Below, piece by piece: positions 1-64,000 of a DNA stretch of 64,000 bases; position 1 is the stretch's first letter; each line of letters begins with the position of its first letter. The translations under genes were made by a program, and so were the position numbers. The notes beneath the pieces were generated by a model. That model made no database searches. It had not been told where the DNA came from and saw only the letters and a program-made list of their open reading frames with translations. This stretch comes from a bacterium (GTDB taxonomy: Bacteria > Patescibacteriota > Dojkabacteria > B142 > OLB20): assembly GCA_021463645.1 (NCBI GenBank), contig JAJTYI010000006.1, positions 53,692 to 117,691 on the forward strand, read 5' to 3'.

Positions 1-1
1 C

Positions 2-460
2 ATTTTTAAGGAAGAAAGGTTTAAAGAAATTCTAGATTTATTAGATAAAATATCAAAAGACATAAATCTCGTTTTTGTACTGCATCCTCCTACCGAAAAG
101 CAACTGGAGAAAACTGGTTTAGGAGAGAAATTGGAGAAAAACAATAAAATTCAATTAATTCCTAGACAAGATTTTCAGAATTTTGCATACATAACGGACT
201 TGGCTGAATTTGTAATCACCGATGGTGGTAGTAACCAGGAAGAGCTAAGCTACATGGGCAAACCTACTATTTTATTTAGAGAATATACCGAGAGAACCGA
301 AGGACTTGATGAGAATGTATTGTTATCGAAGTTCGACCATGAAGTCATTTTTTACTTCGTGAAGAATCATAAAGATTATCAGCGGAAACCCCTCAACTTG
401 AAAGTTGCTCCTTCAAAACTGATAGTAGAGTTTGTTAAAAAAGTTAATAAAATTGACTAG
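2..460 (+). CDS. UDP-N-acetylglucosamine 2-epimerase-like protein, C-terminal part (5' end outside window)
   Basis: The frame of the 131..460 ORF stays open back to base 2. The segment VITDGGSNQEELSYMGKPTILFREYTERTEG resembles the (S)GG-x-QEE...TER-x-E region of WecB/MnaA-type 2-epimerases. It sits at the edge of a glycan locus. Confidence 0.55.
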   Translation: MFKEERFKEILDLLDKISKDINLVFVLHPPTEKQLEKTGLGEKLEKNNKIQLIPRQDFQNFAYITDLAEFVITDGGSNQEELSYMGKPTILFREYTERTEGLDENVLLSKFDHEVIFYFVKNHKDYQRKPLNLKVAPSKLIVEFVKKVNKID

Positions 461-2024
461 GAATCTATTAAACAATTCAATATCCAAAACAATCAAAATA
501 AACAGAGAGAGTTTATTCATAGCTATTCTTTTCCTAATATTTTCACTCTATGGTCTCTTCACATTAAAAGTATATGGGATACATGTAGATGACTTTGTCC
601 AAGCAAAATATGGGGAGTTAATTTCATTGAAGCTGGTGAATCCCAATAATAATGATTATCTAAATCTTTCAAACCTCAGATTCTACGGTCCTATATACGA
701 AGTGTTTTTACATTTAATTATTTCATTCTTTGGACTCACCAGAGAAACAATCGATTTTTTTTATACGAGAAAATTCATTACATACATAATTTTCCTTATT
801 GGTTGCTTATTTTACTACCTACTTTTAAGAAGACACTTCAATTTTTTTGTCACCTCGATTGCAACTTTATTACTTTTCTCAATACCCTCCTACTTCGGAT
901 ATGCACAAGTTACAACCAAAGAGATTCCACTAATTTCCTTTACTATCATTTCGTTTTACTTTCTTGATAGATATCTTAGAGGAACGACGAAGAGAAACTT
1001 TTTCTTACATTTCTTCTTCTTATCTATTGCTATTGCCATTAGACCTTCAGCCCTGACTTACCTTCCAATTACTTCTCTGTTCATCTTAGTTTATGAAATA
1101 AAAAGCTTCGAAGGATTCAGGAAGTACATCAAGCAAAGAGGTCGCCCATTACTTTTAAACTTGATAATTGCAGTTGTAACCATTTTCGGAGTTGTTCTAA
1201 TTTTCGATCCACACTTAAGAGAGGATCCATTTAACAGATACATCGAAAGACTAGAATTCATGTCGTCCTTTGATAACGAAGGATCGATAATGATTAACGG
1301 ACAAGTTATGAAAGTTTCCGAGTCTAAAACCTCTGATATGTTTGTTATTGGTTTAAAAAAAGTTCCAGAAATATTTATTTCTTTTTCATTAATAGGATTT
1401 GTCTTCGGAATATTCCAACTATTTAAGACACCTCTGAAAAAAACATTCACAAAAAACCGACTTTTTATTATTGGATTACTATGGCTTTTTATTCCTTTAT
1501 TATCAGTATTTATCAAAGAAACTAAGTTCTACAATTTCAGACATTTATTAATTTTCCTTCCACCTCTTGGAATATTTCTAGCATATGGGATTAATTTCAT
1601 AGTAAAGAGAAAAGATTATCTCGGGAAAGTGATTGTTGGGATTATAATTTTGGGGAGCATATATCAAACTTATACCCTGTTTAAACTCTTCCCCTATGAG
1701 ATTACTTACTTCAATGAGATTTCAGGAGGTTTGAATAAGAATAGCGAACTATATTCTAATTATCCCGAAGGACTTGCAGAAGCAGAAGCAATAATAGAAG
1801 TGTGTGAGGAAGATGAGGAAAAACTAATCTCTGGACCATTTGTCAGTATCTATCTTCCATACTATTGTCCAAATGCGAAGTATAGCGACAAATACGAGCA
1901 ATCAGACTACATTATTACCTATGATTTCTATGAGAAATTACAGCCTGTGCCAATGGATACGAAACTAATAGACACTATTGAGAGGGATAACGCGAATATT
2001 CTAAATATTTATAAAACTAAATAA
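432..2024 (+). CDS. Polytopic membrane glycosyltransferase, GT-C fold-like (ArnT/PMT-like)
   Basis: 530 aa with about a dozen hydrophobic helices. An acidic HVDDF motif lies in the first loop after TM1, as in GT-C enzymes. The TTG start overlaps the upstream gene by 29 nt. The call rests on architecture rather than strong motif identity. Confidence 0.4.
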   Translation: MLKKLIKLTRNLLNNSISKTIKINRESLFIAILFLIFSLYGLFTLKVYGIHVDDFVQAKYGELISLKLVNPNNNDYLNLSNLRFYGPIYEVFLHLIISFFGLTRETIDFFYTRKFITYIIFLIGCLFYYLLLRRHFNFFVTSIATLLLFSIPSYFGYAQVTTKEIPLISFTIISFYFLDRYLRGTTKRNFFLHFFFLSIAIAIRPSALTYLPITSLFILVYEIKSFEGFRKYIKQRGRPLLLNLIIAVVTIFGVVLIFDPHLREDPFNRYIERLEFMSSFDNEGSIMINGQVMKVSESKTSDMFVIGLKKVPEIFISFSLIGFVFGIFQLFKTPLKKTFTKNRLFIIGLLWLFIPLLSVFIKETKFYNFRHLLIFLPPLGIFLAYGINFIVKRKDYLGKVIVGIIILGSIYQTYTLFKLFPYEITYFNEISGGLNKNSELYSNYPEGLAEAEAIIEVCEEDEEKLISGPFVSIYLPYYCPNAKYSDKYEQSDYIITYDFYEKLQPVPMDTKLIDTIERDNANILNIYKTK

Positions 2025-3936
2025 TTTCCGAATCTTCTTTTCCGCTTATTTTCAATAACTTCTTCAAAATCAAAAGAGAAATTGGACCTACTATTAAAAG
2101 AACTGAGGCATTTACAATCCTATCCAGAACGGATGCAACTATAGCATCTTGTGTACGGATGTTTATTACTTGACTAGCAAAAGCGAACAACACCTCTTTT
2201 ATCCCCAGTGCTGATGGAGTTATGTTAAGAAATATTGATAATACTGAAAATGATGATAAAAAGACATTATCCCAGATTTGAACTATCTCTCCTTTCGTTG
2301 TAGTGATATCAAGATATCTGAATTGGAAATACAACAATGAGGCAACTACCAAGCTATTGAGGCCAGTAATTAAACTCATGATTGCCACTCTTTTTGGTGA
2401 TTTTGAGATAGTATTCCACCCTTCCACTACACTCTCAACTTTACTTCTAAAACCTTCAAAAGGTATCAATCTTAAGAATAGTTTGGTTGCAGACACCGCA
2501 AGAATTGATCCTAGGGAAAGTCCCAGGAATGCTAAAGCCACGAGGACACTGAAAGAAGATGTTCGAAGATATATTATTAGCATGGATAACAATCCCAGAA
2601 TACCTATTACAAAAAAATTAATCACATAAGAACCTGCTAATGTGGTGGCGAACGAAGAATACCTAAATCCGTGTTTTCTTTTTAAGTACAGTGCAGTCAC
2701 TCCCATACCAGCTCGGAAAGGGAGGAAGGTATTCGCGAAACTTGTGGCAGTCGCTAGCGCAATGCTCTCAATCTTCCCAAGATTTACACCGAATTGTCTG
2801 TAAAGATACCAAGAAAATAATCCATTAATACTGAGTAAAATCAAATTAAAACCGGCGAGGACAATGACTTGCCAATATTTTAGTTCCAGAATAATTTTGA
2901 AATCATTGTAATTTTTGTACAAATAATAACCTGCGCCAAGAAGTATCACCAAGGTAAATAGTAGAGCCAAAAGCTGTTTTGGAGAATTATTAATAAGCAG
3001 TTTGTAAAGCCCTTTGAGAATACCGAAATAATACAATAGCACTAGAACCGGACCTATTATAAATATTTGTATACTTCTTGTAGGAACATGGTCTAGATAA
3101 ACGGAAATCGCTAACCACAACAATATCAAAATGATGATTGATGTTATTCCGAAAAGCCACCAAATCAAATATAGACCAGCCAAAGCAAAAACAGGAAACA
3201 ACAAAATTATCCAATGCTTGAGGCTTTTCTTTTTTAGATAATAGTCAGTGAAGTGTAAACCTCTTTCAATAATATGGTGAAGACTTTTCTTTGTATCATC
3301 ACGACCGTAGTTAATTATCCAGATATCGGGGTCAATAACTATATTGTCTTTTTCTAGAATGTAAGAGAACAGTCTGGTATCTTCCGAAGACTCACGATCA
3401 AAGGTATGTCCATATTTTTCAATTATATGCTTAAATACTGGTTTCTTTATGAAAAATATAGTTGTTCCTTTGGGGTATACATCGAAATTCTCTTTTGTCA
3501 GTACTATCCTTTGTTTACATTCTCTGTAATATTTCCTGAAAAACTGCCTTCGAATTGCAGAATAAAATACTTCAAAAATTGTTTCTTTTTCCAGTCCTCT
3601 GCTATGACCAATTATCATATTATCTTTTTTATCTTTCAGGTTTCGTAAAATCTCCTTTGGAACCAAACACCTCGAGTCAATATAAAGTAGATTTTCATAC
3701 TTTGCTTCATTCATTGCCGTTTTGCGAGCATCAAATCTACCAAGATTTTTCGGATGATTTACTAATCTTACTCTTTTGAATTTTTTCACTACATCTGCAG
3801 TTTTGTCCGTAGATCCGTCATTGACTACAACAATCTCATAATCATCTTTTGGATATTCAATATCCATAATCGAGTCCAGGAGTTTTCCGATTGCCTTCTC
3901 TTCGTTATAGACAGGTATTAAAATTGAGATTTTCAT
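2017..3936 (-). CDS. GT2 glycosyltransferase fused to a multi-pass flippase-like (LPG-synthase-TM-like) membrane domain
   Basis: The N-terminus MKISILIPVYNEEKAIGKLL...YEIVVVNDGSTDKT is a classic GT2 signature. Residues from about 230 to 639 form ten or more hydrophobic helices. Confidence 0.6.
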   Translation of the reverse strand: MKISILIPVYNEEKAIGKLLDSIMDIEYPKDDYEIVVVNDGSTDKTADVVKKFKRVRLVNHPKNLGRFDARKTAMNEAKYENLLYIDSRCLVPKEILRNLKDKKDNMIIGHSRGLEKETIFEVFYSAIRRQFFRKYYRECKQRIVLTKENFDVYPKGTTIFFIKKPVFKHIIEKYGHTFDRESSEDTRLFSYILEKDNIVIDPDIWIINYGRDDTKKSLHHIIERGLHFTDYYLKKKSLKHWIILLFPVFALAGLYLIWWLFGITSIIILILLWLAISVYLDHVPTRSIQIFIIGPVLVLLYYFGILKGLYKLLINNSPKQLLALLFTLVILLGAGYYLYKNYNDFKIILELKYWQVIVLAGFNLILLSINGLFSWYLYRQFGVNLGKIESIALATATSFANTFLPFRAGMGVTALYLKRKHGFRYSSFATTLAGSYVINFFVIGILGLLSMLIIYLRTSSFSVLVALAFLGLSLGSILAVSATKLFLRLIPFEGFRSKVESVVEGWNTISKSPKRVAIMSLITGLNSLVVASLLYFQFRYLDITTTKGEIVQIWDNVFLSSFSVLSIFLNITPSALGIKEVLFAFASQVINIRTQDAIVASVLDRIVNASVLLIVGPISLLILKKLLKISGKEDSEII

Positions 3937-4739
3937 TTACGATATTTCCAAATATAAATACACAAATAATAGCCATATAATCCCTGAAGTAAAGCTACTT
4001 TCCAGGTGCTAAAACTCTTCCAATATCTATGCCTCAGCATTGAGACCACGATTGATTGTATCATCCAAAGGGGTGCAAGAACTGGATTAGCATATTTCTT
4101 TTGCTTATCAATACTATCCTGGAATCTATTCAAGACATCTTCGTTGCAATTATAATTATCGAAGTCTTCCCTGTAAAAAAACTTTGCATGAACATCTATC
4201 CATTTCATCCACTTAGTTCTAAATCTATTGAAAGTATAGTTATTGTAGAGTGGTTGATGTTCGAGAACTAGGTCACTTTGCACAAAATTTCCATATGTCC
4301 CAGGATCTTTACCAGGAAATGAGAAATAGTACATTTTGTTTTTTCGGAATAGAACTTTTTTCTGTGGAAAACCTTTCGTAATATATTGTTTCCCATTCCA
4401 AAGTGGCCATACGAATGAATATGCATCAATGTCTTTGTTCTCAATCAAATTTCTAAGATTCTTTTTCAATTCGGGAGAAAGAAATTCATCTGCATCAATT
4501 TGGAGAATCCAATCATATTTACATTGGTTGATGGCAAAAACCTGATGAAACTCTCGCATTCCACGATGTTCCTGTACAAATATCTTAGCACCAAAATCTT
4601 TTGCTATTTCTAAACTTCTATCAGTACATTCTCCATCATGAACAACAACAATTTCATCAACCACATCTTTAAGAGAACCTAGGGACCTCTCGATATGTTT
4701 CTCTTCATTGTAGATTACTAAAAATGCGGAGATTTTCAT
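3933..4739 (-). CDS. GT2 family glycosyltransferase
   Basis: MKISAFLVIYNEEKHIERSL, IVVVHDGECTDRS and QIDADEFL (DxD) motifs. It overlaps the downstream gene by 4 nt. Confidence 0.7.
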   Translation of the reverse strand: MKISAFLVIYNEEKHIERSLGSLKDVVDEIVVVHDGECTDRSLEIAKDFGAKIFVQEHRGMREFHQVFAINQCKYDWILQIDADEFLSPELKKNLRNLIENKDIDAYSFVWPLWNGKQYITKGFPQKKVLFRKNKMYYFSFPGKDPGTYGNFVQSDLVLEHQPLYNNYTFNRFRTKWMKWIDVHAKFFYREDFDNYNCNEDVLNRFQDSIDKQKKYANPVLAPLWMIQSIVVSMLRHRYWKSFSTWKVALLQGLYGYYLCIYIWKYRK

Positions 4740-5443
4740 TATTTTTTACTTAGAAGAAAGGTTTTTGAGTAAGGTTTGCCAAAAGTAAGTAGTCTATGGA
4801 ACCCTTTTGCATAGACCTTAAACATTTTAAATGACATTGACTTTCGATGTTCGACCAATCTGTAAAGCACAGATGAGAAAAGCTTTACGGGTATCCATAA
4901 ATAAACGTTAAGATTATTGTCGGTTTCTATCAACTTTACTTTATTGCTTTTCAAGAATTTCTTAAAGTCGTCTTCGTTTGGTTGTCCATAGAGTTTATGT
5001 TCATCTAGAAATTTGATTTTATTTAGAAACATCATTCTCAAGATTTTCTCAAAAGGTTCTGCGTGATCAAGTGGAAAACTCATGATAATGTCATCTTTAG
5101 CTACCCTGGCTAGTTCTTTGATGAAAGTCTCTCTATTCTGAGGGGGAACGTGTTCGAAAGTATCTATACACGTGACTAAATCAAATGTTGAATCTGTGAA
5201 CTTTGACCTTTTCCCATTATAATTTACAAAATCGACTTCAGGATATGCTTCTATGTCTTCTTTTATAAATTTGTATTCATCAGTCTCAAGCAAAGTTAAA
5301 GTTACATTTGGAAACTCAGAAATATATCTGGCCAATCCAGGACCATTTGGCCCAACATCTAACACTTTGAAACTTTTCTTTCCTTTAGATATTTTCTTAA
5401 TAAAGTTGTATACGTAAAGATATCTTTGAAATGTATCAATCAT
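4739..5443 (-). CDS. Class I SAM-dependent methyltransferase
   Basis: VLDVGPNGPGLARY (motif I-like) and FDLVTCIDTFEHV motifs. It is tightly coupled to the flanking GT2 genes. Confidence 0.65.
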   Translation of the reverse strand: MIDTFQRYLYVYNFIKKISKGKKSFKVLDVGPNGPGLARYISEFPNVTLTLLETDEYKFIKEDIEAYPEVDFVNYNGKRSKFTDSTFDLVTCIDTFEHVPPQNRETFIKELARVAKDDIIMSFPLDHAEPFEKILRMMFLNKIKFLDEHKLYGQPNEDDFKKFLKSNKVKLIETDNNLNVYLWIPVKLFSSVLYRLVEHRKSMSFKMFKVYAKGFHRLLTFGKPYSKTFLLSKK

Positions 5444-6276
5444 AGTAATCCTTCTTTCACACCTCTAAAAAAATAAGGTAAGTTCTTTGGACGAGGTAAT
5501 ACCCAGAAGAATCCCACAAGTATTGAAAAGAAAATGAAAAGATATTTTTTTATGCCATTTAAATCTTTCTTCGCAAAATATATCGCATTCCTGGCAATAA
5601 GAAAATCTTTCTTACCTGTATTGTCTTTTGTGGACATTGAGTGATAGTGCCTTAACTTCCAATCCCAAACAACTTCAATCTTTACGCCATTTTTCTTTGC
5701 CCTCATAGAAAAGTCCACATCCTCAAAGTACGACTCATAACTTTCATCAAAATAACCTACCTTATCCAAAACATTTTTATGAAAATATAAGAAACATCCG
5801 CTTAGAAAGTCAGGCTGAGTCTTTTTAATCTCTGAAATGTGCTTGCCTTTGTTTACGTTGATTGTACCTCCATAAAGTATTCCAATATCCCCACCAGTAT
5901 TCTGTACAATATCGTTACCAACATTCATAATCACTGGGGAATAAATTGTGTCTTTATCCGTCAGCTTTCCAATCTCTGAAATAAATTCATCATCAATTAT
6001 TACATCATTGTTTCCTATCAAGAACCATTCACATTTGGTATTTTTTTGTAAATATTTAAGACCAAGATTCAGACCTCCACTATAACCGCTATTTTTTTCA
6101 GAATTAATTAGAATTACTTCTTTTGACTCGAGTTCTTTTAATTTCTGGGTATCTTCTGGAGAATTATTAACAACTATCAACAGATAATCTTTGATACTTT
6201 TACTTATTCCTTCTACAAACTGAAGAGTATATTGAAGACTACGGTAATTGACAGTTACTACACCTATTTTGTTCAA
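5440..6276 (-). CDS. GT2 family glycosyltransferase (rhamnosyltransferase-like)
   Basis: IGVVTVNYRS, LLIVVNNSPED, NSGYSGGLNLG and GNNDV motifs, plus a C-terminal hydrophobic helix. Confidence 0.7.
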   Translation of the reverse strand: MNKIGVVTVNYRSLQYTLQFVEGISKSIKDYLLIVVNNSPEDTQKLKELESKEVILINSEKNSGYSGGLNLGLKYLQKNTKCEWFLIGNNDVIIDDEFISEIGKLTDKDTIYSPVIMNVGNDIVQNTGGDIGILYGGTINVNKGKHISEIKKTQPDFLSGCFLYFHKNVLDKVGYFDESYESYFEDVDFSMRAKKNGVKIEVVWDWKLRHYHSMSTKDNTGKKDFLIARNAIYFAKKDLNGIKKYLFIFFSILVGFFWVLPRPKNLPYFFRGVKEGLL

Positions 6277-6341
6277 GATTGAAGACTAAAATTTATTAGT
6301 AAAGAGAATTATATCAGAATCAAAAACTACAGACAGGCTAT

Positions 6342-8339
6342 TCAATAGTGTTTCTTGGCAGAATTTATTTTCTCTACAGCATATGTGGCATCTATGCCAA
6401 TCGTATCACAATACCACAACATTGATTCTACTCTCGGTTTATTCTCCTCAATGGATAGTTTCAAAGCTTCATCTCTCGAGATTAGGCCTTCTCTAATTTG
6501 ATTGCTTCTAAAAGTATCATTTTCCGTTAATCCAGTCATCACATAATATACGTAATTATAGAAACTAGCTGTACCATCGCCTATTCTCCAAGAGGATCTA
6601 GTATCTGGAGATAATTCCCAATCGTATTGCTTTAATAGTACATCCTCGACTTCTTGCTCACTCCATGGGAGGTATTTGTAAATGTAGAGATAATCCTTTG
6701 AAATAGCATACGAAGAAAGGTATGCCCCAAATGTATCAACAAGAGAGGAGTTCAAATACCTGGGATTTTTCGAATATTGAGCTGCGTAATACCATAAAAG
6801 CTTAAGGCTATTCATCATGCCAATTTCATAAGCTTTTTTATCTTTATTTTTCAATTTTACATTTGCAAAACCATGTTTAAAGTAAGTGTTTTCAAGTGAA
6901 TTCCCCGAATAAATGACTAAGTCGATACCAGTCTCTTTTCGAAGCTTATTTAAATAGTAAAAATACTGTTTATCGCCAGCCATAAACAACGGAACCATTC
7001 CGATTTCTGGCTTCTTTAGCCAGGCTGACACATTTTTTCGGATATATTCTCGTTTTTTTTGGATATCGGCTGATATTAATATGTGTTCGACCCCTAATTG
7101 TCCAGTCATTCGAGCCTGATTTCTTCTACCAAGGTCAGTTATCATTCCCCAGTCGTAAGAATATGCTAGTGGTTTTAGTCCAAGTTCTTCTACCGCGTAA
7201 TGTAAGGCATAACAACTATCCCTACCCCCACTAAATGCCACAATACAATCAGGTTCGCCATTGCCTTTCTTATATTTCGAAATATCTTTTACTAGTTCAT
7301 CATCACCTTTTATTTCTCGATTCTCATACGCATGACAATAACTACAGACTCCGTCGTCATCAAACTCAATAAATGGCATAGTTTCAGGTAATATACACTT
7401 TGTACATCTTCTTAACTTCCCTATTTCTTTGCTATCCTGCTCGTATTCCTTTTTTATCAAACTCTCTATAGTTTTCAAATTCTTTTTATTATCTTCAACA
7501 TGTGATGGTATCGGCACTTCAGTTATTTGTTTACCCAAAATTTGTATTTTCCTTTTTTTCGCTGAAACTTTAAGGTTTTTCAGTTCCGAATCTTTCGATA
7601 TTTCAAAATCCTGTCTTTTAAGATTATCAAGACTTATCAATGCCCCCGAACCCGGAGAAATCTGTTTGATTTCTATTGAATCATTCTTTTCCTTGAAATG
7701 TTTTCTAAGGATTTCTTCTGCAAAGAATTTCTCGGACACGAAAATTAGAAAACTTTTTTCTTTATCACTTAGTGTGAAAAGAGAGCCGGTATTTGTGGCT
7801 ATTAATAAATTATTGTAGGTTCCAAACAAACTCCCGAATGCGTATGACCCTTTGATTTCTTGGAGTGTTTTCTTCAGAGAAGCTCCAAAGCCCTCACCTT
7901 TATGTATTCTTTCATTTAATAATGCATTAAATACTTCAGTATCTACACCAAATTCTCGCTTTAAACCTTTGTGATTCTTCCATAAGTCGTTGTCATTTAC
8001 TATGATTCCGTTGTGGATAGTTGCCATTCCGGACTTTACAACTGGCTGATTGTTGTGAGTAAGACTAAATGAACCGTTTGTTTCCATCCTAGCATGCCCG
8101 ATAAGCGCATATTGTTCAACATCACTACTTAATAATTCGTTATAGATTTTTGATTTGATAAATTTGCTGGCAGAAAGCGGTTCTTTGTAAACAAGAATCT
8201 CATCCCCTCTAACAAAAGCGATTCCAGAGGAATCTTTACCCCGTGATTGCGAGAGTAAAAGAAGATCATTCACAATTGACTTCGCTTCTGCTTTATTAAA
8301 TGTATTCTTAGTTGTAATTAATCCAAAAATTCCACACAT
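6342..8339 (-). CDS. Class II glutamine amidotransferase fused to an N-acetyl-sugar amidotransferase (WbpG/WbuX/PseA-like PP-loop enzyme)
   Basis: It starts MCGIFG, the Cys2 nucleophile of Ntn-type GATases as in AsnB/GlmS/PurF. A central CTKCILPETMPFIEFDDDGVCSYCH zinc-ribbon is followed by the PP-loop AFSGGRDSC. Confidence 0.65.
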   Translation of the reverse strand: MCGIFGLITTKNTFNKAEAKSIVNDLLLLSQSRGKDSSGIAFVRGDEILVYKEPLSASKFIKSKIYNELLSSDVEQYALIGHARMETNGSFSLTHNNQPVVKSGMATIHNGIIVNDNDLWKNHKGLKREFGVDTEVFNALLNERIHKGEGFGASLKKTLQEIKGSYAFGSLFGTYNNLLIATNTGSLFTLSDKEKSFLIFVSEKFFAEEILRKHFKEKNDSIEIKQISPGSGALISLDNLKRQDFEISKDSELKNLKVSAKKRKIQILGKQITEVPIPSHVEDNKKNLKTIESLIKKEYEQDSKEIGKLRRCTKCILPETMPFIEFDDDGVCSYCHAYENREIKGDDELVKDISKYKKGNGEPDCIVAFSGGRDSCYALHYAVEELGLKPLAYSYDWGMITDLGRRNQARMTGQLGVEHILISADIQKKREYIRKNVSAWLKKPEIGMVPLFMAGDKQYFYYLNKLRKETGIDLVIYSGNSLENTYFKHGFANVKLKNKDKKAYEIGMMNSLKLLWYYAAQYSKNPRYLNSSLVDTFGAYLSSYAISKDYLYIYKYLPWSEQEVEDVLLKQYDWELSPDTRSSWRIGDGTASFYNYVYYVMTGLTENDTFRSNQIREGLISRDEALKLSIEENKPRVESMLWYCDTIGIDATYAVEKINSAKKHY

Positions 8340-8466
8340 GTTAATTTAATAAAAGATTGATAAAGTTAATTATATTACTAATAATTTGAATAGCGTAAGG
8401 TTTTATTTATTTTCTTGATTATTGCTATACTGGTTAACTCTTATAAAATAAAAACCATCTTGCTAT

Positions 8467-9090
8467 ATGACACATATCGAAGATACAAGTAAAACACCTA
8501 TTATTATAACTAATAATTGTTGGGGTTATCATTATTATCAAAATAATAACATTGCATACCCCACTCCATTTATCGGTTTATTTATATTCGCACCAGACTA
8601 TTTGGAGATGCTCAAAGATTTTGAAAAACATATGAGTGCGCCACTCAAATTTACTAAAAAATCAAAATATCATTTAAAACATAAAGATTATCCAATTGGA
8701 AAGTTACTAGATGTAGAAATACATTTTCTTCATTACAAATCCGAAGACGAGGCAAAGAGCAAGTGGGATAGAAGGAAATCAAGAATGCACAAAAATATGG
8801 ACAACTATTATTTCAAGTTTGATGATGTGGAAAAGCCTTTTGAGGATATCTATTTAAAAAGGTTTTATTCTTTACCTTTCAAAAATAAAATATCATTTAC
8901 AAAAGAAAGACATCCTGAATACAAAAATAATCTTGAATTTTATTTCGGGAAATCACTAAGTGGAGGGCGGTTATATCGGACAACTCCGTTTTATTTCAAT
9001 ATCAATAAATGGTTAGCAGGCAAAGGGCTGAGTAAGCATTTTCATTATAAACTCTATCAAAATACTCTCTCTCATTTATTTAATCGATAA
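8467..9090 (+). CDS. DUF1919-like exopolysaccharide-locus protein
   Basis: IIITNNCWGYHYYQ...YPTPFIGLF resembles the N-terminal NNCWGG..Y...SP..G motif of DUF1919 proteins. Confidence 0.5.
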   Translation: MTHIEDTSKTPIIITNNCWGYHYYQNNNIAYPTPFIGLFIFAPDYLEMLKDFEKHMSAPLKFTKKSKYHLKHKDYPIGKLLDVEIHFLHYKSEDEAKSKWDRRKSRMHKNMDNYYFKFDDVEKPFEDIYLKRFYSLPFKNKISFTKERHPEYKNNLEFYFGKSLSGGRLYRTTPFYFNINKWLAGKGLSKHFHYKLYQNTLSHLFNR

Positions 9091-9170
9091 ATCGTCAATC
9101 TCGTTTCATCTCGTATTTTGTGTATTTACATGGTAATATTGACGACATAGCCATATAAAACTTACGAATC

Positions 9171-10967
9171 ATGAGATCAATCTTAAAGGAGTTACTACAT
9201 AGATTTGCTGACTATAATGCAGAACCATCAACCCTGTTAAATGTTTGGGGATATTTTCTATTGCTTGTTTTATTCTTTCCAATATTTAGCAGCATTATCC
9301 CATCCTTTAATTTGGATGTTAGTAACTATGCTATCTTTTCGATTATTATTCTATTAACATTCTCCTTGATCATAAGCTATTCTTTACTAATTTTTAGTCA
9401 AGAGAAAACAACTTTCAGAAGTAGCTATATTAAATCAGCAACTATTATAATAGTAGTATTAATGGCTCTTGGATTTTCTTCGTTTAACTTACTCTTCGAT
9501 CTTAAAGCCCCAATACTTCACGACCCCTTGGATCATGCAATGATGGCTAAAAGCATTGTGGTAAACAATGAGATAAGTTTTTTCTACAGCCCATTATTGC
9601 ATTCTCTGTCAGCAGTATTTAGTTTGGATAATGTTGAATGGATACCTTGGTTGATTACCTTTTTCACTCAATTGGCTGTATTTCTTATTCCCATTAACTA
9701 TTCCTTTTTATATTTACACTTTACAAAAAGACGCAAGTATACTTTATTATTCTTCCTGTTAATCTCGTCATTGCATTTTCCTGCTAGTTTCTATTATTTG
9801 GCTGGAAAAAATTCTCTCATCCTTGGATTAAGCATTATTCCTTTCGTTGTGTTCTCATTAGACAACTTAAAGAAAAACTACTCATTCAAGAATCTCATAG
9901 TCTCTGCTCTAGCATTATTCCTACTGTTTATGGCCCATTATCCCACTTTTGGGATTTTTTGTTTTTTGATTATACCTTGGGTATTTACTAGCGTTTTTGG
10001 CCAAATTAAAAAGAAGAAGTTCAAAATATTAATTGCATCTCTTTTACCCTTCGTAATAAGTACAATATTTTCAATGCTTTGGTTTATCCCCCTCTACTCA
10101 CAACAAGTTGAACTTATTAACGATTCTGTAATGCCTTCCAACGCGTCAGGATTAAATCTAACAAAACAATATATATTGGAGAATCTTGAATTTGCCATAA
10201 ATAACTACTTCATGAGATTCTTTCAAGTTTGGCATGTCATGTTTTTGATACCCATATTTTTGAAGAAAATTAACTTAAGCTTAAAACTTTCATATATATG
10301 GATTTATACTTCTCTTTCTTTTTTATATTTCCTTGTTAACACACTTAATCAGAACACACTTCTAGGAATGGTCCCGAACACCTTGGAATTAATCTTCTCT
10401 CCACTTCTAATATTTGGGGTGATGTTGACTGTTAATTTAATTATTCAAAATTTTAATTCCAAGATAAACTACATTTCATTCTTATTTATAATACTCGGTA
10501 TTTTATCAATAAATTCACATCGTGTACTTAATGAGAAAATAATTTCGGAACATAATCGACTCAATCTAGTAGATCAGAATGATGTTCTAGCTTATAAATT
10601 TATAAACGAGAACCTTCCTGACGATGCCATAATACTGAATGCAGGACAAGAAGCCACTGCCAAAAGCGGAGCAATATATCCAGTAGACGGAGGACTATGG
10701 ATCCCCTTGTATACCGATAAGGAGTTATTCATTGACTTCCAACAGTTTTCTAGTGTTCAAACTAATTATAACAATGAATTATTTCAAAAAATTGTTGTCG
10801 ATAATGATGATAGTGAAGAAATTGAAGAAATCAAATCAATGGGGATAGAATACGGATATATAGATCAGGGTATTTTTGGAGATAGTCTTTCTGAAGGAAT
10901 TCTTAATAATGTAGATTATACGGTTCTATTTGAATCAGGCACAGTAAAAATAATTCAATTTGATTAA
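9171..10967 (+). CDS. Large polytopic membrane protein, possible GT-C-like transferase or polymerase
   Basis: 598 aa with more than 12 hydrophobic helices and an acidic loop motif HDPLDH. The C-terminal soluble part is about 130 aa. It lies inside the glycan locus. No diagnostic motif was recognised. Confidence 0.35.
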   Translation: MRSILKELLHRFADYNAEPSTLLNVWGYFLLLVLFFPIFSSIIPSFNLDVSNYAIFSIIILLTFSLIISYSLLIFSQEKTTFRSSYIKSATIIIVVLMALGFSSFNLLFDLKAPILHDPLDHAMMAKSIVVNNEISFFYSPLLHSLSAVFSLDNVEWIPWLITFFTQLAVFLIPINYSFLYLHFTKRRKYTLLFFLLISSLHFPASFYYLAGKNSLILGLSIIPFVVFSLDNLKKNYSFKNLIVSALALFLLFMAHYPTFGIFCFLIIPWVFTSVFGQIKKKKFKILIASLLPFVISTIFSMLWFIPLYSQQVELINDSVMPSNASGLNLTKQYILENLEFAINNYFMRFFQVWHVMFLIPIFLKKINLSLKLSYIWIYTSLSFLYFLVNTLNQNTLLGMVPNTLELIFSPLLIFGVMLTVNLIIQNFNSKINYISFLFIILGILSINSHRVLNEKIISEHNRLNLVDQNDVLAYKFINENLPDDAIILNAGQEATAKSGAIYPVDGGLWIPLYTDKELFIDFQQFSSVQTNYNNELFQKIVVDNDDSEEIEEIKSMGIEYGYIDQGIFGDSLSEGILNNVDYTVLFESGTVKIIQFD

Positions 10968-11026
10968 TTATTCATTACTACGTAATTTGAGGACGAATAG
11001 TCTTCTCTATTATTCTCGCTTCTAAT

Positions 11027-13087
11027 TCATAGTTTAGGAAGTGTAGGTTGCTCACCGAAAGTTAGTCTGCCATCGTTATGAATAAGACTTAAGTTTGGAT
11101 TATAATAAGGATCACCCTCCTGTATATACTTTTTCCACTTTTTATAGAAGTAATTAATTTCTTTTGTAAATCTATACTCTTGTGTTGGATCAAGATGTTC
11201 GTATCCTCTACTTATTGACTCGTAATGATAGAGTTTGGAGAAAGGTGTATATATATTTTTATAGCCAGCTTTCAAAAGTTTGAGACATAAATCAACATCA
11301 TTGAAAGCAACGGCCAATTTTTCATCCAAACCTCCTACCTTTTCATACAAATCTTTTTTAACCATAAGACAGGCTCCCGTAACTGCTGAAACATTATGAG
11401 TAACTCTTGGGAAATCAAGATGGGCAGGAACGGTAATTTCTTGCTCTCGATAAATATGCGATGCAATGCCACCAATACCGATAACTACACCAGCATGCTG
11501 AATGGTATCATTTCTAAATAATAGTAAACTTCCGACAGCTCCAATATTGTCGAGTTGAGAGAATCTTAATAGGTTCGTTAACCATTCATTGTTAATCACT
11601 CGAACATCATTATTCAGTAGTAAGATGTGTTTACCACTCGCCTCTTTAACTGCAAAATTATTAATTGCTGCGTAATTGTATGGTTTTTTGTATTCAAGTA
11701 TCTTGTGTTTTTTCGCAATATTTTTTAAATATTCTTTAGTACTAGCTTCCTCACTATTATTATCAACAATAATAATTTCATAGTTTTTATAACTTGTATA
11801 CGCTTCTATACTATCGATAGCAGTTTTAATGTAATCTAGTTTATCTTTGGTTGGGATAATTATTGATATTTTCGGATTTCCTATTATCTTATAAGAGATG
11901 TTTGATGATGGTGCAGTTAGCCCAGGTTCCACTGTTGCCTTCAAACCTCTTCGCTTAATAGCATCTTTTACTGCCTTCTTCGAACTATCACTTGCATAGT
12001 CTTTGGTCTCATAGGTCAAAGCTGTACTCCCAGGAATTTGTCTCCAATGATAAAGAATCATAGGGATTCTCTCGATATTGTCCGTAAGTTCAGTTGCTCT
12101 TAGAGCTAGATCATAGTCCTGACTTCCCTCATATCCCAACCTCATACCTCCGAGTTTCCTAATTAAAGATGTGCGATATGTTGAGTGAGCCAAATACATC
12201 GTTGATAGTAATGTATCTGGAGACCATGCAGGTTTAAAGTGGGGATGAACCCTAAACCCATTTTGATTCAATTTGTCTTCATCGTAATATACGATGTCTG
12301 TTTTAGGCTTTTGGGATAATAAATCACTAATAGCCAGTAAGGTGTATTTCGACAGTTGATCATCATGGTCAAGAAAGAGAACATATTTTCCCGTAGCCAA
12401 CTCAAGTGCCTGATTCGTTGCGTAAGATATATGACCGTTCTTTTGTCCGAACTTCACTTTTATTCGCTCGTCCCCCATTCCTTTTAATGAATTCAAATAT
12501 TCTATCGTTTCACTATTAGAACTTGCATCATCGTAAATGCATAATTCCCAACCACCATAAAGTTGTCGTTTTACAGACTGTATAGTATCTTCAAGTACGT
12601 TAGGACTTGTGTTATACGTTGGAATAATAACGCTAAATAGGATGTCAGCAGGAACACTATCTATTCTATTAGTTAAATCTTTGAATACATTTATTTCGAA
12701 TTTTTTTTGCCATCTTAGATATTCAATTTCTTCTAATCCTATATATTGCTTACCTACAATTTTGGAGGCAATATGATTTATAAAAACAGCTAACCCTGCA
12801 TACTTATATATTCTCAATAAACTAATGACTTTAGATTTAGTTTTTTCATAAGGCAAGATTTTATTAATCAAAATCGTAATTGTTGATGGAGTATTCGATT
12901 GAATAACCCGAGTCAGAGACCTATTCTCTTTTTGTAAAGTATCTATCTTTTTCTGCATAAATTTTATCTGATTATGTTTCTCGTTAAGGGCTTTTATCAA
13001 ATCAGACTTTTCCATATGAGAACCTAGTCCTTCTAATACCGACCCTCCCTTATTATGTGAGCTGTGTTTTGATTTAACTGCTTTCAT
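11027..13087 (-). CDS. Dual-domain GT2 glycosyltransferase with an N-terminal coiled-coil segment
   Basis: There are two GT2 cores. The first is FSVIIPTYNTSPNVL...CIYDDASSN...LDHDD. The second is ISIIIPTKDKLDYI...IIIVDNNSEE...LLNNDV. The N-terminal heptad-like stretch is DLIKALNEKHNQIKFMQKKIDTLQKENRSL. Confidence 0.75.
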   Translation of the reverse strand: MKAVKSKHSSHNKGGSVLEGLGSHMEKSDLIKALNEKHNQIKFMQKKIDTLQKENRSLTRVIQSNTPSTITILINKILPYEKTKSKVISLLRIYKYAGLAVFINHIASKIVGKQYIGLEEIEYLRWQKKFEINVFKDLTNRIDSVPADILFSVIIPTYNTSPNVLEDTIQSVKRQLYGGWELCIYDDASSNSETIEYLNSLKGMGDERIKVKFGQKNGHISYATNQALELATGKYVLFLDHDDQLSKYTLLAISDLLSQKPKTDIVYYDEDKLNQNGFRVHPHFKPAWSPDTLLSTMYLAHSTYRTSLIRKLGGMRLGYEGSQDYDLALRATELTDNIERIPMILYHWRQIPGSTALTYETKDYASDSSKKAVKDAIKRRGLKATVEPGLTAPSSNISYKIIGNPKISIIIPTKDKLDYIKTAIDSIEAYTSYKNYEIIIVDNNSEEASTKEYLKNIAKKHKILEYKKPYNYAAINNFAVKEASGKHILLLNNDVRVINNEWLTNLLRFSQLDNIGAVGSLLLFRNDTIQHAGVVIGIGGIASHIYREQEITVPAHLDFPRVTHNVSAVTGACLMVKKDLYEKVGGLDEKLAVAFNDVDLCLKLLKAGYKNIYTPFSKLYHYESISRGYEHLDPTQEYRFTKEINYFYKKWKKYIQEGDPYYNPNLSLIHNDGRLTFGEQPTLPKL

Positions 13088-13211
13088 GAAAAATCAAATT
13101 AATTATAATCAAAATGTTAAAAAGCATTCTAACACAAGTGATTGATATTCAGAATCTCAGTAGATTTATCAATAAAGTATTAAAACTATTCTCCCTGCTC
13201 TAGTAGATGCT

Positions 13212-14162
13212 CTAGACAAGCCTTCCTCTTTTTTTTACTTCCTTAATAGGTGTTCTCAGCATTCTATATAAAAAAGAATTAGCTTTATATAGATTCTTAG
13301 AAGAATCAAGTCTTGCCGATTCCATTTTTGAGAAAGTTTTTCCTACTCGTCTATCATCTTGATTATTGCCCCATTCGTAAAATAAATGTTCAGGGGTAGG
13401 ATCACTCATATCAAATATGTTGTTTGTAAGTTTTTTTAACTGAGACTTTCGAGGTAGATGAAATTTTTTTTCATCAAAATTTGCCCTAAAACCATGCCAT
13501 CCGTATTCTTGAACTTCTTTTTGTGAGTACTTCGACTTTTTTGTATATTTATCAATTGCGTGTTGCTTACTCAAAAAAATATAATGTTTCAAAATAAATG
13601 GATTTGGATATATCTTCATATTCTCAAAAAATACCCTATGTCCACCAGATGTCTCAAATGAGATTAAGTTTTCAGTTTTCTTCCATAATTTAATCTGTGA
13701 AAATGGTTCAGATGAATGAAAATAATAATATTTCATTTCATCTTCGTAATTTTTACCGATATAACTCTTTCCATCTTCAGGCATGAAGTTAAACAAATGA
13801 AAATTTACAGCGTTATAACCTAGTGATTCAACTTTTACAAGTGCATCTTTTATGGTTTTGAAAGGCCTGTGTGGCAGCCTAATCTCGTCAGCATCACAAT
13901 GCATAAACCAATCTGAATCATAGGAATTTGCTATGTTCTCTTCAAACTTTAGAATTTCCTCAAGTTTGAAAACACCTCCAGTATCAATGTAATCTATTTT
14001 CACTATTCCTTTATTGAGATACTTTTTTGCTACTTCTAAGCTATCGTCTACAGACCCATTATCAATCAAGTAAATCTCAAATCCTTGCTTAATGAGGTTT
14101 TCTATACAGTACTTGAGATAATACTCTTCATTTTTTATTGTTAATAACGCTGTGAGTTTCAT
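13212..14162 (-). CDS. GT2 family glycosyltransferase
   Basis: MKLTALLTIKNEEYYLKYCIENL, IYLIDNGSVDDS and HCDADE motifs. Confidence 0.65.
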   Translation of the reverse strand: MKLTALLTIKNEEYYLKYCIENLIKQGFEIYLIDNGSVDDSLEVAKKYLNKGIVKIDYIDTGGVFKLEEILKFEENIANSYDSDWFMHCDADEIRLPHRPFKTIKDALVKVESLGYNAVNFHLFNFMPEDGKSYIGKNYEDEMKYYYFHSSEPFSQIKLWKKTENLISFETSGGHRVFFENMKIYPNPFILKHYIFLSKQHAIDKYTKKSKYSQKEVQEYGWHGFRANFDEKKFHLPRKSQLKKLTNNIFDMSDPTPEHLFYEWGNNQDDRRVGKTFSKMESARLDSSKNLYKANSFLYRMLRTPIKEVKKRGRLV

Positions 14163-14233
14163 GCTTTAAATACTGCTAAAAATACGACGTAATGTTCATA
14201 AAATGAATTATATCATTTGATTATATTGATGAA

Positions 14234-16969
14234 TTACATACCGGGAACTACATAGAACGAGTTGTCCAAAGAATTTACTTGAATCGTGTAAAACGCATTG
14301 GTAGAGTCTACTACGACAGGTCCTAAGTTACTAGGTTGTAAATCGTAATAAATTTGGCTTATTCTATTTCCCGGAGCTATTTGATACGGACCTTTGACCT
14401 CGCTTCCCACAGTTAAATCCACACTTATTGTTTGCGAAGTAGACGGGTTGCCTACCACAATCCATGATCGCCTACTAGAATTTACAATATATTCAGGATA
14501 ATAATATGACGTTGTAAAGTTTGCAGGTATTAATCCTACCATTTGATAATAGTTTCCATTTACTGAACTGACCTGTGAAGTATACACATTGTTATCTGAC
14601 GTTACTGACACAGGTCCCTTGTTTGATACATCTAAATCATAATATATTTTACTTATCCTCTCTCCAGGCAAAATTTCATATGGTCCCTTAGATACTCCAC
14701 CAATTTCAATATTAACATTTGCTGTCAATGTTGCCGATGGATTCCCCACAATAATCCATGATTGCCTACTAGGGTTAACTATGTACTCAGGATAAAAGTA
14801 ATTATTTGTTAATTCGCTAACTTTTATTCCCTGTATCTGGTTAAAACTTCCGTTTACGGAATTAATCTGAGAAGCAAAGATATTTATATTTGCACTAATT
14901 TTCACTGGGCCTAGATTCCCAAGTGTTAGGTCAGAAAAACTAAGGCTATTTCTAGCTCCTGGGATAAGAGTATATGGTCCTTTACTTTCGTCTCCAATTA
15001 CAATATTAACAATAGCATTTTGCACACTTGTAGCTGGATTACCGAATACCAACCAGGAACCCCTGAAGCTATTGACAATATATTCTGGGAAGTAGTATTC
15101 ATTTGATAAGTCAGTCAAATCCATACCGTGAACTTGATAATAAGAAGAACCCACCTTACTTACTTGAGTTGAGAATGCAGGACCACTGGCAATTACTTCT
15201 ACTGGACCTAAATTACCAGGTGACAAATTACTATAACTTATACTTTTACGTTCACCAGGTTTCAGCTGATATGGTCCAAATATTTCATCCTTTATTTTAT
15301 TCATATAGAAAAGATCGTCTGTATCTGAAGGGTTGGCAGTAATAAGCCAAGAGCCCCTTGAAGTGGAATTTACAATATACTCAGAAAAGAATGAATTCGT
15401 CAGTAAAGTTGACGAGTATAGAAAAGCTTTATGAAAATCTATAACACCTACACCTGTCTGGTCATCTCTACCTATAACATTTATATCATTTGTGGCAGTT
15501 CCGAGGGCGATTCTTAATTCATCGCTACTCATCCCGAAGTTATTCCCCAATATAATAGCTGCCGCTGCTGCAACTTGTGGAGAAGCAAACGAGGTTCCTA
15601 TTGCATACTGATTAGAAAATTGTTTGTATCGAGATACGTTTGTACTGTTATAACAGTCTGTCCTAGCTGTAAAACAAGTATAGGATTGTTGATAGGTTGC
15701 ATCACCAGCTCCTCCCCAATCTCCAACATAAGCGACCAAATCGAGTTCGGGCCCATAAGCTGAATAGGATGTTTTAGAACCATCGGTTTTCACAGCTCCG
15801 ACCGCAACGACATTCGGATATTTTGCGGGATAATATACAGATCCACCTTTGTTTCCCGAAGAGGCAATTACTAATACTCCTGCATTATGAGCATTATTTA
15901 TCGCTTGCTCGAGTAGTGCATCATAACTTGACCCTGCAAGACTCATGTTTATAATATCTGCACCATTATCAACTGCATAATTAATTGATTCTACTAACCT
16001 AGAACTTCCAAATGAAGGTGTCTTTGAATAATTTGCTTTGATGGTCATTATTTGAACATTTGCTGCGGGGGATACACTTCCGGTCCCATTTCCTGTAAGT
16101 GAAGCAATTAATCCGGTCACAAATGTTCCATGCCCACCATCATCATCTGGATGTCCTGTCTCACCGGATTCTTGTGTAGAACATCCCCAGGTGTTGCAGT
16201 AAAAATAATTCTCCATATTCACTCCATGGTAGTCATCAATAAATCCATTTCCGTCATCATCAATATCGTTATTTGGTGTTTCTCCTGAATTTGTCCATAG
16301 ATTAATACTGTCTCCTACAAACATATCTGGAGCAGGATCAAAGTCAAAAGGAGTTGATGCTACATCTTCCCAGACAGAAGTATAATCCTGAAAGGCTAGT
16401 CCAGTATCAATAACTGCAACTACTACGTCGCTTGAACCTCCGCAACCAACTCCACTATTAAAACAATCCTGTTCATACCAAAGTGATCGCAAGTTCGACT
16501 TTTCATAGTACCAATGATTACCAGTTGCTGGTAATGGTGTTAGATCGAAATCATCAGGAGTATCGAGTAAGCTATCCCTACTCCACACTTCGTTCGTATA
16601 CAAGTAGTCTGGTTGAACGTGTTTGATACTTTTATCATTAAGCAATTCAACAAGTTTCGATTCTAATTTCTCTAATCTTTTCTGATTCTTTGAGAAATCA
16701 TTATTTTTCTCCCGTAACAACTTCGATGAGACATAACCCTCTTCCTCTTGAATATCTTCGAGAACTATAATCTCAGGTTTGTCACTGTTCTCCCTTACAA
16801 CCACTAATCTAGTAAGATCAAATTCATACTCATCCTTTAATAGCTGTTGGACTTTCTCGTTATTTGCTTTTGCATTGACTGCGTCCAAACCAAAGTTATA
16901 GAAAGTAGAAGCAATTAATAGAGTTACAATTAATAAAAATGTTTTGGGAAAGACTTTTGTATAGTTCAA
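14234..16969 (-). CDS. Secreted subtilisin-like serine protease (S8) with a C-terminal four-repeat domain
   Basis: Triad motifs are VVVAVIDTGL (Asp), GGHGTFVTGLIAS (His) and AIGTSFASPQVAAAAAII (Ser). It has an N-terminal signal anchor ending VNAKA and a propeptide-like region ending VQPDYLY. Confidence 0.85.
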   Translation of the reverse strand: MNYTKVFPKTFLLIVTLLIASTFYNFGLDAVNAKANNEKVQQLLKDEYEFDLTRLVVVRENSDKPEIIVLEDIQEEEGYVSSKLLREKNNDFSKNQKRLEKLESKLVELLNDKSIKHVQPDYLYTNEVWSRDSLLDTPDDFDLTPLPATGNHWYYEKSNLRSLWYEQDCFNSGVGCGGSSDVVVAVIDTGLAFQDYTSVWEDVASTPFDFDPAPDMFVGDSINLWTNSGETPNNDIDDDGNGFIDDYHGVNMENYFYCNTWGCSTQESGETGHPDDDGGHGTFVTGLIASLTGNGTGSVSPAANVQIMTIKANYSKTPSFGSSRLVESINYAVDNGADIINMSLAGSSYDALLEQAINNAHNAGVLVIASSGNKGGSVYYPAKYPNVVAVGAVKTDGSKTSYSAYGPELDLVAYVGDWGGAGDATYQQSYTCFTARTDCYNSTNVSRYKQFSNQYAIGTSFASPQVAAAAAIILGNNFGMSSDELRIALGTATNDINVIGRDDQTGVGVIDFHKAFLYSSTLLTNSFFSEYIVNSTSRGSWLITANPSDTDDLFYMNKIKDEIFGPYQLKPGERKSISYSNLSPGNLGPVEVIASGPAFSTQVSKVGSSYYQVHGMDLTDLSNEYYFPEYIVNSFRGSWLVFGNPATSVQNAIVNIVIGDESKGPYTLIPGARNSLSFSDLTLGNLGPVKISANINIFASQINSVNGSFNQIQGIKVSELTNNYFYPEYIVNPSRQSWIIVGNPSATLTANVNIEIGGVSKGPYEILPGERISKIYYDLDVSNKGPVSVTSDNNVYTSQVSSVNGNYYQMVGLIPANFTTSYYYPEYIVNSSRRSWIVVGNPSTSQTISVDLTVGSEVKGPYQIAPGNRISQIYYDLQPSNLGPVVVDSTNAFYTIQVNSLDNSFYVVPGM
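14237..15400 (-). repeat. Four tandem ~95-aa protein repeats in the S8 protease C-terminus
   Basis: Each unit starts Y(F/Y)(F/Y)(S/P)EYIVN..R.SW(L/I)..(G/A)NP and contains KGPY...PG.R.S..(Y/F).(D/N)L...N.GPV and ...SQ(V/I).S(V)(N/G).S(F/Y)(Y/N)Q. The units are diverged at DNA level. Confidence 0.7.
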
Positions 16970-17081
16970 AGCTTTGTCTTAAATTCTAAAGTAAGTGTAT
17001 AATCGAACATTATTAGTATATCTTTCAAAAATCATACTAGCAAATATTCTGAATAAATAGCTCTGATTTACCCTACTAAAA

Positions 17082-17090
17082 TGTTAAAAT
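17082..17090 (+). promoter_or_regulatory. Candidate extended -10 promoter element (TGTTAAAAT)
   Basis: A TGn-TAAAAT element lies 23 nt upstream of the 17113 start codon in a divergent intergenic region. AT-rich background makes chance matches likely. Confidence 0.3.
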
Positions 17091-17112
17091 TCAACCATAT
17101 AGTAAATAGTTT

Positions 17113-18027
17113 ATGGCAAAGATAATACAAATTAATCCTGACAATATTGACTCTTATCTTGATTCCTCAGAAAAATATCTCGCAAAATTTTTCGATAAAC
17201 CTGAAGCTGAAAACGACGAAAAAATTCAGAAAGAGCTAAAAAAACGACATCTATCATGGCCTATTAAATATCACCTCTCTCCTCAGAGACATATGCTATT
17301 AAATTGGTACCCTTTCAGAACCGATTCCTCACTACTCGAAATAGGAGCTGGTTGTGGGGCTATTACCGGTGTTTTTGTTAACAAACTTAAGCAAATCGAC
17401 AGCAATGAATTATCTCCTTCAAGGGCTCAGGTCATATATAACAGATTTAGGAACGTCCCCAACTTAAACATTTTGACAGGGGATATTAATGACCTTAAGA
17501 CAAAAATACAATACGATTATGTGACTCTAATTGGCGTTCTTGAGTACTCCGGGAAGTATTCAAAGTCAAAAGAACCCTATCTTGATATTCTAAGGACTTC
17601 TAAGAAATTATTAAAGAAAGACGGTCATTTGTTAATTGCGATAGAAAACAAACTAGGTTTGAAATATATAGGTGGTGCACCTGAAGACCATACGGGAAAA
17701 CTTTTTGACTCATTAGAAAACTATCCTCAAAGTGAAGGCGTTAGAACATTCTCCAAATCTGAATTAACAAAACTAATTATAAGCGCTGGTTTTGAGAAAA
17801 CGGATTTCTATTACCCATTCCCAGATTACAAAATGCCTCAAATCGTTTTTTCAGAAGAGGGATTATTAAATATAAAAAACATGACAAACAGCTCTGTTCT
17901 CAGAACTGTAGACGATAGTCAAGATTTTATAAAACTATTTAACGAGACATCTCTTGGACAGACCCTCTCGGACGAGATGTTAATTGATAAATTTGCTAAT
18001 TCATTTTTAGTTGATGCGCATGTATAA
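17113..18027 (+). CDS. Class I SAM-dependent methyltransferase (WbdD N-terminal-domain-like)
   Basis: LLEIGAGCGAITGVF (motif I), YDYVTLIGVLEY and LLIAIENKLGLKYIGGAPEDHTG motifs. Confidence 0.7.
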   Translation: MAKIIQINPDNIDSYLDSSEKYLAKFFDKPEAENDEKIQKELKKRHLSWPIKYHLSPQRHMLLNWYPFRTDSSLLEIGAGCGAITGVFVNKLKQIDSNELSPSRAQVIYNRFRNVPNLNILTGDINDLKTKIQYDYVTLIGVLEYSGKYSKSKEPYLDILRTSKKLLKKDGHLLIAIENKLGLKYIGGAPEDHTGKLFDSLENYPQSEGVRTFSKSELTKLIISAGFEKTDFYYPFPDYKMPQIVFSEEGLLNIKNMTNSSVLRTVDDSQDFIKLFNETSLGQTLSDEMLIDKFANSFLVDAHV

Positions 18028-19150
18028 AACTCATTTTGCTCAGGCACAGTACAACAGAGAAAGAAAATATACAGTTCTCACCAAATTAATAAGCAACGAC
18101 TCTGAGAAATATATCACTAAAGAAGCGGTTTTCCCCGAAGGCACCAACCATATTGAGTCAATTTTTACAAACTACCAACTTCTTTCAAAATCATCCCACA
18201 AGTTTCTACTTCCAAAAACTGAAATAAAAAATCAGGTTTTATGGACGGAGTTTATTGACGGAACAAATATTGAATCAAAGATAGAAAGCCTTCTATTTAA
18301 GGGGGATATTGTAGAGGCAAATAAATTAGTTTCTGAAGTGATTGAATTCATACAGACTTTTCAGGTAGTTCAAGACAATCCTTATAACTACCCTGATTTT
18401 GTATCGCAATTTGATCCGAAGAAAGTTTATAAAGAAAAAGACAACATATCCTGTTTAAAGCCGGGTTTTTATGACATTAACTTTGACAACATAATAAGGA
18501 AAGATAATAAATATTACTTCGTAGATTTTGAATGGTGTTTTGAATATCCGCTGCCTAAAGAGTATCTGCTACTTAGAACCATTTTCTATCTCTCTTTAAA
18601 ACTTAAACGGAGAATTCACTCAATTACATCTCCAAAATTTAAATGTTATAACTTCTTTCATGATATTTATGTGCCAGTTGAGTGGTTAAAGAATACTCCT
18701 CACTCTGCCCAAATGTTTCAAAAAATGCTGGATTATGAATACAATCTACTCTCTAAGATATTTATTAGTTACCCCAAGCTAGAAAAAATAAAGAAAAGCT
18801 ATAAAAAATTTGTAAAAGACACACCTTATAACTCTCCTGTAGAATCAATACTTTCGTTGACAAATACTATCGAGAATGACAAAAAAGAAATCGCACAATT
18901 ACAATCCTCTATTGATTCCAATAATATTACAATAAACACTCTTCAAAGATCAGTAAAGTCGAAGGACGATGTTATAAAAAATCACTACAAGCATATTGAA
19001 GAATTGAGAGAAATTAATCGTAAATATCAAACTAGGAGTTACAAGACATTAGAAAAACTTGAAAAAACGAAAATTGCTCAATTCAGACCACTTCGTATTA
19101 TGGTTAGAAAAGCTCTATCACTAATAATTCGGTTAATTAGAGTTGCTTAA
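18011..19150 (+). CDS. Protein-kinase-like-fold (APH/choline-kinase/WbdD-kinase-like) protein with a C-terminal coiled coil
   Basis: KYITKEA is a beta3 Lys candidate and WTEFIDG is hinge-like. GFYDINFDNIIRKDNKYYFVDFEW resembles the HxDxxxxN...(I/V)D(F/W)E catalytic and metal-binding loops, with Y replacing H. The last ~90 aa are heptad-rich (IAQLQSSIDSNNITINTLQRSVKSKDDVIKNHYKHIEELREINRKY). The start overlaps the methyltransferase by 17 nt, and alternative ATG starts exist at 18014 and 18020. Confidence 0.45.
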   Translation: MMRMYKTHFAQAQYNRERKYTVLTKLISNDSEKYITKEAVFPEGTNHIESIFTNYQLLSKSSHKFLLPKTEIKNQVLWTEFIDGTNIESKIESLLFKGDIVEANKLVSEVIEFIQTFQVVQDNPYNYPDFVSQFDPKKVYKEKDNISCLKPGFYDINFDNIIRKDNKYYFVDFEWCFEYPLPKEYLLLRTIFYLSLKLKRRIHSITSPKFKCYNFFHDIYVPVEWLKNTPHSAQMFQKMLDYEYNLLSKIFISYPKLEKIKKSYKKFVKDTPYNSPVESILSLTNTIENDKKEIAQLQSSIDSNNITINTLQRSVKSKDDVIKNHYKHIEELREINRKYQTRSYKTLEKLEKTKIAQFRPLRIMVRKALSLIIRLIRVA

Positions 19151-19184
19151 TTCAGTAGGGTTTGAAAAGGAAACTGATAAAGAC

Positions 19185-19934
19185 TTACTCCTGTGATACC
19201 AATCCCATCTGATTCTCGAAGATTTTAATCCCTTCCCCTGTTGGTCCATTATAGACCACCTCTCCATTTTTCAGAAGAATCACTCGGTTACAATATTGTT
19301 TAACGTCTTTGATGTTATGACTAACCAGAATCCCTGTGGCTCCGTTTGAGAGTAAACTAAGCATTTTTTCTAAGCTTTTCTTTTGAAAACCAGCATCCCC
19401 CACAGATAATACTTCGTCAAGTAAATAGATATCTGCCCTAGCCTCTACTGCAATGGCGAAAGCAAGTCTGATGACCATTCCACTTGAATAATTTTTCACC
19501 TGTAAATCTATAAAGTCGCGGATTTCTGCAAAATCGACTATTTCATCAAACTTAGATTCTACATATTTTCTTGTCATTCCCAAGATTATTCCGTTTAGGA
19601 AAATGTTTTCTCTACCTGTGAGCTCTGGATTGAATCCTACACCAAGCTCTAAAAATGGTACCAATGTTCCATTTACGTGAACCTTCCCTTTTGTGGGTTC
19701 GAAAATCCCTGCTAATATTTTCAGTAACGTACTTTTTCCACTGCCGTTACGACCGATTACACCAACAAAGTCTCCTTGGTTAATTTTGAAATCGACACTT
19801 TTCAAGGCATAGAACCTCTCTTTTCCTATTCTTTTGAATGGATGCAGAAAATAACTTTTGAGCGTATTCCTACTCTCATGAGGAATCTCAAATACTTTAC
19901 TTACATTTTCTACTTCGATTATTGGTTTATCCAT
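19185..19934 (-). CDS. Polysaccharide/teichoic-acid ABC exporter ATP-binding protein (Wzt/TagH-like, no C-terminal CBM)
   Basis: Walker A GVIGRNGSGKSTLL, signature-like YSSGM and Walker B IYLLDEVLSVGD. At 249 aa it is the nucleotide-binding domain only. Confidence 0.85.
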   Translation of the reverse strand: MDKPIIEVENVSKVFEIPHESRNTLKSYFLHPFKRIGKERFYALKSVDFKINQGDFVGVIGRNGSGKSTLLKILAGIFEPTKGKVHVNGTLVPFLELGVGFNPELTGRENIFLNGIILGMTRKYVESKFDEIVDFAEIRDFIDLQVKNYSSGMVIRLAFAIAVEARADIYLLDEVLSVGDAGFQKKSLEKMLSLLSNGATGILVSHNIKDVKQYCNRVILLKNGEVVYNGPTGEGIKIFENQMGLVSQE

Positions 19935-19936
19935 TT

Positions 19937-20713
19937 TTATATAAATTCAGCTATTCTTTTAATATTTTTCCTGAAATATAGACTACCGAGGAAATACAAA
20001 ACAAAAGTCATGACTGTCATAAATAACATAGCTTTTACATGAATAATGTCACCCTGTAGTAATGCCCTTCTCGAAGCGTGAATTATCAATGCTAAAGGAT
20101 TCAACCGAATGATTTGACCGAATGCCCCACTCATATCATCAATACTGTAAAAAACAGCAGAACCCCAGAAAACTAATTGCATAACAAGCTCCATAATGTG
20201 ATGTAAATCACGGATTTTAACTAATAAAATCGAACTGAAAAGTGAAATTGAATAAAGTGCAAAAATAGTCATACTCAAAATGAATAGGAAATACAATAAC
20301 CCTTCCAAAGTTGGAGCAAAGCTTCCGAGCACTGCCAAAACCAAGAGAATAACCGTATTAAAAGCAAAATTAACGACTGCCATGAATACAGCACTAGTAA
20401 TTGCTACTTGCCTTGGAAAGTTAACTTTGAGGATAACCCCTGCAAGATCTGTGAGTGCATGCATTCCGAATATCACTCCTTCATTCACCAATGTGTAGAT
20501 AATTATTCCGAGTAAAAGATTCGCTCCAAATTCAGCGGAAGCCTCCCCCCCTCGGAATGCTGTAAAAACAACGAAAAGCATCAAGAAATACAAGAATGGC
20601 TTCATCAATACCCAGAAAAATCCGAGAATAGAATTATTGTATCTGAGCTTGAAATTCGTTCGAATCAGCTCTATCAAAAGGTCTCTATGATTTGCTTTTG
20701 TATGTAATATCAT
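19937..20713 (-). CDS. ABC-2 type exporter permease (Wzm/TagG-like)
   Basis: 258 aa with six hydrophobic helices. The N-terminus LIELIRTNFKLRYNNSILGFFWVLMKP is typical of ABC-2 polysaccharide permeases. It sits 2 nt upstream of the ATPase gene. Confidence 0.75.
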   Translation of the reverse strand: MILHTKANHRDLLIELIRTNFKLRYNNSILGFFWVLMKPFLYFLMLFVVFTAFRGGEASAEFGANLLLGIIIYTLVNEGVIFGMHALTDLAGVILKVNFPRQVAITSAVFMAVVNFAFNTVILLVLAVLGSFAPTLEGLLYFLFILSMTIFALYSISLFSSILLVKIRDLHHIMELVMQLVFWGSAVFYSIDDMSGAFGQIIRLNPLALIIHASRRALLQGDIIHVKAMLFMTVMTFVLYFLGSLYFRKNIKRIAEFI

Positions 20714-21414
20714 TAAATTATTTTTTTAAGTGTACGATTAAAATCTCCTCGATAGATGACCAATCCCCAGTTTTGAATTTCTTTTTTCAAAACTGTTTCT
20801 AGCATCGTCTCATCATCGAGAGACTGTCTTGTAATATTTGATAACATTTCCTCACCTACCTCACCTATTTTACTAATAATTCGATCCGTTTTACAGGCCA
20901 ACCAAAATTCGTCTGTAATTAGTCCCGTCAATAAAGTATTTATTTTCAACAAACTGTTTATATCAGTTGGAGAGAAGAAAGTATACACCTTGGAGCCAGT
21001 ATTATTTAGGTGCGTAGGGTGAGTATGCATGTTAAAAAGGAATCCTGAATCGATTTGCTTGGGCAATTGATCAGGTGCAAAATAGTCTCTTTGGATAATT
21101 CTACTATCAAGGATTATCTGCCTTTCATATCTGTAGTTTTTATTATCTGGAATATATTTTACCTGCAGGCTGTGGTGAGCATGGACGTTGTCTTTATTTC
21201 CTTTCAATGGTTTTGAAATGATTGTCTCGCGTTCAATATAGAAAAGACTCGATTCGTACTCATAGCCCGTAGAATCTGTGAATCTGTGTAATTTCACAAT
21301 ATCCTCCCACAATCTTCGATCTAGAACTATTTCCTCAGGCCATGCAGTCCGAGGAGGGTACTTTCCGTATTTATTCCATTTTTTTACAAATTCTACGAAT
21401 TCTGTGAAGTACAT
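20713..21414 (-). CDS. Hypothetical protein with a possible JAB/MPN-like metalloprotease motif
   Basis: An upstream Glu (GYEYESS) is followed by NMHTHPTHLNNTGSKVYTFFSPTD, which is an HxH...SxxD arrangement with a longer spacer than canonical JAMM. Its stop overlaps the Wzm start by 1 nt. Confidence 0.35.
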   Translation of the reverse strand: MYFTEFVEFVKKWNKYGKYPPRTAWPEEIVLDRRLWEDIVKLHRFTDSTGYEYESSLFYIERETIISKPLKGNKDNVHAHHSLQVKYIPDNKNYRYERQIILDSRIIQRDYFAPDQLPKQIDSGFLFNMHTHPTHLNNTGSKVYTFFSPTDINSLLKINTLLTGLITDEFWLACKTDRIISKIGEVGEEMLSNITRQSLDDETMLETVLKKEIQNWGLVIYRGDFNRTLKKII

Positions 21415-21585
21415 ACAAAACGGTTAATAACGAATTCTTAATATATCATTTTTCTCTTCTTGGTTTCCTGCCTTCGCAGGAAAGACAATGGGCGATGTAT
21501 TCTGTTTCCAGAATCCTGAATTCAGAATTCTAAATGCTTTTATTGATTTGAAATTATAGCTTGTTTTTATGGAAATGAATAACCC

Positions 21586-22185
21586 TTATGTTTCTAAGGC
21601 GAATGCTTCCAGCTCCTTTTTGATTTGGTCTTTTGATATAGGGTCAGAAATAAAATCGACTTCTTCTGTAAAGTCTATGTCTTCGAAGAATAGTAATTGT
21701 TCGCGAAATAATTTGTCGTTGAACATTCCTTGAAAAACTTCTTCCGCTCTTTCAATTATTCTCTTTATTCCGAATTTATGGATTAAAAAATATAAATCTA
21801 CATAATCTTTCCACTTTGGTCTTCTTCCGATAGTAAACGCCTTGGTCGATGCCAATGTGAGTAAATCCGGCATTAATATATTTTTGTAGTTTACCGAGGG
21901 ATTTAATAGGTATGGATAATTAAGGAAAGTAATTTTAACTTGATCCACGATTGCAGTATATTGATCAATATTGGAGATTATTGTGTTTTGAATGTCGCAG
22001 TTTACCAATATCCTTTTAATTTCAGCAAGGCTCACTTCTTTGTTAGCAAAAAAATCAAAATCAATAGACTTTCTATGACTTAGTTGAAGTGCTATTGCAG
22101 TTCCACCAGCAAGATAATACTCATTAAGATTCTCCAGTTTTGAGAGTAAATTCTCTTGGTCAGAATTTAATATCTTATTATCCAT
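21586..22185 (-). CDS. AbiEii/DUF1814-like nucleotidyltransferase (putative type IV toxin)
   Basis: The N-terminal YYLAGGTAIALQLSHRKSIDFDFF resembles the GGTAL.L...HR.S.D(I/L)D motif of AbiEii-family proteins. It overlaps a small upstream ORF by 8 nt. Confidence 0.5.
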   Translation of the reverse strand: MDNKILNSDQENLLSKLENLNEYYLAGGTAIALQLSHRKSIDFDFFANKEVSLAEIKRILVNCDIQNTIISNIDQYTAIVDQVKITFLNYPYLLNPSVNYKNILMPDLLTLASTKAFTIGRRPKWKDYVDLYFLIHKFGIKRIIERAEEVFQGMFNDKLFREQLLFFEDIDFTEEVDFISDPISKDQIKKELEAFALET

Positions 22186-22444
22186 ACTTTGAAAAATATT
22201 TTGAGAAGTAATTCATTGTCCTCTGTGATATTAGGGGTCTTTTTGAACTTGATATCTCTCTGAAGATCTTACCGGCATTTGAAATACCGAGCAATTCAAT
22301 AAATTGCAGGACCTGACTCATATTCTTTGAATAATTCAAGAACCTCTCCATAATAGCTTTATCAGAAAGTTGGCTGATTTTGGAATGAGGAATATCCCAA
22401 AAGAGATATTTATTATTTTCAAGTAAATTTTGTTTATCAATCAT
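22178..22444 (-). CDS. Small protein, putative cognate antitoxin of the AbiEii-like gene
   Basis: 88 aa and translationally coupled (8-nt overlap) to the downstream nucleotidyltransferase gene. No motif was recognised. Confidence 0.3.
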   Translation of the reverse strand: MIDKQNLLENNKYLFWDIPHSKISQLSDKAIMERFLNYSKNMSQVLQFIELLGISNAGKIFREISSSKRPLISQRTMNYFSKYFSKYG

Positions 22445-22546
22445 AACTAATTATCTCAAATATTCACTTATTTATCCAGCTTATTATCCCTCTTAATCAC
22501 ACATCTACCAAGCATTTTGATAATTCTCGGTTTAAACCAGAGGCGC

Positions 22547-23497
22547 TTAGGAAACTAATTTCGCTCCACTTAGATACAAATAGTCATTACATCCTGCTCG
22601 CTTTTTACCCTCGAGCTGCAGATCAAGAAGTTCGATACTTCCATCATTGAGATTTAATACGAGTTTTTTCCCATCTCTATATATTTTTCCTATCTCAGCG
22701 TTGGTTGAATTGTCAGAGATTGTTGCTTTGAAAATCTTCAACCTCAGTACTTTCCCATTCATATCGATTTCACACCAAGCAACTGGCCACGGATAAAATG
22801 CTCTCACCATTCTGATAGCTTTTTCAGAATCAGTTTCAGAAGTAATCTTTGCTTTTTCTTTTTCAATCAAAGTTTTGTCTGCGATTGTAGCTTTCTTTTC
22901 GTTTTGCTCTAAGGGAACTAATTTTCCATCTACCCATTGTGGCAGCGTTCTCTCTAATAATTCGGCTCCTGCTTTTGCTAATTTGGACTTTAAAGTCTCT
23001 GTTGTATCGGTATCTTCAATTTCCACATCCGTCATTGCCAATACTGGGCCATCATCGAGTCCAGTCGTCATGATGGGTATACTTACCCCTGTTTTTTTAT
23101 ATCCTTTTAATATCGCAATCGGAATAGGCACCGCACCTCTGAGATCGGGCAAGATAGACCCATGTACATTTAAACATTTATACTTTGGATAATTAATTGT
23201 GTATTCAGGTAATATCTGTCCATAATCCGCGACAATTATTAACTCTGGCTTTTCTTTCTCCAAAATCCCCTCCTGCTCTAGACGATACTTTAATGGAGTG
23301 TATACCTTTAAATCGGGATAGTTATTATTAATAAATTCTTTAACAGGGACTGGTTTTAAATCCTGGTTTCTACCTGCAGGTTTGTCCATTTGCGTGACCA
23401 CCGCAACTACATTCACCCCAGCCATATGCAACAAACCATCCAAAATTGGAACAGCAAATTCACCAGAACCGAAAAAAATTATTCTTAATTTGTTCAT
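22547..23497 (-). CDS. fmt: Methionyl-tRNA formyltransferase
   Basis: RIIFFGSGEFAVPIL, NVHGSILPDLRGAVPIPIAILKG and a C-terminal Fmt-type beta-barrel region (AFYPWPVAW). Confidence 0.85.
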   Translation of the reverse strand: MNKLRIIFFGSGEFAVPILDGLLHMAGVNVVAVVTQMDKPAGRNQDLKPVPVKEFINNNYPDLKVYTPLKYRLEQEGILEKEKPELIIVADYGQILPEYTINYPKYKCLNVHGSILPDLRGAVPIPIAILKGYKKTGVSIPIMTTGLDDGPVLAMTDVEIEDTDTTETLKSKLAKAGAELLERTLPQWVDGKLVPLEQNEKKATIADKTLIEKEKAKITSETDSEKAIRMVRAFYPWPVAWCEIDMNGKVLRLKIFKATISDNSTNAEIGKIYRDGKKLVLNLNDGSIELLDLQLEGKKRAGCNDYLYLSGAKLVS

Positions 23498-23498
23498 A

Positions 23499-23927
23499 TT
23501 ATGTTGATAAATCTTTTATTCCTGCTGAGAGATCTGAAAATGCGACTCGCAACTGTTTGGTATCTGCTCGGAAATGTATATCATGAGCCAAAGAATTTCT
23601 CACTTTATGCCCATTCCACGCCCTCTCTAGATTCTCAGTATGTGTAAAAATATTATGTGCCTTGCTCAGCTTCTCTCCTAATGAATCACCTTGCACCAGA
23701 TTTTTATCTAATGCGTAGTCGAGTAACTTATCAGCTTCAATTATCGCGTTTTTAATAAATATCGGATCATCATTACTACTCAGAATCGTAAGTTCGTGTA
23801 ATTTAGACAATACTTCTTTGTTCCAAGATTTTCTTTTTGGACTTCTGGTCATAAGAAAGCCAAGTGCCATCAAAAACAACACCAGTAGAACTACTGCTAG
23901 AGAAATTGCAATCTCGAGAGTTTCCAT
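23499..23927 (-). CDS. Membrane-anchored HEPN-like (DUF4145-like) protein
   Basis: One N-terminal TM helix. The C-terminal helical domain ends in HKVRNSLAH, an Rx4H HEPN-type motif in the RN..AH form typical of DUF4145. Confidence 0.4.
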   Translation of the reverse strand: METLEIAISLAVVLLVLFLMALGFLMTRSPKRKSWNKEVLSKLHELTILSSNDDPIFIKNAIIEADKLLDYALDKNLVQGDSLGEKLSKAHNIFTHTENLERAWNGHKVRNSLAHDIHFRADTKQLRVAFSDLSAGIKDLST

Positions 23928-23929
23928 TT

Positions 23930-24763
23930 TTATCGTTTTATTTGCCTAAGTTTAGCAAAATACACGCCTGCAAGCAAAATTAGTATGATTGAAGTCAACT
24001 GCGCAACTGTAAAATTGAATAAAATCCTGTCTTCTAGCCGTGAGAAGTCGACTAGAAATCTTACAGTTGCATACCCAGCCAGATAAATTACTATCAAATC
24101 TTTGGATAAGCCAAATTTCTTATACCAGAAATATATAAAAATGAAGACAATAAGATTACCGATTTGTTCATATGCGAATGTAGGATGAAAACTTTTTTCA
24201 AATTCATCAATATAATAACCCCAAGGTAAACTAGTTTCTCTTCCATAGAGCTCCTTATTAGAAAAGTTCCCAAACCTACCAATTACTTGCCCAAGTGGCA
24301 AGTACACTGCAAGCAAAGAAAGTGCTTTAATAAAGTTTGTCTTAATACTCTTTCTATAATAATTTGCTCCAATAAAACCACCGATTAGTCCACCAAATAT
24401 TCCTAGTCCACCATTCCAAATGTGGAAAATTTCAATCGAATTTTCATTGTAAAGATGGAAATCCGTCACTACATGCCACAATCTTGCACCAATTAATGAT
24501 CCAATTAAAATCCACATCAATGCAGTTGTGGTATCGATACTTTTAAGTTCTTTGTATTTGGATTTTTCTTTATCGAAGAGATAAGACACGATTGATATCC
24601 CTCCCAAGATAAAAAGGCTATAAAATTGAACCTCTATGAAATAGAGATTTAAACCTTTAGGGAAGTCAAAATAACCCCTGAGGAAAATCCAATATATTGG
24701 AACAATCAACAAAACAAGAATCGTGAACAGAATTACGTTACGTTTATCAATAGTACTGCTCAT
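23930..24763 (-). CDS. lgt: Prolipoprotein diacylglyceryl transferase
   Basis: WNGGLGIFGGLIGG and GRFGNFSNKELYGRETSLPWG motifs, with seven hydrophobic segments. Confidence 0.85.
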   Translation of the reverse strand: MSSTIDKRNVILFTILVLLIVPIYWIFLRGYFDFPKGLNLYFIEVQFYSLFILGGISIVSYLFDKEKSKYKELKSIDTTTALMWILIGSLIGARLWHVVTDFHLYNENSIEIFHIWNGGLGIFGGLIGGFIGANYYRKSIKTNFIKALSLLAVYLPLGQVIGRFGNFSNKELYGRETSLPWGYYIDEFEKSFHPTFAYEQIGNLIVFIFIYFWYKKFGLSKDLIVIYLAGYATVRFLVDFSRLEDRILFNFTVAQLTSIILILLAGVYFAKLRQIKR

Positions 24764-25448
24764 AGTAGATATTTTCTTTCACTACTCCGGCATTTGTGAG
24801 ATTCAGAACGACATCATCAATCATTTTTCTAGATCCACAAACATATCCTGCAAAGTTTTTCTCAGTCTCAACCGCTTTCAAGTAATGCTCTGTGATTCTC
24901 CCTCGATAGCCCTGCCAGTCACCTTCGGGTTGTGAGAGTGAAAGGATAAACTCAAAGTTCGAGAAATTTGAAGCTAGTCTTTCAAAATGATCTTTATAGA
25001 ACACATTTCTCTCATGACGAAACCCTAGGAATAGCTTTATTTGTCTTGTAGTATTAAGTGTTTCAAGTGCATATGTGACCATCGAAATAAATGGGACCGC
25101 ACCTGTACCCGTGGCAAATATATAGGCGGGTTTCTCTTCTTCTTTGTATACAAAATTTCCAAGTGGACCTAAGAACTCAACTTCATCACCGACTTTTGAA
25201 TTTGCGAAAAACTGTGAACCAGGTCCACCTATAACAGAATCAGCAATTAAATCAATTCCTGTATTGTATGATGGTGGAGAAGCTACTGAGTAACTTCGTC
25301 TAACTCCAGGAGCTACAAGCAAATTAACAAACTGTCCTGCTTGAAACTCGATGGTCTCTCCCTCATTTAGTGGAATATTGAGCTTATGAACGGACTCTGC
25401 AATTTCCTCAGCGTAGGCTATTTTTGATTTGAAAATTTTTACTGGCAT
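24747..25448 (-). CDS. Ferredoxin-NADP reductase-like FAD/NAD(P)-binding oxidoreductase
   Basis: RRSYSVAS (RxYS FAD-binding motif), GGPGSQF and IFATGTGAVPF (NAD(P)-binding). It overlaps lgt by 17 nt. Confidence 0.7.
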   Translation of the reverse strand: MPVKIFKSKIAYAEEIAESVHKLNIPLNEGETIEFQAGQFVNLLVAPGVRRSYSVASPPSYNTGIDLIADSVIGGPGSQFFANSKVGDEVEFLGPLGNFVYKEEEKPAYIFATGTGAVPFISMVTYALETLNTTRQIKLFLGFRHERNVFYKDHFERLASNFSNFEFILSLSQPEGDWQGYRGRITEHYLKAVETEKNFAGYVCGSRKMIDDVVLNLTNAGVVKENIYYEQYY

Positions 25449-25453
25449 TTTGA

Positions 25454-25705
25454 TTAGTTATCAATTACGTTATCACCTGCTGGTACACTCTCTTCGTCAT
25501 AGCTTAATTCACTTCCTTGACCCTCCATACTATCATCGTCTAAATCCCCAATTTTCATATCTCCAGAAGTAACAGGAATTTCCTCTTTTACTTCAAGATC
25601 ATCAGGATCCATGTTGTTGTCCGCTATCGCAGCTGCCTGAACATCACTCGAATAGAATGAATCGTCGCTTGTTTTATCATCGTCATCATTTTGATTAGTC
25701 ATCAA
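25454..25705 (-). CDS. Small highly acidic, probably disordered protein
   Basis: 83 aa rich in D/E. It ends 5 nt upstream of the start of the oxidoreductase gene on the same strand. No motif was recognised, and coding status rests on position only. Confidence 0.3.
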   Translation of the reverse strand: MMTNQNDDDDKTSDDSFYSSDVQAAAIADNNMDPDDLEVKEEIPVTSGDMKIGDLDDDSMEGQGSELSYDEESVPAGDNVIDN

Positions 25706-25765
25706 ATTATTTCTAAGAACTAATATTCTTCATATTATCATATAATAAATGTCCGCAGAAATTCT

Positions 25766-28057
25766 ATGTTGCGAACATCCCACCTTTTAGATAACCTTGT
25801 TATAGTCATGAATAAAATATCAAATAAAAACACCAGAGATTTCAAGAGATTCATCTTCGGAGTAATCTCAGTCATCTTGATGATATTTTTCGTTCTAATT
25901 TTCCATTTTTCTACTAAATATCAACCAATTGATGTAGACGCAGCTAGGAACACAATTACTGGGACATACTCTATTATTATTGAGGAAGATTTTAAGAGTT
26001 TTAAAAGTAAGGATATACCCGTGCTCGTCAAGGACGACAAATCAATAATACAACTGGGTAATCTAAATAAACTACCGAAAGGGACTAAACCCGGGGATAA
26101 AATAAAAATTACAGGTGTATATAATAAAAAAGCCGTATTAAATATTAGATCATCGACGCTTACAAGTGTTTCAAAATCGAGAACCAGTAATTTATCACAA
26201 ATAAATGTGCGAATCTTACCGGTAAACCTCAGAAATAATAACACCAATGCTTTCACCAAAGAACAAATGCAAAATGTCCTAAACGGAAATAATAATCCAA
26301 TAAGCGCAGATAGATTTATGCAGAAAGTTTCAAAAGGAAGATTCAAACTCGGCGAAGTCAAAGTCGAAGACTGGTACAAAATTGACACTAAAGATATTCC
26401 TACAAACGATGTCTGCACAGTCTACGATATCAATACCATCATCAATCACCTTGATGAACAATACAATGCAGACGTGTATAACAAAAACTATCAAAGTTTG
26501 ATTTTTATAATTGATGCGGAATGCTATACAGGTGGGCGTGCTGTGTCAAGATTTGAAACTGGACAAGGATACATTTATCTTTCAACCCAAGCTTTTAAAG
26601 AAGGTGTTGTAGTTCATGAAATGGGTCATAACTTAGATATTCATCATGCTAATAGTTATGACTGTGCTACTGAAGCATATGATAAACCATCTAACTGTGC
26701 GTCGAAAGAATATGGTAATCCATTTTCAGTGATGGGACTAGATGTTTACGATAATTTATTTAGAGAATTTAATGGAGCCGAAAGGATTAGAGCCGGTTGG
26801 CTAAATGCATCTGAAATCACGAAAGTTACTAAAAGTGGTAAGTACACAATCTACCCACTAAGTGAAAATACTACTCAACCCAAAGTTTTAGAAATTCTGA
26901 AAAACGATATTCAAGATGATGAAAGATATTATCTTGATTTCAGGACACCTAATGCACCTTTCGATACGATTGATAGCGATCTATATGATGGAGGAAACGT
27001 TACCGGTGTTGGAATTCAAACGATCTTTACACAAACAAATAATCCTGAGAGTGCTTTTAGATTTTACTTAAGGCATTCACAAATTATTGATAATACCCCA
27101 CAATCATTCACGGGTTATAACGAATACTACAAAGACTTTTTGGATGGCAGATTAACAAAAGTAGGACATGAATATTATGACAAGATAAATGGAATAAAAA
27201 TAAAAGTTGTATCTATTGATAATCAGAAGGTAGATCTCCAAATTGACTTTTCAACTAGCATTCCTCAAACAAGCAACCTTATCACGTTTCGTGCAAAATC
27301 TTCATCAGAAGATGTCAAAGCACATTTGTGGTTAAGAGATCCATCCACTGGCAAGTACAATATAGTTAAGGACTACAATAAAACAAACTCTAGCTTCTCT
27401 ACCTACTCGTTCACTGAGAACTCAGGAAGAGTGATTAAACCAGAAGATGTTAGAATATCATATACAGGATTTGAACCAACATACCAAGGTCAGCAATTTT
27501 TCTTGGATCTAATGTGGCTTGAAATCAACAATGTAAGATACTTAGCTACTGACCCCGACGTATATTCGACTGGTGCATGGAGCAAACCAAAAGCTAGGTG
27601 TGCCATTGGTTATCCCAACGTTTACACTAGCGAATACGAGACCCCTACAAGATTATCGTGCCAGGGAACTTATTTCCAATTCAAGAAAAGCGAAAATTTG
27701 CCAATCAAATTGAAAAACATGGCAGTTAGGGCGAACTGTGATCTCTCAGGAGATCCAGAAGTTATAATAACTTGGGATAGTGATAAAAACAGTTCAGTGT
27801 ATTTTGTTGACTATTGTGAGGGAACAACATGTTCACCAACAACATCCCTTGACGGTGTACCCGAAGATAGTGGCCAAGATGGTATAAGGCGATTCTATGC
27901 ACATATCGATGATCCATTTGGTCTTACTCCCCCACCCATAGCAGGGAAAACATACAAATACAGAGTCGAAGGTGCAAAACTTTCGAATGGGGAGTACTTG
28001 GTTGGTCCGTGGTCTGACACCTTAAGCGTCACTATCCCCCAAAACATTTGCAACTAA
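25766..28057 (+). CDS. Membrane-anchored secreted zinc metalloprotease (metzincin / gametolysin M11-like) with C-terminal CBM-like and FN3-like modules
   Basis: VVVHEMGHNLDIHHAN is an HExxHxxxxxH zinc site. An N-terminal TM anchor is present. The more likely start is the ATG at 25808 (MNKISNK...). The C-terminal module is homologous to that of the 49235..51313 protein. Confidence 0.6.
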   Translation: MLRTSHLLDNLVIVMNKISNKNTRDFKRFIFGVISVILMIFFVLIFHFSTKYQPIDVDAARNTITGTYSIIIEEDFKSFKSKDIPVLVKDDKSIIQLGNLNKLPKGTKPGDKIKITGVYNKKAVLNIRSSTLTSVSKSRTSNLSQINVRILPVNLRNNNTNAFTKEQMQNVLNGNNNPISADRFMQKVSKGRFKLGEVKVEDWYKIDTKDIPTNDVCTVYDINTIINHLDEQYNADVYNKNYQSLIFIIDAECYTGGRAVSRFETGQGYIYLSTQAFKEGVVVHEMGHNLDIHHANSYDCATEAYDKPSNCASKEYGNPFSVMGLDVYDNLFREFNGAERIRAGWLNASEITKVTKSGKYTIYPLSENTTQPKVLEILKNDIQDDERYYLDFRTPNAPFDTIDSDLYDGGNVTGVGIQTIFTQTNNPESAFRFYLRHSQIIDNTPQSFTGYNEYYKDFLDGRLTKVGHEYYDKINGIKIKVVSIDNQKVDLQIDFSTSIPQTSNLITFRAKSSSEDVKAHLWLRDPSTGKYNIVKDYNKTNSSFSTYSFTENSGRVIKPEDVRISYTGFEPTYQGQQFFLDLMWLEINNVRYLATDPDVYSTGAWSKPKARCAIGYPNVYTSEYETPTRLSCQGTYFQFKKSENLPIKLKNMAVRANCDLSGDPEVIITWDSDKNSSVYFVDYCEGTTCSPTTSLDGVPEDSGQDGIRRFYAHIDDPFGLTPPPIAGKTYKYRVEGAKLSNGEYLVGPWSDTLSVTIPQNICN

Positions 28058-28206
28058 TGTCGGAGATCGGTGTAGACTAATCCTGTATTCCTAATGGTCT
28101 GGATAAATGCTTCTATAGTCTTCATTGCATTTCTGTTTAAATAGAATAATTCATCGAGAATAAACATCTAATTATCTTGTATAATATATATAGTTAAATA
28201 TCATTT

Positions 28207-28383
28207 TTGAAAAAATTCATTAAACGAAACTGGTTAATTATTTTATCTGTTTTATACATAATCTTCCCTCTGGATTTCATACCTGATTTTACCCCATGGA
28301 TAGGTTTTAGTGATGACATCACAGTTGTGGCTGCTAATATGTTGGTATCCTGGCTGAAAAAGAAATCCTCAAAACCGTTGTAA
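28207..28383 (+). CDS. Small DUF1232 (YkvA-like) membrane protein, missed by the ORF track
   Basis: A TTG-initiated 58-codon ORF. Its translation ...LSVLYIIFPLDFIPDFTPWIGFSDDITVVAANML... matches the DUF1232 core motif (P.D.IPD..P..G..DD). Confidence 0.5.
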   Translation: MKKFIKRNWLIILSVLYIIFPLDFIPDFTPWIGFSDDITVVAANMLVSWLKKKSSKPL

Positions 28384-28424
28384 ATGACCCTAGGATGATA
28401 TAATTCACTAGTTATTACTGACTA

Positions 28425-29174
28425 ATGTTTGTCGACAACCTAGATGATTATGAAGAGCCGCATCAACCCCTAAATCCAATCGAGATAGGAGAATTTGGGG
28501 TAGTTTCTGATAGATTATTTACTTTTATTACACAGAAGCCTAGAGGTAGACCTGAAAAAATTAGCTATTCATTAAATGAGGATGGGGAAAGACAAGCCTG
28601 TTATGTTCTTTCTCATCTAGATATTGAGGATTTATTCATATTCCCCAAATTAATAATTACTCAAAAAGCAATACTTGGTAATGGCAAATCTCTATTTATG
28701 TCCAATGCTGAAATCCTTGTAATGAGCCCTGATGATTATCAGTATGGAACACTTAACAATCAATCTGACGGAAGCTCTAATTCTCTATCTACGTTTTGGA
28801 TTGAAGACCAAGTTGGTTTTCACCCCGTATCAATGTCGACCGAATTCTCACTTGAGGGACAGAATTACCGACTCAATTTTAATAACCAAGGAAACCTTAT
28901 ACAGATTATATCTGATTCTGTAGCAATGCCTAATTACAGAAATCGATCTAGATTTTCAAAACCACGCACAATGATTTATACCGATCAGAATGATTTACGA
29001 CTCATAGCTAGACACCTTTCAGCCTTATTAAGAGAAAGTGGAATACCTTCAAATTATGAGCACTTTTCATTGAAACACGTTGACATAGCATTTACGAATC
29101 TTCTCGCATCCATTGGGGCCGGATATAAGTTCACTTCCGATGGAGATATAATTCCCATATTAAGATATCGTTAG
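28425..29174 (+). CDS. Hypothetical protein
   Basis: A 249-aa ORF with no overlap with other genes. No motif was recognised. Confidence 0.4.
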   Translation: MFVDNLDDYEEPHQPLNPIEIGEFGVVSDRLFTFITQKPRGRPEKISYSLNEDGERQACYVLSHLDIEDLFIFPKLIITQKAILGNGKSLFMSNAEILVMSPDDYQYGTLNNQSDGSSNSLSTFWIEDQVGFHPVSMSTEFSLEGQNYRLNFNNQGNLIQIISDSVAMPNYRNRSRFSKPRTMIYTDQNDLRLIARHLSALLRESGIPSNYEHFSLKHVDIAFTNLLASIGAGYKFTSDGDIIPILRYR

Positions 29175-29212
29175 TAAATTCTCTCTCCACCTACAAATTC
29201 TCAAGATTAAAA

Positions 29213-29221
29213 TGCTATAAT
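29213..29221 (+). promoter_or_regulatory. Candidate extended -10 promoter element (TGCTATAAT) for ileS
   Basis: A perfect TGnTATAAT lies 26 nt upstream of the ileS ATG. The -35 region is weak (ACAAAT). Confidence 0.35.
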
Positions 29222-29246
29222 CAAAAACTGATTATATAGACCAGTT

Positions 29247-32200
29247 ATGTTCAAACCCGTCAATCCAAAGCAAAATTTCCCTGAACTTGAGGGAGAAATT
29301 ACAAAATTTTGGAAAGAAAACAAAATTTTTGAAAAATCTGTTGAAAATAGAAGTGCAAAGAACAGTTATATTTTCTATGACGGGCCTCCATTTATCACAG
29401 GTACTCCCCATTACGGTTCTCTACTTCCAAGTATAGCAAAAGACGTAATCCCTAGATATCAAACCATGCGAGGTAAAAGAGTCGAAAGAGTTTGGGGTTG
29501 GGATTGTCATGGATTACCAATTGAAAATAAAGTTGAGAAAAAACTAGGTATTAAAAACAGACGTGAAATTGAAAAATATGGAATCGACAGGTTTATTGAC
29601 GAATGTTACAACTACACCCGCGAAACTTCTGCAGAATGGAAATGGTACATCGATAAAATTGGTCGATGGGTAGATATGGACAATGCCTACAGGACTATGG
29701 ATCAAGACTACATGGAAACAGTTATGTGGGTGTTCAAACAACTCCATGAAAAGAATCTAATTTACAAAGGAATGCGCACCTCACTTTATTGTACTCGCTG
29801 TGGAACACCTGTATCGAACTTTGAAATCGCTATGGATAACTCCTATGCAGACATGGAAGATCCTGCTGTCACCATAAAATTCCCAGTGACAACACCCGGT
29901 GAATTCTCAAACAGTTCAATATTGGCATGGACCACTACTCCATGGACACTTCCTTCAAACAAAGCATTGGTTATTGATCCCGAGGAAACGTACATAAAAG
30001 CAAAAGTGCAAAAACTCACTATTGAACTTGAACAAAGCTGGCAAGTGAAGGAATTACCAGAAAATTTAAAAAAATTAAAAAGGTCCGAAATCACACAGGC
30101 ATACCTAGAAGACTATATCGACGAAAATGGGATAAAACCAAGAGACGCTCGTATTAGAAGGATTGACAGTAAATTTGAATTCACAACGAAATATTATGCT
30201 GGGAAATCTACTGAAACTGGACAATTAATTGAAAAAACCAAAGAAATCACAAAAGATGAATACATCGAATTGATTAAAACAACCAAAGCGAAAGTTGTTA
30301 AGACAAGGTATTACTACCCGCTTGAAGATGGATTAACTGCAGAAATTGATGTATATAGGAATCAACACGAAGGTGTAAATTTCGTAGAAGTTGAATTCAG
30401 TTCTCTTAAGAAATTACAGAACTTCAAAAAACCCGAATGGTTTGGAAAAGAAGTAACTGATTGTGATGCCTGCTTCCCTAGATACATGGCGGATAAGACC
30501 AGTGAAAGAATCTTGTCAGAGATTGAGGCATATTCTCAGGTAGAACATAATTACGAAGAAAACGTTCAAACTGAAAATGTTATCCTTGCAAAGAAACGTG
30601 CAGAATATGCATTAGAAAATATTGATTATGAAATTGTAGAAGAATTTGAAGGGAAAAAACTATTGGGTTTGAAATACCGACCTCCTTTTGATTACTATAA
30701 TACCGAAAAAGGCGAACATCAAGTTTATGGTTTCCCTGGAATGGTTCACATGGAAGAAGGAACTGGAATCGTGCACAGTGCCCCTGGATTTGGAGATATT
30801 GATACAGAAATGGGTCAAGAATATGGATTGTCCATAGCTATGACAATTAATGACGAAGGTAAATATTTACCACAAGTGAAAGAATTTGTAGGTATGTATG
30901 TCAAAGATGCGGATCAACCAATTATTGAAAACCTCAAATCGAGAGACATTTTATTTAAAGTTGAGAAAATTGTTCATAGATACCCCTACTGCTGGCGTTG
31001 CGAAACCCCACTAATTCACAAAGCACAACCATCTTGGTTCATTGATATTGAAAAAATTCGCAAAGATTTATTGAGAAATAATGAGGATATCAACTGGGTA
31101 CCAAAACATTTAAAACATGGTCGCTTTAAAAAAGGTATCGAAGTTGCACCTGATTGGGGAATTTCTAGAACAAGATACTGGGCAACACCAATGCCCGTGT
31201 GGCAAAGAGAACAAGACGGACAAATCGTAGAAACAAAAGTCATCGGTAGTAGAGACGAACTTCGTGAACATGCAAACGAACCAATCACAAAAATCACATT
31301 CGTAAGACATGGTAATAAATCTCAAGATGACAGTCAAGACCCGGGAATGACCGACTTGGGACATGAACAGGCAAAGGAGCTGGCAAAAAAACTTTCGAAG
31401 GAGAAATTTGATGTAATAATCTCATCCCCAAAAAAAAGAACGCTTCAAACAGCACAATATATCAAAGAAGCTTTGGGTCAAGACTTCATAGAAGACAATT
31501 TATTTACTTCACTCACTGATGGCGACGGTAGAGAGTTTTACAGACAAATCAAAGAACAACACAATGTCGATTATCTTCACGAACTTCCAGAAAGCATCCT
31601 GAGAGAGAAAATATTCCCTGTACTCACTCCATTAAAAGAAAATTTTGAGAAATTGTTGAAAAAATACGAAGGTAAAAACATATTAATCATTTCGCATTCA
31701 GGAAAAATCAAATTCTTGGAACACATTATCGAAGGTTCAAACCTTAGAACAGTTTTGACTTCAAAAATTAAAGAAGCCGGAACATACACAGCATATTTCC
31801 ACGGAACGGATTTATTGGATTTACACAGACCGAAAATTGACCAAATTACCTTAAAGGGCAAAACCGGAGAATTGACAAGGGTGAAAGAGGTCCTAGACGT
31901 ATGGATGGACAGTGCCTCTATGCCTTATGCTTCAAAGCACTACCCTTTCGAAAATAAACAAATACTTGAAGAAAATTATCCAGCTGATTTTATTGTTGAA
32001 TATATTGCCCAAACAAGGGCTTGGTTCTATGTGATGCATGTGATTTCAACAGCATTACTGAATCAACCATCATTTAAAAATGTCATTACTACAGGAGTTA
32101 TATTCGGTACAGATGGAAGAAAAATGAGCAAAAGTTACGGAAATTACCCCGATCCTCGAGACGTACTTGAAAATTATGGTGCAGAAACATTAAGAATGTA

Positions 32201-33257
32201 CCTAATGGGTTCTAAAATTATGCTTGGCGAGGATATGAATTTTGACGAAGAAGCACTGAAAGAACAATACAAAACCTTCCTACTACCTCTTTGGAACAGT
32301 TATTCATTCTTTGTCACATACGCTAACATTCATAAGTGGGGACCCACTGGGAAATTTGATTCAAACGATCAACTCGATAAATGGATAGTCGCAAAACTTG
32401 ATGAAACTAAGAGTCACTTCATAAAAGCAATGGACTCATATAATATCCCCTCAGCAGTTAAACTACTTCCGGAGTTTATCGATGTATTATCAAGATGGTA
32501 TATAAGAAGATCACGAAGTAGGTTTGCACAAGGTTCAGAAGATGCTTTGAGCACTTTACACTACATCTTGGTTGAATTTACAAAATTATCTGCTCCTGTA
32601 GTTCCATTCGTTTCAGAAGAGATATTCCAAAATCTCCAAAATGACAATCAATTTGAATCTGTACACTTATCTAATCTTGATAAACCAAAGAAATTAACCT
32701 TAGAAAGTAACGATCCGTTATTGCGAAAGATGGAATTAGTTAGAGAGATTTCCACCCTAGGCCAATCATTACGTGTGCAAAACAATCTCAAAGTAAGACA
32801 GCCATTACAGAGTGTGGAGATTTATATAAAAGATAAAAATCTTGCAACTGAGGAAGATATGGGATGGATGAATGAAATCGTAAAAGACGAGCTCAATGTG
32901 AAGCAAGTAAAGTTTGTAAACAAAAAGCCTAAAGATGAACTTCTTGTCAGCTCGGGTTTAAATGACACCCTATTCGTCGGATTAGACTCTAAACTAACAC
33001 CCGAATTGGAAGCTGAGGGAATCCTTCGTGAGCTTACAAGACAGATTCAGAGCCAGAGGAAAAAATTAGGATTGAATATGGGTGATAAAATTGAACTAAC
33101 AATTCAAACTGATGACAAGAAACTTGAAGGAATAATCAAAAAGAATGAAAAAGAATTTGCTGAATCAGTAAATGCTACAAACGTCCATTTCACTACAGCG
33201 AATTTGGAACACAAATTATCTATCAACGGTTCAGAACTTACCCTATCGCTTAGTTAG
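29247..33257 (+). CDS. ileS: Isoleucyl-tRNA synthetase (eukaryote/archaeal-like type 2) with two inserted domains
   Basis: PPFITGTPHYGS (HIGH region), TTPWTLPSN and GTGIVHSAPGFG (CP1 editing), WGISRTRYWATPMPVW, DLHRPKID, KMSKS and a C-terminal anticodon-binding region. At 1336 aa it is roughly 300 aa longer than usual. Confidence 0.9.
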   Translation: MFKPVNPKQNFPELEGEITKFWKENKIFEKSVENRSAKNSYIFYDGPPFITGTPHYGSLLPSIAKDVIPRYQTMRGKRVERVWGWDCHGLPIENKVEKKLGIKNRREIEKYGIDRFIDECYNYTRETSAEWKWYIDKIGRWVDMDNAYRTMDQDYMETVMWVFKQLHEKNLIYKGMRTSLYCTRCGTPVSNFEIAMDNSYADMEDPAVTIKFPVTTPGEFSNSSILAWTTTPWTLPSNKALVIDPEETYIKAKVQKLTIELEQSWQVKELPENLKKLKRSEITQAYLEDYIDENGIKPRDARIRRIDSKFEFTTKYYAGKSTETGQLIEKTKEITKDEYIELIKTTKAKVVKTRYYYPLEDGLTAEIDVYRNQHEGVNFVEVEFSSLKKLQNFKKPEWFGKEVTDCDACFPRYMADKTSERILSEIEAYSQVEHNYEENVQTENVILAKKRAEYALENIDYEIVEEFEGKKLLGLKYRPPFDYYNTEKGEHQVYGFPGMVHMEEGTGIVHSAPGFGDIDTEMGQEYGLSIAMTINDEGKYLPQVKEFVGMYVKDADQPIIENLKSRDILFKVEKIVHRYPYCWRCETPLIHKAQPSWFIDIEKIRKDLLRNNEDINWVPKHLKHGRFKKGIEVAPDWGISRTRYWATPMPVWQREQDGQIVETKVIGSRDELREHANEPITKITFVRHGNKSQDDSQDPGMTDLGHEQAKELAKKLSKEKFDVIISSPKKRTLQTAQYIKEALGQDFIEDNLFTSLTDGDGREFYRQIKEQHNVDYLHELPESILREKIFPVLTPLKENFEKLLKKYEGKNILIISHSGKIKFLEHIIEGSNLRTVLTSKIKEAGTYTAYFHGTDLLDLHRPKIDQITLKGKTGELTRVKEVLDVWMDSASMPYASKHYPFENKQILEENYPADFIVEYIAQTRAWFYVMHVISTALLNQPSFKNVITTGVIFGTDGRKMSKSYGNYPDPRDVLENYGAETLRMYLMGSKIMLGEDMNFDEEALKEQYKTFLLPLWNSYSFFVTYANIHKWGPTGKFDSNDQLDKWIVAKLDETKSHFIKAMDSYNIPSAVKLLPEFIDVLSRWYIRRSRSRFAQGSEDALSTLHYILVEFTKLSAPVVPFVSEEIFQNLQNDNQFESVHLSNLDKPKKLTLESNDPLLRKMELVREISTLGQSLRVQNNLKVRQPLQSVEIYIKDKNLATEEDMGWMNEIVKDELNVKQVKFVNKKPKDELLVSSGLNDTLFVGLDSKLTPELEAEGILRELTRQIQSQRKKLGLNMGDKIELTIQTDDKKLEGIIKKNEKEFAESVNATNVHFTTANLEHKLSINGSELTLSLS
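30015..30572 (+). other. CYTH (triphosphate tunnel)-like domain inserted in the IleRS editing domain
   Basis: It lies between KAKVQK and ENVILAKKRAEY. Matching segments are IELEQSW (ExExK-like), ITQAYLEDY, ARIRRIDSKFEFTTKY, VKTRYYYPLEDGLTAEIDVYRNQHEGVNFVEVEFSS and PEWFGKEVTDCDACFPRYMA. Confidence 0.6.
31284..31808 (+). other. Histidine phosphatase (PGAM/SixA-like, branch 1) domain inserted in IleRS
   Basis: It lies between ...SRDELREHANEP and DLHRPKID. Matching segments are ITFVRHGNKS (RHG), IISSPKKRTLQTAQ and ILIISHSGKIKFL. Confidence 0.7.
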
Positions 33258-33324
33258 CATTTTCTTGCTTTACCAATCAAGTTAAGAGTTCTATACTATA
33301 TTTGCTTAACTAGTTTAATTAGAC

Positions 33325-33960
33325 ATGTTTAATTTAGAAAAAAATCCGTTCCTCCACGATTTAAAGGTTAAAACCAAAGGTAGTGTAATAATCGACATAT
33401 TACAAACAGTAGTTTTAGCTCTTGCATTTAGTCTTTTCATTTATCTAGTATTTCTCATCCCGAGCCAAGTTGAAGGTCCATCTATGGAACCAAATTTCTA
33501 CAACAGAGAACTTCTTTTCGCTGATAGAACTGTTCAGTGGATTGGATCCACATCTTTGGGCGCAGGAGTCTATGATTACCACAAAGGAGATGTCGTAATC
33601 TTTGATTTTAATGGAATCAACCTAATCAAAAGAGTCATAGCAACAGAAGGAGACAAAATCAGACTATCTGGAGGAAGAGTATATGTTAACGAAAAATTAT
33701 TAAATGAGCCATACTTGCCGAGTGGCAGAATGAGCAATGTGCCCGATCCTTCCAGAGCCACAATCTTAGAAGACCAGGTAGAAATTGTCCCAGAAGACTC
33801 ATATTTCCTAATGGGCGATAATCGAGAAGTGAGCAAAGACTCTCGTTATAGTGATGTTGGTTTTGTAGAGAGGCGCCAACTCAAAGGAAGAGTATTTTTA
33901 CGATACTGGCCTGTAGACAAATTAGGCACAATTCGTCCGGGTCAACCATCTCAAGATTAA
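33325..33960 (+). CDS. lepB: Signal peptidase I
   Basis: An N-terminal TM helix, VEGPSMEPNF (catalytic Ser), LIKRVIATEGD (catalytic Lys box) and GDNREVSKDSRY. Confidence 0.85.
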   Translation: MFNLEKNPFLHDLKVKTKGSVIIDILQTVVLALAFSLFIYLVFLIPSQVEGPSMEPNFYNRELLFADRTVQWIGSTSLGAGVYDYHKGDVVIFDFNGINLIKRVIATEGDKIRLSGGRVYVNEKLLNEPYLPSGRMSNVPDPSRATILEDQVEIVPEDSYFLMGDNREVSKDSRYSDVGFVERRQLKGRVFLRYWPVDKLGTIRPGQPSQD

Positions 33961-33963
33961 ACC

Positions 33964-34569
33964 TTGGAAAATTTCCTTAACCACAAAAAAACAAAAAATA
34001 TTCTTGATTTCCTAGAAACACTCACAATCGCTTTGGCATTTTGTGCATTCATCTATCTGACTATCGCTTTTCCAAATAAAGTAGAAGGACAATCAATGGA
34101 GCCAACTTTTCATCATAGCGACTTGGTTATAACGAACAAAACTGTTCAGTATCTTGGCAATACAGATTTCGGACAAAGCAGGAATTATGATTACCAAAGA
34201 GGAGATGTTGTAATAGTAAAACAAGGCAATACAGATTTGATCAAAAGAGTTGTCGCACTCGAAGGGGAGGAAGTTGAGATCAAAAATAACAATGTGTATA
34301 TAAATGGTATGGAATTGGAAGAAGAATATCTACCAACCACCGTCAGAACTAAACTCCCCTCTTACGAACTGAGCCTTTTTCGGAATGAAGCCTCCCTTAC
34401 TGTTCCTGAAAATTCATATTTTGTAATGGGAGACAATCGCGAACATAGTAAAGACTCGCGTTTTAAGGAAATCGGTTTCATTTCGAGATCAAATATTAAA
34501 GGTCGTGTAATTTTCCGTTACTGGCCTCTCGCAGACTTAGGAATTATACATAGAGGAGAATACAAATAA
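33964..34569 (+). CDS. lepB: Signal peptidase I (second tandem paralog)
   Basis: VEGQSMEPTF, LIKRVVALEGE and GDNREHSKDSRF. A TTG start lies 3 nt after the first lepB stop. Confidence 0.85.
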   Translation: MENFLNHKKTKNILDFLETLTIALAFCAFIYLTIAFPNKVEGQSMEPTFHHSDLVITNKTVQYLGNTDFGQSRNYDYQRGDVVIVKQGNTDLIKRVVALEGEEVEIKNNNVYINGMELEEEYLPTTVRTKLPSYELSLFRNEASLTVPENSYFVMGDNREHSKDSRFKEIGFISRSNIKGRVIFRYWPLADLGIIHRGEYK

Positions 34570-34643
34570 TTTTCAAATTCAAGATTCCCCTTTTCAATTC
34601 ACTTCTACCTTTACGCTTCTTGTTTTAACGTTTAACTTTATTG

Positions 34644-34652
34644 TGGTATATT
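34644..34652 (+). promoter_or_regulatory. Candidate extended -10 promoter element (TGGTATATT) for parA
   Basis: A TGn-TATATT element lies 21 nt upstream of the parA ATG. The -35-like TTTAAC sits at 17-nt spacing. Confidence 0.3.
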
Positions 34653-34672
34653 TATGAATATCAATTTCACAT

Positions 34673-35455
34673 ATGGTTATCGCTATTGCCAATCAAAAAG
34701 GCGGTGTTGGCAAAACTACAACTGCAATCAACTTGGCTGTTTACCTCGGTAAACTTGGTAAAAAAGTCTTACTTGTGGACTTAGACCCTCAATCAAATCT
34801 TACATCTGGTATCGGGTTTGTCTCAGACGAAGATTCAATGAACCCAATTTATCAGGGCTTATCGAAGTCTGTCTATGATATCCTTTCAAACAAAGCTAAC
34901 ATCCGCGAAGTCTTTGTATTAACAAAATATGATAATGTCCACCTTATTCCGGCTAGTATTGATTTAGCTGGGGCAGAAATCGAGCTAGTGAATGCAATCT
35001 CTAGAGAAACAATATTGAAAAACGCTTTAGATGAAATTATAAAAGATTATGATTACATATTCATTGACTGTCCCCCATCACTTGGATTACTCACTGTAAA
35101 TGCACTTGTTGCATCAACAAAGGTATTTATACCAGTGCAGTGTGAATATTTCGCGCTTGAGGGATTAGGACAATTGATAAACACCATCAATTTGATTAAA
35201 AAAAGACTGAACTCCTCTCTTGAAATTGGCGGAGTGATTATGACTATGTATGACACACGTACAAATTTATCCAAACAAGTTGCAACAGAATTAACCAAAT
35301 TCTTCCAAGACAAAGTTTTCAAAACAATCGTCCCTCGTAATGTAAGACTTTCCGAAGCTCCTTCTTATGGGAAAGCGATAATCGAATACGACCCGAAATC
35401 CTTGGGGGCGATGGCATATGAAGATTTGGCAAAAGAAATTATTGAGAGATTCTAG
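34673..35455 (+). CDS. parA: Chromosome partitioning ATPase ParA/Soj
   Basis: The deviant Walker [26 protein letters not shown] and IDCPPSLG. Confidence 0.85.
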
Positions 35456-35501
35456 ACATATTAAATTAAAAATTAATAAATTTATATCTTAAAATTCAAA
35501 T

Positions 35502-36344
35502 ATGGGACTCGGAAAAGGCTTATCATCATTAATTTCTGAATCTACACTTGAGGAATTGAATCAAGCTTATATTCCTCATCTAGACATTAATCTTGTCGAA
35601 CCGAATCCATTCCAACCAAGACTTACCAGACAAGACCCCAAATTAGCACAACTTGCTGATTCAATTCGTGAAAACGGTATAATTGAACCACTTTTAGTCA
35701 CTAAAACTCCTGAAGGTCAATTCCAGTTGATTGCAGGAGAAAGACGTCTAAAAGCAGCAAAACTTGCTGGTAAAAAAGACGTTCCCGTCATTGTCAAAGA
35801 AGCATCCCCCCAGCAGATGCTAGAACTTGCAGTTATAGAAAACATCCACCGAAAAGACTTAAATCCACTAGAAGAAGCAATGGCTTTTATGCAACTGCGA
35901 GAGAGATTCAAAATGACTGACGAACTGATTTCTTCGAAAGTTGGGTTTAGTAGATCAGCCGTAACCAACAAAATGCGCCTACTTTCATTGCCTATGGAAC
36001 TAAAAGAATTCCTACTTGATGACAAGATAAGTGAAGGTCATGCAAGAGCATTGTTAGGATTAAAATCTAGAGCCACAATGCATGTAGCTGCGGACAAAGT
36101 TATAGAACAGAACCTTAGTGTAAGAGCCACAGAAGAATTAGTTCGTAGACTTAACAAGGGAACTCCTAAAAATAAAGAAGGACGATACCGAATTGAAGAT
36201 GAATTTACATTTAAAGTAGAAACGGATTTGAGGAATCGATATGGAGAAAAAGTGAAACTATTTAGGTCATCACGTGGCGGGAAAATTGTTATACCATTCG
36301 AAAACGATGATCAATTAAAGAATATATATAGTTCGATTGTTTAG
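35502..36344 (+). CDS. parB: Chromosome partitioning protein ParB/Spo0J
   Basis: EPNPFQPR, GIIEPLLV, LIAGERRLKAAKLAG and an HTH region (SSKVGFSRSAVTNKMRLL). Confidence 0.85.
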   Translation: MGLGKGLSSLISESTLEELNQAYIPHLDINLVEPNPFQPRLTRQDPKLAQLADSIRENGIIEPLLVTKTPEGQFQLIAGERRLKAAKLAGKKDVPVIVKEASPQQMLELAVIENIHRKDLNPLEEAMAFMQLRERFKMTDELISSKVGFSRSAVTNKMRLLSLPMELKEFLLDDKISEGHARALLGLKSRATMHVAADKVIEQNLSVRATEELVRRLNKGTPKNKEGRYRIEDEFTFKVETDLRNRYGEKVKLFRSSRGGKIVIPFENDDQLKNIYSSIV

Positions 36345-36373
36345 TGGACAGTTGTTAGTTACTTATGATTTCG

Positions 36374-36382
36374 TGGTAAAAT
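36374..36382 (+). promoter_or_regulatory. Candidate extended -10 promoter element (TGGTAAAAT) for the amidase gene
   Basis: A TGn-TAAAAT element lies 42 nt upstream of the 36424 ATG. Confidence 0.3.
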
Positions 36383-36423
36383 TCAACTGTTAGTGTAATT
36401 ATTCTGTTAATTAACACCAAAAT

Positions 36424-37632
36424 ATGCCACGTGCGATATTATCATCAGGACATACAAGTGCAGACCCCGGCTCAAAAGCCAACGGTCTAGTTGAATACGA
36501 ACTTTCCAGGAAAATATCTCGAGCTGTTCTCCCCTACCTTAGACAACATGGTATTATCACACTTTCTGTACCTGCTGATTTAGACCTACTCAAGAGAATC
36601 GACTGGATTAATAAAACTGGTTATGACGAAACAAACAATGATATTGCTATCGAAATACATATTAACGAAGGTGGTAAAAGTGGAATCGAATCTTGGTACG
36701 AAGGCGAAGGAGAAAGTAATTCAAAGAAGCTCTCAGACATTCTTATAAAAACCATAACTGCTGAATCCGGACTTCCTAACCAAGGCAGTAAGAGTGAGTA
36801 TGAACATGAAATCGGCTCAATTGCCTTCCTGCATGACGTCAATTCAATCACGACTCTTGTAGAATGCGGATACATCGATAACGAAGACGATGCCAAGTTT
36901 CTCAAAGATGACAAAAACATCGATAAATTGGCAAAAGGAATTGCCAAAGGGGTTTTAGAATATTTCGGAGTTACATTCAGAGATATCCCCCAAGGAAGTC
37001 CTCCTGTTGTTGCAAGACCGAATACTCCCAACCCGACACAGCCTTTAAATCAGTTCCAACAACCTCCGAGACCGCCTATGCCGACAAACAATTTCCAAAT
37101 GCCATCATACAATTCCGGTGGAATGTCTGGCTTCGATTCAGATTTTGGTCCTTCACAACCCGCAGGAGGGTTTATGAGTCGGGATGATAGAAAGAAGATG
37201 GTAAACGAAATGTATAACAAAATATTAGGAAGAGAACCCACCCAAAATGATTTAAATTACTTTTTGAACATTGGTATTAGCGAACAAGATTTATTAAAAA
37301 AGATGGTAGACTCTCAGGAACACGCTGACCTTGTGATGTCTAGACAAGAAGTCATAAAAGCAAAAGAAGAATTAAACGAACATAGTACAGAGTTACTTCA
37401 ACTTAGAGCTTCAACCGAAGATCAAAAAGTCATCATACGTAATCTTCACGCTCTTATAGCACAGAAAAATCAAGCTATCGCACACTTGCAACAGCAATTA
37501 GGTATGATGCAAAACTATCAAAATGCTCAACAATCAGTTTCGATTAGTAATACAACTCCAGAAACGAAACACAACTACAAAGGAACTTTCTTGGACAAAT
37601 TGTTCAAAGCTTTTAGCGACTTGTTTGAGTAA
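36424..37632 (+). CDS. N-acetylmuramoyl-L-alanine amidase (Amidase_3) with Pro-rich linker, DUF4214-like segment and C-terminal coiled coil
   Basis: SSGHTSADPGS...EYEL, IAIEIHINEG and TTLVECGYIDNEDD are Amidase_3 motifs. The linker is PNTPNPTQPLNQFQQPPRPPMP. MYNKILGREPTQNDLNYFLN is DUF4214-like. A heptad-rich tail follows. Confidence 0.75.
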   Translation: MPRAILSSGHTSADPGSKANGLVEYELSRKISRAVLPYLRQHGIITLSVPADLDLLKRIDWINKTGYDETNNDIAIEIHINEGGKSGIESWYEGEGESNSKKLSDILIKTITAESGLPNQGSKSEYEHEIGSIAFLHDVNSITTLVECGYIDNEDDAKFLKDDKNIDKLAKGIAKGVLEYFGVTFRDIPQGSPPVVARPNTPNPTQPLNQFQQPPRPPMPTNNFQMPSYNSGGMSGFDSDFGPSQPAGGFMSRDDRKKMVNEMYNKILGREPTQNDLNYFLNIGISEQDLLKKMVDSQEHADLVMSRQEVIKAKEELNEHSTELLQLRASTEDQKVIIRNLHALIAQKNQAIAHLQQQLGMMQNYQNAQQSVSISNTTPETKHNYKGTFLDKLFKAFSDLFE

Positions 37633-37649
37633 CCACCCCCGATTTTCAC

Positions 37650-37678
37650 TTGACTATAAGTATGTTTAAGCATATCAT
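37650..37678 (+). promoter_or_regulatory. Candidate sigma70-type promoter (TTGACT-17 nt-TATCAT)
   Basis: A near-consensus -35 and a reasonable -10 at ideal 17-nt spacing. It would give a leader of about 255 nt before rny, or a separate small transcript. Confidence 0.35.
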
Positions 37679-37939
37679 TAGACTATATTGCACAGGTAAG
37701 TCCTTTTTCTTGGATGTTCGTATACTTAAGGTATGTGTTAATAATAAATGACAAATTTCAAAGTAAAAATATTATTGAACAAGAGCAAGTCGTGTAAAGA
37801 CGTTGCGCATACCCAACTCCTCTATCGGAGTAATAGTCTATTAATCATCCCAGGAAGATAAATCAAAACTTACCTAAAGTAAGAGAAATACAACTATTTT
37901 TATAGTTATATTTTTCATTTTAGTTATTAATTTATTTGG

Positions 37940-39484
37940 ATGGAAACAATACTATTAATCGTATTGTCAATCATAGCAACGGGAGGACTGGGTGCAAGCT
38001 ACATGCTCACCAGAAACAAAAAAGAGCTTGAAAAAAAGCTGAAGAATCCCAAGTTTGTTGACATATCCGAGGACGAAGCAATTCGTAAAGCCAGTTTGAA
38101 AGCACAGAACACAATTCTTGAAGCTGAAAGAGAAGCCGACAAGATTAAAACTGAAGCGATGAAACAAACCACCGAACTGAAACAAACAGTTCTCGCTGAG
38201 GAAAAACGTCTCGACGAAAGAGAAAAAAAATTAGTCGACAGAGCAAAAGTTCTAGATGAAAGATTCGAAAGCATCGAGAACAAAGAAAAGGCCGTAGAAC
38301 AAGCCAAAAAAGACGTAAAAAGAAGAAGTGAGAAAATTACCGAAGAGCTCCAGAAGTTAGCACGACTATCACCTGAAGAGGCTAAAAAATTGGTGATGGA
38401 CAGAACTGAAGAAGAACTCAAATCCTATGTAGCTAGGAAAATCAGAGAGGCAGATTTCGAAATACAATCCACCTCCGAAAAAGTCAGTCGTGAAATTTTG
38501 GTAGACGTAATGCAAAAAAATGCTACTGATTATGTAGCAGAGTCTACAGCAACGACAATTGATATTGAGAACGAAGAATTAAAAGGAAAAATAATCGGAA
38601 AAGAAGGTCGAAATATTAGAACATTCGAGAGACTAACAGGTGTTGATATCATAGTAGACGAGGCACCTAACCAGGTCACCCTATCCTGTTTTGACCCTAT
38701 CAGACGTGAAGTAGCAGCACTCGCATTGCAAAAACTTCTTAAAGATGGACGAGTTCATCCAGGAAGTATCGAAGAAACAATCTACGGAATCAAAAATGAA
38801 CTCTCGAAAGAAATCAAAAGAACAGGAGAAAAACTTGCCTACGATTCAGGTTGTAACGATCTTCCACAAGAAGTCATCAAATTGCTTGGAAGATTTAAAT
38901 ATAGATTTAGTTATGGACAAAATCTCATCAAACATAGTATGGAGATGGTCAACCTCGGAGGACAACTAGCATCCGAACTTGGTGCAGACGTAAATTTCGT
39001 AAAGAAAGCATGCCTACTCCATGATATTGGAAAAGTTCTGACTCACGAGATTGAGGGTAAACCTCATCATCACATCTCAGGCGATGTAGTTAGGAAATAT
39101 TTGAAAGATGAAAAATTAGCAAATGCAGTAGAATCACATCATGGTGATATTGACACTACTTCATTAGAAGCAGAAATCGTAAAAATCGCCGATGCAATCT
39201 CTGGTGCAAGACCTGGTGCTAGGAAAGACAGCTACGAAAATTACGTAAAAAGAGTAAAAGGTCTAGAAGATATTGCGAAGAAATACGAAGGTGTTGAAGA
39301 AGCATACGCAATTCACGCTGGACGCGAAGTCAGAGTTATTTTCAAACCATCTATTGCTAGTGACGACGATGTTGTAATCACAACACATAAGATCGCAAAA
39401 GAAATCGAAGAAACACAGAACTATCCTGGATCTGTGAAAGTCACAGCAATCAGAGAACTTCGTGTAACAGAAGAAGCAAAATAA
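37940..39484 (+). CDS. rny: Ribonuclease Y
   Basis: An N-terminal TM helix, a long coiled coil, a KH domain (IIGKEGRNIRTFERLTGVDIIVD) and an HD domain (LLHDIGK...HH). Confidence 0.9.
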   Translation: METILLIVLSIIATGGLGASYMLTRNKKELEKKLKNPKFVDISEDEAIRKASLKAQNTILEAEREADKIKTEAMKQTTELKQTVLAEEKRLDEREKKLVDRAKVLDERFESIENKEKAVEQAKKDVKRRSEKITEELQKLARLSPEEAKKLVMDRTEEELKSYVARKIREADFEIQSTSEKVSREILVDVMQKNATDYVAESTATTIDIENEELKGKIIGKEGRNIRTFERLTGVDIIVDEAPNQVTLSCFDPIRREVAALALQKLLKDGRVHPGSIEETIYGIKNELSKEIKRTGEKLAYDSGCNDLPQEVIKLLGRFKYRFSYGQNLIKHSMEMVNLGGQLASELGADVNFVKKACLLHDIGKVLTHEIEGKPHHHISGDVVRKYLKDEKLANAVESHHGDIDTTSLEAEIVKIADAISGARPGARKDSYENYVKRVKGLEDIAKKYEGVEEAYAIHAGREVRVIFKPSIASDDDVVITTHKIAKEIEETQNYPGSVKVTAIRELRVTEEAK

Positions 39485-39485
39485 A

Positions 39486-40487
39486 ATGTCAATTAAAGAT
39501 AGAAAGTTACAACATATCAAAATTGTCTTAGAGAAGGATACGCAGCCGTATCCTTCTTCTTTTGACAAATATGTTCTACCCCACAAAGCACTTCCAGAAA
39601 TAGACTTAAAAGAAATCGATACCACAGTCAGATTCTTCAACAAAGAAATTTCGTTTCCATTTATGATTGCATCGATGACGGGTGGTGAAGAATTTGGAAA
39701 AACTATTAACACCAATCTTGCCATTGCTGCTGAAAAAAACAAAATTCCGCTCGCACTCGGATCGATGAGAGTCATATTGAAGAAACCAGAATCACTGGAC
39801 AGCTTTAATGTGCGCCACCTTTGCCCTTCTGTTCCGTTGTTCGCAAACATGGGTTTGGTACAGTTGAATTATGGATATGGAGCAAAAGAAATTAACAAGT
39901 TGATCGATATAATTGAAGCTGACGGGATATTTTTACACATAAATCATCTCCAAGAAGCGGTTCAACCAGAAGGTGACACAAACTTTAAAGGGTTGATTGA
40001 TAAACTTGCAAAGGTTCTACCTAAGATCAAGAAACCCATTCTAATCAAAGAAGTTGGCAATGGAATTGACAAAGAAACAGCAAAGAAGCTTACAGAAATT
40101 GGTATCGAATGGATTGATGTTGCTGGTGGTGGAGGGACAAGTTGGCCATGGGTAGAAGGTTATCGTCGAGATGATGACCTTGGTGACATATTCAAAACTG
40201 AGTCAATCCCTACAGATAAATGCTTAATCGATTGTCGAGAAATTGAAAATCTGAATTTAATAGCTTGTGGAGGAATACGAAATGGCAAACATATAGCACT
40301 AAGCTTGATGTTGGGAGCGGACATGGCTTCTAGCGCAAAACCTTTCCTTGAGCCAGCACTTAAAAGTTCTGATGCCTGTTCAAAAATAATTGAAAAATAC
40401 AAAAGAGAATTTCGAATCAGTATGTTTGCGGTGGGAGCCAAAAATATTAAGGAACTCAAAATGATAAGTCCAACACTTATTGCTTAG
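39486..40487 (+). CDS. fni: Type 2 isopentenyl-diphosphate delta-isomerase (FMN-dependent)
   Basis: RKLQHIKI, FMIASMTGG, LQEAVQPEGD and VAGGGGTSW motifs on a TIM-barrel layout. Confidence 0.85.
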   Translation: MSIKDRKLQHIKIVLEKDTQPYPSSFDKYVLPHKALPEIDLKEIDTTVRFFNKEISFPFMIASMTGGEEFGKTINTNLAIAAEKNKIPLALGSMRVILKKPESLDSFNVRHLCPSVPLFANMGLVQLNYGYGAKEINKLIDIIEADGIFLHINHLQEAVQPEGDTNFKGLIDKLAKVLPKIKKPILIKEVGNGIDKETAKKLTEIGIEWIDVAGGGGTSWPWVEGYRRDDDLGDIFKTESIPTDKCLIDCREIENLNLIACGGIRNGKHIALSLMLGADMASSAKPFLEPALKSSDACSKIIEKYKREFRISMFAVGAKNIKELKMISPTLIA

Positions 40488-41280
40488 GTTTTTCGTAGAT
40501 AACTCGACCTTCTTTTAGAGCAGTCTCCAAGAAACTCTCCCCTTCATCATCTACCATCAAACTAAATTCTTCTTGAGTATAAACAAGAGGCTCTATAATC
40601 GGAGCTCCTTCTTTTGTGGATTTTCTAGCTTTGAAAATTCTCTGTATAAAGCTATCTTCGGTATTAGCGATTATTAAAATATCCATCGTGGAAAGTCTGC
40701 TGACTTGTTCGTCTCTAGCAAACCTACCAAACAGAATTATTTTCTCTGGATCAAATGCAACTATTAATCTTTCTTTGATTTCTTCTATTCGATTTTCTAT
40801 TTCTTCCTTCGTAAACATTTCGTCATAGGTCAATAACATTTCTTGAGGCTCCATCGGATGCGACAAGATGACAGATATTTTTTGTAAGAATTCTTGTGCC
40901 TGTCTGTATGCTCTCTCTGCTTCAGGCTTCGTGATAATCTCGTGAGGTGTTTTTGTACGTCCTGGAAGTAAAAATGGATAACGAGAGACAAATGTAAACG
41001 ATTCTAAAAATCTGAATTGGAATTTGGTCTGTTTGAATTCCGGGCAAATTCTGTTACAAATTCCCATCAATGTCTGAAGTTTGTGAATTCTAGGTGGGTT
41101 TGCACCAGCGTATACGATAACTGCTTTCAAAGATTTCTCTACTGCCTGGACGGCTTGGAAAGTCGACCATTCATAAAAACCCTCATCTAATGAGAGTTTG
41201 GATGCTTGTAAATCAAATTCACCTTGTCTAAACCAGACGATGTGTCTCGCTTTTTTTGGTTCGTGCTTGTGTTCAGTCAA
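40477..41280 (-). CDS. HEPN domain fused to a minimal nucleotidyltransferase (MNT-like) domain
   Basis: The HEPN half has FQAVQAVEKSLKAVIVYAGANPPRIHKLQTL and FVSRYP. The NTase half has KIILFGRFARDEQVSRLSTMDILII, with the GS and DxD positions altered to GR and TMD. Its 3' end overlaps the fni 3' end by 11 nt (convergent). Confidence 0.7.
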   Translation of the reverse strand: MTEHKHEPKKARHIVWFRQGEFDLQASKLSLDEGFYEWSTFQAVQAVEKSLKAVIVYAGANPPRIHKLQTLMGICNRICPEFKQTKFQFRFLESFTFVSRYPFLLPGRTKTPHEIITKPEAERAYRQAQEFLQKISVILSHPMEPQEMLLTYDEMFTKEEIENRIEEIKERLIVAFDPEKIILFGRFARDEQVSRLSTMDILIIANTEDSFIQRIFKARKSTKEGAPIIEPLVYTQEEFSLMVDDEGESFLETALKEGRVIYEKPKQ

Positions 41281-41870
41281 GAGATTAATTCTTCATAAGA
41301 GCCAATAAGTAATACGATTCTTTGTGACAGAATATTAAGAACGAAAGGATCCCTTCGTTTTTTCTTCAGGAAAAATTCTCGTTCTGTCATGACCGTATAG
41401 AATATTTCACGTTCTAACTTCTGTTCAGCTTGCTCTACTAATTCTGTAAGTTTAGGTAATTCGATGGTACCAATAACCACTAAGTCAATCTTCTGTGATG
41501 ATGTATGACTTTGTTTGAGATAATCTTCCGTAAGAAGAGCAAACTTAACTTCTCCTAAAGTTTTATTTGCTCGTATGAGTTTCCCTCCTAGTCCAAATGC
41601 CTTGTGCATCATACTCAGAAGTTCGTAATAATAGACACTGTCTTTGTTCTGTTGAAAGAATTTCTTTGAACCATCTTCTTCGGAGACCACAATTCCAACT
41701 TCTTCGAGTCTGGTAAGTTCTCTTCTCACTGCGTTGATTTCTTCGTCAATTTCGCGAACAATTCCTCTTAGATGTAACTTCACATCCGGCTGAAGCAGGA
41801 AGAATTTAAGAACTTTTATTCTTACCTTTGATACTAAAAGTGCCTCTAATGTTGACGATGCTCTACCCAT
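41277..41870 (-). CDS. Winged-helix (ArsR-like) DNA-binding protein with a C-terminal nucleotidyltransferase-like domain
   Basis: VRIKVLKFFLLQPDVKLHLRGIVREIDEEINAVRRELTRLEEVGIV is a wHTH. The C-terminal KIDLVVIGTIELPKL...REIFYTVMTEREF resembles degenerate NTase-fold regulators. It overlaps the HEPN gene by 4 nt and lies 12 nt after recA. Confidence 0.5.
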   Translation of the reverse strand: MGRASSTLEALLVSKVRIKVLKFFLLQPDVKLHLRGIVREIDEEINAVRRELTRLEEVGIVVSEEDGSKKFFQQNKDSVYYYELLSMMHKAFGLGGKLIRANKTLGEVKFALLTEDYLKQSHTSSQKIDLVVIGTIELPKLTELVEQAEQKLEREIFYTVMTEREFFLKKKRRDPFVLNILSQRIVLLIGSYEELIS

Positions 41871-41882
41871 AATTAATTATTA

Positions 41883-42914
41883 TTAAATTTTGCTTTTTGT
41901 TTTGACCTCTTGATAAATTTCCTTGCGTAATTTTGAATCCTCTTTCAGCAGTTCTTTTACAGCGTCTTTACCTTGACCTAGTTGATTGTCACCTTTTCTA
42001 AACCATGCTCCAGACTTCTCAATTACTCCAAACTGTATTGCTGCGTCCACAAGTGAACTAATCTTATCTATTCCGTTTGGATAAATAATATCAAACTCTG
42101 CTTCCTTGAATGGAGGAGCCATCTTGTTTTTAACTACTTTAACGCGTACAACATGACCTCGAACATCATCTAATTTGCCAATTTTCTCTTTTTTGCGGAT
42201 GTCCAATCTCACAGATGCATAAAATTTCAGTGCATTACCACCTGTTGTAGTTTCTGGATTTCCAAACATAATACCAATTTTCATTCTTAGTTGATTGATG
42301 AAAACCACTGTAGTTCCAGTCTTTGAACAAATAGCTGTGATTTTTCTCAAAGCTTGACTCATTAATCTAGCTTGGAGACCCATATGTGAATCTCCCATTT
42401 CTCCTTCAATTTCAGCTCGTGGAGTTAGTGCAGCAACTGAGTCGACAACAATAACACCTACCGTTCCTGATCGTATTAGAGTTTCTAAAATTTCAAGCGC
42501 TTGCTCTCCATAATCAGGTTGTGAGATTAATAAATCATCAAGATTGATTCCAATATTTCTAGCGTACTCAGCATCGAATGCATGTTCTGCATCGATAAAA
42601 GCTGCTGTTTCGCCTTTTATTTGTGCTTCTGAAATGATATGCATGGCCAATGTTGTTTTACCTGAAGACTCTGGTCCATAGATCTCTACTATTCTGCCTT
42701 TTGGAACTCCTCCAATACCGAGTGCAATATCAAGTGACAATGCACCAGTCGATATAACATCCACGTCAGATCTTGCTCTATCGCTAAACTTCATAATAGA
42801 ACCTTTTCCAAATTGTTTTTCGATTTGTTGAATAGCTGCATTTAATGCTTGTGACTTGCCAGTGTTTACTTCCTTTACTGGTTCAGTTGTTTTTTCGGTA
42901 GATTGTTTTGCCAT
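41883..42914 (-). CDS. recA: Recombinase RecA
   Basis: [19 protein letters not shown], Walker [19 protein letters not shown] and VVDSVAAL. It is full length at 343 aa. Confidence 0.95.
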
Positions 42915-43073
42915 ATGGTGTCTCTAAAAAATAAAGCTTCGGGCTGAAAAATTTCAATCAGAGCAGTTATGATTGAAGTAATATTTTACTCAATTTAACA
43001 GATATTTGCTCTAGCTGTCAATCTCAGCCTCTTAATAGCAATAGTAACAAAACAAAATGGGGAATTTATGATT

Positions 43074-44294
43074 TTAGACTTTTTTAGCATATTGGGTTGA
43101 AATCCAACCCTGTCCATTTGCACCAGCATCAATTTTCACCCAGCTGGAACCAGATCTCTCCATAACAACAAATCTCTGACCTGGTGAAACCTTCGTTACC
43201 ACCCTACTGCTTGTATTTGCTTGTTCTCTGACATTTAAATATCCGACAGGTGTATTTGCAATTTCAACAACATCCATGTCTGATTTATTTACATCTAATG
43301 TGATTTCAAACTCTGAGCCAGCATAAACTTCTCCCAATACGTTTACTAGTTGGAACTTTTCTGTCTGTTTGTCGAAGTGTAATGGAACTCCCACTCTCAC
43401 TTGGAATGTCTTTGATTCACCGGGTCGTATACTAGTGCCTTCCGCCATTATTTTGGTTTGCTTAGGTCCAGACCAAACTCCGTTTACAAAGAATTTACTG
43501 AAGTCATCACTCCCAACCTTAGTCATAATTGGTTCAAAATCTGAACTTTCATATAGTGAAATCGAACTGTTATTTTTTATTGTGATTTCTGCAACAACTT
43601 GATCCCCGTATTTAACTTTTTCTGTTGGAGTTTTAACCGAAGTTATAGATAGTTCAAATTTAAATTTCGCAGGGTCATACATTGCTGCAATCTCTTTTGT
43701 CATCTCAGTCAAAGACCTCTCCCATCTACCAGCGACAATATCGGGAACTCCGACTATTTGCTGTTGTTCAGTTGCCTGATAATAAAAACTTTTTACAAAT
43801 ATGTTTTCTAATTTGATTCGGTTTCTATTGGCAACCTCAACAATTAATGAATTCAGTGCCTCTCTACCTTCAGTGGAGAAATCATCTGAGTCATTTTCAG
43901 AAAGATATCCAATTATTACTGGTTTTTCCTGCGTGTCTTTTAATGCAAATCTTTGTTCCTCCCCTTTGCTATTGCCCTCTAGAACTTTTCCATCCTTAGT
44001 TACAAAGTAGTGAAACAAAAAATCGCCTTGATTCAATCGAAATGTTTGATAGTAATAAATACCTTTGTACCAGTCATTTGTTGTTACATATTCGTCAAAC
44101 TCCAACTTCAAAGGAACTATGTAGACACTATCAGGCAAAGAAAATGCTTCTTTTTGCTCCTCGATGGATTTAGGGAATTTCAGGGAATCTTTTGTCTGAT
44201 CAATAATTTGAGCGAATGTTTCAACAGATAGCAACCCAAAAACAAACAGGGAGATTAATACTACTAGAAATTTGGGCAATCGAATTCTAGACAC
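43074..44294 (-). CDS. Secreted cell-wall-associated protein: Amidase_2/PGRP-like N-terminal region and C-terminal SH3b domain
   Basis: The signal peptide ends in ETFAQ. FHYFVTKDGKVLEGNSKG...PVIIGYLS...TEGREALNSLIVEVA resembles the Amidase_2 core, but I did not recognise the N-terminal zinc histidine. The C-terminal GYLNVREQANTSSRVVTKVSPGQRFVVMERSGSSWVKI...GWISTQY is SH3b-like. Confidence 0.45.
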   Translation of the reverse strand: MSRIRLPKFLVVLISLFVFGLLSVETFAQIIDQTKDSLKFPKSIEEQKEAFSLPDSVYIVPLKLEFDEYVTTNDWYKGIYYYQTFRLNQGDFLFHYFVTKDGKVLEGNSKGEEQRFALKDTQEKPVIIGYLSENDSDDFSTEGREALNSLIVEVANRNRIKLENIFVKSFYYQATEQQQIVGVPDIVAGRWERSLTEMTKEIAAMYDPAKFKFELSITSVKTPTEKVKYGDQVVAEITIKNNSSISLYESSDFEPIMTKVGSDDFSKFFVNGVWSGPKQTKIMAEGTSIRPGESKTFQVRVGVPLHFDKQTEKFQLVNVLGEVYAGSEFEITLDVNKSDMDVVEIANTPVGYLNVREQANTSSRVVTKVSPGQRFVVMERSGSSWVKIDAGANGQGWISTQYAKKV

Positions 44295-45198
44295 TTGAAA
44301 TTAACAATATTAAACCTAACTTAGCATTCATTTTACCTTGCTTAACTTTAAAATCCAAGTTAGTAATTTTAGCAAAAAGTAGTTTAACAAAGGATAATTC
44401 AAACTTATGAACATTTCTCCTTATCCCCCCCATTGTATACGGATGAATTCTAAAAACCGATTTCATATCGTCTTCAGAAACTTCTCCCGATTTCATCCAA
44501 TAAATCATTTTCAATTGTTTAGCTATCATTGAAATGATATAAGGAAAATCATCATTGTATAAATCTTCAAAAATTCTTAAAGCGTTTTTTTTATCTCTAA
44601 TTGTAAGTGCGTCCAATAATTGAAAAATAATTACATCTTTGTTTTCAGTAAGAATTTCTAAATCTTCACTTATTAATTCTTCTCTGTTCTCTGATCTTGC
44701 TAACAAAACCAACTTGTTTAATTCAGTAGAAAGTGTTTGTTGGTCTGTACCGACTTTGTTCACAATCTGTTCGCAAAGTCTCAGGTCCACCTTAATTCCA
44801 TCCTTTTTCAATGTTTGCGAGATCCATTTTTGTAATATTTTGGGTTCAGGAACTTTTGTCTCAATAACATTTCCAACTTTCTTTAGTGTTTTGTACAACT
44901 TAGTCCTAGCGTCAAGTTTCCCATTCTCATAAATAATCATGTCAACATTATTTACCTGCTTTTCAATATATTCGGACAAATCATTTGAAACGGTTTTCTT
45001 TCTGTTTTTGGAAATATCACGAATTATAGAAATTTTTTGTTCATTTCCAAATATAGAAAGATTATCTGATGGAAAAATTAGTTCAGTAACTCCATTTGCT
45101 TTGTCTGCGTAAGTGCTGGAGATTTGCTTACCTTTGATTAACTTCGAAAGTTCAATTCTGGATTGATAGGGATTAAGTCCATGAATCAAAGTTACCAT
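44287..45198 (-). CDS. holA: DNA polymerase III delta subunit
   Basis: 303 aa. The layout and helical C-terminal region (IFQLLDALTIRDKKNALRIFEDL, NLDFKVKQGKMN) are typical of HolA. Similarity is moderate. Confidence 0.6.
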   Translation of the reverse strand: MVTLIHGLNPYQSRIELSKLIKGKQISSTYADKANGVTELIFPSDNLSIFGNEQKISIIRDISKNRKKTVSNDLSEYIEKQVNNVDMIIYENGKLDARTKLYKTLKKVGNVIETKVPEPKILQKWISQTLKKDGIKVDLRLCEQIVNKVGTDQQTLSTELNKLVLLARSENREELISEDLEILTENKDVIIFQLLDALTIRDKKNALRIFEDLYNDDFPYIISMIAKQLKMIYWMKSGEVSEDDMKSVFRIHPYTMGGIRRNVHKFELSFVKLLFAKITNLDFKVKQGKMNAKLGLILLISSV

Positions 45199-45201
45199 TT
45201 T

Positions 45202-46926
45202 TTATTCCTTGAAAAAACTTAATTTCTTGAGCGTTCTGACGATAAAGCGCATAAATACATTAACCTCCTCAATTCGAAGAAGTTTGCAAGTAATTAGATA
45301 TATTCCAAATGCTGTCAATGCTGTGGTTGCTGTTAGGAGTATCAGTTGAACAGTTTTATCAGTTTGAAGAATTCCTTCCCAGACCTTCGCCATCGTATAC
45401 GCGCTAGTCATCATTACCAAAGTTGCAAATAGTTTGATTATCATTTCCTTGCCCAAACCTCGTAAATTTGTAATTACTTTCTTGTATCTCAAAATAAATA
45501 GTAATAGGAAAAACTCAGCACTAAAGACCAAACTAGAACTCAATGCCAATCCTCCAACTGCAAGTGGTCCGTCTGACCTATTAAAAAAGTATGATGGATT
45601 GAAAGTAATTTTTAAAATCGAAAACTCGTAGAAATTGCTGAAGTAATTTGTCAAAAGGATTCCCGTGATGACTCCAAAGATTAGAACGAAGACACTTGAT
45701 ATTAGAGGCACTATAGAATTATGAATTGCAAAATATACTCTAAACAAAGTTGTGCGTAGAGTTTCCAGACTAATTCCTATGGCGAAAAACATCAAAACCC
45801 AAGAAACTTGTAAAGTGTCTGCCCAGGTAAAGCTACCTCCTAGGATTCCATACACCAAACGAACGATCGGCACTCTCAAAATTATAAATAATCCACTCAC
45901 TGGTAGAGCCAAAAATAATACCTGATTAATAATCTTCCTCACAAGAATTTCAAATTCAATCTTTGAGCCATTAGACCATAACCTTGAAAGTGATGGGAAC
46001 GAGGCAATTGCATAAGATGTTCCAAACAAGTTGAGAGGAATTGCTGTTAATCGAAGTGCATATTGATATGATGCTAATGAACCGACAGTCAAACTGAACG
46101 ATATTAAAGTGTCTGCAATCCTAGCAACCTCTTCTACACTAAGACCTAGAACTCGAGGCAATCCTAATTTCATCGCCTCCATAAAATTCTTGTCGCGAAG
46201 ATTGATATAAAGGAATCTATAGCCAATTTTTAACTGTCTCCATAATGGAATTTGTACAAGAAGATGTAATACAGCTCCAATCAGTGTACCCCAAACTAGA
46301 GCCCAAATCTTATCGTCCACGATGGGGATAAGAAAGATTATTCCAATTATCTTTCCAAGATTATAGAGTAGCGGTGCTAGTTGAGGAATAATAAATCTAT
46401 GATGGATATTTAAACCAGAGGACAAGAAAGCACTAGCCCCTAGAATTATTTGTGGGATTAATAAAATTCTAGTCATCAAAATGACATTATCTATGTCGTC
46501 GGGTGATAAATCTCCACTTCTCTGAGTAATTTCAACTGCGAACGGAACAGTGAATTTGGCAAAAATCATGACCAAGACCGAAAGGAATACAAAGAGCAAC
46601 ATTCCTAGATTCATTATCGTGCTAAATGACGATGAGAACTTTTCGTCTCCTTCTTTTTCTTTGATTTTGACCAAAACTGGAATTATTGAGCCGGAGATTG
46701 CGCCGAGCAAAATAATATTCGTGATTGTTTCGGGAACTGCTGATGCAAGATAAAAAAGATCGAGATCTGCTGATGCTCCAAACTGAGAGGAGACCAATGA
46801 AAGAAAAACCATACCAACAATCTTGGTAGCAAAAAGCAGAACCATCAACATTGCGGCCGCTGAGAGTATCTCGTTTTGCTCCCTAGTCAGAATACTTCTG
46901 ATTGAAGATATGGTCTTCTTTACCAT
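45202..46926 (-). CDS. murJ: Lipid II flippase MurJ (MviN family)
   Basis: QFGASADLDLFYLASAVPETITNIILLGAISGSIIPVL matches the MurJ N-terminal motif. It has about 14 hydrophobic helices. Confidence 0.8.
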   Translation of the reverse strand: MVKKTISSIRSILTREQNEILSAAAMLMVLLFATKIVGMVFLSLVSSQFGASADLDLFYLASAVPETITNIILLGAISGSIIPVLVKIKEKEGDEKFSSSFSTIMNLGMLLFVFLSVLVMIFAKFTVPFAVEITQRSGDLSPDDIDNVILMTRILLIPQIILGASAFLSSGLNIHHRFIIPQLAPLLYNLGKIIGIIFLIPIVDDKIWALVWGTLIGAVLHLLVQIPLWRQLKIGYRFLYINLRDKNFMEAMKLGLPRVLGLSVEEVARIADTLISFSLTVGSLASYQYALRLTAIPLNLFGTSYAIASFPSLSRLWSNGSKIEFEILVRKIINQVLFLALPVSGLFIILRVPIVRLVYGILGGSFTWADTLQVSWVLMFFAIGISLETLRTTLFRVYFAIHNSIVPLISSVFVLIFGVITGILLTNYFSNFYEFSILKITFNPSYFFNRSDGPLAVGGLALSSSLVFSAEFFLLLFILRYKKVITNLRGLGKEMIIKLFATLVMMTSAYTMAKVWEGILQTDKTVQLILLTATTALTAFGIYLITCKLLRIEEVNVFMRFIVRTLKKLSFFKE

Positions 46927-46943
46927 AAGTCATTAGGTTTATA

Positions 46944-49034
46944 TCAATTTAAACCCTTCATGGAGAAACTTATTCTACCATTTTCTAGTTTTATTACTTT
47001 AACTTTTACAGTTTGGCCTTCTTTTACAATTTCTTCAGGATTTGAAACAAACTTATCGCTCATTTCGGATTTGTGAACTAATCCCGAGATATTTGGAGTT
47101 ACATCTACGAAGGCTCCGTATTCTTTAACAGAAGCAACTTTCCCTTCATAAATCTTTCCAATTTCTGGTTCTACCACAATATCCTTTACCATAGCTTTGG
47201 CAAGTCGTCTCTGCTCTTCATCCATTGAAGTTATTGTTACTGTTCCATCATCTTGAATATCAATCTCTACATCACCTCCAGCTTTTTCTACAATTCCTTT
47301 TATGACTTTTCCACCTGGACCTATTAACTCACCGATTTTCTCTTGAGCGATTTTTATTACATCCACTTTAGGCGCATATTCACTTACTGATTTTCTAGGT
47401 TCAGCAATCACAGCTGTCATAGCTTTCAAAATTTCAAGTCTAGCTTCTTTTGATTTGATGAATGCTTCTTTCATAATCTCAACAGGAATACCTCTGAGCT
47501 TATTATCAAGTTGAATCGCTGTGATTCCTTTGTCGGTACCGGTAACTTTAAAATCCATGTCTCCATAGAAATCTTCGACATCCTCTAGATCAACTATCAA
47601 TTTATAGTTTTTCTCGTCATTGTCTGTTACCAACCCGACAGAGATTCCACCAACTGGTGCTTTTATAGCAACTCCAGCATCCATCAATGCTAATGTAGTT
47701 CCACAAGTTGCTGCCATAGAGCTTGAGCCCTGTTGTGAAAGGATTTCCGAAACAACTCGAAGAGTGTATGGGAATTTATCGACTTCAGGAATCATTTTCA
47801 ATAATGCATTTTCTCCTATATTCCCATGACCGACTTCACGTCTACCTGGAATATAATTAAATCTTCCAGCCAATCCTAGGGAATAGTTCGGTCCATTGTA
47901 GTGGTGCATCCATCTTTTTGCATCTTCTCCCTCGAAACTTTCAAGTTGTTGTACCAACCTTGTAGATCCAAGTGTGACTACTGAAAGACATTGAGTATTA
48001 CCTCTTTGGAAAATTGCGGATCCATGAACTCTAGGTAGTACTCCGACTTCAATATAAAGTGGTCTAATTTCGTCCAGTTTTCTGCCTGTAACTCTTTTTT
48101 CCTCTGTCAAAATGAGATTTCGAACATATTTCTTAGCTACATATTCTAAAGCGGAAGCAATGGAACCTGCATCCCATCCCTCTTCTTCTTTATGAGCCTC
48201 TAAAACCTCATCTCTAATTTCTTGCATCAAGTTGTCTCTATTCTCCTTGTCCAACATTGCCTGCTCTAATTTCTTCATGTAATTGTCCTGAAGATCTTGG
48301 ATTATTTCTTCATTAGGAGTTTGGTCAACAAATTCAACCTTCTCTTTGCCCATTTCCTTTGTGATTTCTTCCTGAACATCAAGAAGGGGTTTCATCCCAG
48401 CTAATGCAAAATCAATCAAACCAAACATTTTATCCTCAGGATATTCATTACCGAAACCTTCAATGTTTAATATTCTCTTGTCATTCCTAGCAGAAATAAT
48501 GAATTCAGAGTCAAATTCGTCAGTTTCTGTTAAGTTTGATGGGTTTAAAATCATTTCACCGTCTTTTACTCCAATAACAACACTAGCGACAGGCCCCATA
48601 AATGGAACATCTGAATTCATAAGTGCAAGTGAGGCTGAGGTAACCGCCAAAGTCTCTGGATCATGAACATTGTCATAAGCTAAAACTGTAACGGTAACAC
48701 TTACTTCGTTTTTATATCCGTGGGGAAAGAGAGATCTTAATGAATGATCGATTTGACGTGCCTTCAAGACCGCGTCATCACTAGGCCATCTTTCTCTTTT
48801 TTGGAATCTTGATCCGGAAATTCTTCCACCAGCATAGAATTTTTCAATATATTCTATTGATAATGGGAAGTAATCTAAATTTGGGTTTTCTCGACCAACA
48901 GTTACGATAGTAAGAACTACAGTCTCTCCCATTTGAGCCCATACTGTAGAATTGGCTCTTGGAGCAAGTCCGCCGAGTTTGAAAGTCAGCTTTTTGCCGT
49001 TAAAGTCTATGGATTTTGTGTATTGTTTATCCAT
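46944..49034 (-). CDS. pnp: Polyribonucleotide nucleotidyltransferase (PNPase)
   Basis: Two RNase PH domains (RPLYIEVGVLPRVHGSAIFQRG, GSSSMAATCGTTLALMDAGV), a KH domain (IGELIGPGGKVIKGI) and an S1 domain (GKIYEGKVASVKEYGAFV). Confidence 0.95.
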   Translation of the reverse strand: MDKQYTKSIDFNGKKLTFKLGGLAPRANSTVWAQMGETVVLTIVTVGRENPNLDYFPLSIEYIEKFYAGGRISGSRFQKRERWPSDDAVLKARQIDHSLRSLFPHGYKNEVSVTVTVLAYDNVHDPETLAVTSASLALMNSDVPFMGPVASVVIGVKDGEMILNPSNLTETDEFDSEFIISARNDKRILNIEGFGNEYPEDKMFGLIDFALAGMKPLLDVQEEITKEMGKEKVEFVDQTPNEEIIQDLQDNYMKKLEQAMLDKENRDNLMQEIRDEVLEAHKEEEGWDAGSIASALEYVAKKYVRNLILTEEKRVTGRKLDEIRPLYIEVGVLPRVHGSAIFQRGNTQCLSVVTLGSTRLVQQLESFEGEDAKRWMHHYNGPNYSLGLAGRFNYIPGRREVGHGNIGENALLKMIPEVDKFPYTLRVVSEILSQQGSSSMAATCGTTLALMDAGVAIKAPVGGISVGLVTDNDEKNYKLIVDLEDVEDFYGDMDFKVTGTDKGITAIQLDNKLRGIPVEIMKEAFIKSKEARLEILKAMTAVIAEPRKSVSEYAPKVDVIKIAQEKIGELIGPGGKVIKGIVEKAGGDVEIDIQDDGTVTITSMDEEQRRLAKAMVKDIVVEPEIGKIYEGKVASVKEYGAFVDVTPNISGLVHKSEMSDKFVSNPEEIVKEGQTVKVKVIKLENGRISFSMKGLN

Positions 49035-49180
49035 TTATAAAAAACTAATAAGTAAATATTAGCCTTCATAATGATAGGGATCTAGGATTTGTGGAGGAAT
49101 CTGTAAGAGGATTAAAATTCATTTGAATACTCTTTAAATTCCTTCACCTAACATCCTTTCTCGTTTATGAAGACTTAAAT

Positions 49181-49189
49181 ATTATACCA
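49181..49189 (-). promoter_or_regulatory. Candidate extended -10 promoter element (TGGTATAAT) for pnp
   Basis: A perfect TGnTATAAT on the minus strand lies about 150 nt upstream of the pnp ATG, implying a long leader. Confidence 0.35.
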
Positions 49190-49234
49190 TTCATAGACTA
49201 GTGGTAGAAAGTAATAGTTTAGATTCTCCTGTGA

Positions 49235-51313
49235 CTATTTAGCTTCGTATTGGAAATATCCATTGCAGTGCAGCAATTCTGTGGAATAATATCCTCCTAC
49301 ACATGCCCCAGCCGAGCTGTTCCAGGTTCCTGTCGAAAGTGTGGTTGGATCTTCTGTTTGATAAACAGTTGTACCCAATGTCAATTTATCTATATAGACA
49401 TCTACCGAACCATCTCCGTTAGCTAATTTCACTTTTATTTCTGATATTCCGACAGGAACTGTGTGGGTATATCTATAATCTGCATAGGTCGTCGAATTTA
49501 CCGTAAAAGTCTGAACAGTGGGTTGAACTGTTGTAGGATTACCAATTTTTAATTCTACCTTAGGCCATGCACCTGCTACTGATAAACCATTTCTTGCTTT
49601 TGCACGTATCACAATACTTGTTGATTTATTTAATGAATTTGAAGTGGTAGGTGTTACATTATTCGATAATTCGACTGCACCAATATCCGGAACATCTACT
49701 CGATTGTTTCTGAAATAGTCTATCTGTCTTGCTTCAGTTGGAATAGCAACTCCAATTGTACTACCTGCAGTCGTACCTGTACCTACTGCCTTGCTTCCGT
49801 TTACTAAGCGATAGTTATTAATATTCAAAGCTGTAACTAATTCGTCGACATTGATTTCATCTGGACCGATAACAGGATACTTAAGGTTCAACATTACAAC
49901 GGCATTCGATAAGCCTGGATCGTTTGTATATACATCCCCACCTCCCTTAACGGTGTTCGGGACATTTTGTAATGGCCACAGATTGTTCCTAAAGGTCACT
50001 TTATCATTGGAAGATAATTTGACATTAATTTTAGAAGTAGGATTTTTTCTAGTATCAATTATATTATTTTCAAAAAGCGCAGTTAGGGCAGGATCACCTG
50101 AACCTGTGACCGCAGAATGCGTAATCCTAAGAATTGTGGTCAAGTCTTTTCCGGCAACCAATGTATTGTTACCGAAATAAATATTATTGTTATTGGAGAT
50201 GTACTTGCTATTGGCTCCTGCAATAAAGAACATTGTATTGATTATCATATTGTTGTAAATCAATATGTTTGTATTAGGCACTTTTCCCATCTTCAAATGT
50301 CCTTTTTCATTTCTTAAACCAAATCTCCATTCTCCATTTGTCACATCATCCTCCGTACCTCCCGCAGCTATTTTTTTCTCTTCTGGAGCATAGAAAAGAT
50401 TATTCCGTACAGTTGAACCTTCTATCATTCCAGCATAAAAACTATTCTTATTTCCGATCAAAACATTATTTTCGAATATGAAGTTTTTACTACCGGGCTG
50501 TGGAGATACTTCTCCTTCTCCCCAAGCAATGATATTTCCCCTTACCAGGGTGTTATTACCTCCAAAAGACGTACTAACATTTACACAATATTTCTTAACA
50601 TTCGGTACACCACAGGCCCCTTCGACTCTCACATTGTATTCGTCACCAAAAGATGCTCGGAGGATAGTATTATCCAAGAACTTATTATTATTCATTTGAT
50701 TGGGGTACACTCCATCGATTATTTCAGGCCTAGCAAATATTGAAGAGTTAAAGGTCCAATCTATTTTGTTATTTTTAATTTCATTATTATCTGATTTTCC
50801 CGAATTTCCTGAAGTGGAAAAAGATATACCCCTACCACACGAATATCTTATATAAAGTCCATCAATTGTTACGTTGCTGAGATTTGTGAAAGTGACTAAT
50901 GGAGCGTATTCGCCAATACTTTTACATTTATTATTCCATTGTGTAACTATATTATTCCAGTCCCCGCTTAATAACGATGGTGGAAAGCCACCATCAATGA
51001 TTGCCTTATGTTTAGTTTCTGACTTCCATGTAGTATTTGCAACATAAATTGTTAAGACTTCCCTGTATATCCCGTTTTTTAATATTACGGTATCACCTGG
51101 TAAAATTTTTGAATTAGCTTTTGCGAAGGTTTTCCAAGGGTTTACACTTGTACCAGCATTGTTGTCATTTCCTGTGGGAGATACATAATATATGCTTGCT
51201 GCACTATCATCCTCCGGCGCCCATTCTCTATATACAAGTAGGCTGGTCACGAGTAATAAAATTAAACTTACTGCAACTAGACCAACTGATATTATTTCTT
51301 TTCTCATTTTCAA
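49235..51313 (-). CDS. Membrane-anchored secreted right-handed parallel beta-helix protein (putative polysaccharide lyase/hydrolase) with a C-terminal CBM-like module
   Basis: A signal anchor is followed by YREWAPEDDSAA. YYVSPTGNDNNAGTSVNPWKTFAKANSKILPGDTVILKNGIY is a typical beta-helix entry motif. Repeated asparagine-ladder rungs are present (ENNVLIGNKN, RNNLFYAPE, YNNMIINT). There is no dockerin-like tail. Confidence 0.7.
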   Translation of the reverse strand: MKMRKEIISVGLVAVSLILLLVTSLLVYREWAPEDDSAASIYYVSPTGNDNNAGTSVNPWKTFAKANSKILPGDTVILKNGIYREVLTIYVANTTWKSETKHKAIIDGGFPPSLLSGDWNNIVTQWNNKCKSIGEYAPLVTFTNLSNVTIDGLYIRYSCGRGISFSTSGNSGKSDNNEIKNNKIDWTFNSSIFARPEIIDGVYPNQMNNNKFLDNTILRASFGDEYNVRVEGACGVPNVKKYCVNVSTSFGGNNTLVRGNIIAWGEGEVSPQPGSKNFIFENNVLIGNKNSFYAGMIEGSTVRNNLFYAPEEKKIAAGGTEDDVTNGEWRFGLRNEKGHLKMGKVPNTNILIYNNMIINTMFFIAGANSKYISNNNNIYFGNNTLVAGKDLTTILRITHSAVTGSGDPALTALFENNIIDTRKNPTSKINVKLSSNDKVTFRNNLWPLQNVPNTVKGGGDVYTNDPGLSNAVVMLNLKYPVIGPDEINVDELVTALNINNYRLVNGSKAVGTGTTAGSTIGVAIPTEARQIDYFRNNRVDVPDIGAVELSNNVTPTTSNSLNKSTSIVIRAKARNGLSVAGAWPKVELKIGNPTTVQPTVQTFTVNSTTYADYRYTHTVPVGISEIKVKLANGDGSVDVYIDKLTLGTTVYQTEDPTTLSTGTWNSSAGACVGGYYSTELLHCNGYFQYEAK

Positions 51314-51348
51314 TTATTTAAATTCTCAATCTTTTAATTTCTTCATTT

Positions 51349-51594
51349 TTATAACGCGCAACTAGTCTTCGGATAATACCTCTGTGCAAATCCTATCCCT
51401 GCTCCTCCAAAGTCCGCTATGTTTAGTTTTCCATCTTTATTTACATCTCTTCCTCCGCATGGACCATAATCTACGTCTTTATCTGCACAGATATTTTTCC
51501 CCATACCATACATTTGAGCGAATTGTGCAAAGTCAGCTATGGTGAATCTTCCATTTCCATCCGTGTCTGCTTTTCCGCATATGTTTCCAGATGG
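51349..51594 (-). repeat. Dockerin-like module copy 1 (coding, conserved at DNA level)
   Basis: It encodes NICGKADTDGNGRFTIADFAQFAQMYGMGKNICADKDVDYGPCGGRDVNKDGKLNIADFGGAGIGFAQRYYPKTSCAL. By eye, about four fifths of nucleotides are identical to copies 2 and 3. Confidence 0.75.
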
Positions 51595-53913
51595 CGGAGG
51601 AGTGTCTGTGACACTAGGAGGTGGGGTCGGAGTTCTCGAAATAGTGGGGGAATTCGACACGCCTACGGAGGGCGTTGCAGCACCTTCAGCCTGTATGACA
51701 AATTCCTCAAAACAACTACTTACTTCTTCATTGTTTTCATATACTTTCGCCGTATTAGATACTGTATCTCCTTGATCTCCAATAAGCTTGGCCTTGTATA
51801 TCATCTCTGGCAAATTTGAAGTCACTTCACACTCGAGAAATTTAATAATTTGTGCTTCACTATCATCTGGACTTAACTCCTTTTCAATAACTTTGGCTGT
51901 CAGAATTATCCCCAGACCTAAAGTTATCAAACCTGTAATTAATGCTAGTTTTTTTCTATAACTTAATTTACTGTTTCCGATTACAAGTAAAATCATAAAT
52001 AATAAAACTAACCCAACTACTATCTCAGGGATTCCTTTTACTCTTATGCTACTTGCCCCTAGTACTTGTTCACTTTTTTCTAAGCAATACGCTGGCTTTT
52101 CAACTATCTCTGTATCGTCCGAGTAATAGTCTTTAATTTTTATTGTTCCATTAGGTCCTTCAGGCCAATCGAATCTCAATTTATATGTTACTTGCGAATC
52201 TTTAATAGGTCCGTTATCTGCAAATTCAGCTTTTTTTGATACACACAAAACAGTTTCATCTAATGGAGCCTGTTCTATTCCATCTGATTCATGTGCTCCT
52301 ACATCTGGATTGTCTCCTCGTACATTGCCAAAATAATCTTGATTTAGATAATCTCGATATAAATTCTCAAAACGACTTTTATCACTTGTGGGAACACTAT
52401 TAGGCATAGTCACTGAACCAGAATTAACGGCTGGAGAATTATTAGCAAGCATTGCCCAACGTTTAATATTATTTAATTGAGCAGTTGACAATTCCCAGGG
52501 TTTCGTCTTGTCACCAAGAAAAGCTGTATGATCATAGTTGCCCAAAAATGGGAGTGAATTCACCTTCGTAATCCCCTCTGTAAAACCTGGATTACTATCA
52601 GTCATGTTATTTGCAAAGATAATTTTATTCAATGCAACAGCACCTGAACTTGTTAAACTTGCTCGTGTATCCACAAATTTAAACAAATTATTTAGAAACA
52701 ATACAGATTCTCCATAATCTCCTGCATCACTTTGCAGTTGTACAAATTTTGCAGCTTTAGCATCATTACCCTCCTTCTTACGTGCATCAATGAAAGTATT
52801 ATTTGCGACAATCAGACTCTGGGATGGTCTTTGGGATGTTTGCGTAGTGGCTACAAAATGAACGGTACAACCCATAACGATATTATTTATTGCAGCATTA
52901 TTACCGCCCAAATCGTCACTATTGTGGCCCCTTTCCTGTCTAAAAGTAATTGCAGTACCAAGATTATCGTCACGTCTATCGTATTCACTATGCCAGGATG
53001 GTTTTTCTCCGCTACAAATTACTAAATTTCGATGAAATAATATGTTTGATGCATGATTTACGTAGAATGAAGTATGCGAATTTTCGGAGAATAGATTATC
53101 TTCAACAATAACTTGATTAGCATCCTTATGTACATCAAGACCTTCTCCAAAGTTCCTATAGAGCTTATTATAACGGTATGCACCCTCCGCCACAAGGTTA
53201 AACTGAGCACCAGTGCCTCCTTGACCTTCGCGATCTAAATTCGGATTCCATGTCGGATCAATAACGTTTTTTTTCACATTGTCGTATATATCTGAATGTT
53301 CCATTCGTATTCTTTGACTAGGTCCACTGTTACTTGGAACACCGATCCCCCAGTTCCAGTTGTCATAAGCTTTCAAATTTATAAAGTCGATGTTGTTGGA
53401 AACCTGTGCGGTAAATCCATTGTTGGATTTAGTGACCTCAATACCCATCACTCTTATAAAACTCGAATTAGTTATTGTGATAGTACCGTTAGAATAATTA
53501 GTACCTTGTATTACTACCCTCTTATCCGGTTCGTATCCACCAATAGTAATCCATGCATTATTATTTCCATTCTTATTCGTGAGGCTAACACTACCTGGAT
53601 ATTTAGTGCCATCAGAATAACCTTTGATACAAAGTTTTTTTCCCGCAGTTAAAACGTCCACACCCTTCTGTATTGTGCCAAATGGGCTCGCTTCTGTACC
53701 CGGATTATTGTCACTTCCTTGTTTTGAAACAAAATAACTACATTCTGCCTTAGGTATAAAGAGGCAATTATTATCTTTTGAACCATCAGCCTTAAGAGGA
53801 CAAAATGGTGTCATAAACTGATTCGAAATAGGCTGCCTATACGCCTTAATAGGAGTCGGTCCAATTAATGCGAACGTGAGAAGAGTCAAGAAAAGAAAAA
53901 ATAATTTATTCAT
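51349..53913 (-). CDS. Secreted beta-helix protein with an internal TM hairpin, a small domain, a Pro/Thr linker and a C-terminal dockerin-like module (possible gene fusion)
   Basis: The signal peptide is MNKLFFLFLTLLTFALIGPTPIKA. FVSKQGSDNNPGTEASPFGTIQKGVDVL is a beta-helix entry motif. Internally there are two TM helices separated by NSKLSYRKK. The linker is TPTPPPSVTDTPPPS and the C-terminus is CGKADTDGNGRF...SCAL. Confidence 0.65.
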   Translation of the reverse strand: MNKLFFLFLTLLTFALIGPTPIKAYRQPISNQFMTPFCPLKADGSKDNNCLFIPKAECSYFVSKQGSDNNPGTEASPFGTIQKGVDVLTAGKKLCIKGYSDGTKYPGSVSLTNKNGNNNAWITIGGYEPDKRVVIQGTNYSNGTITITNSSFIRVMGIEVTKSNNGFTAQVSNNIDFINLKAYDNWNWGIGVPSNSGPSQRIRMEHSDIYDNVKKNVIDPTWNPNLDREGQGGTGAQFNLVAEGAYRYNKLYRNFGEGLDVHKDANQVIVEDNLFSENSHTSFYVNHASNILFHRNLVICSGEKPSWHSEYDRRDDNLGTAITFRQERGHNSDDLGGNNAAINNIVMGCTVHFVATTQTSQRPSQSLIVANNTFIDARKKEGNDAKAAKFVQLQSDAGDYGESVLFLNNLFKFVDTRASLTSSGAVALNKIIFANNMTDSNPGFTEGITKVNSLPFLGNYDHTAFLGDKTKPWELSTAQLNNIKRWAMLANNSPAVNSGSVTMPNSVPTSDKSRFENLYRDYLNQDYFGNVRGDNPDVGAHESDGIEQAPLDETVLCVSKKAEFADNGPIKDSQVTYKLRFDWPEGPNGTIKIKDYYSDDTEIVEKPAYCLEKSEQVLGASSIRVKGIPEIVVGLVLLFMILLVIGNSKLSYRKKLALITGLITLGLGIILTAKVIEKELSPDDSEAQIIKFLECEVTSNLPEMIYKAKLIGDQGDTVSNTAKVYENNEEVSSCFEEFVIQAEGAATPSVGVSNSPTISRTPTPPPSVTDTPPPSGNICGKADTDGNGRFTIADFAQFAQMYGMGKNICADKDVDYGPCGGRDVNKDGKLNIADFGGAGIGFAQRYYPKTSCAL

Positions 53914-53934
53914 AATATTTTAATTTATTAATCA

Positions 53935-54180
53935 TCACAAAGCACAGCTAGTCTTAGGATAATACCTTTGTGCAAATCCTATCCCTGCACCTCCAAAGTC
54001 TGCAATATTTAGATTTCCGTCTTTGTTAACATCTCTCCCTCCGCAAGGACCATAATCTACGTCTTTATCTGCACATGTTTTTCTTCCAGTACCATACATT
54101 TGAGCAAATCCAGCAAAGTCTGCAATACTGAATCTCCCATCTCCATCCACATCTGCCTTTCCACAAATATTCCCGGTAAT
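53935..54180 (-). repeat. Dockerin-like module copy 2
   Basis: It encodes NICGKADVDGDGRFSIADFAGFAQMYGTGRKTCADKDVDYGPCGGRDVNKDGNLNIADFGGAGIGFAQRYYPKTSCAL. Confidence 0.75.
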
Positions 54181-55941
54181 AGGTGTTGTCGGAGTTGGAG
54201 AAGGCTTTGTTCGAGGTGTTTCCGTGGAAGTTGGAATAGGTGTATTCGAAGCCCCTGGAACAGGTGTGTTTGATATCGTTGGAACAGGTGTATTTGAAGG
54301 ACCTGGAGTCGCTTGATCACTTGGAGTTGGTGACAATATAGGTGTTGGAGTACTTGTATGATACACCCCTCCATACTCCACTGCTCCGATGTCTGGGACA
54401 CCGGTCCTAGAATTTTTGAAGAAGTCTTGTGATTTAGCAAGTGACGGAACTTGAGTCTGGCTATTAGGGCTTGAAGTCACCGCCTTATTGATTGCCGGAC
54501 TGTTGGACTTAAGTCGATAGTTGTTAAGGTCTACAGCTGTCCTAAGAGCAGCCATATCGACAGTCGCAGCACCTATAGCAGGAATTGGATACTTTAGTTC
54601 TACAAGAGCATTCTGTAAACCTGCACTGTTTGTATAAATATCTCCAGGACCCTTGACGGAACTTGCAGCCGAAGCTGGCATAATATTATTACGAAAAACA
54701 ATGCTGTCGTTACCACTTAAGGCTGCCTTGACCGTTGCATTTGGATCTTTACTAATATCGAAAATGTTGTTCTCAATAATACCTGTAAATTTGGAATCCG
54801 AACCATCTTTAGCACCAAATACCATGTTAAACAAATCTTTTGTCTCCTTACCAGTAACTAGTGTATTAAAACCGAAATATACATTGGTCGTATTACTCGA
54901 ATAATCCTTGTGATAGCCTGAAAACAAGAAATCATTGTTTAAGATAATATTATTGTAATATGCAGCATTATTGATTCCCGATGCGTAACTTACCCAACGA
55001 GTATCATTTTCATTTCGAGAAGAAATGTGCCAGTTATTTTCCGCTCCGTTTTTCTTTTCCCAATGAGTTCCGGGATTAAGTTGTGACTCAGGCGCCCAGA
55101 AAAGATTATTTCGAACAATCATTCCATCTGCCCAACCATTGTAAAAATTGTTTTTGTTTCCAACTATAATGTTATCTTCAAATAGTAAGTTTCTAGAGCC
55201 AGTCATAGCTATTTCTCCTCTACCCCATGCAATAATGTTACCCCGAACCACCATATCTTCCCCACTCATATGAATACTAATATTTACATTGTAATCATTT
55301 GAGGTATATACAGTGTATTGGTCATTAAAAGAGATTCTGGTCAACTCATTATTTATCATCTGTAAACCCTTCGTTTTTCCGGAGACATAAAAACCAGACA
55401 CAAATGTCCAGTCAATTCGATTATTTAAAAACTTAGAATAATTTACATTTTCTGCAACCAAAACTCCTCGACCGCAGGAGTTTCGCAGAAATAACCCGTC
55501 TACCTCAACATTATCAGCTGAAACCGAGAGCAAAGGAGACCATTTCCCAATATTGGTACACTTAGAATCCCATGCAGAGACAATATTTTTCCATTCTCCA
55601 TTGAGTAAACCGGGTCCAAAACCTCCGTCGATAATCGCTTTGTGTTTGTTTTCCGCTCTCCAAGTGGTATTGGGTTTATTAATATTAAAATATGCGCTAT
55701 AAGTACCGTCTTTCAAGACAACAGTATCTCCAGCAGAAATACTACTCATCGCCTTAGAGATAGTTTTCCATGGAGACGAACTGCTTCCATTATTTGCATC
55801 GTTACCATTTGGGGAAAGGTAATAGACTGTGGCAGCGGAATCATCTTCTGGAGACCACTCTTTATAAAATAAAATACTTGTTGCAATTAATAAAACTATT
55901 CCTGTAACTATAAATGCTATTGTTAAAAACTTTTTTCTCAT
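53935..55941 (-). CDS. Membrane-anchored secreted beta-helix protein with a Pro/Thr linker and C-terminal dockerin-like module
   Basis: A paralog of 49235..51313 and 55960..58041. It shows YKEWSPEDDSAATVYYLSPNGNDANNG, asparagine-ladder rungs, the linker TPTPILSPTPSDQATPGPSNTPVP... and the tail CGKADVDGDGRFSIADF...DVNKDGNLNIADF...SCAL. Confidence 0.7.
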   Translation of the reverse strand: MRKKFLTIAFIVTGIVLLIATSILFYKEWSPEDDSAATVYYLSPNGNDANNGSSSSPWKTISKAMSSISAGDTVVLKDGTYSAYFNINKPNTTWRAENKHKAIIDGGFGPGLLNGEWKNIVSAWDSKCTNIGKWSPLLSVSADNVEVDGLFLRNSCGRGVLVAENVNYSKFLNNRIDWTFVSGFYVSGKTKGLQMINNELTRISFNDQYTVYTSNDYNVNISIHMSGEDMVVRGNIIAWGRGEIAMTGSRNLLFEDNIIVGNKNNFYNGWADGMIVRNNLFWAPESQLNPGTHWEKKNGAENNWHISSRNENDTRWVSYASGINNAAYYNNIILNNDFLFSGYHKDYSSNTTNVYFGFNTLVTGKETKDLFNMVFGAKDGSDSKFTGIIENNIFDISKDPNATVKAALSGNDSIVFRNNIMPASAASSVKGPGDIYTNSAGLQNALVELKYPIPAIGAATVDMAALRTAVDLNNYRLKSNSPAINKAVTSSPNSQTQVPSLAKSQDFFKNSRTGVPDIGAVEYGGVYHTSTPTPILSPTPSDQATPGPSNTPVPTISNTPVPGASNTPIPTSTETPRTKPSPTPTTPITGNICGKADVDGDGRFSIADFAGFAQMYGTGRKTCADKDVDYGPCGGRDVNKDGNLNIADFGGAGIGFAQRYYPKTSCAL
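54233..54304 (-). repeat. Three imperfect 24-nt tandem repeats in the Pro/Thr linker coding region
   Basis: The plus-strand units are ggaataggtgtattcgaagcccct, ggaacaggtgtgtttgatatcgtt and ggaacaggtgtatttgaaggacct. They encode GPSNTPVP, TISNTPVP and GASNTPIP on the minus strand. Confidence 0.7.
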
Positions 55942-55959
55942 AATTTTAATTCTTTGATT

Positions 55960-56205
55960 TTATAAAGTACAGCTTAATTTCGGATAATACCTCTGTGCAA
56001 AACCAATTCCTGCTCCTCCAAAGTCTGCAATATTTAGCTTTCCATCTTTATTCGCATCTCTTCCACCACATGGTCCATAGTCCACATCTTTATCAGCACA
56101 GGTGTTCGTGCCCATACCATATGCTTTCGCAAATTCTGCAAAATCAGCAATACTAAATCTTCCATCACCATCAATGTCAGCTTTTCCACAAACATTTCCC
56201 GTTAT
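55960..56205 (-). repeat. Dockerin-like module copy 3
   Basis: It encodes NVCGKADIDGDGRFSIADFAEFAKAYGMGTNTCADKDVDYGPCGGRDANKDGKLNIADFGGAGIGFAQRYYPKLSCTL. Confidence 0.75.
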
Positions 56206-58041
56206 AGGTGGTGTTGGTGTAGCACTTGGTATTGGCGTCTGAGTGTTTGTTACCACTGGTGTTGAACTTGGCGTAGGAGAAGGTCCAGGTGTTCGTGTCA
56301 ATGTTGGGGTTAGTGATGGTCCTTGCGTTGGAGTAGGTGTTGCTGATTGAATTGGAGTTGGCGTACTTGTATGATAGACTCCTCCAAATTCAATTGCTCC
56401 TATGTCAGGAATTCCTGCCCTTGTATTTTTTAAGAAATCTTGCGATCTTACCAATTGGGGAATATTTGTATTATTTGCACCAGCACCAGTTGACCCTGCA
56501 TTAATAACCGGGCTATTTTGTTTGGGTCTATAATTATTGATATCAACCGTTGCTCTTAAAGCAGCTATGTCCAGCGTATCAGGTCCAATATTGGGATACT
56601 TAATACCTAGTTCAATTAGTGAATTAACCAATCCTGGATCATTTGAATAAACATCTCCGGATCCTTTTGCAGAGTTATCGATATTTGTCGGTAGAAGGTT
56701 ATTTCGGCGAAGAAATTCATCATTTCCACTTAAACCAACAGATATTTTTGCAGTTGGGTTTTTTCTTCTATCAAATATATTATTCTCCATTATACCCGTT
56801 AATTTCCCATCTCCTCCAGTCATAGCACCATGTTGAACAGACAATAGAGTATCAAGTTCTTTTCCTGCCACCAAAGTATTGTTCCCAAAATATATTTGGA
56901 AATTATTACCAATGTGTCCATTGTTTGTTCCTGTAATGAAAAATCCCATATTTACAATCAAGTTATTATATATCGCAATATTTGTGTTCATTGTAGTCGC
57001 AGTTTTCAAATGTCCTTTTTCATTACGAAGACCAAACCTCCAGAAACCTGTTGCTTCAGATTCTTCATCTCCTCCAGCCTTTGGCTTCTTTTCCTCAGGA
57101 GCATAGAATGTATTGTTTCGGGCTATTGCATCCTGTACCATACCAGCATAAAAGCTGTTTTTATTTCCTACAACAACATTGTTCTCAAAAAGGAATCCTT
57201 TAGTTCCTGGCTGGGGTGCCAGCTCTCCTTCCCCCCATGCAAACACATTCCCCCTTATGATTGAATTCACTCCACCAAAAGAGGCACTAATATTGACACA
57301 ATACTTTTTAATCTTTTCGTTCTCAGGAGTCGTTTTCGGCTGACAAGCACCTGCCACCCTGACATTATATTCGTCACCTATAGATGTTCTTGTCATAACG
57401 TTATCAATAAATTGAAAATTATTCATTTTTGTTTGAAATACATCTTTTTGACTGAAAGCCGGCTCTGCATATATACCCGAAGTCGTTGTCCAGTCAATCA
57501 TAGAATTCTTTACAGTAATATTATTTATTGTTTCACTCCCAGTACTAGTTGAGATCCCTAAACCTCTACCACAAGAATTTCGAATAAAAAGCCCATCTAT
57601 CGTTACATTGTCAGCATCTCTAATAGCTAGTAGTGCCGCAAACATACCCTTGTTTGAACACTTAGTATTCCAAAGTGAAACAATATTATTCCAGTTATTG
57701 TTCAACATACCTGGGGCAAATCCACCATCAATTACAGCCTTATGTTTATTTTCAGCTCTCCAAGTGACATTCGATTTTTTCAAAGTAACATAACCCGAAT
57801 AGGTCCCATCCTTTAGGATTACAGTATCGCCGGGTGAAACGGTGGCATCTGCCTTTGTCAGGGTTTTCCAGGGACTTGCACTAGTGCCGATATTGTTATC
57901 AGAACCATTTGGTGATAGATAGTAAATCGTAGCTGCGCTATCGTCTTGTGGTACCCTATCCTGATAAAACAAGAATGCGGTGATTGCCAACAAAAAAATA
58001 CCTAAGGAAAATAATCCTAAAACTACAGCTTTTTCTCTCAT
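55960..58041 (-). CDS. Membrane-anchored secreted beta-helix protein with a Pro/Thr linker and C-terminal dockerin-like module
   Basis: A paralog of the two above. It shows YQDRVPQDDSAATIYYLSPNGSDNNIG, beta-helix rungs, the linker TPTPIQSATPTPTQGPSLTPTLT... and the tail CGKADIDGDGRFSIADF...DANKDGKLNIADF...SCTL. Confidence 0.7.
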   Translation of the reverse strand: MREKAVVLGLFSLGIFLLAITAFLFYQDRVPQDDSAATIYYLSPNGSDNNIGTSASPWKTLTKADATVSPGDTVILKDGTYSGYVTLKKSNVTWRAENKHKAVIDGGFAPGMLNNNWNNIVSLWNTKCSNKGMFAALLAIRDADNVTIDGLFIRNSCGRGLGISTSTGSETINNITVKNSMIDWTTTSGIYAEPAFSQKDVFQTKMNNFQFIDNVMTRTSIGDEYNVRVAGACQPKTTPENEKIKKYCVNISASFGGVNSIIRGNVFAWGEGELAPQPGTKGFLFENNVVVGNKNSFYAGMVQDAIARNNTFYAPEEKKPKAGGDEESEATGFWRFGLRNEKGHLKTATTMNTNIAIYNNLIVNMGFFITGTNNGHIGNNFQIYFGNNTLVAGKELDTLLSVQHGAMTGGDGKLTGIMENNIFDRRKNPTAKISVGLSGNDEFLRRNNLLPTNIDNSAKGSGDVYSNDPGLVNSLIELGIKYPNIGPDTLDIAALRATVDINNYRPKQNSPVINAGSTGAGANNTNIPQLVRSQDFLKNTRAGIPDIGAIEFGGVYHTSTPTPIQSATPTPTQGPSLTPTLTRTPGPSPTPSSTPVVTNTQTPIPSATPTPPITGNVCGKADIDGDGRFSIADFAEFAKAYGMGTNTCADKDVDYGPCGGRDANKDGKLNIADFGGAGIGFAQRYYPKLSCTL

Positions 58042-58124
58042 CTGATAATCTGTGAATATATTCAGTTTATTCTAATTACAAGAAATCTTCAAATCTTATG
58101 CATCATTCGTTTGAGCACGATTTT

Positions 58125-58349
58125 TTACAATGAACAGCTCGGTGCTGGATAGTATCGCTGAGCAAATGCTGAAAAATCAGCAATAGAGACTTTTCCATCA
58201 TTATCTCTATCTATCCCACCGCAAGGTCCATGATTTACACCTCTGTCTGAACAAGTACTTTTGTATTTTCTTGCAAAATTAGAGAAGTCATACAAATCAA
58301 ATCTTCCATTACTATCCAAATCTGCTGGACCGCATACAATTGCATTAAT
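58125..58349 (-). repeat. Dockerin-like module copy 4 (more diverged)
   Basis: It encodes IVCGPADLDSNGRFDLYDFSNFARKYKSTCSDRGVNHGPCGGIDRDNDGKVSIADFSAFAQRYYPAPSCSL. It keeps the same four Cys, both Ca-loop-like segments and the same YYP..SC.L ending. Confidence 0.7.
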
Positions 58350-60452
58350 ATTCGTGGGTGTAACCGTGGATGGTGTCACAGAAATACTTGGTCGTGCTGT
58401 AGGAGTAGTTGATGTAACCGGTCTGTTAGTTGGACTAACTGAAACACTTGGACTCACTACAGGACTAGAAACAGGGGTGCTAGGCCTTGGTGTTGGGGTA
58501 TTGGAGGGGGTTGTACCTCCAGTCTGCTGAGCCTTTACCATTGCACTGTGAGCATTGATTCTTTTTCCTGTTAAAATTTTTCCAGAGAGCGCAGGTAATG
58601 GATCACCTGTTTCCAAAATAATATTTTGCACTTGTGTGGTAGTTAAGTTTGGTTTATAACCCCAAATTAAACCAGCCAATCCGACGACGTGGGGAGTAGC
58701 CATAGAAGTTCCTTGAAAAAATTCGTATTTATTACTCATTCCATCAGAATAATGAGTAATATTTAAATCCTCGATGAAACAGCCTATGTATACGTTATCG
58801 GCTGCATTTGTATTCCATACAAACCGTAGTCTCATATTCTCAGTTAAGAATTTTTGAGGTATTGGTACACTATCAAAATAATATTGAGCTACACCACTCT
58901 CGAGTGTATCCCCAGTTAATGCATCTAAAACATGTTCGTTCCATTTAAAGGAAAAAGTCGGAAAACCTGGAAAAGGAATGGACTCGAAGTTGATACCATC
59001 CGCGCTCATTTTTAATTCAATATTATCCCATGGTTCAACAGAATCATATTCTGTGTCACACAAAGCAAAAAAACTTATAGAAGCATTATTCTTTTTCAGG
59101 TTTGCTTTTGGAGATGTAATATAATTATTCGCTAAGTTTGTATATGGCGGTGAAACAGTCTCCGTTTTTAATAGATTACCAATTTCCTCATCAAGATAAA
59201 AAGTCCCCCACTTAGGGTTTGTACCTCCTGGTGTCCATCCTGTCGGCAAAGCAGGTGCTTGTGCATTATTAAAATTTTCATCTAATATTTTCTCATGGGA
59301 TACACTACTGTATATCGATGTACCAGGTGCAGCTACATCTACATGTTTCGTCCCAAAGTCAGAGAATTCTGCCATTTCATCATTTTGGTCTGTAGCAGCT
59401 ACACAGATTAAATTTGCAGAATCAAAATCACACGGATAACTGTTTAAAATGCCATGATCTTTATTGGAATTTCCCGCAGCAGCGATAAACAATCCTGGGA
59501 AAGCCTCGATAGCCTGCTTCATTGCATAATCATAACCAAAACCACCGAAACTGGCATTAATTACTTTCGCACCATTGTATCTGGCAAAATTAATTGATTT
59601 AATCACACTAATTGAAGTCAATTCTGTCTTTATTGCCATAATTTTTGCTTTTGGGGCAACCCCTACAATCCCATAATTGTTATTCTTGGCGGCAGCAATT
59701 GTCCCTGCAATATGAGTACCGTGTGAAGAATTAGTAGGCAACGGAATTTTATCGTTATCTTCAAAATCATAACCATGCATACATCCACCTAAAGTTTGAT
59801 TGTTTTCGTTCTTACAATTCTGTCCATTCCACATATTTGCCTTTAAGTCGGGGTGGTTATAGGCAACACCTGTGTCTATAACTGCGACAACAATTTCACC
59901 ATTAGTCCCTTCATTCACTGCCCAAGCTTCAGGTGCATCGATGTCTGCATCAGCAACTGATGTGTTTCCATCTACGACCTGACCAGAGTTATGTAGACCC
60001 CAAAGCTTGTCTTTATCGGGATCGTTTGTGTTTATTGAAGCATACCTGTAGATATAGTTAGGCTGAACGAATTCAACATTCTCATCTGATTTCATTTCGT
60101 TAATAATCTCATCAACATTTCTATCAGTTCTAAAGAGTTGCACATTTGAGGATAAATCAGCGTCAACATCTCTAACTTCATGCTTATTCATAAACATCCA
60201 CAGCTTAGGAGCAACCAAGGAAGATTGTAGGTTAATTTTTTCTTTTTTATACTTAACAATAAATTCTCCAGGTACAACATTTAGGTCTGTATCCTCCGAA
60301 ATAGATTCTGTTGGAGCTTTTGCATTAACATCGTCGGTACCTGCACTATAGTTCCCAGGTGAGAAATCTCTAAATATAAAATAAGTCGCAACACCTACTA
60401 CTAAAACGAGAAATAGGCCTAGGGAGAACATTATGCGAACTGCTGTTTTCAT
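58125..60452 (-). CDS. Membrane-anchored secreted subtilisin-like serine protease (S8) with a Pro/Thr/Ser linker and C-terminal dockerin-like module
   Basis: Triad motifs are IVVAVIDTGVAYNHPDL (Asp), SHGTHIAGTIAA (His) and GTSMATPHVVGLAGLIW (Ser). The linker is TTPSNTPTPRPSTPVSSPVVSPS... and the tail is CGPADLDSNGRFDLYDF...DRDNDGKVSIADF...SCSL. Confidence 0.85.
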   Translation of the reverse strand: MKTAVRIMFSLGLFLVLVVGVATYFIFRDFSPGNYSAGTDDVNAKAPTESISEDTDLNVVPGEFIVKYKKEKINLQSSLVAPKLWMFMNKHEVRDVDADLSSNVQLFRTDRNVDEIINEMKSDENVEFVQPNYIYRYASINTNDPDKDKLWGLHNSGQVVDGNTSVADADIDAPEAWAVNEGTNGEIVVAVIDTGVAYNHPDLKANMWNGQNCKNENNQTLGGCMHGYDFEDNDKIPLPTNSSHGTHIAGTIAAAKNNNYGIVGVAPKAKIMAIKTELTSISVIKSINFARYNGAKVINASFGGFGYDYAMKQAIEAFPGLFIAAAGNSNKDHGILNSYPCDFDSANLICVAATDQNDEMAEFSDFGTKHVDVAAPGTSIYSSVSHEKILDENFNNAQAPALPTGWTPGGTNPKWGTFYLDEEIGNLLKTETVSPPYTNLANNYITSPKANLKKNNASISFFALCDTEYDSVEPWDNIELKMSADGINFESIPFPGFPTFSFKWNEHVLDALTGDTLESGVAQYYFDSVPIPQKFLTENMRLRFVWNTNAADNVYIGCFIEDLNITHYSDGMSNKYEFFQGTSMATPHVVGLAGLIWGYKPNLTTTQVQNIILETGDPLPALSGKILTGKRINAHSAMVKAQQTGGTTPSNTPTPRPSTPVSSPVVSPSVSVSPTNRPVTSTTPTARPSISVTPSTVTPTNINAIVCGPADLDSNGRFDLYDFSNFARKYKSTCSDRGVNHGPCGGIDRDNDGKVSIADFSAFAQRYYPAPSCSL

Positions 60453-60567
60453 AAAAGTTTATTAATATTATTAACCTATAAATGTATCTTAAAATTAAGG
60501 TTATGACAATTAATACTATCAAGATAACCATAGGTTTTTTAATTTATTGGTATGTTAAAATTGATCT

Positions 60568-60966
60568 ATGAAGATACTATCAATCGATCACGGAAACAAA
60601 AGACTTGGCATTGCTATCTCTGATGAGCTTGGAATTTCTGCCCAAGCATTACCAACTATCCAGGTAAACAACGAAGATTTCGCTATTAAACAAATTGTTA
60701 AATTATTAGACGAACACAACTGTGACACAGTTTTGATAGGAGTTCCTATTGGGTTTGAAGGAAAAGATTCTAGCCAGACGAAAATAGTTAGAGAATTTAT
60801 TAATAAACTAAAGTCTCAAATTCAATCACCAATTATAGAATGGGACGAAACATACTCCTCAAAAACTGCATCTAGGAACATCAAGGGGAAGAAAAAACGA
60901 AACCTTGATAGCGAATCGGCCAAGGTAATACTGCTTGAATACTTGAGGTCCCAGTCTCCAGATTGA
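60568..60966 (+). CDS. ruvX: Holliday junction resolvase-like pre-16S rRNA nuclease RuvX (YqgF)
   Basis: ILSIDHGNKRLGIAISD, VLIGVPIG and WDETYSSKTA...DSESAKVILLEYL match the YqgF family pattern. Confidence 0.8.
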   Translation: MKILSIDHGNKRLGIAISDELGISAQALPTIQVNNEDFAIKQIVKLLDEHNCDTVLIGVPIGFEGKDSSQTKIVREFINKLKSQIQSPIIEWDETYSSKTASRNIKGKKKRNLDSESAKVILLEYLRSQSPD

Positions 60967-61015
60967 CCACATAATCCACAACCGATACAATAACTCATCT
61001 CTTAATAAAACAAAT

Positions 61016-62080
61016 ATGTCAAAAATCATAATATTTTTACTTTTACTTTTATCGTTAGGGGTAATCGGCGGAATCCTAGGTTTTTCTTATTACAAAAGTT
61101 CGCTTGATAATAGCTTTGGTTTGGAAGAAGATAAAATTTTCACTATCGAAGCTGGGGACAGTGTTGAAAAGATTTTAGATAACCTTGAGAAGGAAGGCAT
61201 CCTGAAAAATAAACAATTATTTTTAATTTATCTAAAGCTTAACTCGGAAGAAGCTGCGAATTTTAAAGCAGGTAAATTTATTATAGAAAAAGACTCGAAT
61301 CTACTTGAGCTTACAAAAACTTTCCAAGATGCCTCCACCAACAGAGATGATATTGCGGTATTAATTCAAGAAGGGCTTCGTTACGACGAAATCGCAGATA
61401 TATTAGAAGAAGCATACTCCGAAGTTCCAGAAAGTAAATTTCTTGCATCGGAGTACATTTCAATTTCGGAGAATCCAGATGATTATAAATTCACGCAAAA
61501 TATTGCAACATTCCTAGCCGACTACAAACCTGCCAATAAAAATCTCGAAGGCTTTTTATACCCAGAGACGTATTATTTCTCTAAGACTGCAACAGCTAAA
61601 GACGTAATTGAGAAACAAATTTTGACCCTCTCGGAGAAAATTTCCGCTGATGATTACAAAGAAATTGAAAATAATGATTACACATTTTACGAACACCTTG
61701 TAATTGCAAGCATGATTGAGAGAGAAGCATTTTCTTCGGACGAAAAAGGCGACATTGCAGATGTAATTTTCAAAAGACTAGAAAATGGAATTCAAGGAGT
61801 AAAATTATTACAAATTGATGCAACTTTGCTCTACCAAGCAAAAGATTGGAAAGCAAACCCCTTTTTAATAAAAGAGGTAGATGGACCATACAATACATAC
61901 AAAAGGACAGGTTTACCACCAACCCCAATTTCAAATCCTGGTATTGACTCGCTTCGTGCCTCACTATATCCTAATAGTAATAATTACTATTTCTATCTTC
62001 ACGATTCTGACGGAAATATTCATTTTGCAGAAGATTCATCAGAGCATAACGCTAACGTGAGGAAATACATAAATAATTGA
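61016..62080 (+). CDS. mltG: Endolytic murein transglycosylase MltG (YceG-like)
   Basis: An N-terminal TM anchor, LEGFLYPETYYF, ASMIEREA and YNTYKRTGLPPTPISNPG motifs. Confidence 0.85.
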   Translation: MSKIIIFLLLLLSLGVIGGILGFSYYKSSLDNSFGLEEDKIFTIEAGDSVEKILDNLEKEGILKNKQLFLIYLKLNSEEAANFKAGKFIIEKDSNLLELTKTFQDASTNRDDIAVLIQEGLRYDEIADILEEAYSEVPESKFLASEYISISENPDDYKFTQNIATFLADYKPANKNLEGFLYPETYYFSKTATAKDVIEKQILTLSEKISADDYKEIENNDYTFYEHLVIASMIEREAFSSDEKGDIADVIFKRLENGIQGVKLLQIDATLLYQAKDWKANPFLIKEVDGPYNTYKRTGLPPTPISNPGIDSLRASLYPNSNNYYFYLHDSDGNIHFAEDSSEHNANVRKYINN

Positions 62081-62439
62081 TGAAACTAAAGAAAAAGCTT
62101 GGAAAATTGAAATTCGAATTAAATCTTACTCGTTTCCAAGTATTTGGCGTTATTACTTGGATTTTTTTAATACTGGTTTTACCTATTTCAATAGATTTGT
62201 ATTCTAAATATAACGCTACCGAAGCTAATGGTTCGACACAAACACAAAACAGAGTTGCTGGAGCAGCAACAGAAAGTGATAATCCATTCACATATACAGT
62301 TAATCTAGAAGACAAAAAAGAACTCGTCTCCATCCTAACATTGGTTTTTGGTGGTATTTCTGCTGTGATAGCATTGGTCAGCCTCGTTATACTATTCAAA
62401 GAGAATAAAAAAGAGAGCACAGGTGTATTTATCAACTAG
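62077..62439 (+). CDS. Small membrane protein (two hydrophobic helices)
   Basis: 120 aa with an ATGA start/stop overlap with mltG. One TM helix sits near each end. No motif was recognised. Confidence 0.4.
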   Translation: MMKLKKKLGKLKFELNLTRFQVFGVITWIFLILVLPISIDLYSKYNATEANGSTQTQNRVAGAATESDNPFTYTVNLEDKKELVSILTLVFGGISAVIALVSLVILFKENKKESTGVFIN

Positions 62440-62698
62440 AAAAATCCATCATTATATTGAAGCAACCGTCAGCTCCGTAGAGCCGATGGATACTTTTATC
62501 TTGGTAAGGTTTGGGAAGCGTCATTCCGCGAAACCTCCAATTGATTGTTTATTAAAAGAAGAACAAGAAGTACAAATCACAATAGATTTTTACAGGCAGA
62601 CACTTACAAGCATTGCGTCGGAAGCGTGTTCAAGATGTCCGTTAAAAGGGAATGTGTGTAGATATGGGGTTGACGGTTATAAAAATAAACCTCTATGA
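62423..62698 (+). CDS. Small Cys-containing hypothetical protein (paralog of 62858..63091); start uncertain
   Basis: It shares ATVSSVEP.DTF / TVSSVLDHTDF, C.LKE and C.(R/K)CP segments with the next small ORF. The proposed GTG start overlaps the upstream gene by 17 nt. Confidence 0.3.
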   Translation: MYLSTRKIHHYIEATVSSVEPMDTFILVRFGKRHSAKPPIDCLLKEEQEVQITIDFYRQTLTSIASEACSRCPLKGNVCRYGVDGYKNKPL

Positions 62699-62857
62699 AT
62701 CTACTGTAACTTCAGCCTCCGATTGACCATTTGACAACATTGATGTATTATCGCAAATAATAATGGCAAGTATCTATACAGTAGGTTCTCTACAATCTAA
62801 CCCAAATACTGGGGTAGATGGGATAGTTTAATAAATTAATATTTTTCAATTAATAAT

Positions 62858-63091
62858 ATGAATCACGACACCTTAACAGTTTCTTCAGTTCTTGATCACA
62901 CTGATTTCACTAGGATTGAATTCGCTGGAGTTGATAGCGTTGCCACAACAGCAAGTGGTTGCGAATTAAAAGAAGGTGACAGAGTAAATGTAGCATCACC
63001 AATAAAACCTGTCATTATTCGATTAACATCCGGTGTATGTGTTAAATGCCCAATTGCATGCACTGTTGGTGGTGCACATATAAAGAAATAG
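62858..63091 (+). CDS. Small Cys-containing hypothetical protein (paralog of 62423..62698)
   Basis: 77 aa with an ATG start. Its cysteines are at GCELKEG and CVKCPIAC. Confidence 0.35.
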   Translation: MNHDTLTVSSVLDHTDFTRIEFAGVDSVATTASGCELKEGDRVNVASPIKPVIIRLTSGVCVKCPIACTVGGAHIKK

Positions 63092-63142
63092 TGTTGATAT
63101 ATCCTGGAAGTATAATGGAATAAATATTTGTAAATAATATTT

Positions 63143-64000
63143 TCAAGGATTCACAATAACCTTCCCAGGATAATCAACTTCCCCTGTACTCATTTTGTAT
63201 ATCAACTCGGGAAATTCTTCTAAGCCGACTTCGACAGATACCATCTTCTGAACAGAGAATGCCTCTGGGGATTCGTTTTTAAGTTTGAAAGCTTCCAGAA
63301 AATCATCTCTTCCACATCCATAAGCCCCTGCAAGATATAGGTTTTTATCATCATATGTAATCTTCTGAAAACCCTCGTTCCGCCTAATTGAATCGATGTT
63401 AATTTCTGAATTTAGATGGGTGTCTGCTTTCTTGGTTCCGCCATAAAGAAATACTACTCCACTATCTTTAACAATTTGGTGCGCTACATTCAAGGTTTCG
63501 TCATTGATGATTGTGGGTACGACTACAACAATATTGAAAATGCCCTTGAAGTTATCATATTCTTCCAATTTAATTAACTTTGATTCTGGAAACAGAGACT
63601 GCTCCTTTAGAAAACTTAGTCTCTCATCCCCTCTATTAAATACAGAAATCTGAGCACCATAATGACTAAATAACATTGAGAATAATGTTCCGGAATTCCC
63701 TGCGCCTATTACTGCGATATTCTTTCCATTGAAATCGTCGACTTTCATGTGATGCCTTAACACATTTACACTATGAACGATGCACGCAAACGGTTCTGGT
63801 TGCCATTTTGGGTTTATTGCGGTCTCGGCAGGAATTTCTATCAATGCCTTGTGTAGGGTTTTTATATCTCCTGTTACCTTAAAGTATTGAGCATAACCGG
63901 TTGTCCGATTCGGAGTAATGTTAGGATTAAATGTGACCATCGCTCCTTGCGTAAAACCAGTCTTTGAACCAGCAAATTCTATTTCTCCGATAATCTCATG
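63143..64000 (-). CDS. Medium-chain (zinc-type) alcohol/polyol dehydrogenase family protein, 5' end outside window
   Basis: The minus-strand frame stays open to base 64000 and reads HEIIGEIEFAGSKTGFTQGAMVTFNP (GHE..G region). It has the Rossmann motif IAVIGAGNSGTLF. Confidence 0.7.
   Translation of the reverse strand, partial: HEIIGEIEFAGSKTGFTQGAMVTFNPNITPNRTTGYAQYFKVTGDIKTLHKALIEIPAETAINPKWQPEPFACIVHSVNVLRHHMKVDDFNGKNIAVIGAGNSGTLFSMLFSHYGAQISVFNRGDERLSFLKEQSLFPESKLIKLEEYDNFKGIFNIVVVVPTIINDETLNVAHQIVKDSGVVFLYGGTKKADTHLNSEINIDSIRRNEGFQKITYDDKNLYLAGAYGCGRDDFLEAFKLKNESPEAFSVQKMVSVEVGLEEFPELIYKMSTGEVDYPGKVIVNP

Follow-up and report, generated by a model that had tools for sequence, protein, structure and literature searches.

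The isoleucyl-tRNA synthetase (IleRS) of 1336 aa encoded at 29247..33257 on the plus strand of the window (the whole 64,000-nt stretch of DNA that was analysed), our reference protein and hereafter Q, almost certainly carries two nested inserts at surface-loop tips, each a complete domain that folds on its own, with triphosphate-tunnel and histidine phosphatase folds. Q represents one configuration of a modular system that spans Dojkabacteria and uses interchangeable hydrolase cassettes. The sequence-only reading that preceded this analysis knew of no comparable synthetase. This view proved too narrow: the architecture is widespread in Dojkabacteria and already public under generic names, and it forms part of a larger combinatorial set that includes NUDIX and Ser_hydrolase domains. 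Public records of these IleRS variants carry generic names only, no papers on cassette-bearing IleRS were found, and the variant set is apparently undescribed.

Core enzyme and insert boundaries

The ORF of Q starts with ATG and contains no internal stops (Table 1). Its earlier assignment as a type-2 IleRS was borne out, as TIGR00392 scored 801 bits (cut-off 621) and the nearest solved structures were type-2 enzymes (8C8V, 674 bits; 1ILE, 657 bits), whereas type-1 enzymes reached just 277-284 bits. Pfam matches comprised tRNA-synt_1 (E 1.4e-121), Anticodon_1 (aa 1044-1189) and DUF5915 (aa 1229-1335). All motif strings quoted in the sequence-only reading (PPFITGTPHYGS, TTPWTLPSN, GTGIVHSAPGFG, WGISRTRYWATPMPVW, DLHRPKID, KMSKS, IELEQSW, ARIRRIDSKFEFTTKY, FVRHGNKS, SSPKKRTLQTA and IISHSG) were found in the translation. 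Across 121 homologues, WTTTPWT was 100% conserved and K-M-S-K of KMSKS was invariant (121/121; fifth residue Ser in 98, Thr in 12), while the fourth HIGH position was occupied by Ser (56), His (41) or Thr (20). The editing motif GTGxVH was also conserved among the homologues of Q. The scaffold superposed on type-2 IleRS structures with a target-normalised TM of 0.69-0.86, and the KMSKS loop (aa 954-964) was the only stretch of the Q model with pLDDT <50.

Table 1 Positions of ileS and its segments in the window (aa numbering refers to Q)
Feature	Position	Strand	Basis
ileS, complete type-2 isoleucyl-tRNA synthetase ORF, stop codon included	29247..33257	+	TIGR00392, Pfam, closest structures
aa 1-256: N-terminal half of Rossmann fold, HIGH variant H55-Y-G-S58, start of CP1 editing domain, Thr-rich WTTTPWTLPSN (aa 228-238)	29247..30014	+	Conservation in 121 homologues
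Insert 1, aa 257-442: complete NeuTTM-like CYTH / triphosphate tunnel metalloenzyme domain at CP1 beta-hairpin tip (strands 248-257, 440-448)	30015..30572	+	Alignment, profile, Foldseek, residues, dN/dS
aa 443-678: rest of CP1, editing motif GTGIVHSAPGFG (aa 505-516), CP/Zn-knuckle region YPYCWRCETP, WGISRTRYWATPMPVW	30573..31280	+	Aligned to 8C8V residues 254-479; motif conservation
Insert 2, aa 679-857: branch-1 histidine phosphatase, RHG (aa 687-689), Arg in SSPKKRT, His in IISHSG, before DLHRPKID	31281..31817	+	PF00300, alignment, dN/dS
aa 858-1336: second Rossmann-fold half, KMSKS (aa 959-963, nt 32121-32135), anticodon-binding domain, type-2 C-terminal domain (DUF5915)	31818..33257	+	Pfam, conservation

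Type-2 bacterial IleRS are eukaryote-like and mupirocin-resistant. Q shares the catalytic core, CP1, the anticodon-binding domain and the type-2 C-terminal domain with Priestia megaterium IleRS2 (8C8U/8C8V) and Thermus thermophilus IleRS (1ILE), and KMSKS, the Thr-rich peptide and GTGxVH are common to both Q and type-2 enzymes. However, its HIGH motif reads HYGS, unlike the type-2 references, and compared with 8C8V it has ~365 extra residues, which form two nested domains at the equivalents of residues 247-254 and ~479. Judged by sequence and locus, Q is the orthologous, working, housekeeping IleRS (type 2) of a Dojkabacteria (candidate phyla radiation, CPR) bacterium. The locus order is formyltransferase, LGT, ileS, signal peptidase, ParA, ParB, amidase and RNase Y, a synteny common to an insert-less orthologue (P0123) and one with His_Phos only (P0104). 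The genes adjoining ileS in the window give no functional hint.

Insert boundaries were taken from an alignment of Q with 120 homologues, 46 of which were ordinary CPR IleRS of 930-990 aa. Q is longer than usual by about 350 aa, and relative to orthologues that lack inserts and occupy the same syntenic locus this excess falls into two discrete segments, aa 257-442 and aa 679/685-857, where the sequence-only reading had 257-442 and 680-854. The loop that hosts insert 2 measures 3-5 residues in the insert-less orthologues. The exact Q protein is public, in a 90% cluster whose 15 members come from NCBI, JGI, ENA and Logan assemblies. As to which relatives carry the inserts, ~50 further clusters with 41-91% identity share the two-insert layout, one of them from a complete genome (CP129475.1), and some orthologues lack inserts. 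The lone curated model to surface for an IleRS with an extra enzymatic domain was NCBIfam NF040702 'ileS_w_GNAT', which combines IleRS with an N-acetyltransferase domain. It provides a precedent but differs in the added family and from the two nested domains of Q, and Q is not a member (304 bits vs cut-off 1999).

Fold, residues and constraint of the inserts

The reading of insert 1 as a CYTH domain holds, albeit not through the expected Pfam family: PF01928 gave no match to the insert 1 sequence alone, and profile and fold evidence was needed instead. A profile built from relatives of insert 1 matched NeuTTM, the specific inorganic triphosphatase of the CYTH/TTM superfamily from Nitrosomonas europaea (NE1496, 2FBL/3TYP), with E 1e-42. 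NeuTTM was also the best Foldseek match (probability 1.0) for the insert 1 model (pLDDT 93.2, pTM 0.88). All 13 tunnel residues are identical to those of NeuTTM in Q (E260, E262, Y286, R302, R304, K315, E329, K352, R354, E366, D368, E381 and E383) and in 42/49 embedded CYTH copies. Catalytic residues are lost in five of the 49 copies, in which the domain is still kept, and one clade retains the domain with 7-8 of the 13 tunnel residues gone.

Insert 1 differs from NeuTTM in that it is nested rather than standing alone, that its activity is inferred, and that, in common with a small Patescibacteria subfamily only, it has ~14 additional loop residues (aa 290-296 and 316-322) and a C-terminal helix bearing Y.Q.xH.[FY]. 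In addition, Ser replaces the hallmark Lys of ExExK in Q, and this position holds Ala, Gly or Ser in most embedded copies and the nearest free-standing subfamily. Due to this replacement, the substrate or rate of insert 1 may differ from that of NeuTTM. Inspection of the sequence revealed neither an HF motif nor the Trp of WxRxR. Y286 and K315 of Q are the counterparts of NeuTTM Tyr28 and Lys52. These two form the proposed catalytic dyad of NeuTTM (PMC3440374), whose kcat runs into the thousands per second (PMC8233210), and the acidic and basic tunnel residues of Q fit the two-metal mechanism for TTM enzymes (PMC4641920, PMC8233210). The residues of the CYTH cassette point to triphosphatase as its most likely, though inferred, activity rather than to a cyclase or thiamine triphosphatase.

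Insert 2 was readily recognised as the branch-1 histidine phosphatase that had been suspected, as PF00300 (His_Phos_1) scored 76 bits for the isolated insert and 70.7 bits within the full protein, above its gathering score of 21.7. The PspA, cobC and dPGM models also matched, the comparison with 4IJ5 gave E 9e-10, and the insert was confidently folded within the full-protein context of the AlphaFold model. Its nearest free-standing relatives are just ~34% identical. Like the branch-1 enzymes PspA phosphoserine phosphatase (4IJ5) and PhoE (1H2E), the insert has an RHG nucleophile motif, a second Arg and a distal His, but it is nested in IleRS and many orthologous copies are catalytically degenerate. 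The catalytic set had been called apparently intact. This is true of Arg-His-Arg-His, which is present in Q and 35/61 embedded His_Phos copies, but not of the canonical general-acid Glu, which is aligned with Ser throughout the embedded family; Q also lacks an acidic residue two positions further on that many His_Phos relatives possess. Arg-His-Arg-His or the entire N-terminal half is lost in 26/61 copies, with the C-terminal half well conserved.

Purifying selection acts strongly on both inserts, as dN/dS was ~0.03 for insert 1 and 0.06-0.11 for insert 2, compared to 0.04 for the core. The CYTH insert is constrained at least as much as the IleRS core, with an amino-acid identity of 0.79-0.96 versus 0.76-0.96.

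Cassettes and free-standing relatives

In ~70 related IleRS clusters, three loop tips serve as docking sites: site 0, at an IleRS loop tip, holds a Ser_hydrolase, NUDIX or unknown domain; site 1, at one CP1 hairpin tip, holds CYTH or NUDIX; and site 2, in one loop, holds His_Phos or Ser_hydrolase. The presence and absence of cassettes is combinatorial, and some orthologues are without any insert. The NUDIX box is intact in 14/16 site-1 copies, as is the GxSxG motif in the site-2 Ser_hydrolase alternatives. The presence of a serine alpha/beta-hydrolase among the cassettes sits poorly with a purely phosphoanhydride theme.

Among the top 150 matches in 1.84 billion representative proteins, IleRS was the sole large host of the insert-1 CYTH subfamily. 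Free-standing CYTH proteins of ~180 aa from Patescibacteria (P0001-P0013) are 39-48% identical to insert 1 over their own full length and share the ExEx[A/G/S] variant and the C-terminal helix. They are separate genes, whereas insert 1 is nested, an arrangement that among the top 150 matches is confined to Dojkabacteria IleRS. Their neighbour genes encode NUDIX, His_Phos and Ser_hydrolase, families also nested in IleRS, as well as HIT. These proteins probably resemble the donor of insert 1. One of the four families lies next to close free-standing CYTH genes in 5/6 loci, compared to 3/60 distant loci and 0/46 control ileS loci, a comparison that includes six close loci only and HMMs biased towards Patescibacteria. 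At one locus (L007), a CYTH gene is found directly upstream of ArgRS. In a separate CPR MAG (L036), a CYTH gene is located 12 bp upstream of an ileS that itself holds a 121-bit His_Phos at a fourth site, an independent joining of CYTH, His_Phos and IleRS in a different arrangement. The configuration comes from this single MAG, and no close relatives of it were recovered from metagenomes.

Proposed function and competing explanations

In the mechanism we propose, the IleRS core would still activate Ile and charge and edit tRNA-Ile. The CYTH cassette would bind a triphosphate-containing ligand with the help of two divalent metals and hydrolyse it, the His_Phos cassette would remove a phosphomonoester via a phospho-His688 intermediate, and the two cassettes would jointly serve as tethered 'house-cleaning' hydrolases that act on nucleotide or inorganic polyphosphates. 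Among compounds linked to adenylate chemistry, PPPi, Ap4A/Ap3A and adenosine tetraphosphate would be plausible substrates; aminoacyl-tRNA synthetases are among the chief sources of Ap4A, which NUDIX enzymes break down (PMC10148737). The data directly support the architecture, the homology and fold of the inserts and the orthology of Q; they also show that catalytic residues are retained, that the inserts are under purifying selection and that the layout recurs, with swaps, across the lineage. Whether the cassettes are catalytically active, on which substrates, and whether they are coupled to IleRS chemistry is a matter of inference, with no biochemical data for any member, and the full mechanism including functional coupling is the reading that we favour, but only tentatively.

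It is scarcely credible that the inserts stem from an assembly chimera, or are inteins or self-removing elements missing from the mature enzyme. Such an origin is raised just by the about 350 aa of extra length and the metagenome-assembly source, and no evidence for it was found. A chimera is contradicted by the identical protein in several independent assemblies and by the ~50 diverged clusters with a common in-frame layout, including a complete genome. Moreover, the insert junctions are conserved, purifying selection acts on the inserts, and AlphaFold models them as continuous with host strands. Profile searches of Q detected no Hint, intein or homing-endonuclease family, and the junctions (K/L...T/E and E/P...L/D, with slashes at the boundaries) lack the Cys/Ser/Thr and His-Asn signatures of inteins. 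The artefact and mobile-element model is effectively refuted. A role as folded binding or regulatory parts, e.g., a triphosphate, polyphosphate or nucleotide sensor through which IleRS is tuned, or an additional surface for binding tRNA or a partner, appears rather improbable. As 26/61 His_Phos and 5/49 CYTH copies are degenerate yet retained, catalysis seems dispensable in some lineages. The conserved C-terminal half of degenerate His_Phos copies, the clade that keeps CYTH without 7-8/13 tunnel residues, and the absence of the ExExK Lys and the canonical Glu from Q also favour a non-catalytic role, and Med18/Med20, non-catalytic TTM folds (PMC4641920), are among the Foldseek matches for insert 1. 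However, Q and 42/49 copies keep every metal- and phosphate-binding tunnel residue plus the Tyr/Lys dyad of an enzyme with a kcat in the thousands (PMC8233210), and the NUDIX boxes (14/16) and the site-2 GxSxG motifs are intact. Full residue retention over 40-50% divergence suits catalysis better, even if many of these residues would be required for binding as well.

Active nested hydrolases could also have cellular jobs unrelated to IleRS chemistry, where the loop tips merely tolerate insertions and an essential, constitutive host gene secures expression in a streamlined genome. We regard such hitch-hiking as unlikely but as a serious contender. Unrelated folds (CYTH, NUDIX, His_Phos, Ser_hydrolase and one unknown) occupy the same sites, the same families occur elsewhere in Patescibacteria as small clustered free-standing genes, and the window genes around ileS give no hint of function. 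IleRS function depends on no single cassette, because their presence is combinatorial and insert-less orthologues exist. Coupling to IleRS, as in our proposed mechanism, is favoured over mere carriage by the nesting of this CYTH subfamily in IleRS alone (top 150 matches, 1.84 billion representatives) and by the independent lineage that again unites CYTH, His_Phos and IleRS in a different arrangement. The CYTH insert, with a dN/dS of 0.03 vs 0.04 and an identity range matching that of the core, also speaks against a mere passenger.

The host synthetase and its insert boundaries

Every motif string that the sequence-only reading had listed was found in the translated ileS frame. The region is AT-rich without a compositional break at ileS (GC about 0.31-0.41 in the window, 0.35-0.38 in the ORF). 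Consistent with an isoleucyl-tRNA synthetase (IleRS), the ileS equivalog model TIGR00392 matched the whole protein in three stretches split by the inserts (800.9 bits; cut-off 621.4), and Pfam recognised tRNA-synt_1, Anticodon_1 and the type-2 C-terminal DUF5915. The assignment to type 2 held up: the closest solved structures were 8C8V (P. megaterium IleRS2, 674 bits) and 1ILE (T. thermophilus, 657 bits), while the type-1 structures 8C9E and 1FFY scored lower (284 and 277 bits), and the fold search gave the same ranking. MupA and MupB were the next-best NCBIfam models. The AlphaFold model of residues 1-1200 (pLDDT 87.4, pTM 0.76) reached target-normalised TM scores of 0.69-0.86 on type-2 structures.

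The signature motifs were compared across 121 homologues. KMSKS lies at aa 959-963; its first four residues are invariant in all 121 and the fifth is Ser in 98. Both CP1 editing motifs are present (the WTTTPWT region at aa 228-238 and GTGxVHxAP at aa 505-516) and are 87-100% conserved, except for a variable x position (65%). The HIGH motif reads H55-Y-G-S58 (window 29409-29420); Ser stands in place of the last His, and the first His and the Gly are unchanged. A missing second His of HIGH is unusual among class I synthetases. In the set of 121 related IleRS, 56 have Ser at the fourth position, 41 have His and 20 have Thr, and the Ser variant also occurs in insert-less proteins. A trait linked to the inserts was ruled out, as 24 of the 48 insert-less proteins and 52 of the 73 with inserts have Ser or Thr; judged from these alignments alone, the Ser/Thr/His variation follows lineage and not the presence of inserts.

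The gene order formyltransferase, LGT, ileS, signal peptidase(s), ParA, ParB, amidase, RNase Y is shared by the query, its close orthologues, an insert-less Dojkabacteria ileS of 1003 aa (P0123) and one that carries only the histidine phosphatase (P0104). These ileS genes are therefore orthologues at one locus. Conserved synteny and the dN/dS of the IleRS core (0.04; Nei-Gojobori, two close orthologues) support orthology with the insert-less ileS; aminoacylation and a sole-copy housekeeping role are inferred. According to the names of close relatives, the organism belongs to Candidatus Dojkabacteria (WS6), a lineage of the candidate phyla radiation (CPR).

The insert boundaries were drawn from an alignment with 120 homologues, 46 of which are ordinary CPR IleRS of 930-990 aa. 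The surplus residues fall at aa 257-442 (insert 1) and 679/685-857 (insert 2), close to the limits proposed from the sequence alone. Both inserts are confidently folded in the whole-protein model and continuous with host strands. Insert 1 sits between CP1 hairpin strands 248-257 and 440-448, and the sole disordered stretch of the model is the KMSKS loop. Purifying selection can be compared on the same two orthologues, with dN/dS of 0.03 for insert 1 and 0.06-0.11 for insert 2. At greater divergence, insert 1 is conserved at least as well as the core and insert 2 evolves about twice as fast.

An assembly chimera can be excluded. An identical protein is public, it belongs to a 90% cluster whose 15 sequences come from NCBI, JGI, ENA and Logan assemblies, and the two-insert layout is common to about 50 further clusters with 41-91% identity to the query. 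The region is AT-rich without a compositional break at ileS (GC about 0.31-0.41 in the window, 0.35-0.38 in the ORF). An intein or other self-splicing element is likewise excluded, given that no Hint, intein or homing-endonuclease family was matched and that the junctions lack a Cys/Ser at +1 and a terminal His-Asn. The architecture is thus secure; the function of both nested domains is inferred.

Coordinates of the genes and proteins considered in this analysis
Feature	Sequence	Coordinates	Strand	Remarks
ileS	window	29247-33257	+	uninterrupted, 1336 aa
Second S8 subtilase	window	14234-16969	-	
763-aa protein	window	25766-28057		HEMGH metallopeptidase-like motif, weak Reprolysin_5 match
249-aa protein	window	28425-29174		no family match
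Signal peptidase I (Peptidase_S26)	window	33325-33960		
Signal peptidase I (Peptidase_S26)	window	33964-34569		
HEPN-domain protein	window	40477-41280	-	267 aa; by synteny with L001
Partner of HEPN-domain protein	window	41277-41870	-	197 aa, 4-bp overlap
Four large tandem ORFs and adjoining S8 subtilase	window	49235-60452	-	tandem ORFs of 668-854 aa; weak beta-helix, Pel9A-like or CBM60 matches
S8 subtilase	window	58125-60452		fervidolysin-type prodomain
Free-standing CYTH gene (L036)	JANJWP010000005.1	9962-10495		ends 12 bp before ileS
ileS (L036)	JANJWP010000005.1	10508-14239		1243 aa; His_Phos_1 (Pfam, 121 bits) at aa 699-887
CYTH-PRK-CYTH gene (L033)		9962-11635		
Arginyl-tRNA synthetase (L132)	JAFGDO010000032.1	11874-14444		856 aa
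Over-long ileS (L129)	JGI metagenome	2045-6223		1393 aa stop to stop
Over-long ileS (L083)	JGI metagenome	3034-7188		1385-aa stop-to-stop frame; IleRS core from aa 343

Identity and predicted active sites of the nested domains

Insert 1 had been read as a CYTH or triphosphate tunnel metalloenzyme (TTM) domain. Searched alone, it gave no PF01928 match at E values up to 1 and matched no other Pfam model and no NCBIfam model, so the Pfam check proposed with that reading would come out negative. Its identification required a profile of the homologue family and a fold search. The homologues stand alone, measure 150-190 aa and come mostly from Patescibacteria MAGs; they match over the whole length with up to 48% identity, and 28 of 56 were matched by Pfam CYTH. 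The family profile matched the inorganic triphosphatase of Nitrosomonas europaea (NeuTTM; 2FBL/3TYP) with an E value of 1e-42. The predicted fold of insert 1 (pLDDT 93.2, pTM 0.88) gave a Foldseek probability of 1.0 to NeuTTM, SaTTM, AtTTM3 and ygiF, with NeuTTM as the best PDB match and other triphosphate tunnel metalloenzymes next. Both lines of evidence uphold the CYTH assignment. Insert 1 aligns end to end with free-standing proteins of roughly 180 aa, including a subfamily-specific C-terminal helix; a whole gene-sized domain has therefore been captured.

All 13 tunnel positions (E260, E262, Y286, R302, R304, K315, E329, K352, R354, E366, D368, E381 and E383) are identical to those of NeuTTM, and the same holds for 42 of 49 embedded copies; one five-member clade has lost 7-8 of the tunnel residues. 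Y286 and K315 are the counterparts of the catalytic dyad proposed for NeuTTM (PMC3440374), and the acidic (metal-binding) and basic (phosphate-binding) tunnel residues are compatible with a two-metal mechanism (PMC4641920, PMC8233210). The only deviation concerns the ExExK hallmark, E260-L-E262-Q-S264, in which both Glu are kept and Lys is replaced by Ser. This position is most commonly Ala (26), Gly (8), Ser (4), Cys (3), Val (3) or Lys (3) among the 49 embedded copies; each of the 12 closest free-standing relatives has Ala or Gly there. The HFxxxxExExK motif of class IV adenylyl cyclase (CyaB) is absent, with V254 and Q255 in its place, as is the WxRxR of thiamine triphosphatase, where D300-A-R302-I-R304 lacks an aromatic residue (criteria of PMC8233210). 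With neither the HF motif nor the thiamine-triphosphatase Trp, these residue discriminators leave insert 1 as a putative triphosphatase-type TTM whose activity is inferred.

Insert 2 was recognised directly by PF00300, as the histidine-phosphatase reading had anticipated (76.1 bits alone, 70.7 bits in context; gathering score 21.7). Its nearest solved relatives are PspA (4IJ5) and PhoE, and its free-standing relatives are distant, with at most 35% identity. The claim of an intact catalytic set stood for the RHG motif (R687-H688-G689), for the SSPKKRT Arg and for the IISHSG His, and is in doubt for the general acid: the Glu of the PhoE/PspA 'rIiEidhG' segment aligns to Ser, both here and across the embedded family (HMMER alignment; loop pLDDT about 76). 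Many relatives have Glu or Asp two positions after this site, where the query has Thr-Asp. Of 61 embedded copies, 35 keep the R-H-R-H set; degeneration or truncation affects the remaining 26, which retain a conserved C-terminal half.

Insertion sites across the lineage

Mapping of 121 sequences revealed three insertion sites, at query positions 212-224 (site 0), 256-442 (site 1) and 678-857 (site 2). The occupancy states observed were none, site 1 only, site 2 only, sites 1 and 2, sites 0 and 1, and all three. By clustering and Pfam, site 1 holds CYTH in 49 proteins and NUDIX in 16; site 2 holds a member of the His_Phos family in 61 and Ser_hydrolase (PF06821) in 4; and site 0 holds Ser_hydrolase in 2, NUDIX in 2 and a 130-aa segment of unknown identity in 1. 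Alternative domains occur at exactly the same loop tips, which measure 0-6 and 3-5 residues in insert-less enzymes. Of the 16 NUDIX copies at site 1, 14 have an intact NUDIX box, and GxSxG is kept in all 4 Ser_hydrolase inserts at site 2. On a rough neighbour-joining tree of the core, the insert states form a mosaic, implying losses, swaps and repeated inactivation. In insert-less and single-insert Dojkabacteria, the missing domain is not encoded adjoining ileS. Two further over-long ileS frames came from JGI metagenomes (L129 and L083 in the table); the former has several expansions, including about 100 aa at the equivalent of site 0.

The nested copies are easily overlooked. A homologue search with insert 1 missed 45 or more IleRS with 50-96% identical inserts, which were found with the whole protein as query. 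The miss looks like a quirk of word-index candidate selection, and from the insert-1 search alone the nested architecture would have been wrongly concluded to be unique. In public databases these sequences carry no more specific name than 'class I tRNA ligase family protein' or 'isoleucyl-tRNA synthetase', and precomputed Pfam annotation of these IleRS flags His_Phos_1, NUDIX and Ser_hydrolase, never CYTH. This is an annotation problem, as pipelines downgrade these IleRS to 'class I tRNA ligase family protein' and miss CYTH entirely.

Bacterial aminoacyl-tRNA synthetases are usually viewed as architecturally conservative, and appended domains are mostly a eukaryotic theme, terminal rather than nested. 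The only curated precedent that surfaced is NCBIfam NF040702 (ileS_w_GNAT), of which the query is not a member (303.7 bits against a cut-off of 1999). Full-text searches of open-access papers on Dojkabacteria or Patescibacteria IleRS, and on synthetases with CYTH, NUDIX or histidine phosphatase domains, returned no description of the architecture. It is an apparently undescribed nested, combinatorial arrangement of known enzyme families: complete, apparently catalytically competent enzymes lie within the editing and catalytic domains of an essential synthetase, selection preserves them about as strictly as the synthetase itself, and in sister lineages members of other hydrolase families replace them at the very same loop tips.

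Possible roles and genomic surroundings

In the best-supported reading, in which function is inferred, a working IleRS would carry tethered, mostly active hydrolases of nucleotide or inorganic polyphosphates. A link of these hydrolases to adenylate side-products is plausible for two reasons: Ap4A, which NUDIX enzymes degrade, has a main source in aminoacyl-tRNA synthetases (PMC10148737), and a role as metabolite-proofreading PPPases has been proposed for enzymes of the NeuTTM type (PMC3440374). A more far-reaching version, which we consider rather unlikely, is that the Dojkabacteria IleRS is a modular carrier whose three loop tips hold hot-swappable hydrolase cassettes (CYTH or NUDIX; His_Phos or Ser_hydrolase) that destroy adenylate by-products in cis, a built-in metabolite proofreading that evolved at least twice in the CPR. 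The by-products would be Ap4A/Ap3A, adenosine tetraphosphate, PPPi and possibly misactivated adenylates or esters, and the two origins would be Dojkabacteria and the lineage of locus L036, a MAG labelled Candidatus Gracilibacteria.

It remains possible that IleRS is merely a permissive carrier of unrelated housekeeping hydrolases; four observations suggest a specific link of the nested domains to this synthetase. In an exhaustive profile search of 1.84 billion representative proteins, IleRS was the only large host of the CYTH subfamily among the best 150 matches, the remainder of which were free-standing proteins or CYTH-PRK-CYTH fusions. At L036, a free-standing CYTH gene precedes an ileS with a canonical His_Phos_1 domain between the catalytic and anticodon-binding domains, a fourth site that is unused in Dojkabacteria. 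Here CYTH, His_Phos and IleRS come together independently, in another arrangement. A metagenome scan for relatives of the L036-type insert returned ordinary ileS loci only and no close relative, and the L036 architecture therefore rests on one MAG. Another close CYTH gene lies directly upstream of ArgRS. Finally, at 5 of the 6 loci with the closest free-standing CYTH genes, a relative of NUDIX, His_Phos or Ser_hydrolase lies within 0.15-3.8 kb (a HIT gene is also within the L008 cluster). The corresponding figures are 3 of 60 for distant CYTH loci (Fisher p = 3.6e-5) and 0 of 46 for control loci, the ordinary ileS loci from the metagenome scan. These neighbourhood statistics rest on small numbers and on HMMs biased towards Patescibacteria, and the absence of the missing domains beside ileS in insert-less Dojkabacteria is a further caveat to a specific link.

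That the modules are now non-catalytic binding or regulatory domains also remains possible. Support for this comes from the frequency of degenerate His_Phos copies and from the absence of both the ExExK Lys and the general-acid Glu; the tunnel residues of most CYTH copies and most NUDIX boxes are intact. If the cassettes do act on synthetase by-products, as the reading with tethered hydrolases would allow, they would represent a new metabolite proofreading physically coupled to translation and a way into the little-understood biology of PPPi and Ap4A. If not, they nevertheless illustrate clearly how, in nature, domains are grafted into permissive loops and genomes of ultra-small bacteria are streamlined, and even so provide a map of insertion-tolerant IleRS sites that is possibly useful for protein engineering.

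The CYTH-PRK-CYTH proteins (L033, also L046, L052 and L054; about 560-690 aa) consist of a CYTH domain, a PRK/uridine-kinase P-loop domain and a second CYTH domain, and come from MAGs labelled Saccharibacteria, Parcubacteria or Gammaproteobacteria. They recall plant TTM1/TTM2 but differ in having an extra N-terminal NeuTTM-like CYTH domain. Another unusual synthetase architecture in the Dojkabacteria is an arginyl-tRNA synthetase (L132) with an N-terminal B3_4 domain (PF03483), an editing-type domain of the PheRS beta subunit.

The window also encodes glycosyltransferases, subtilases, signal peptidases, ParAB, RNase Y, RecA, PNPase and MurJ. This neighbourhood offered no functional clue to the inserts, and no tRNA or Rfam element such as a T-box was found in it. 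Directly downstream of ileS are two tandem signal peptidase I paralogues, a pair kept at the related loci L003-L005 and L131; the insert-less L130 has one only. The 763-aa and 249-aa proteins encoded upstream of ileS are conserved in the closest relative (L001), the latter also in L003, and neither is found in more distant relatives. The four large tandem ORFs adjoin an S8 subtilase gene and, together with the subtilases, look like a secreted or cell-surface protein cluster. Between an FMN-dependent dehydrogenase gene and recA, the HEPN-domain protein and its overlapping partner, both identified only by synteny with L001, resemble a toxin-antitoxin-like pair.
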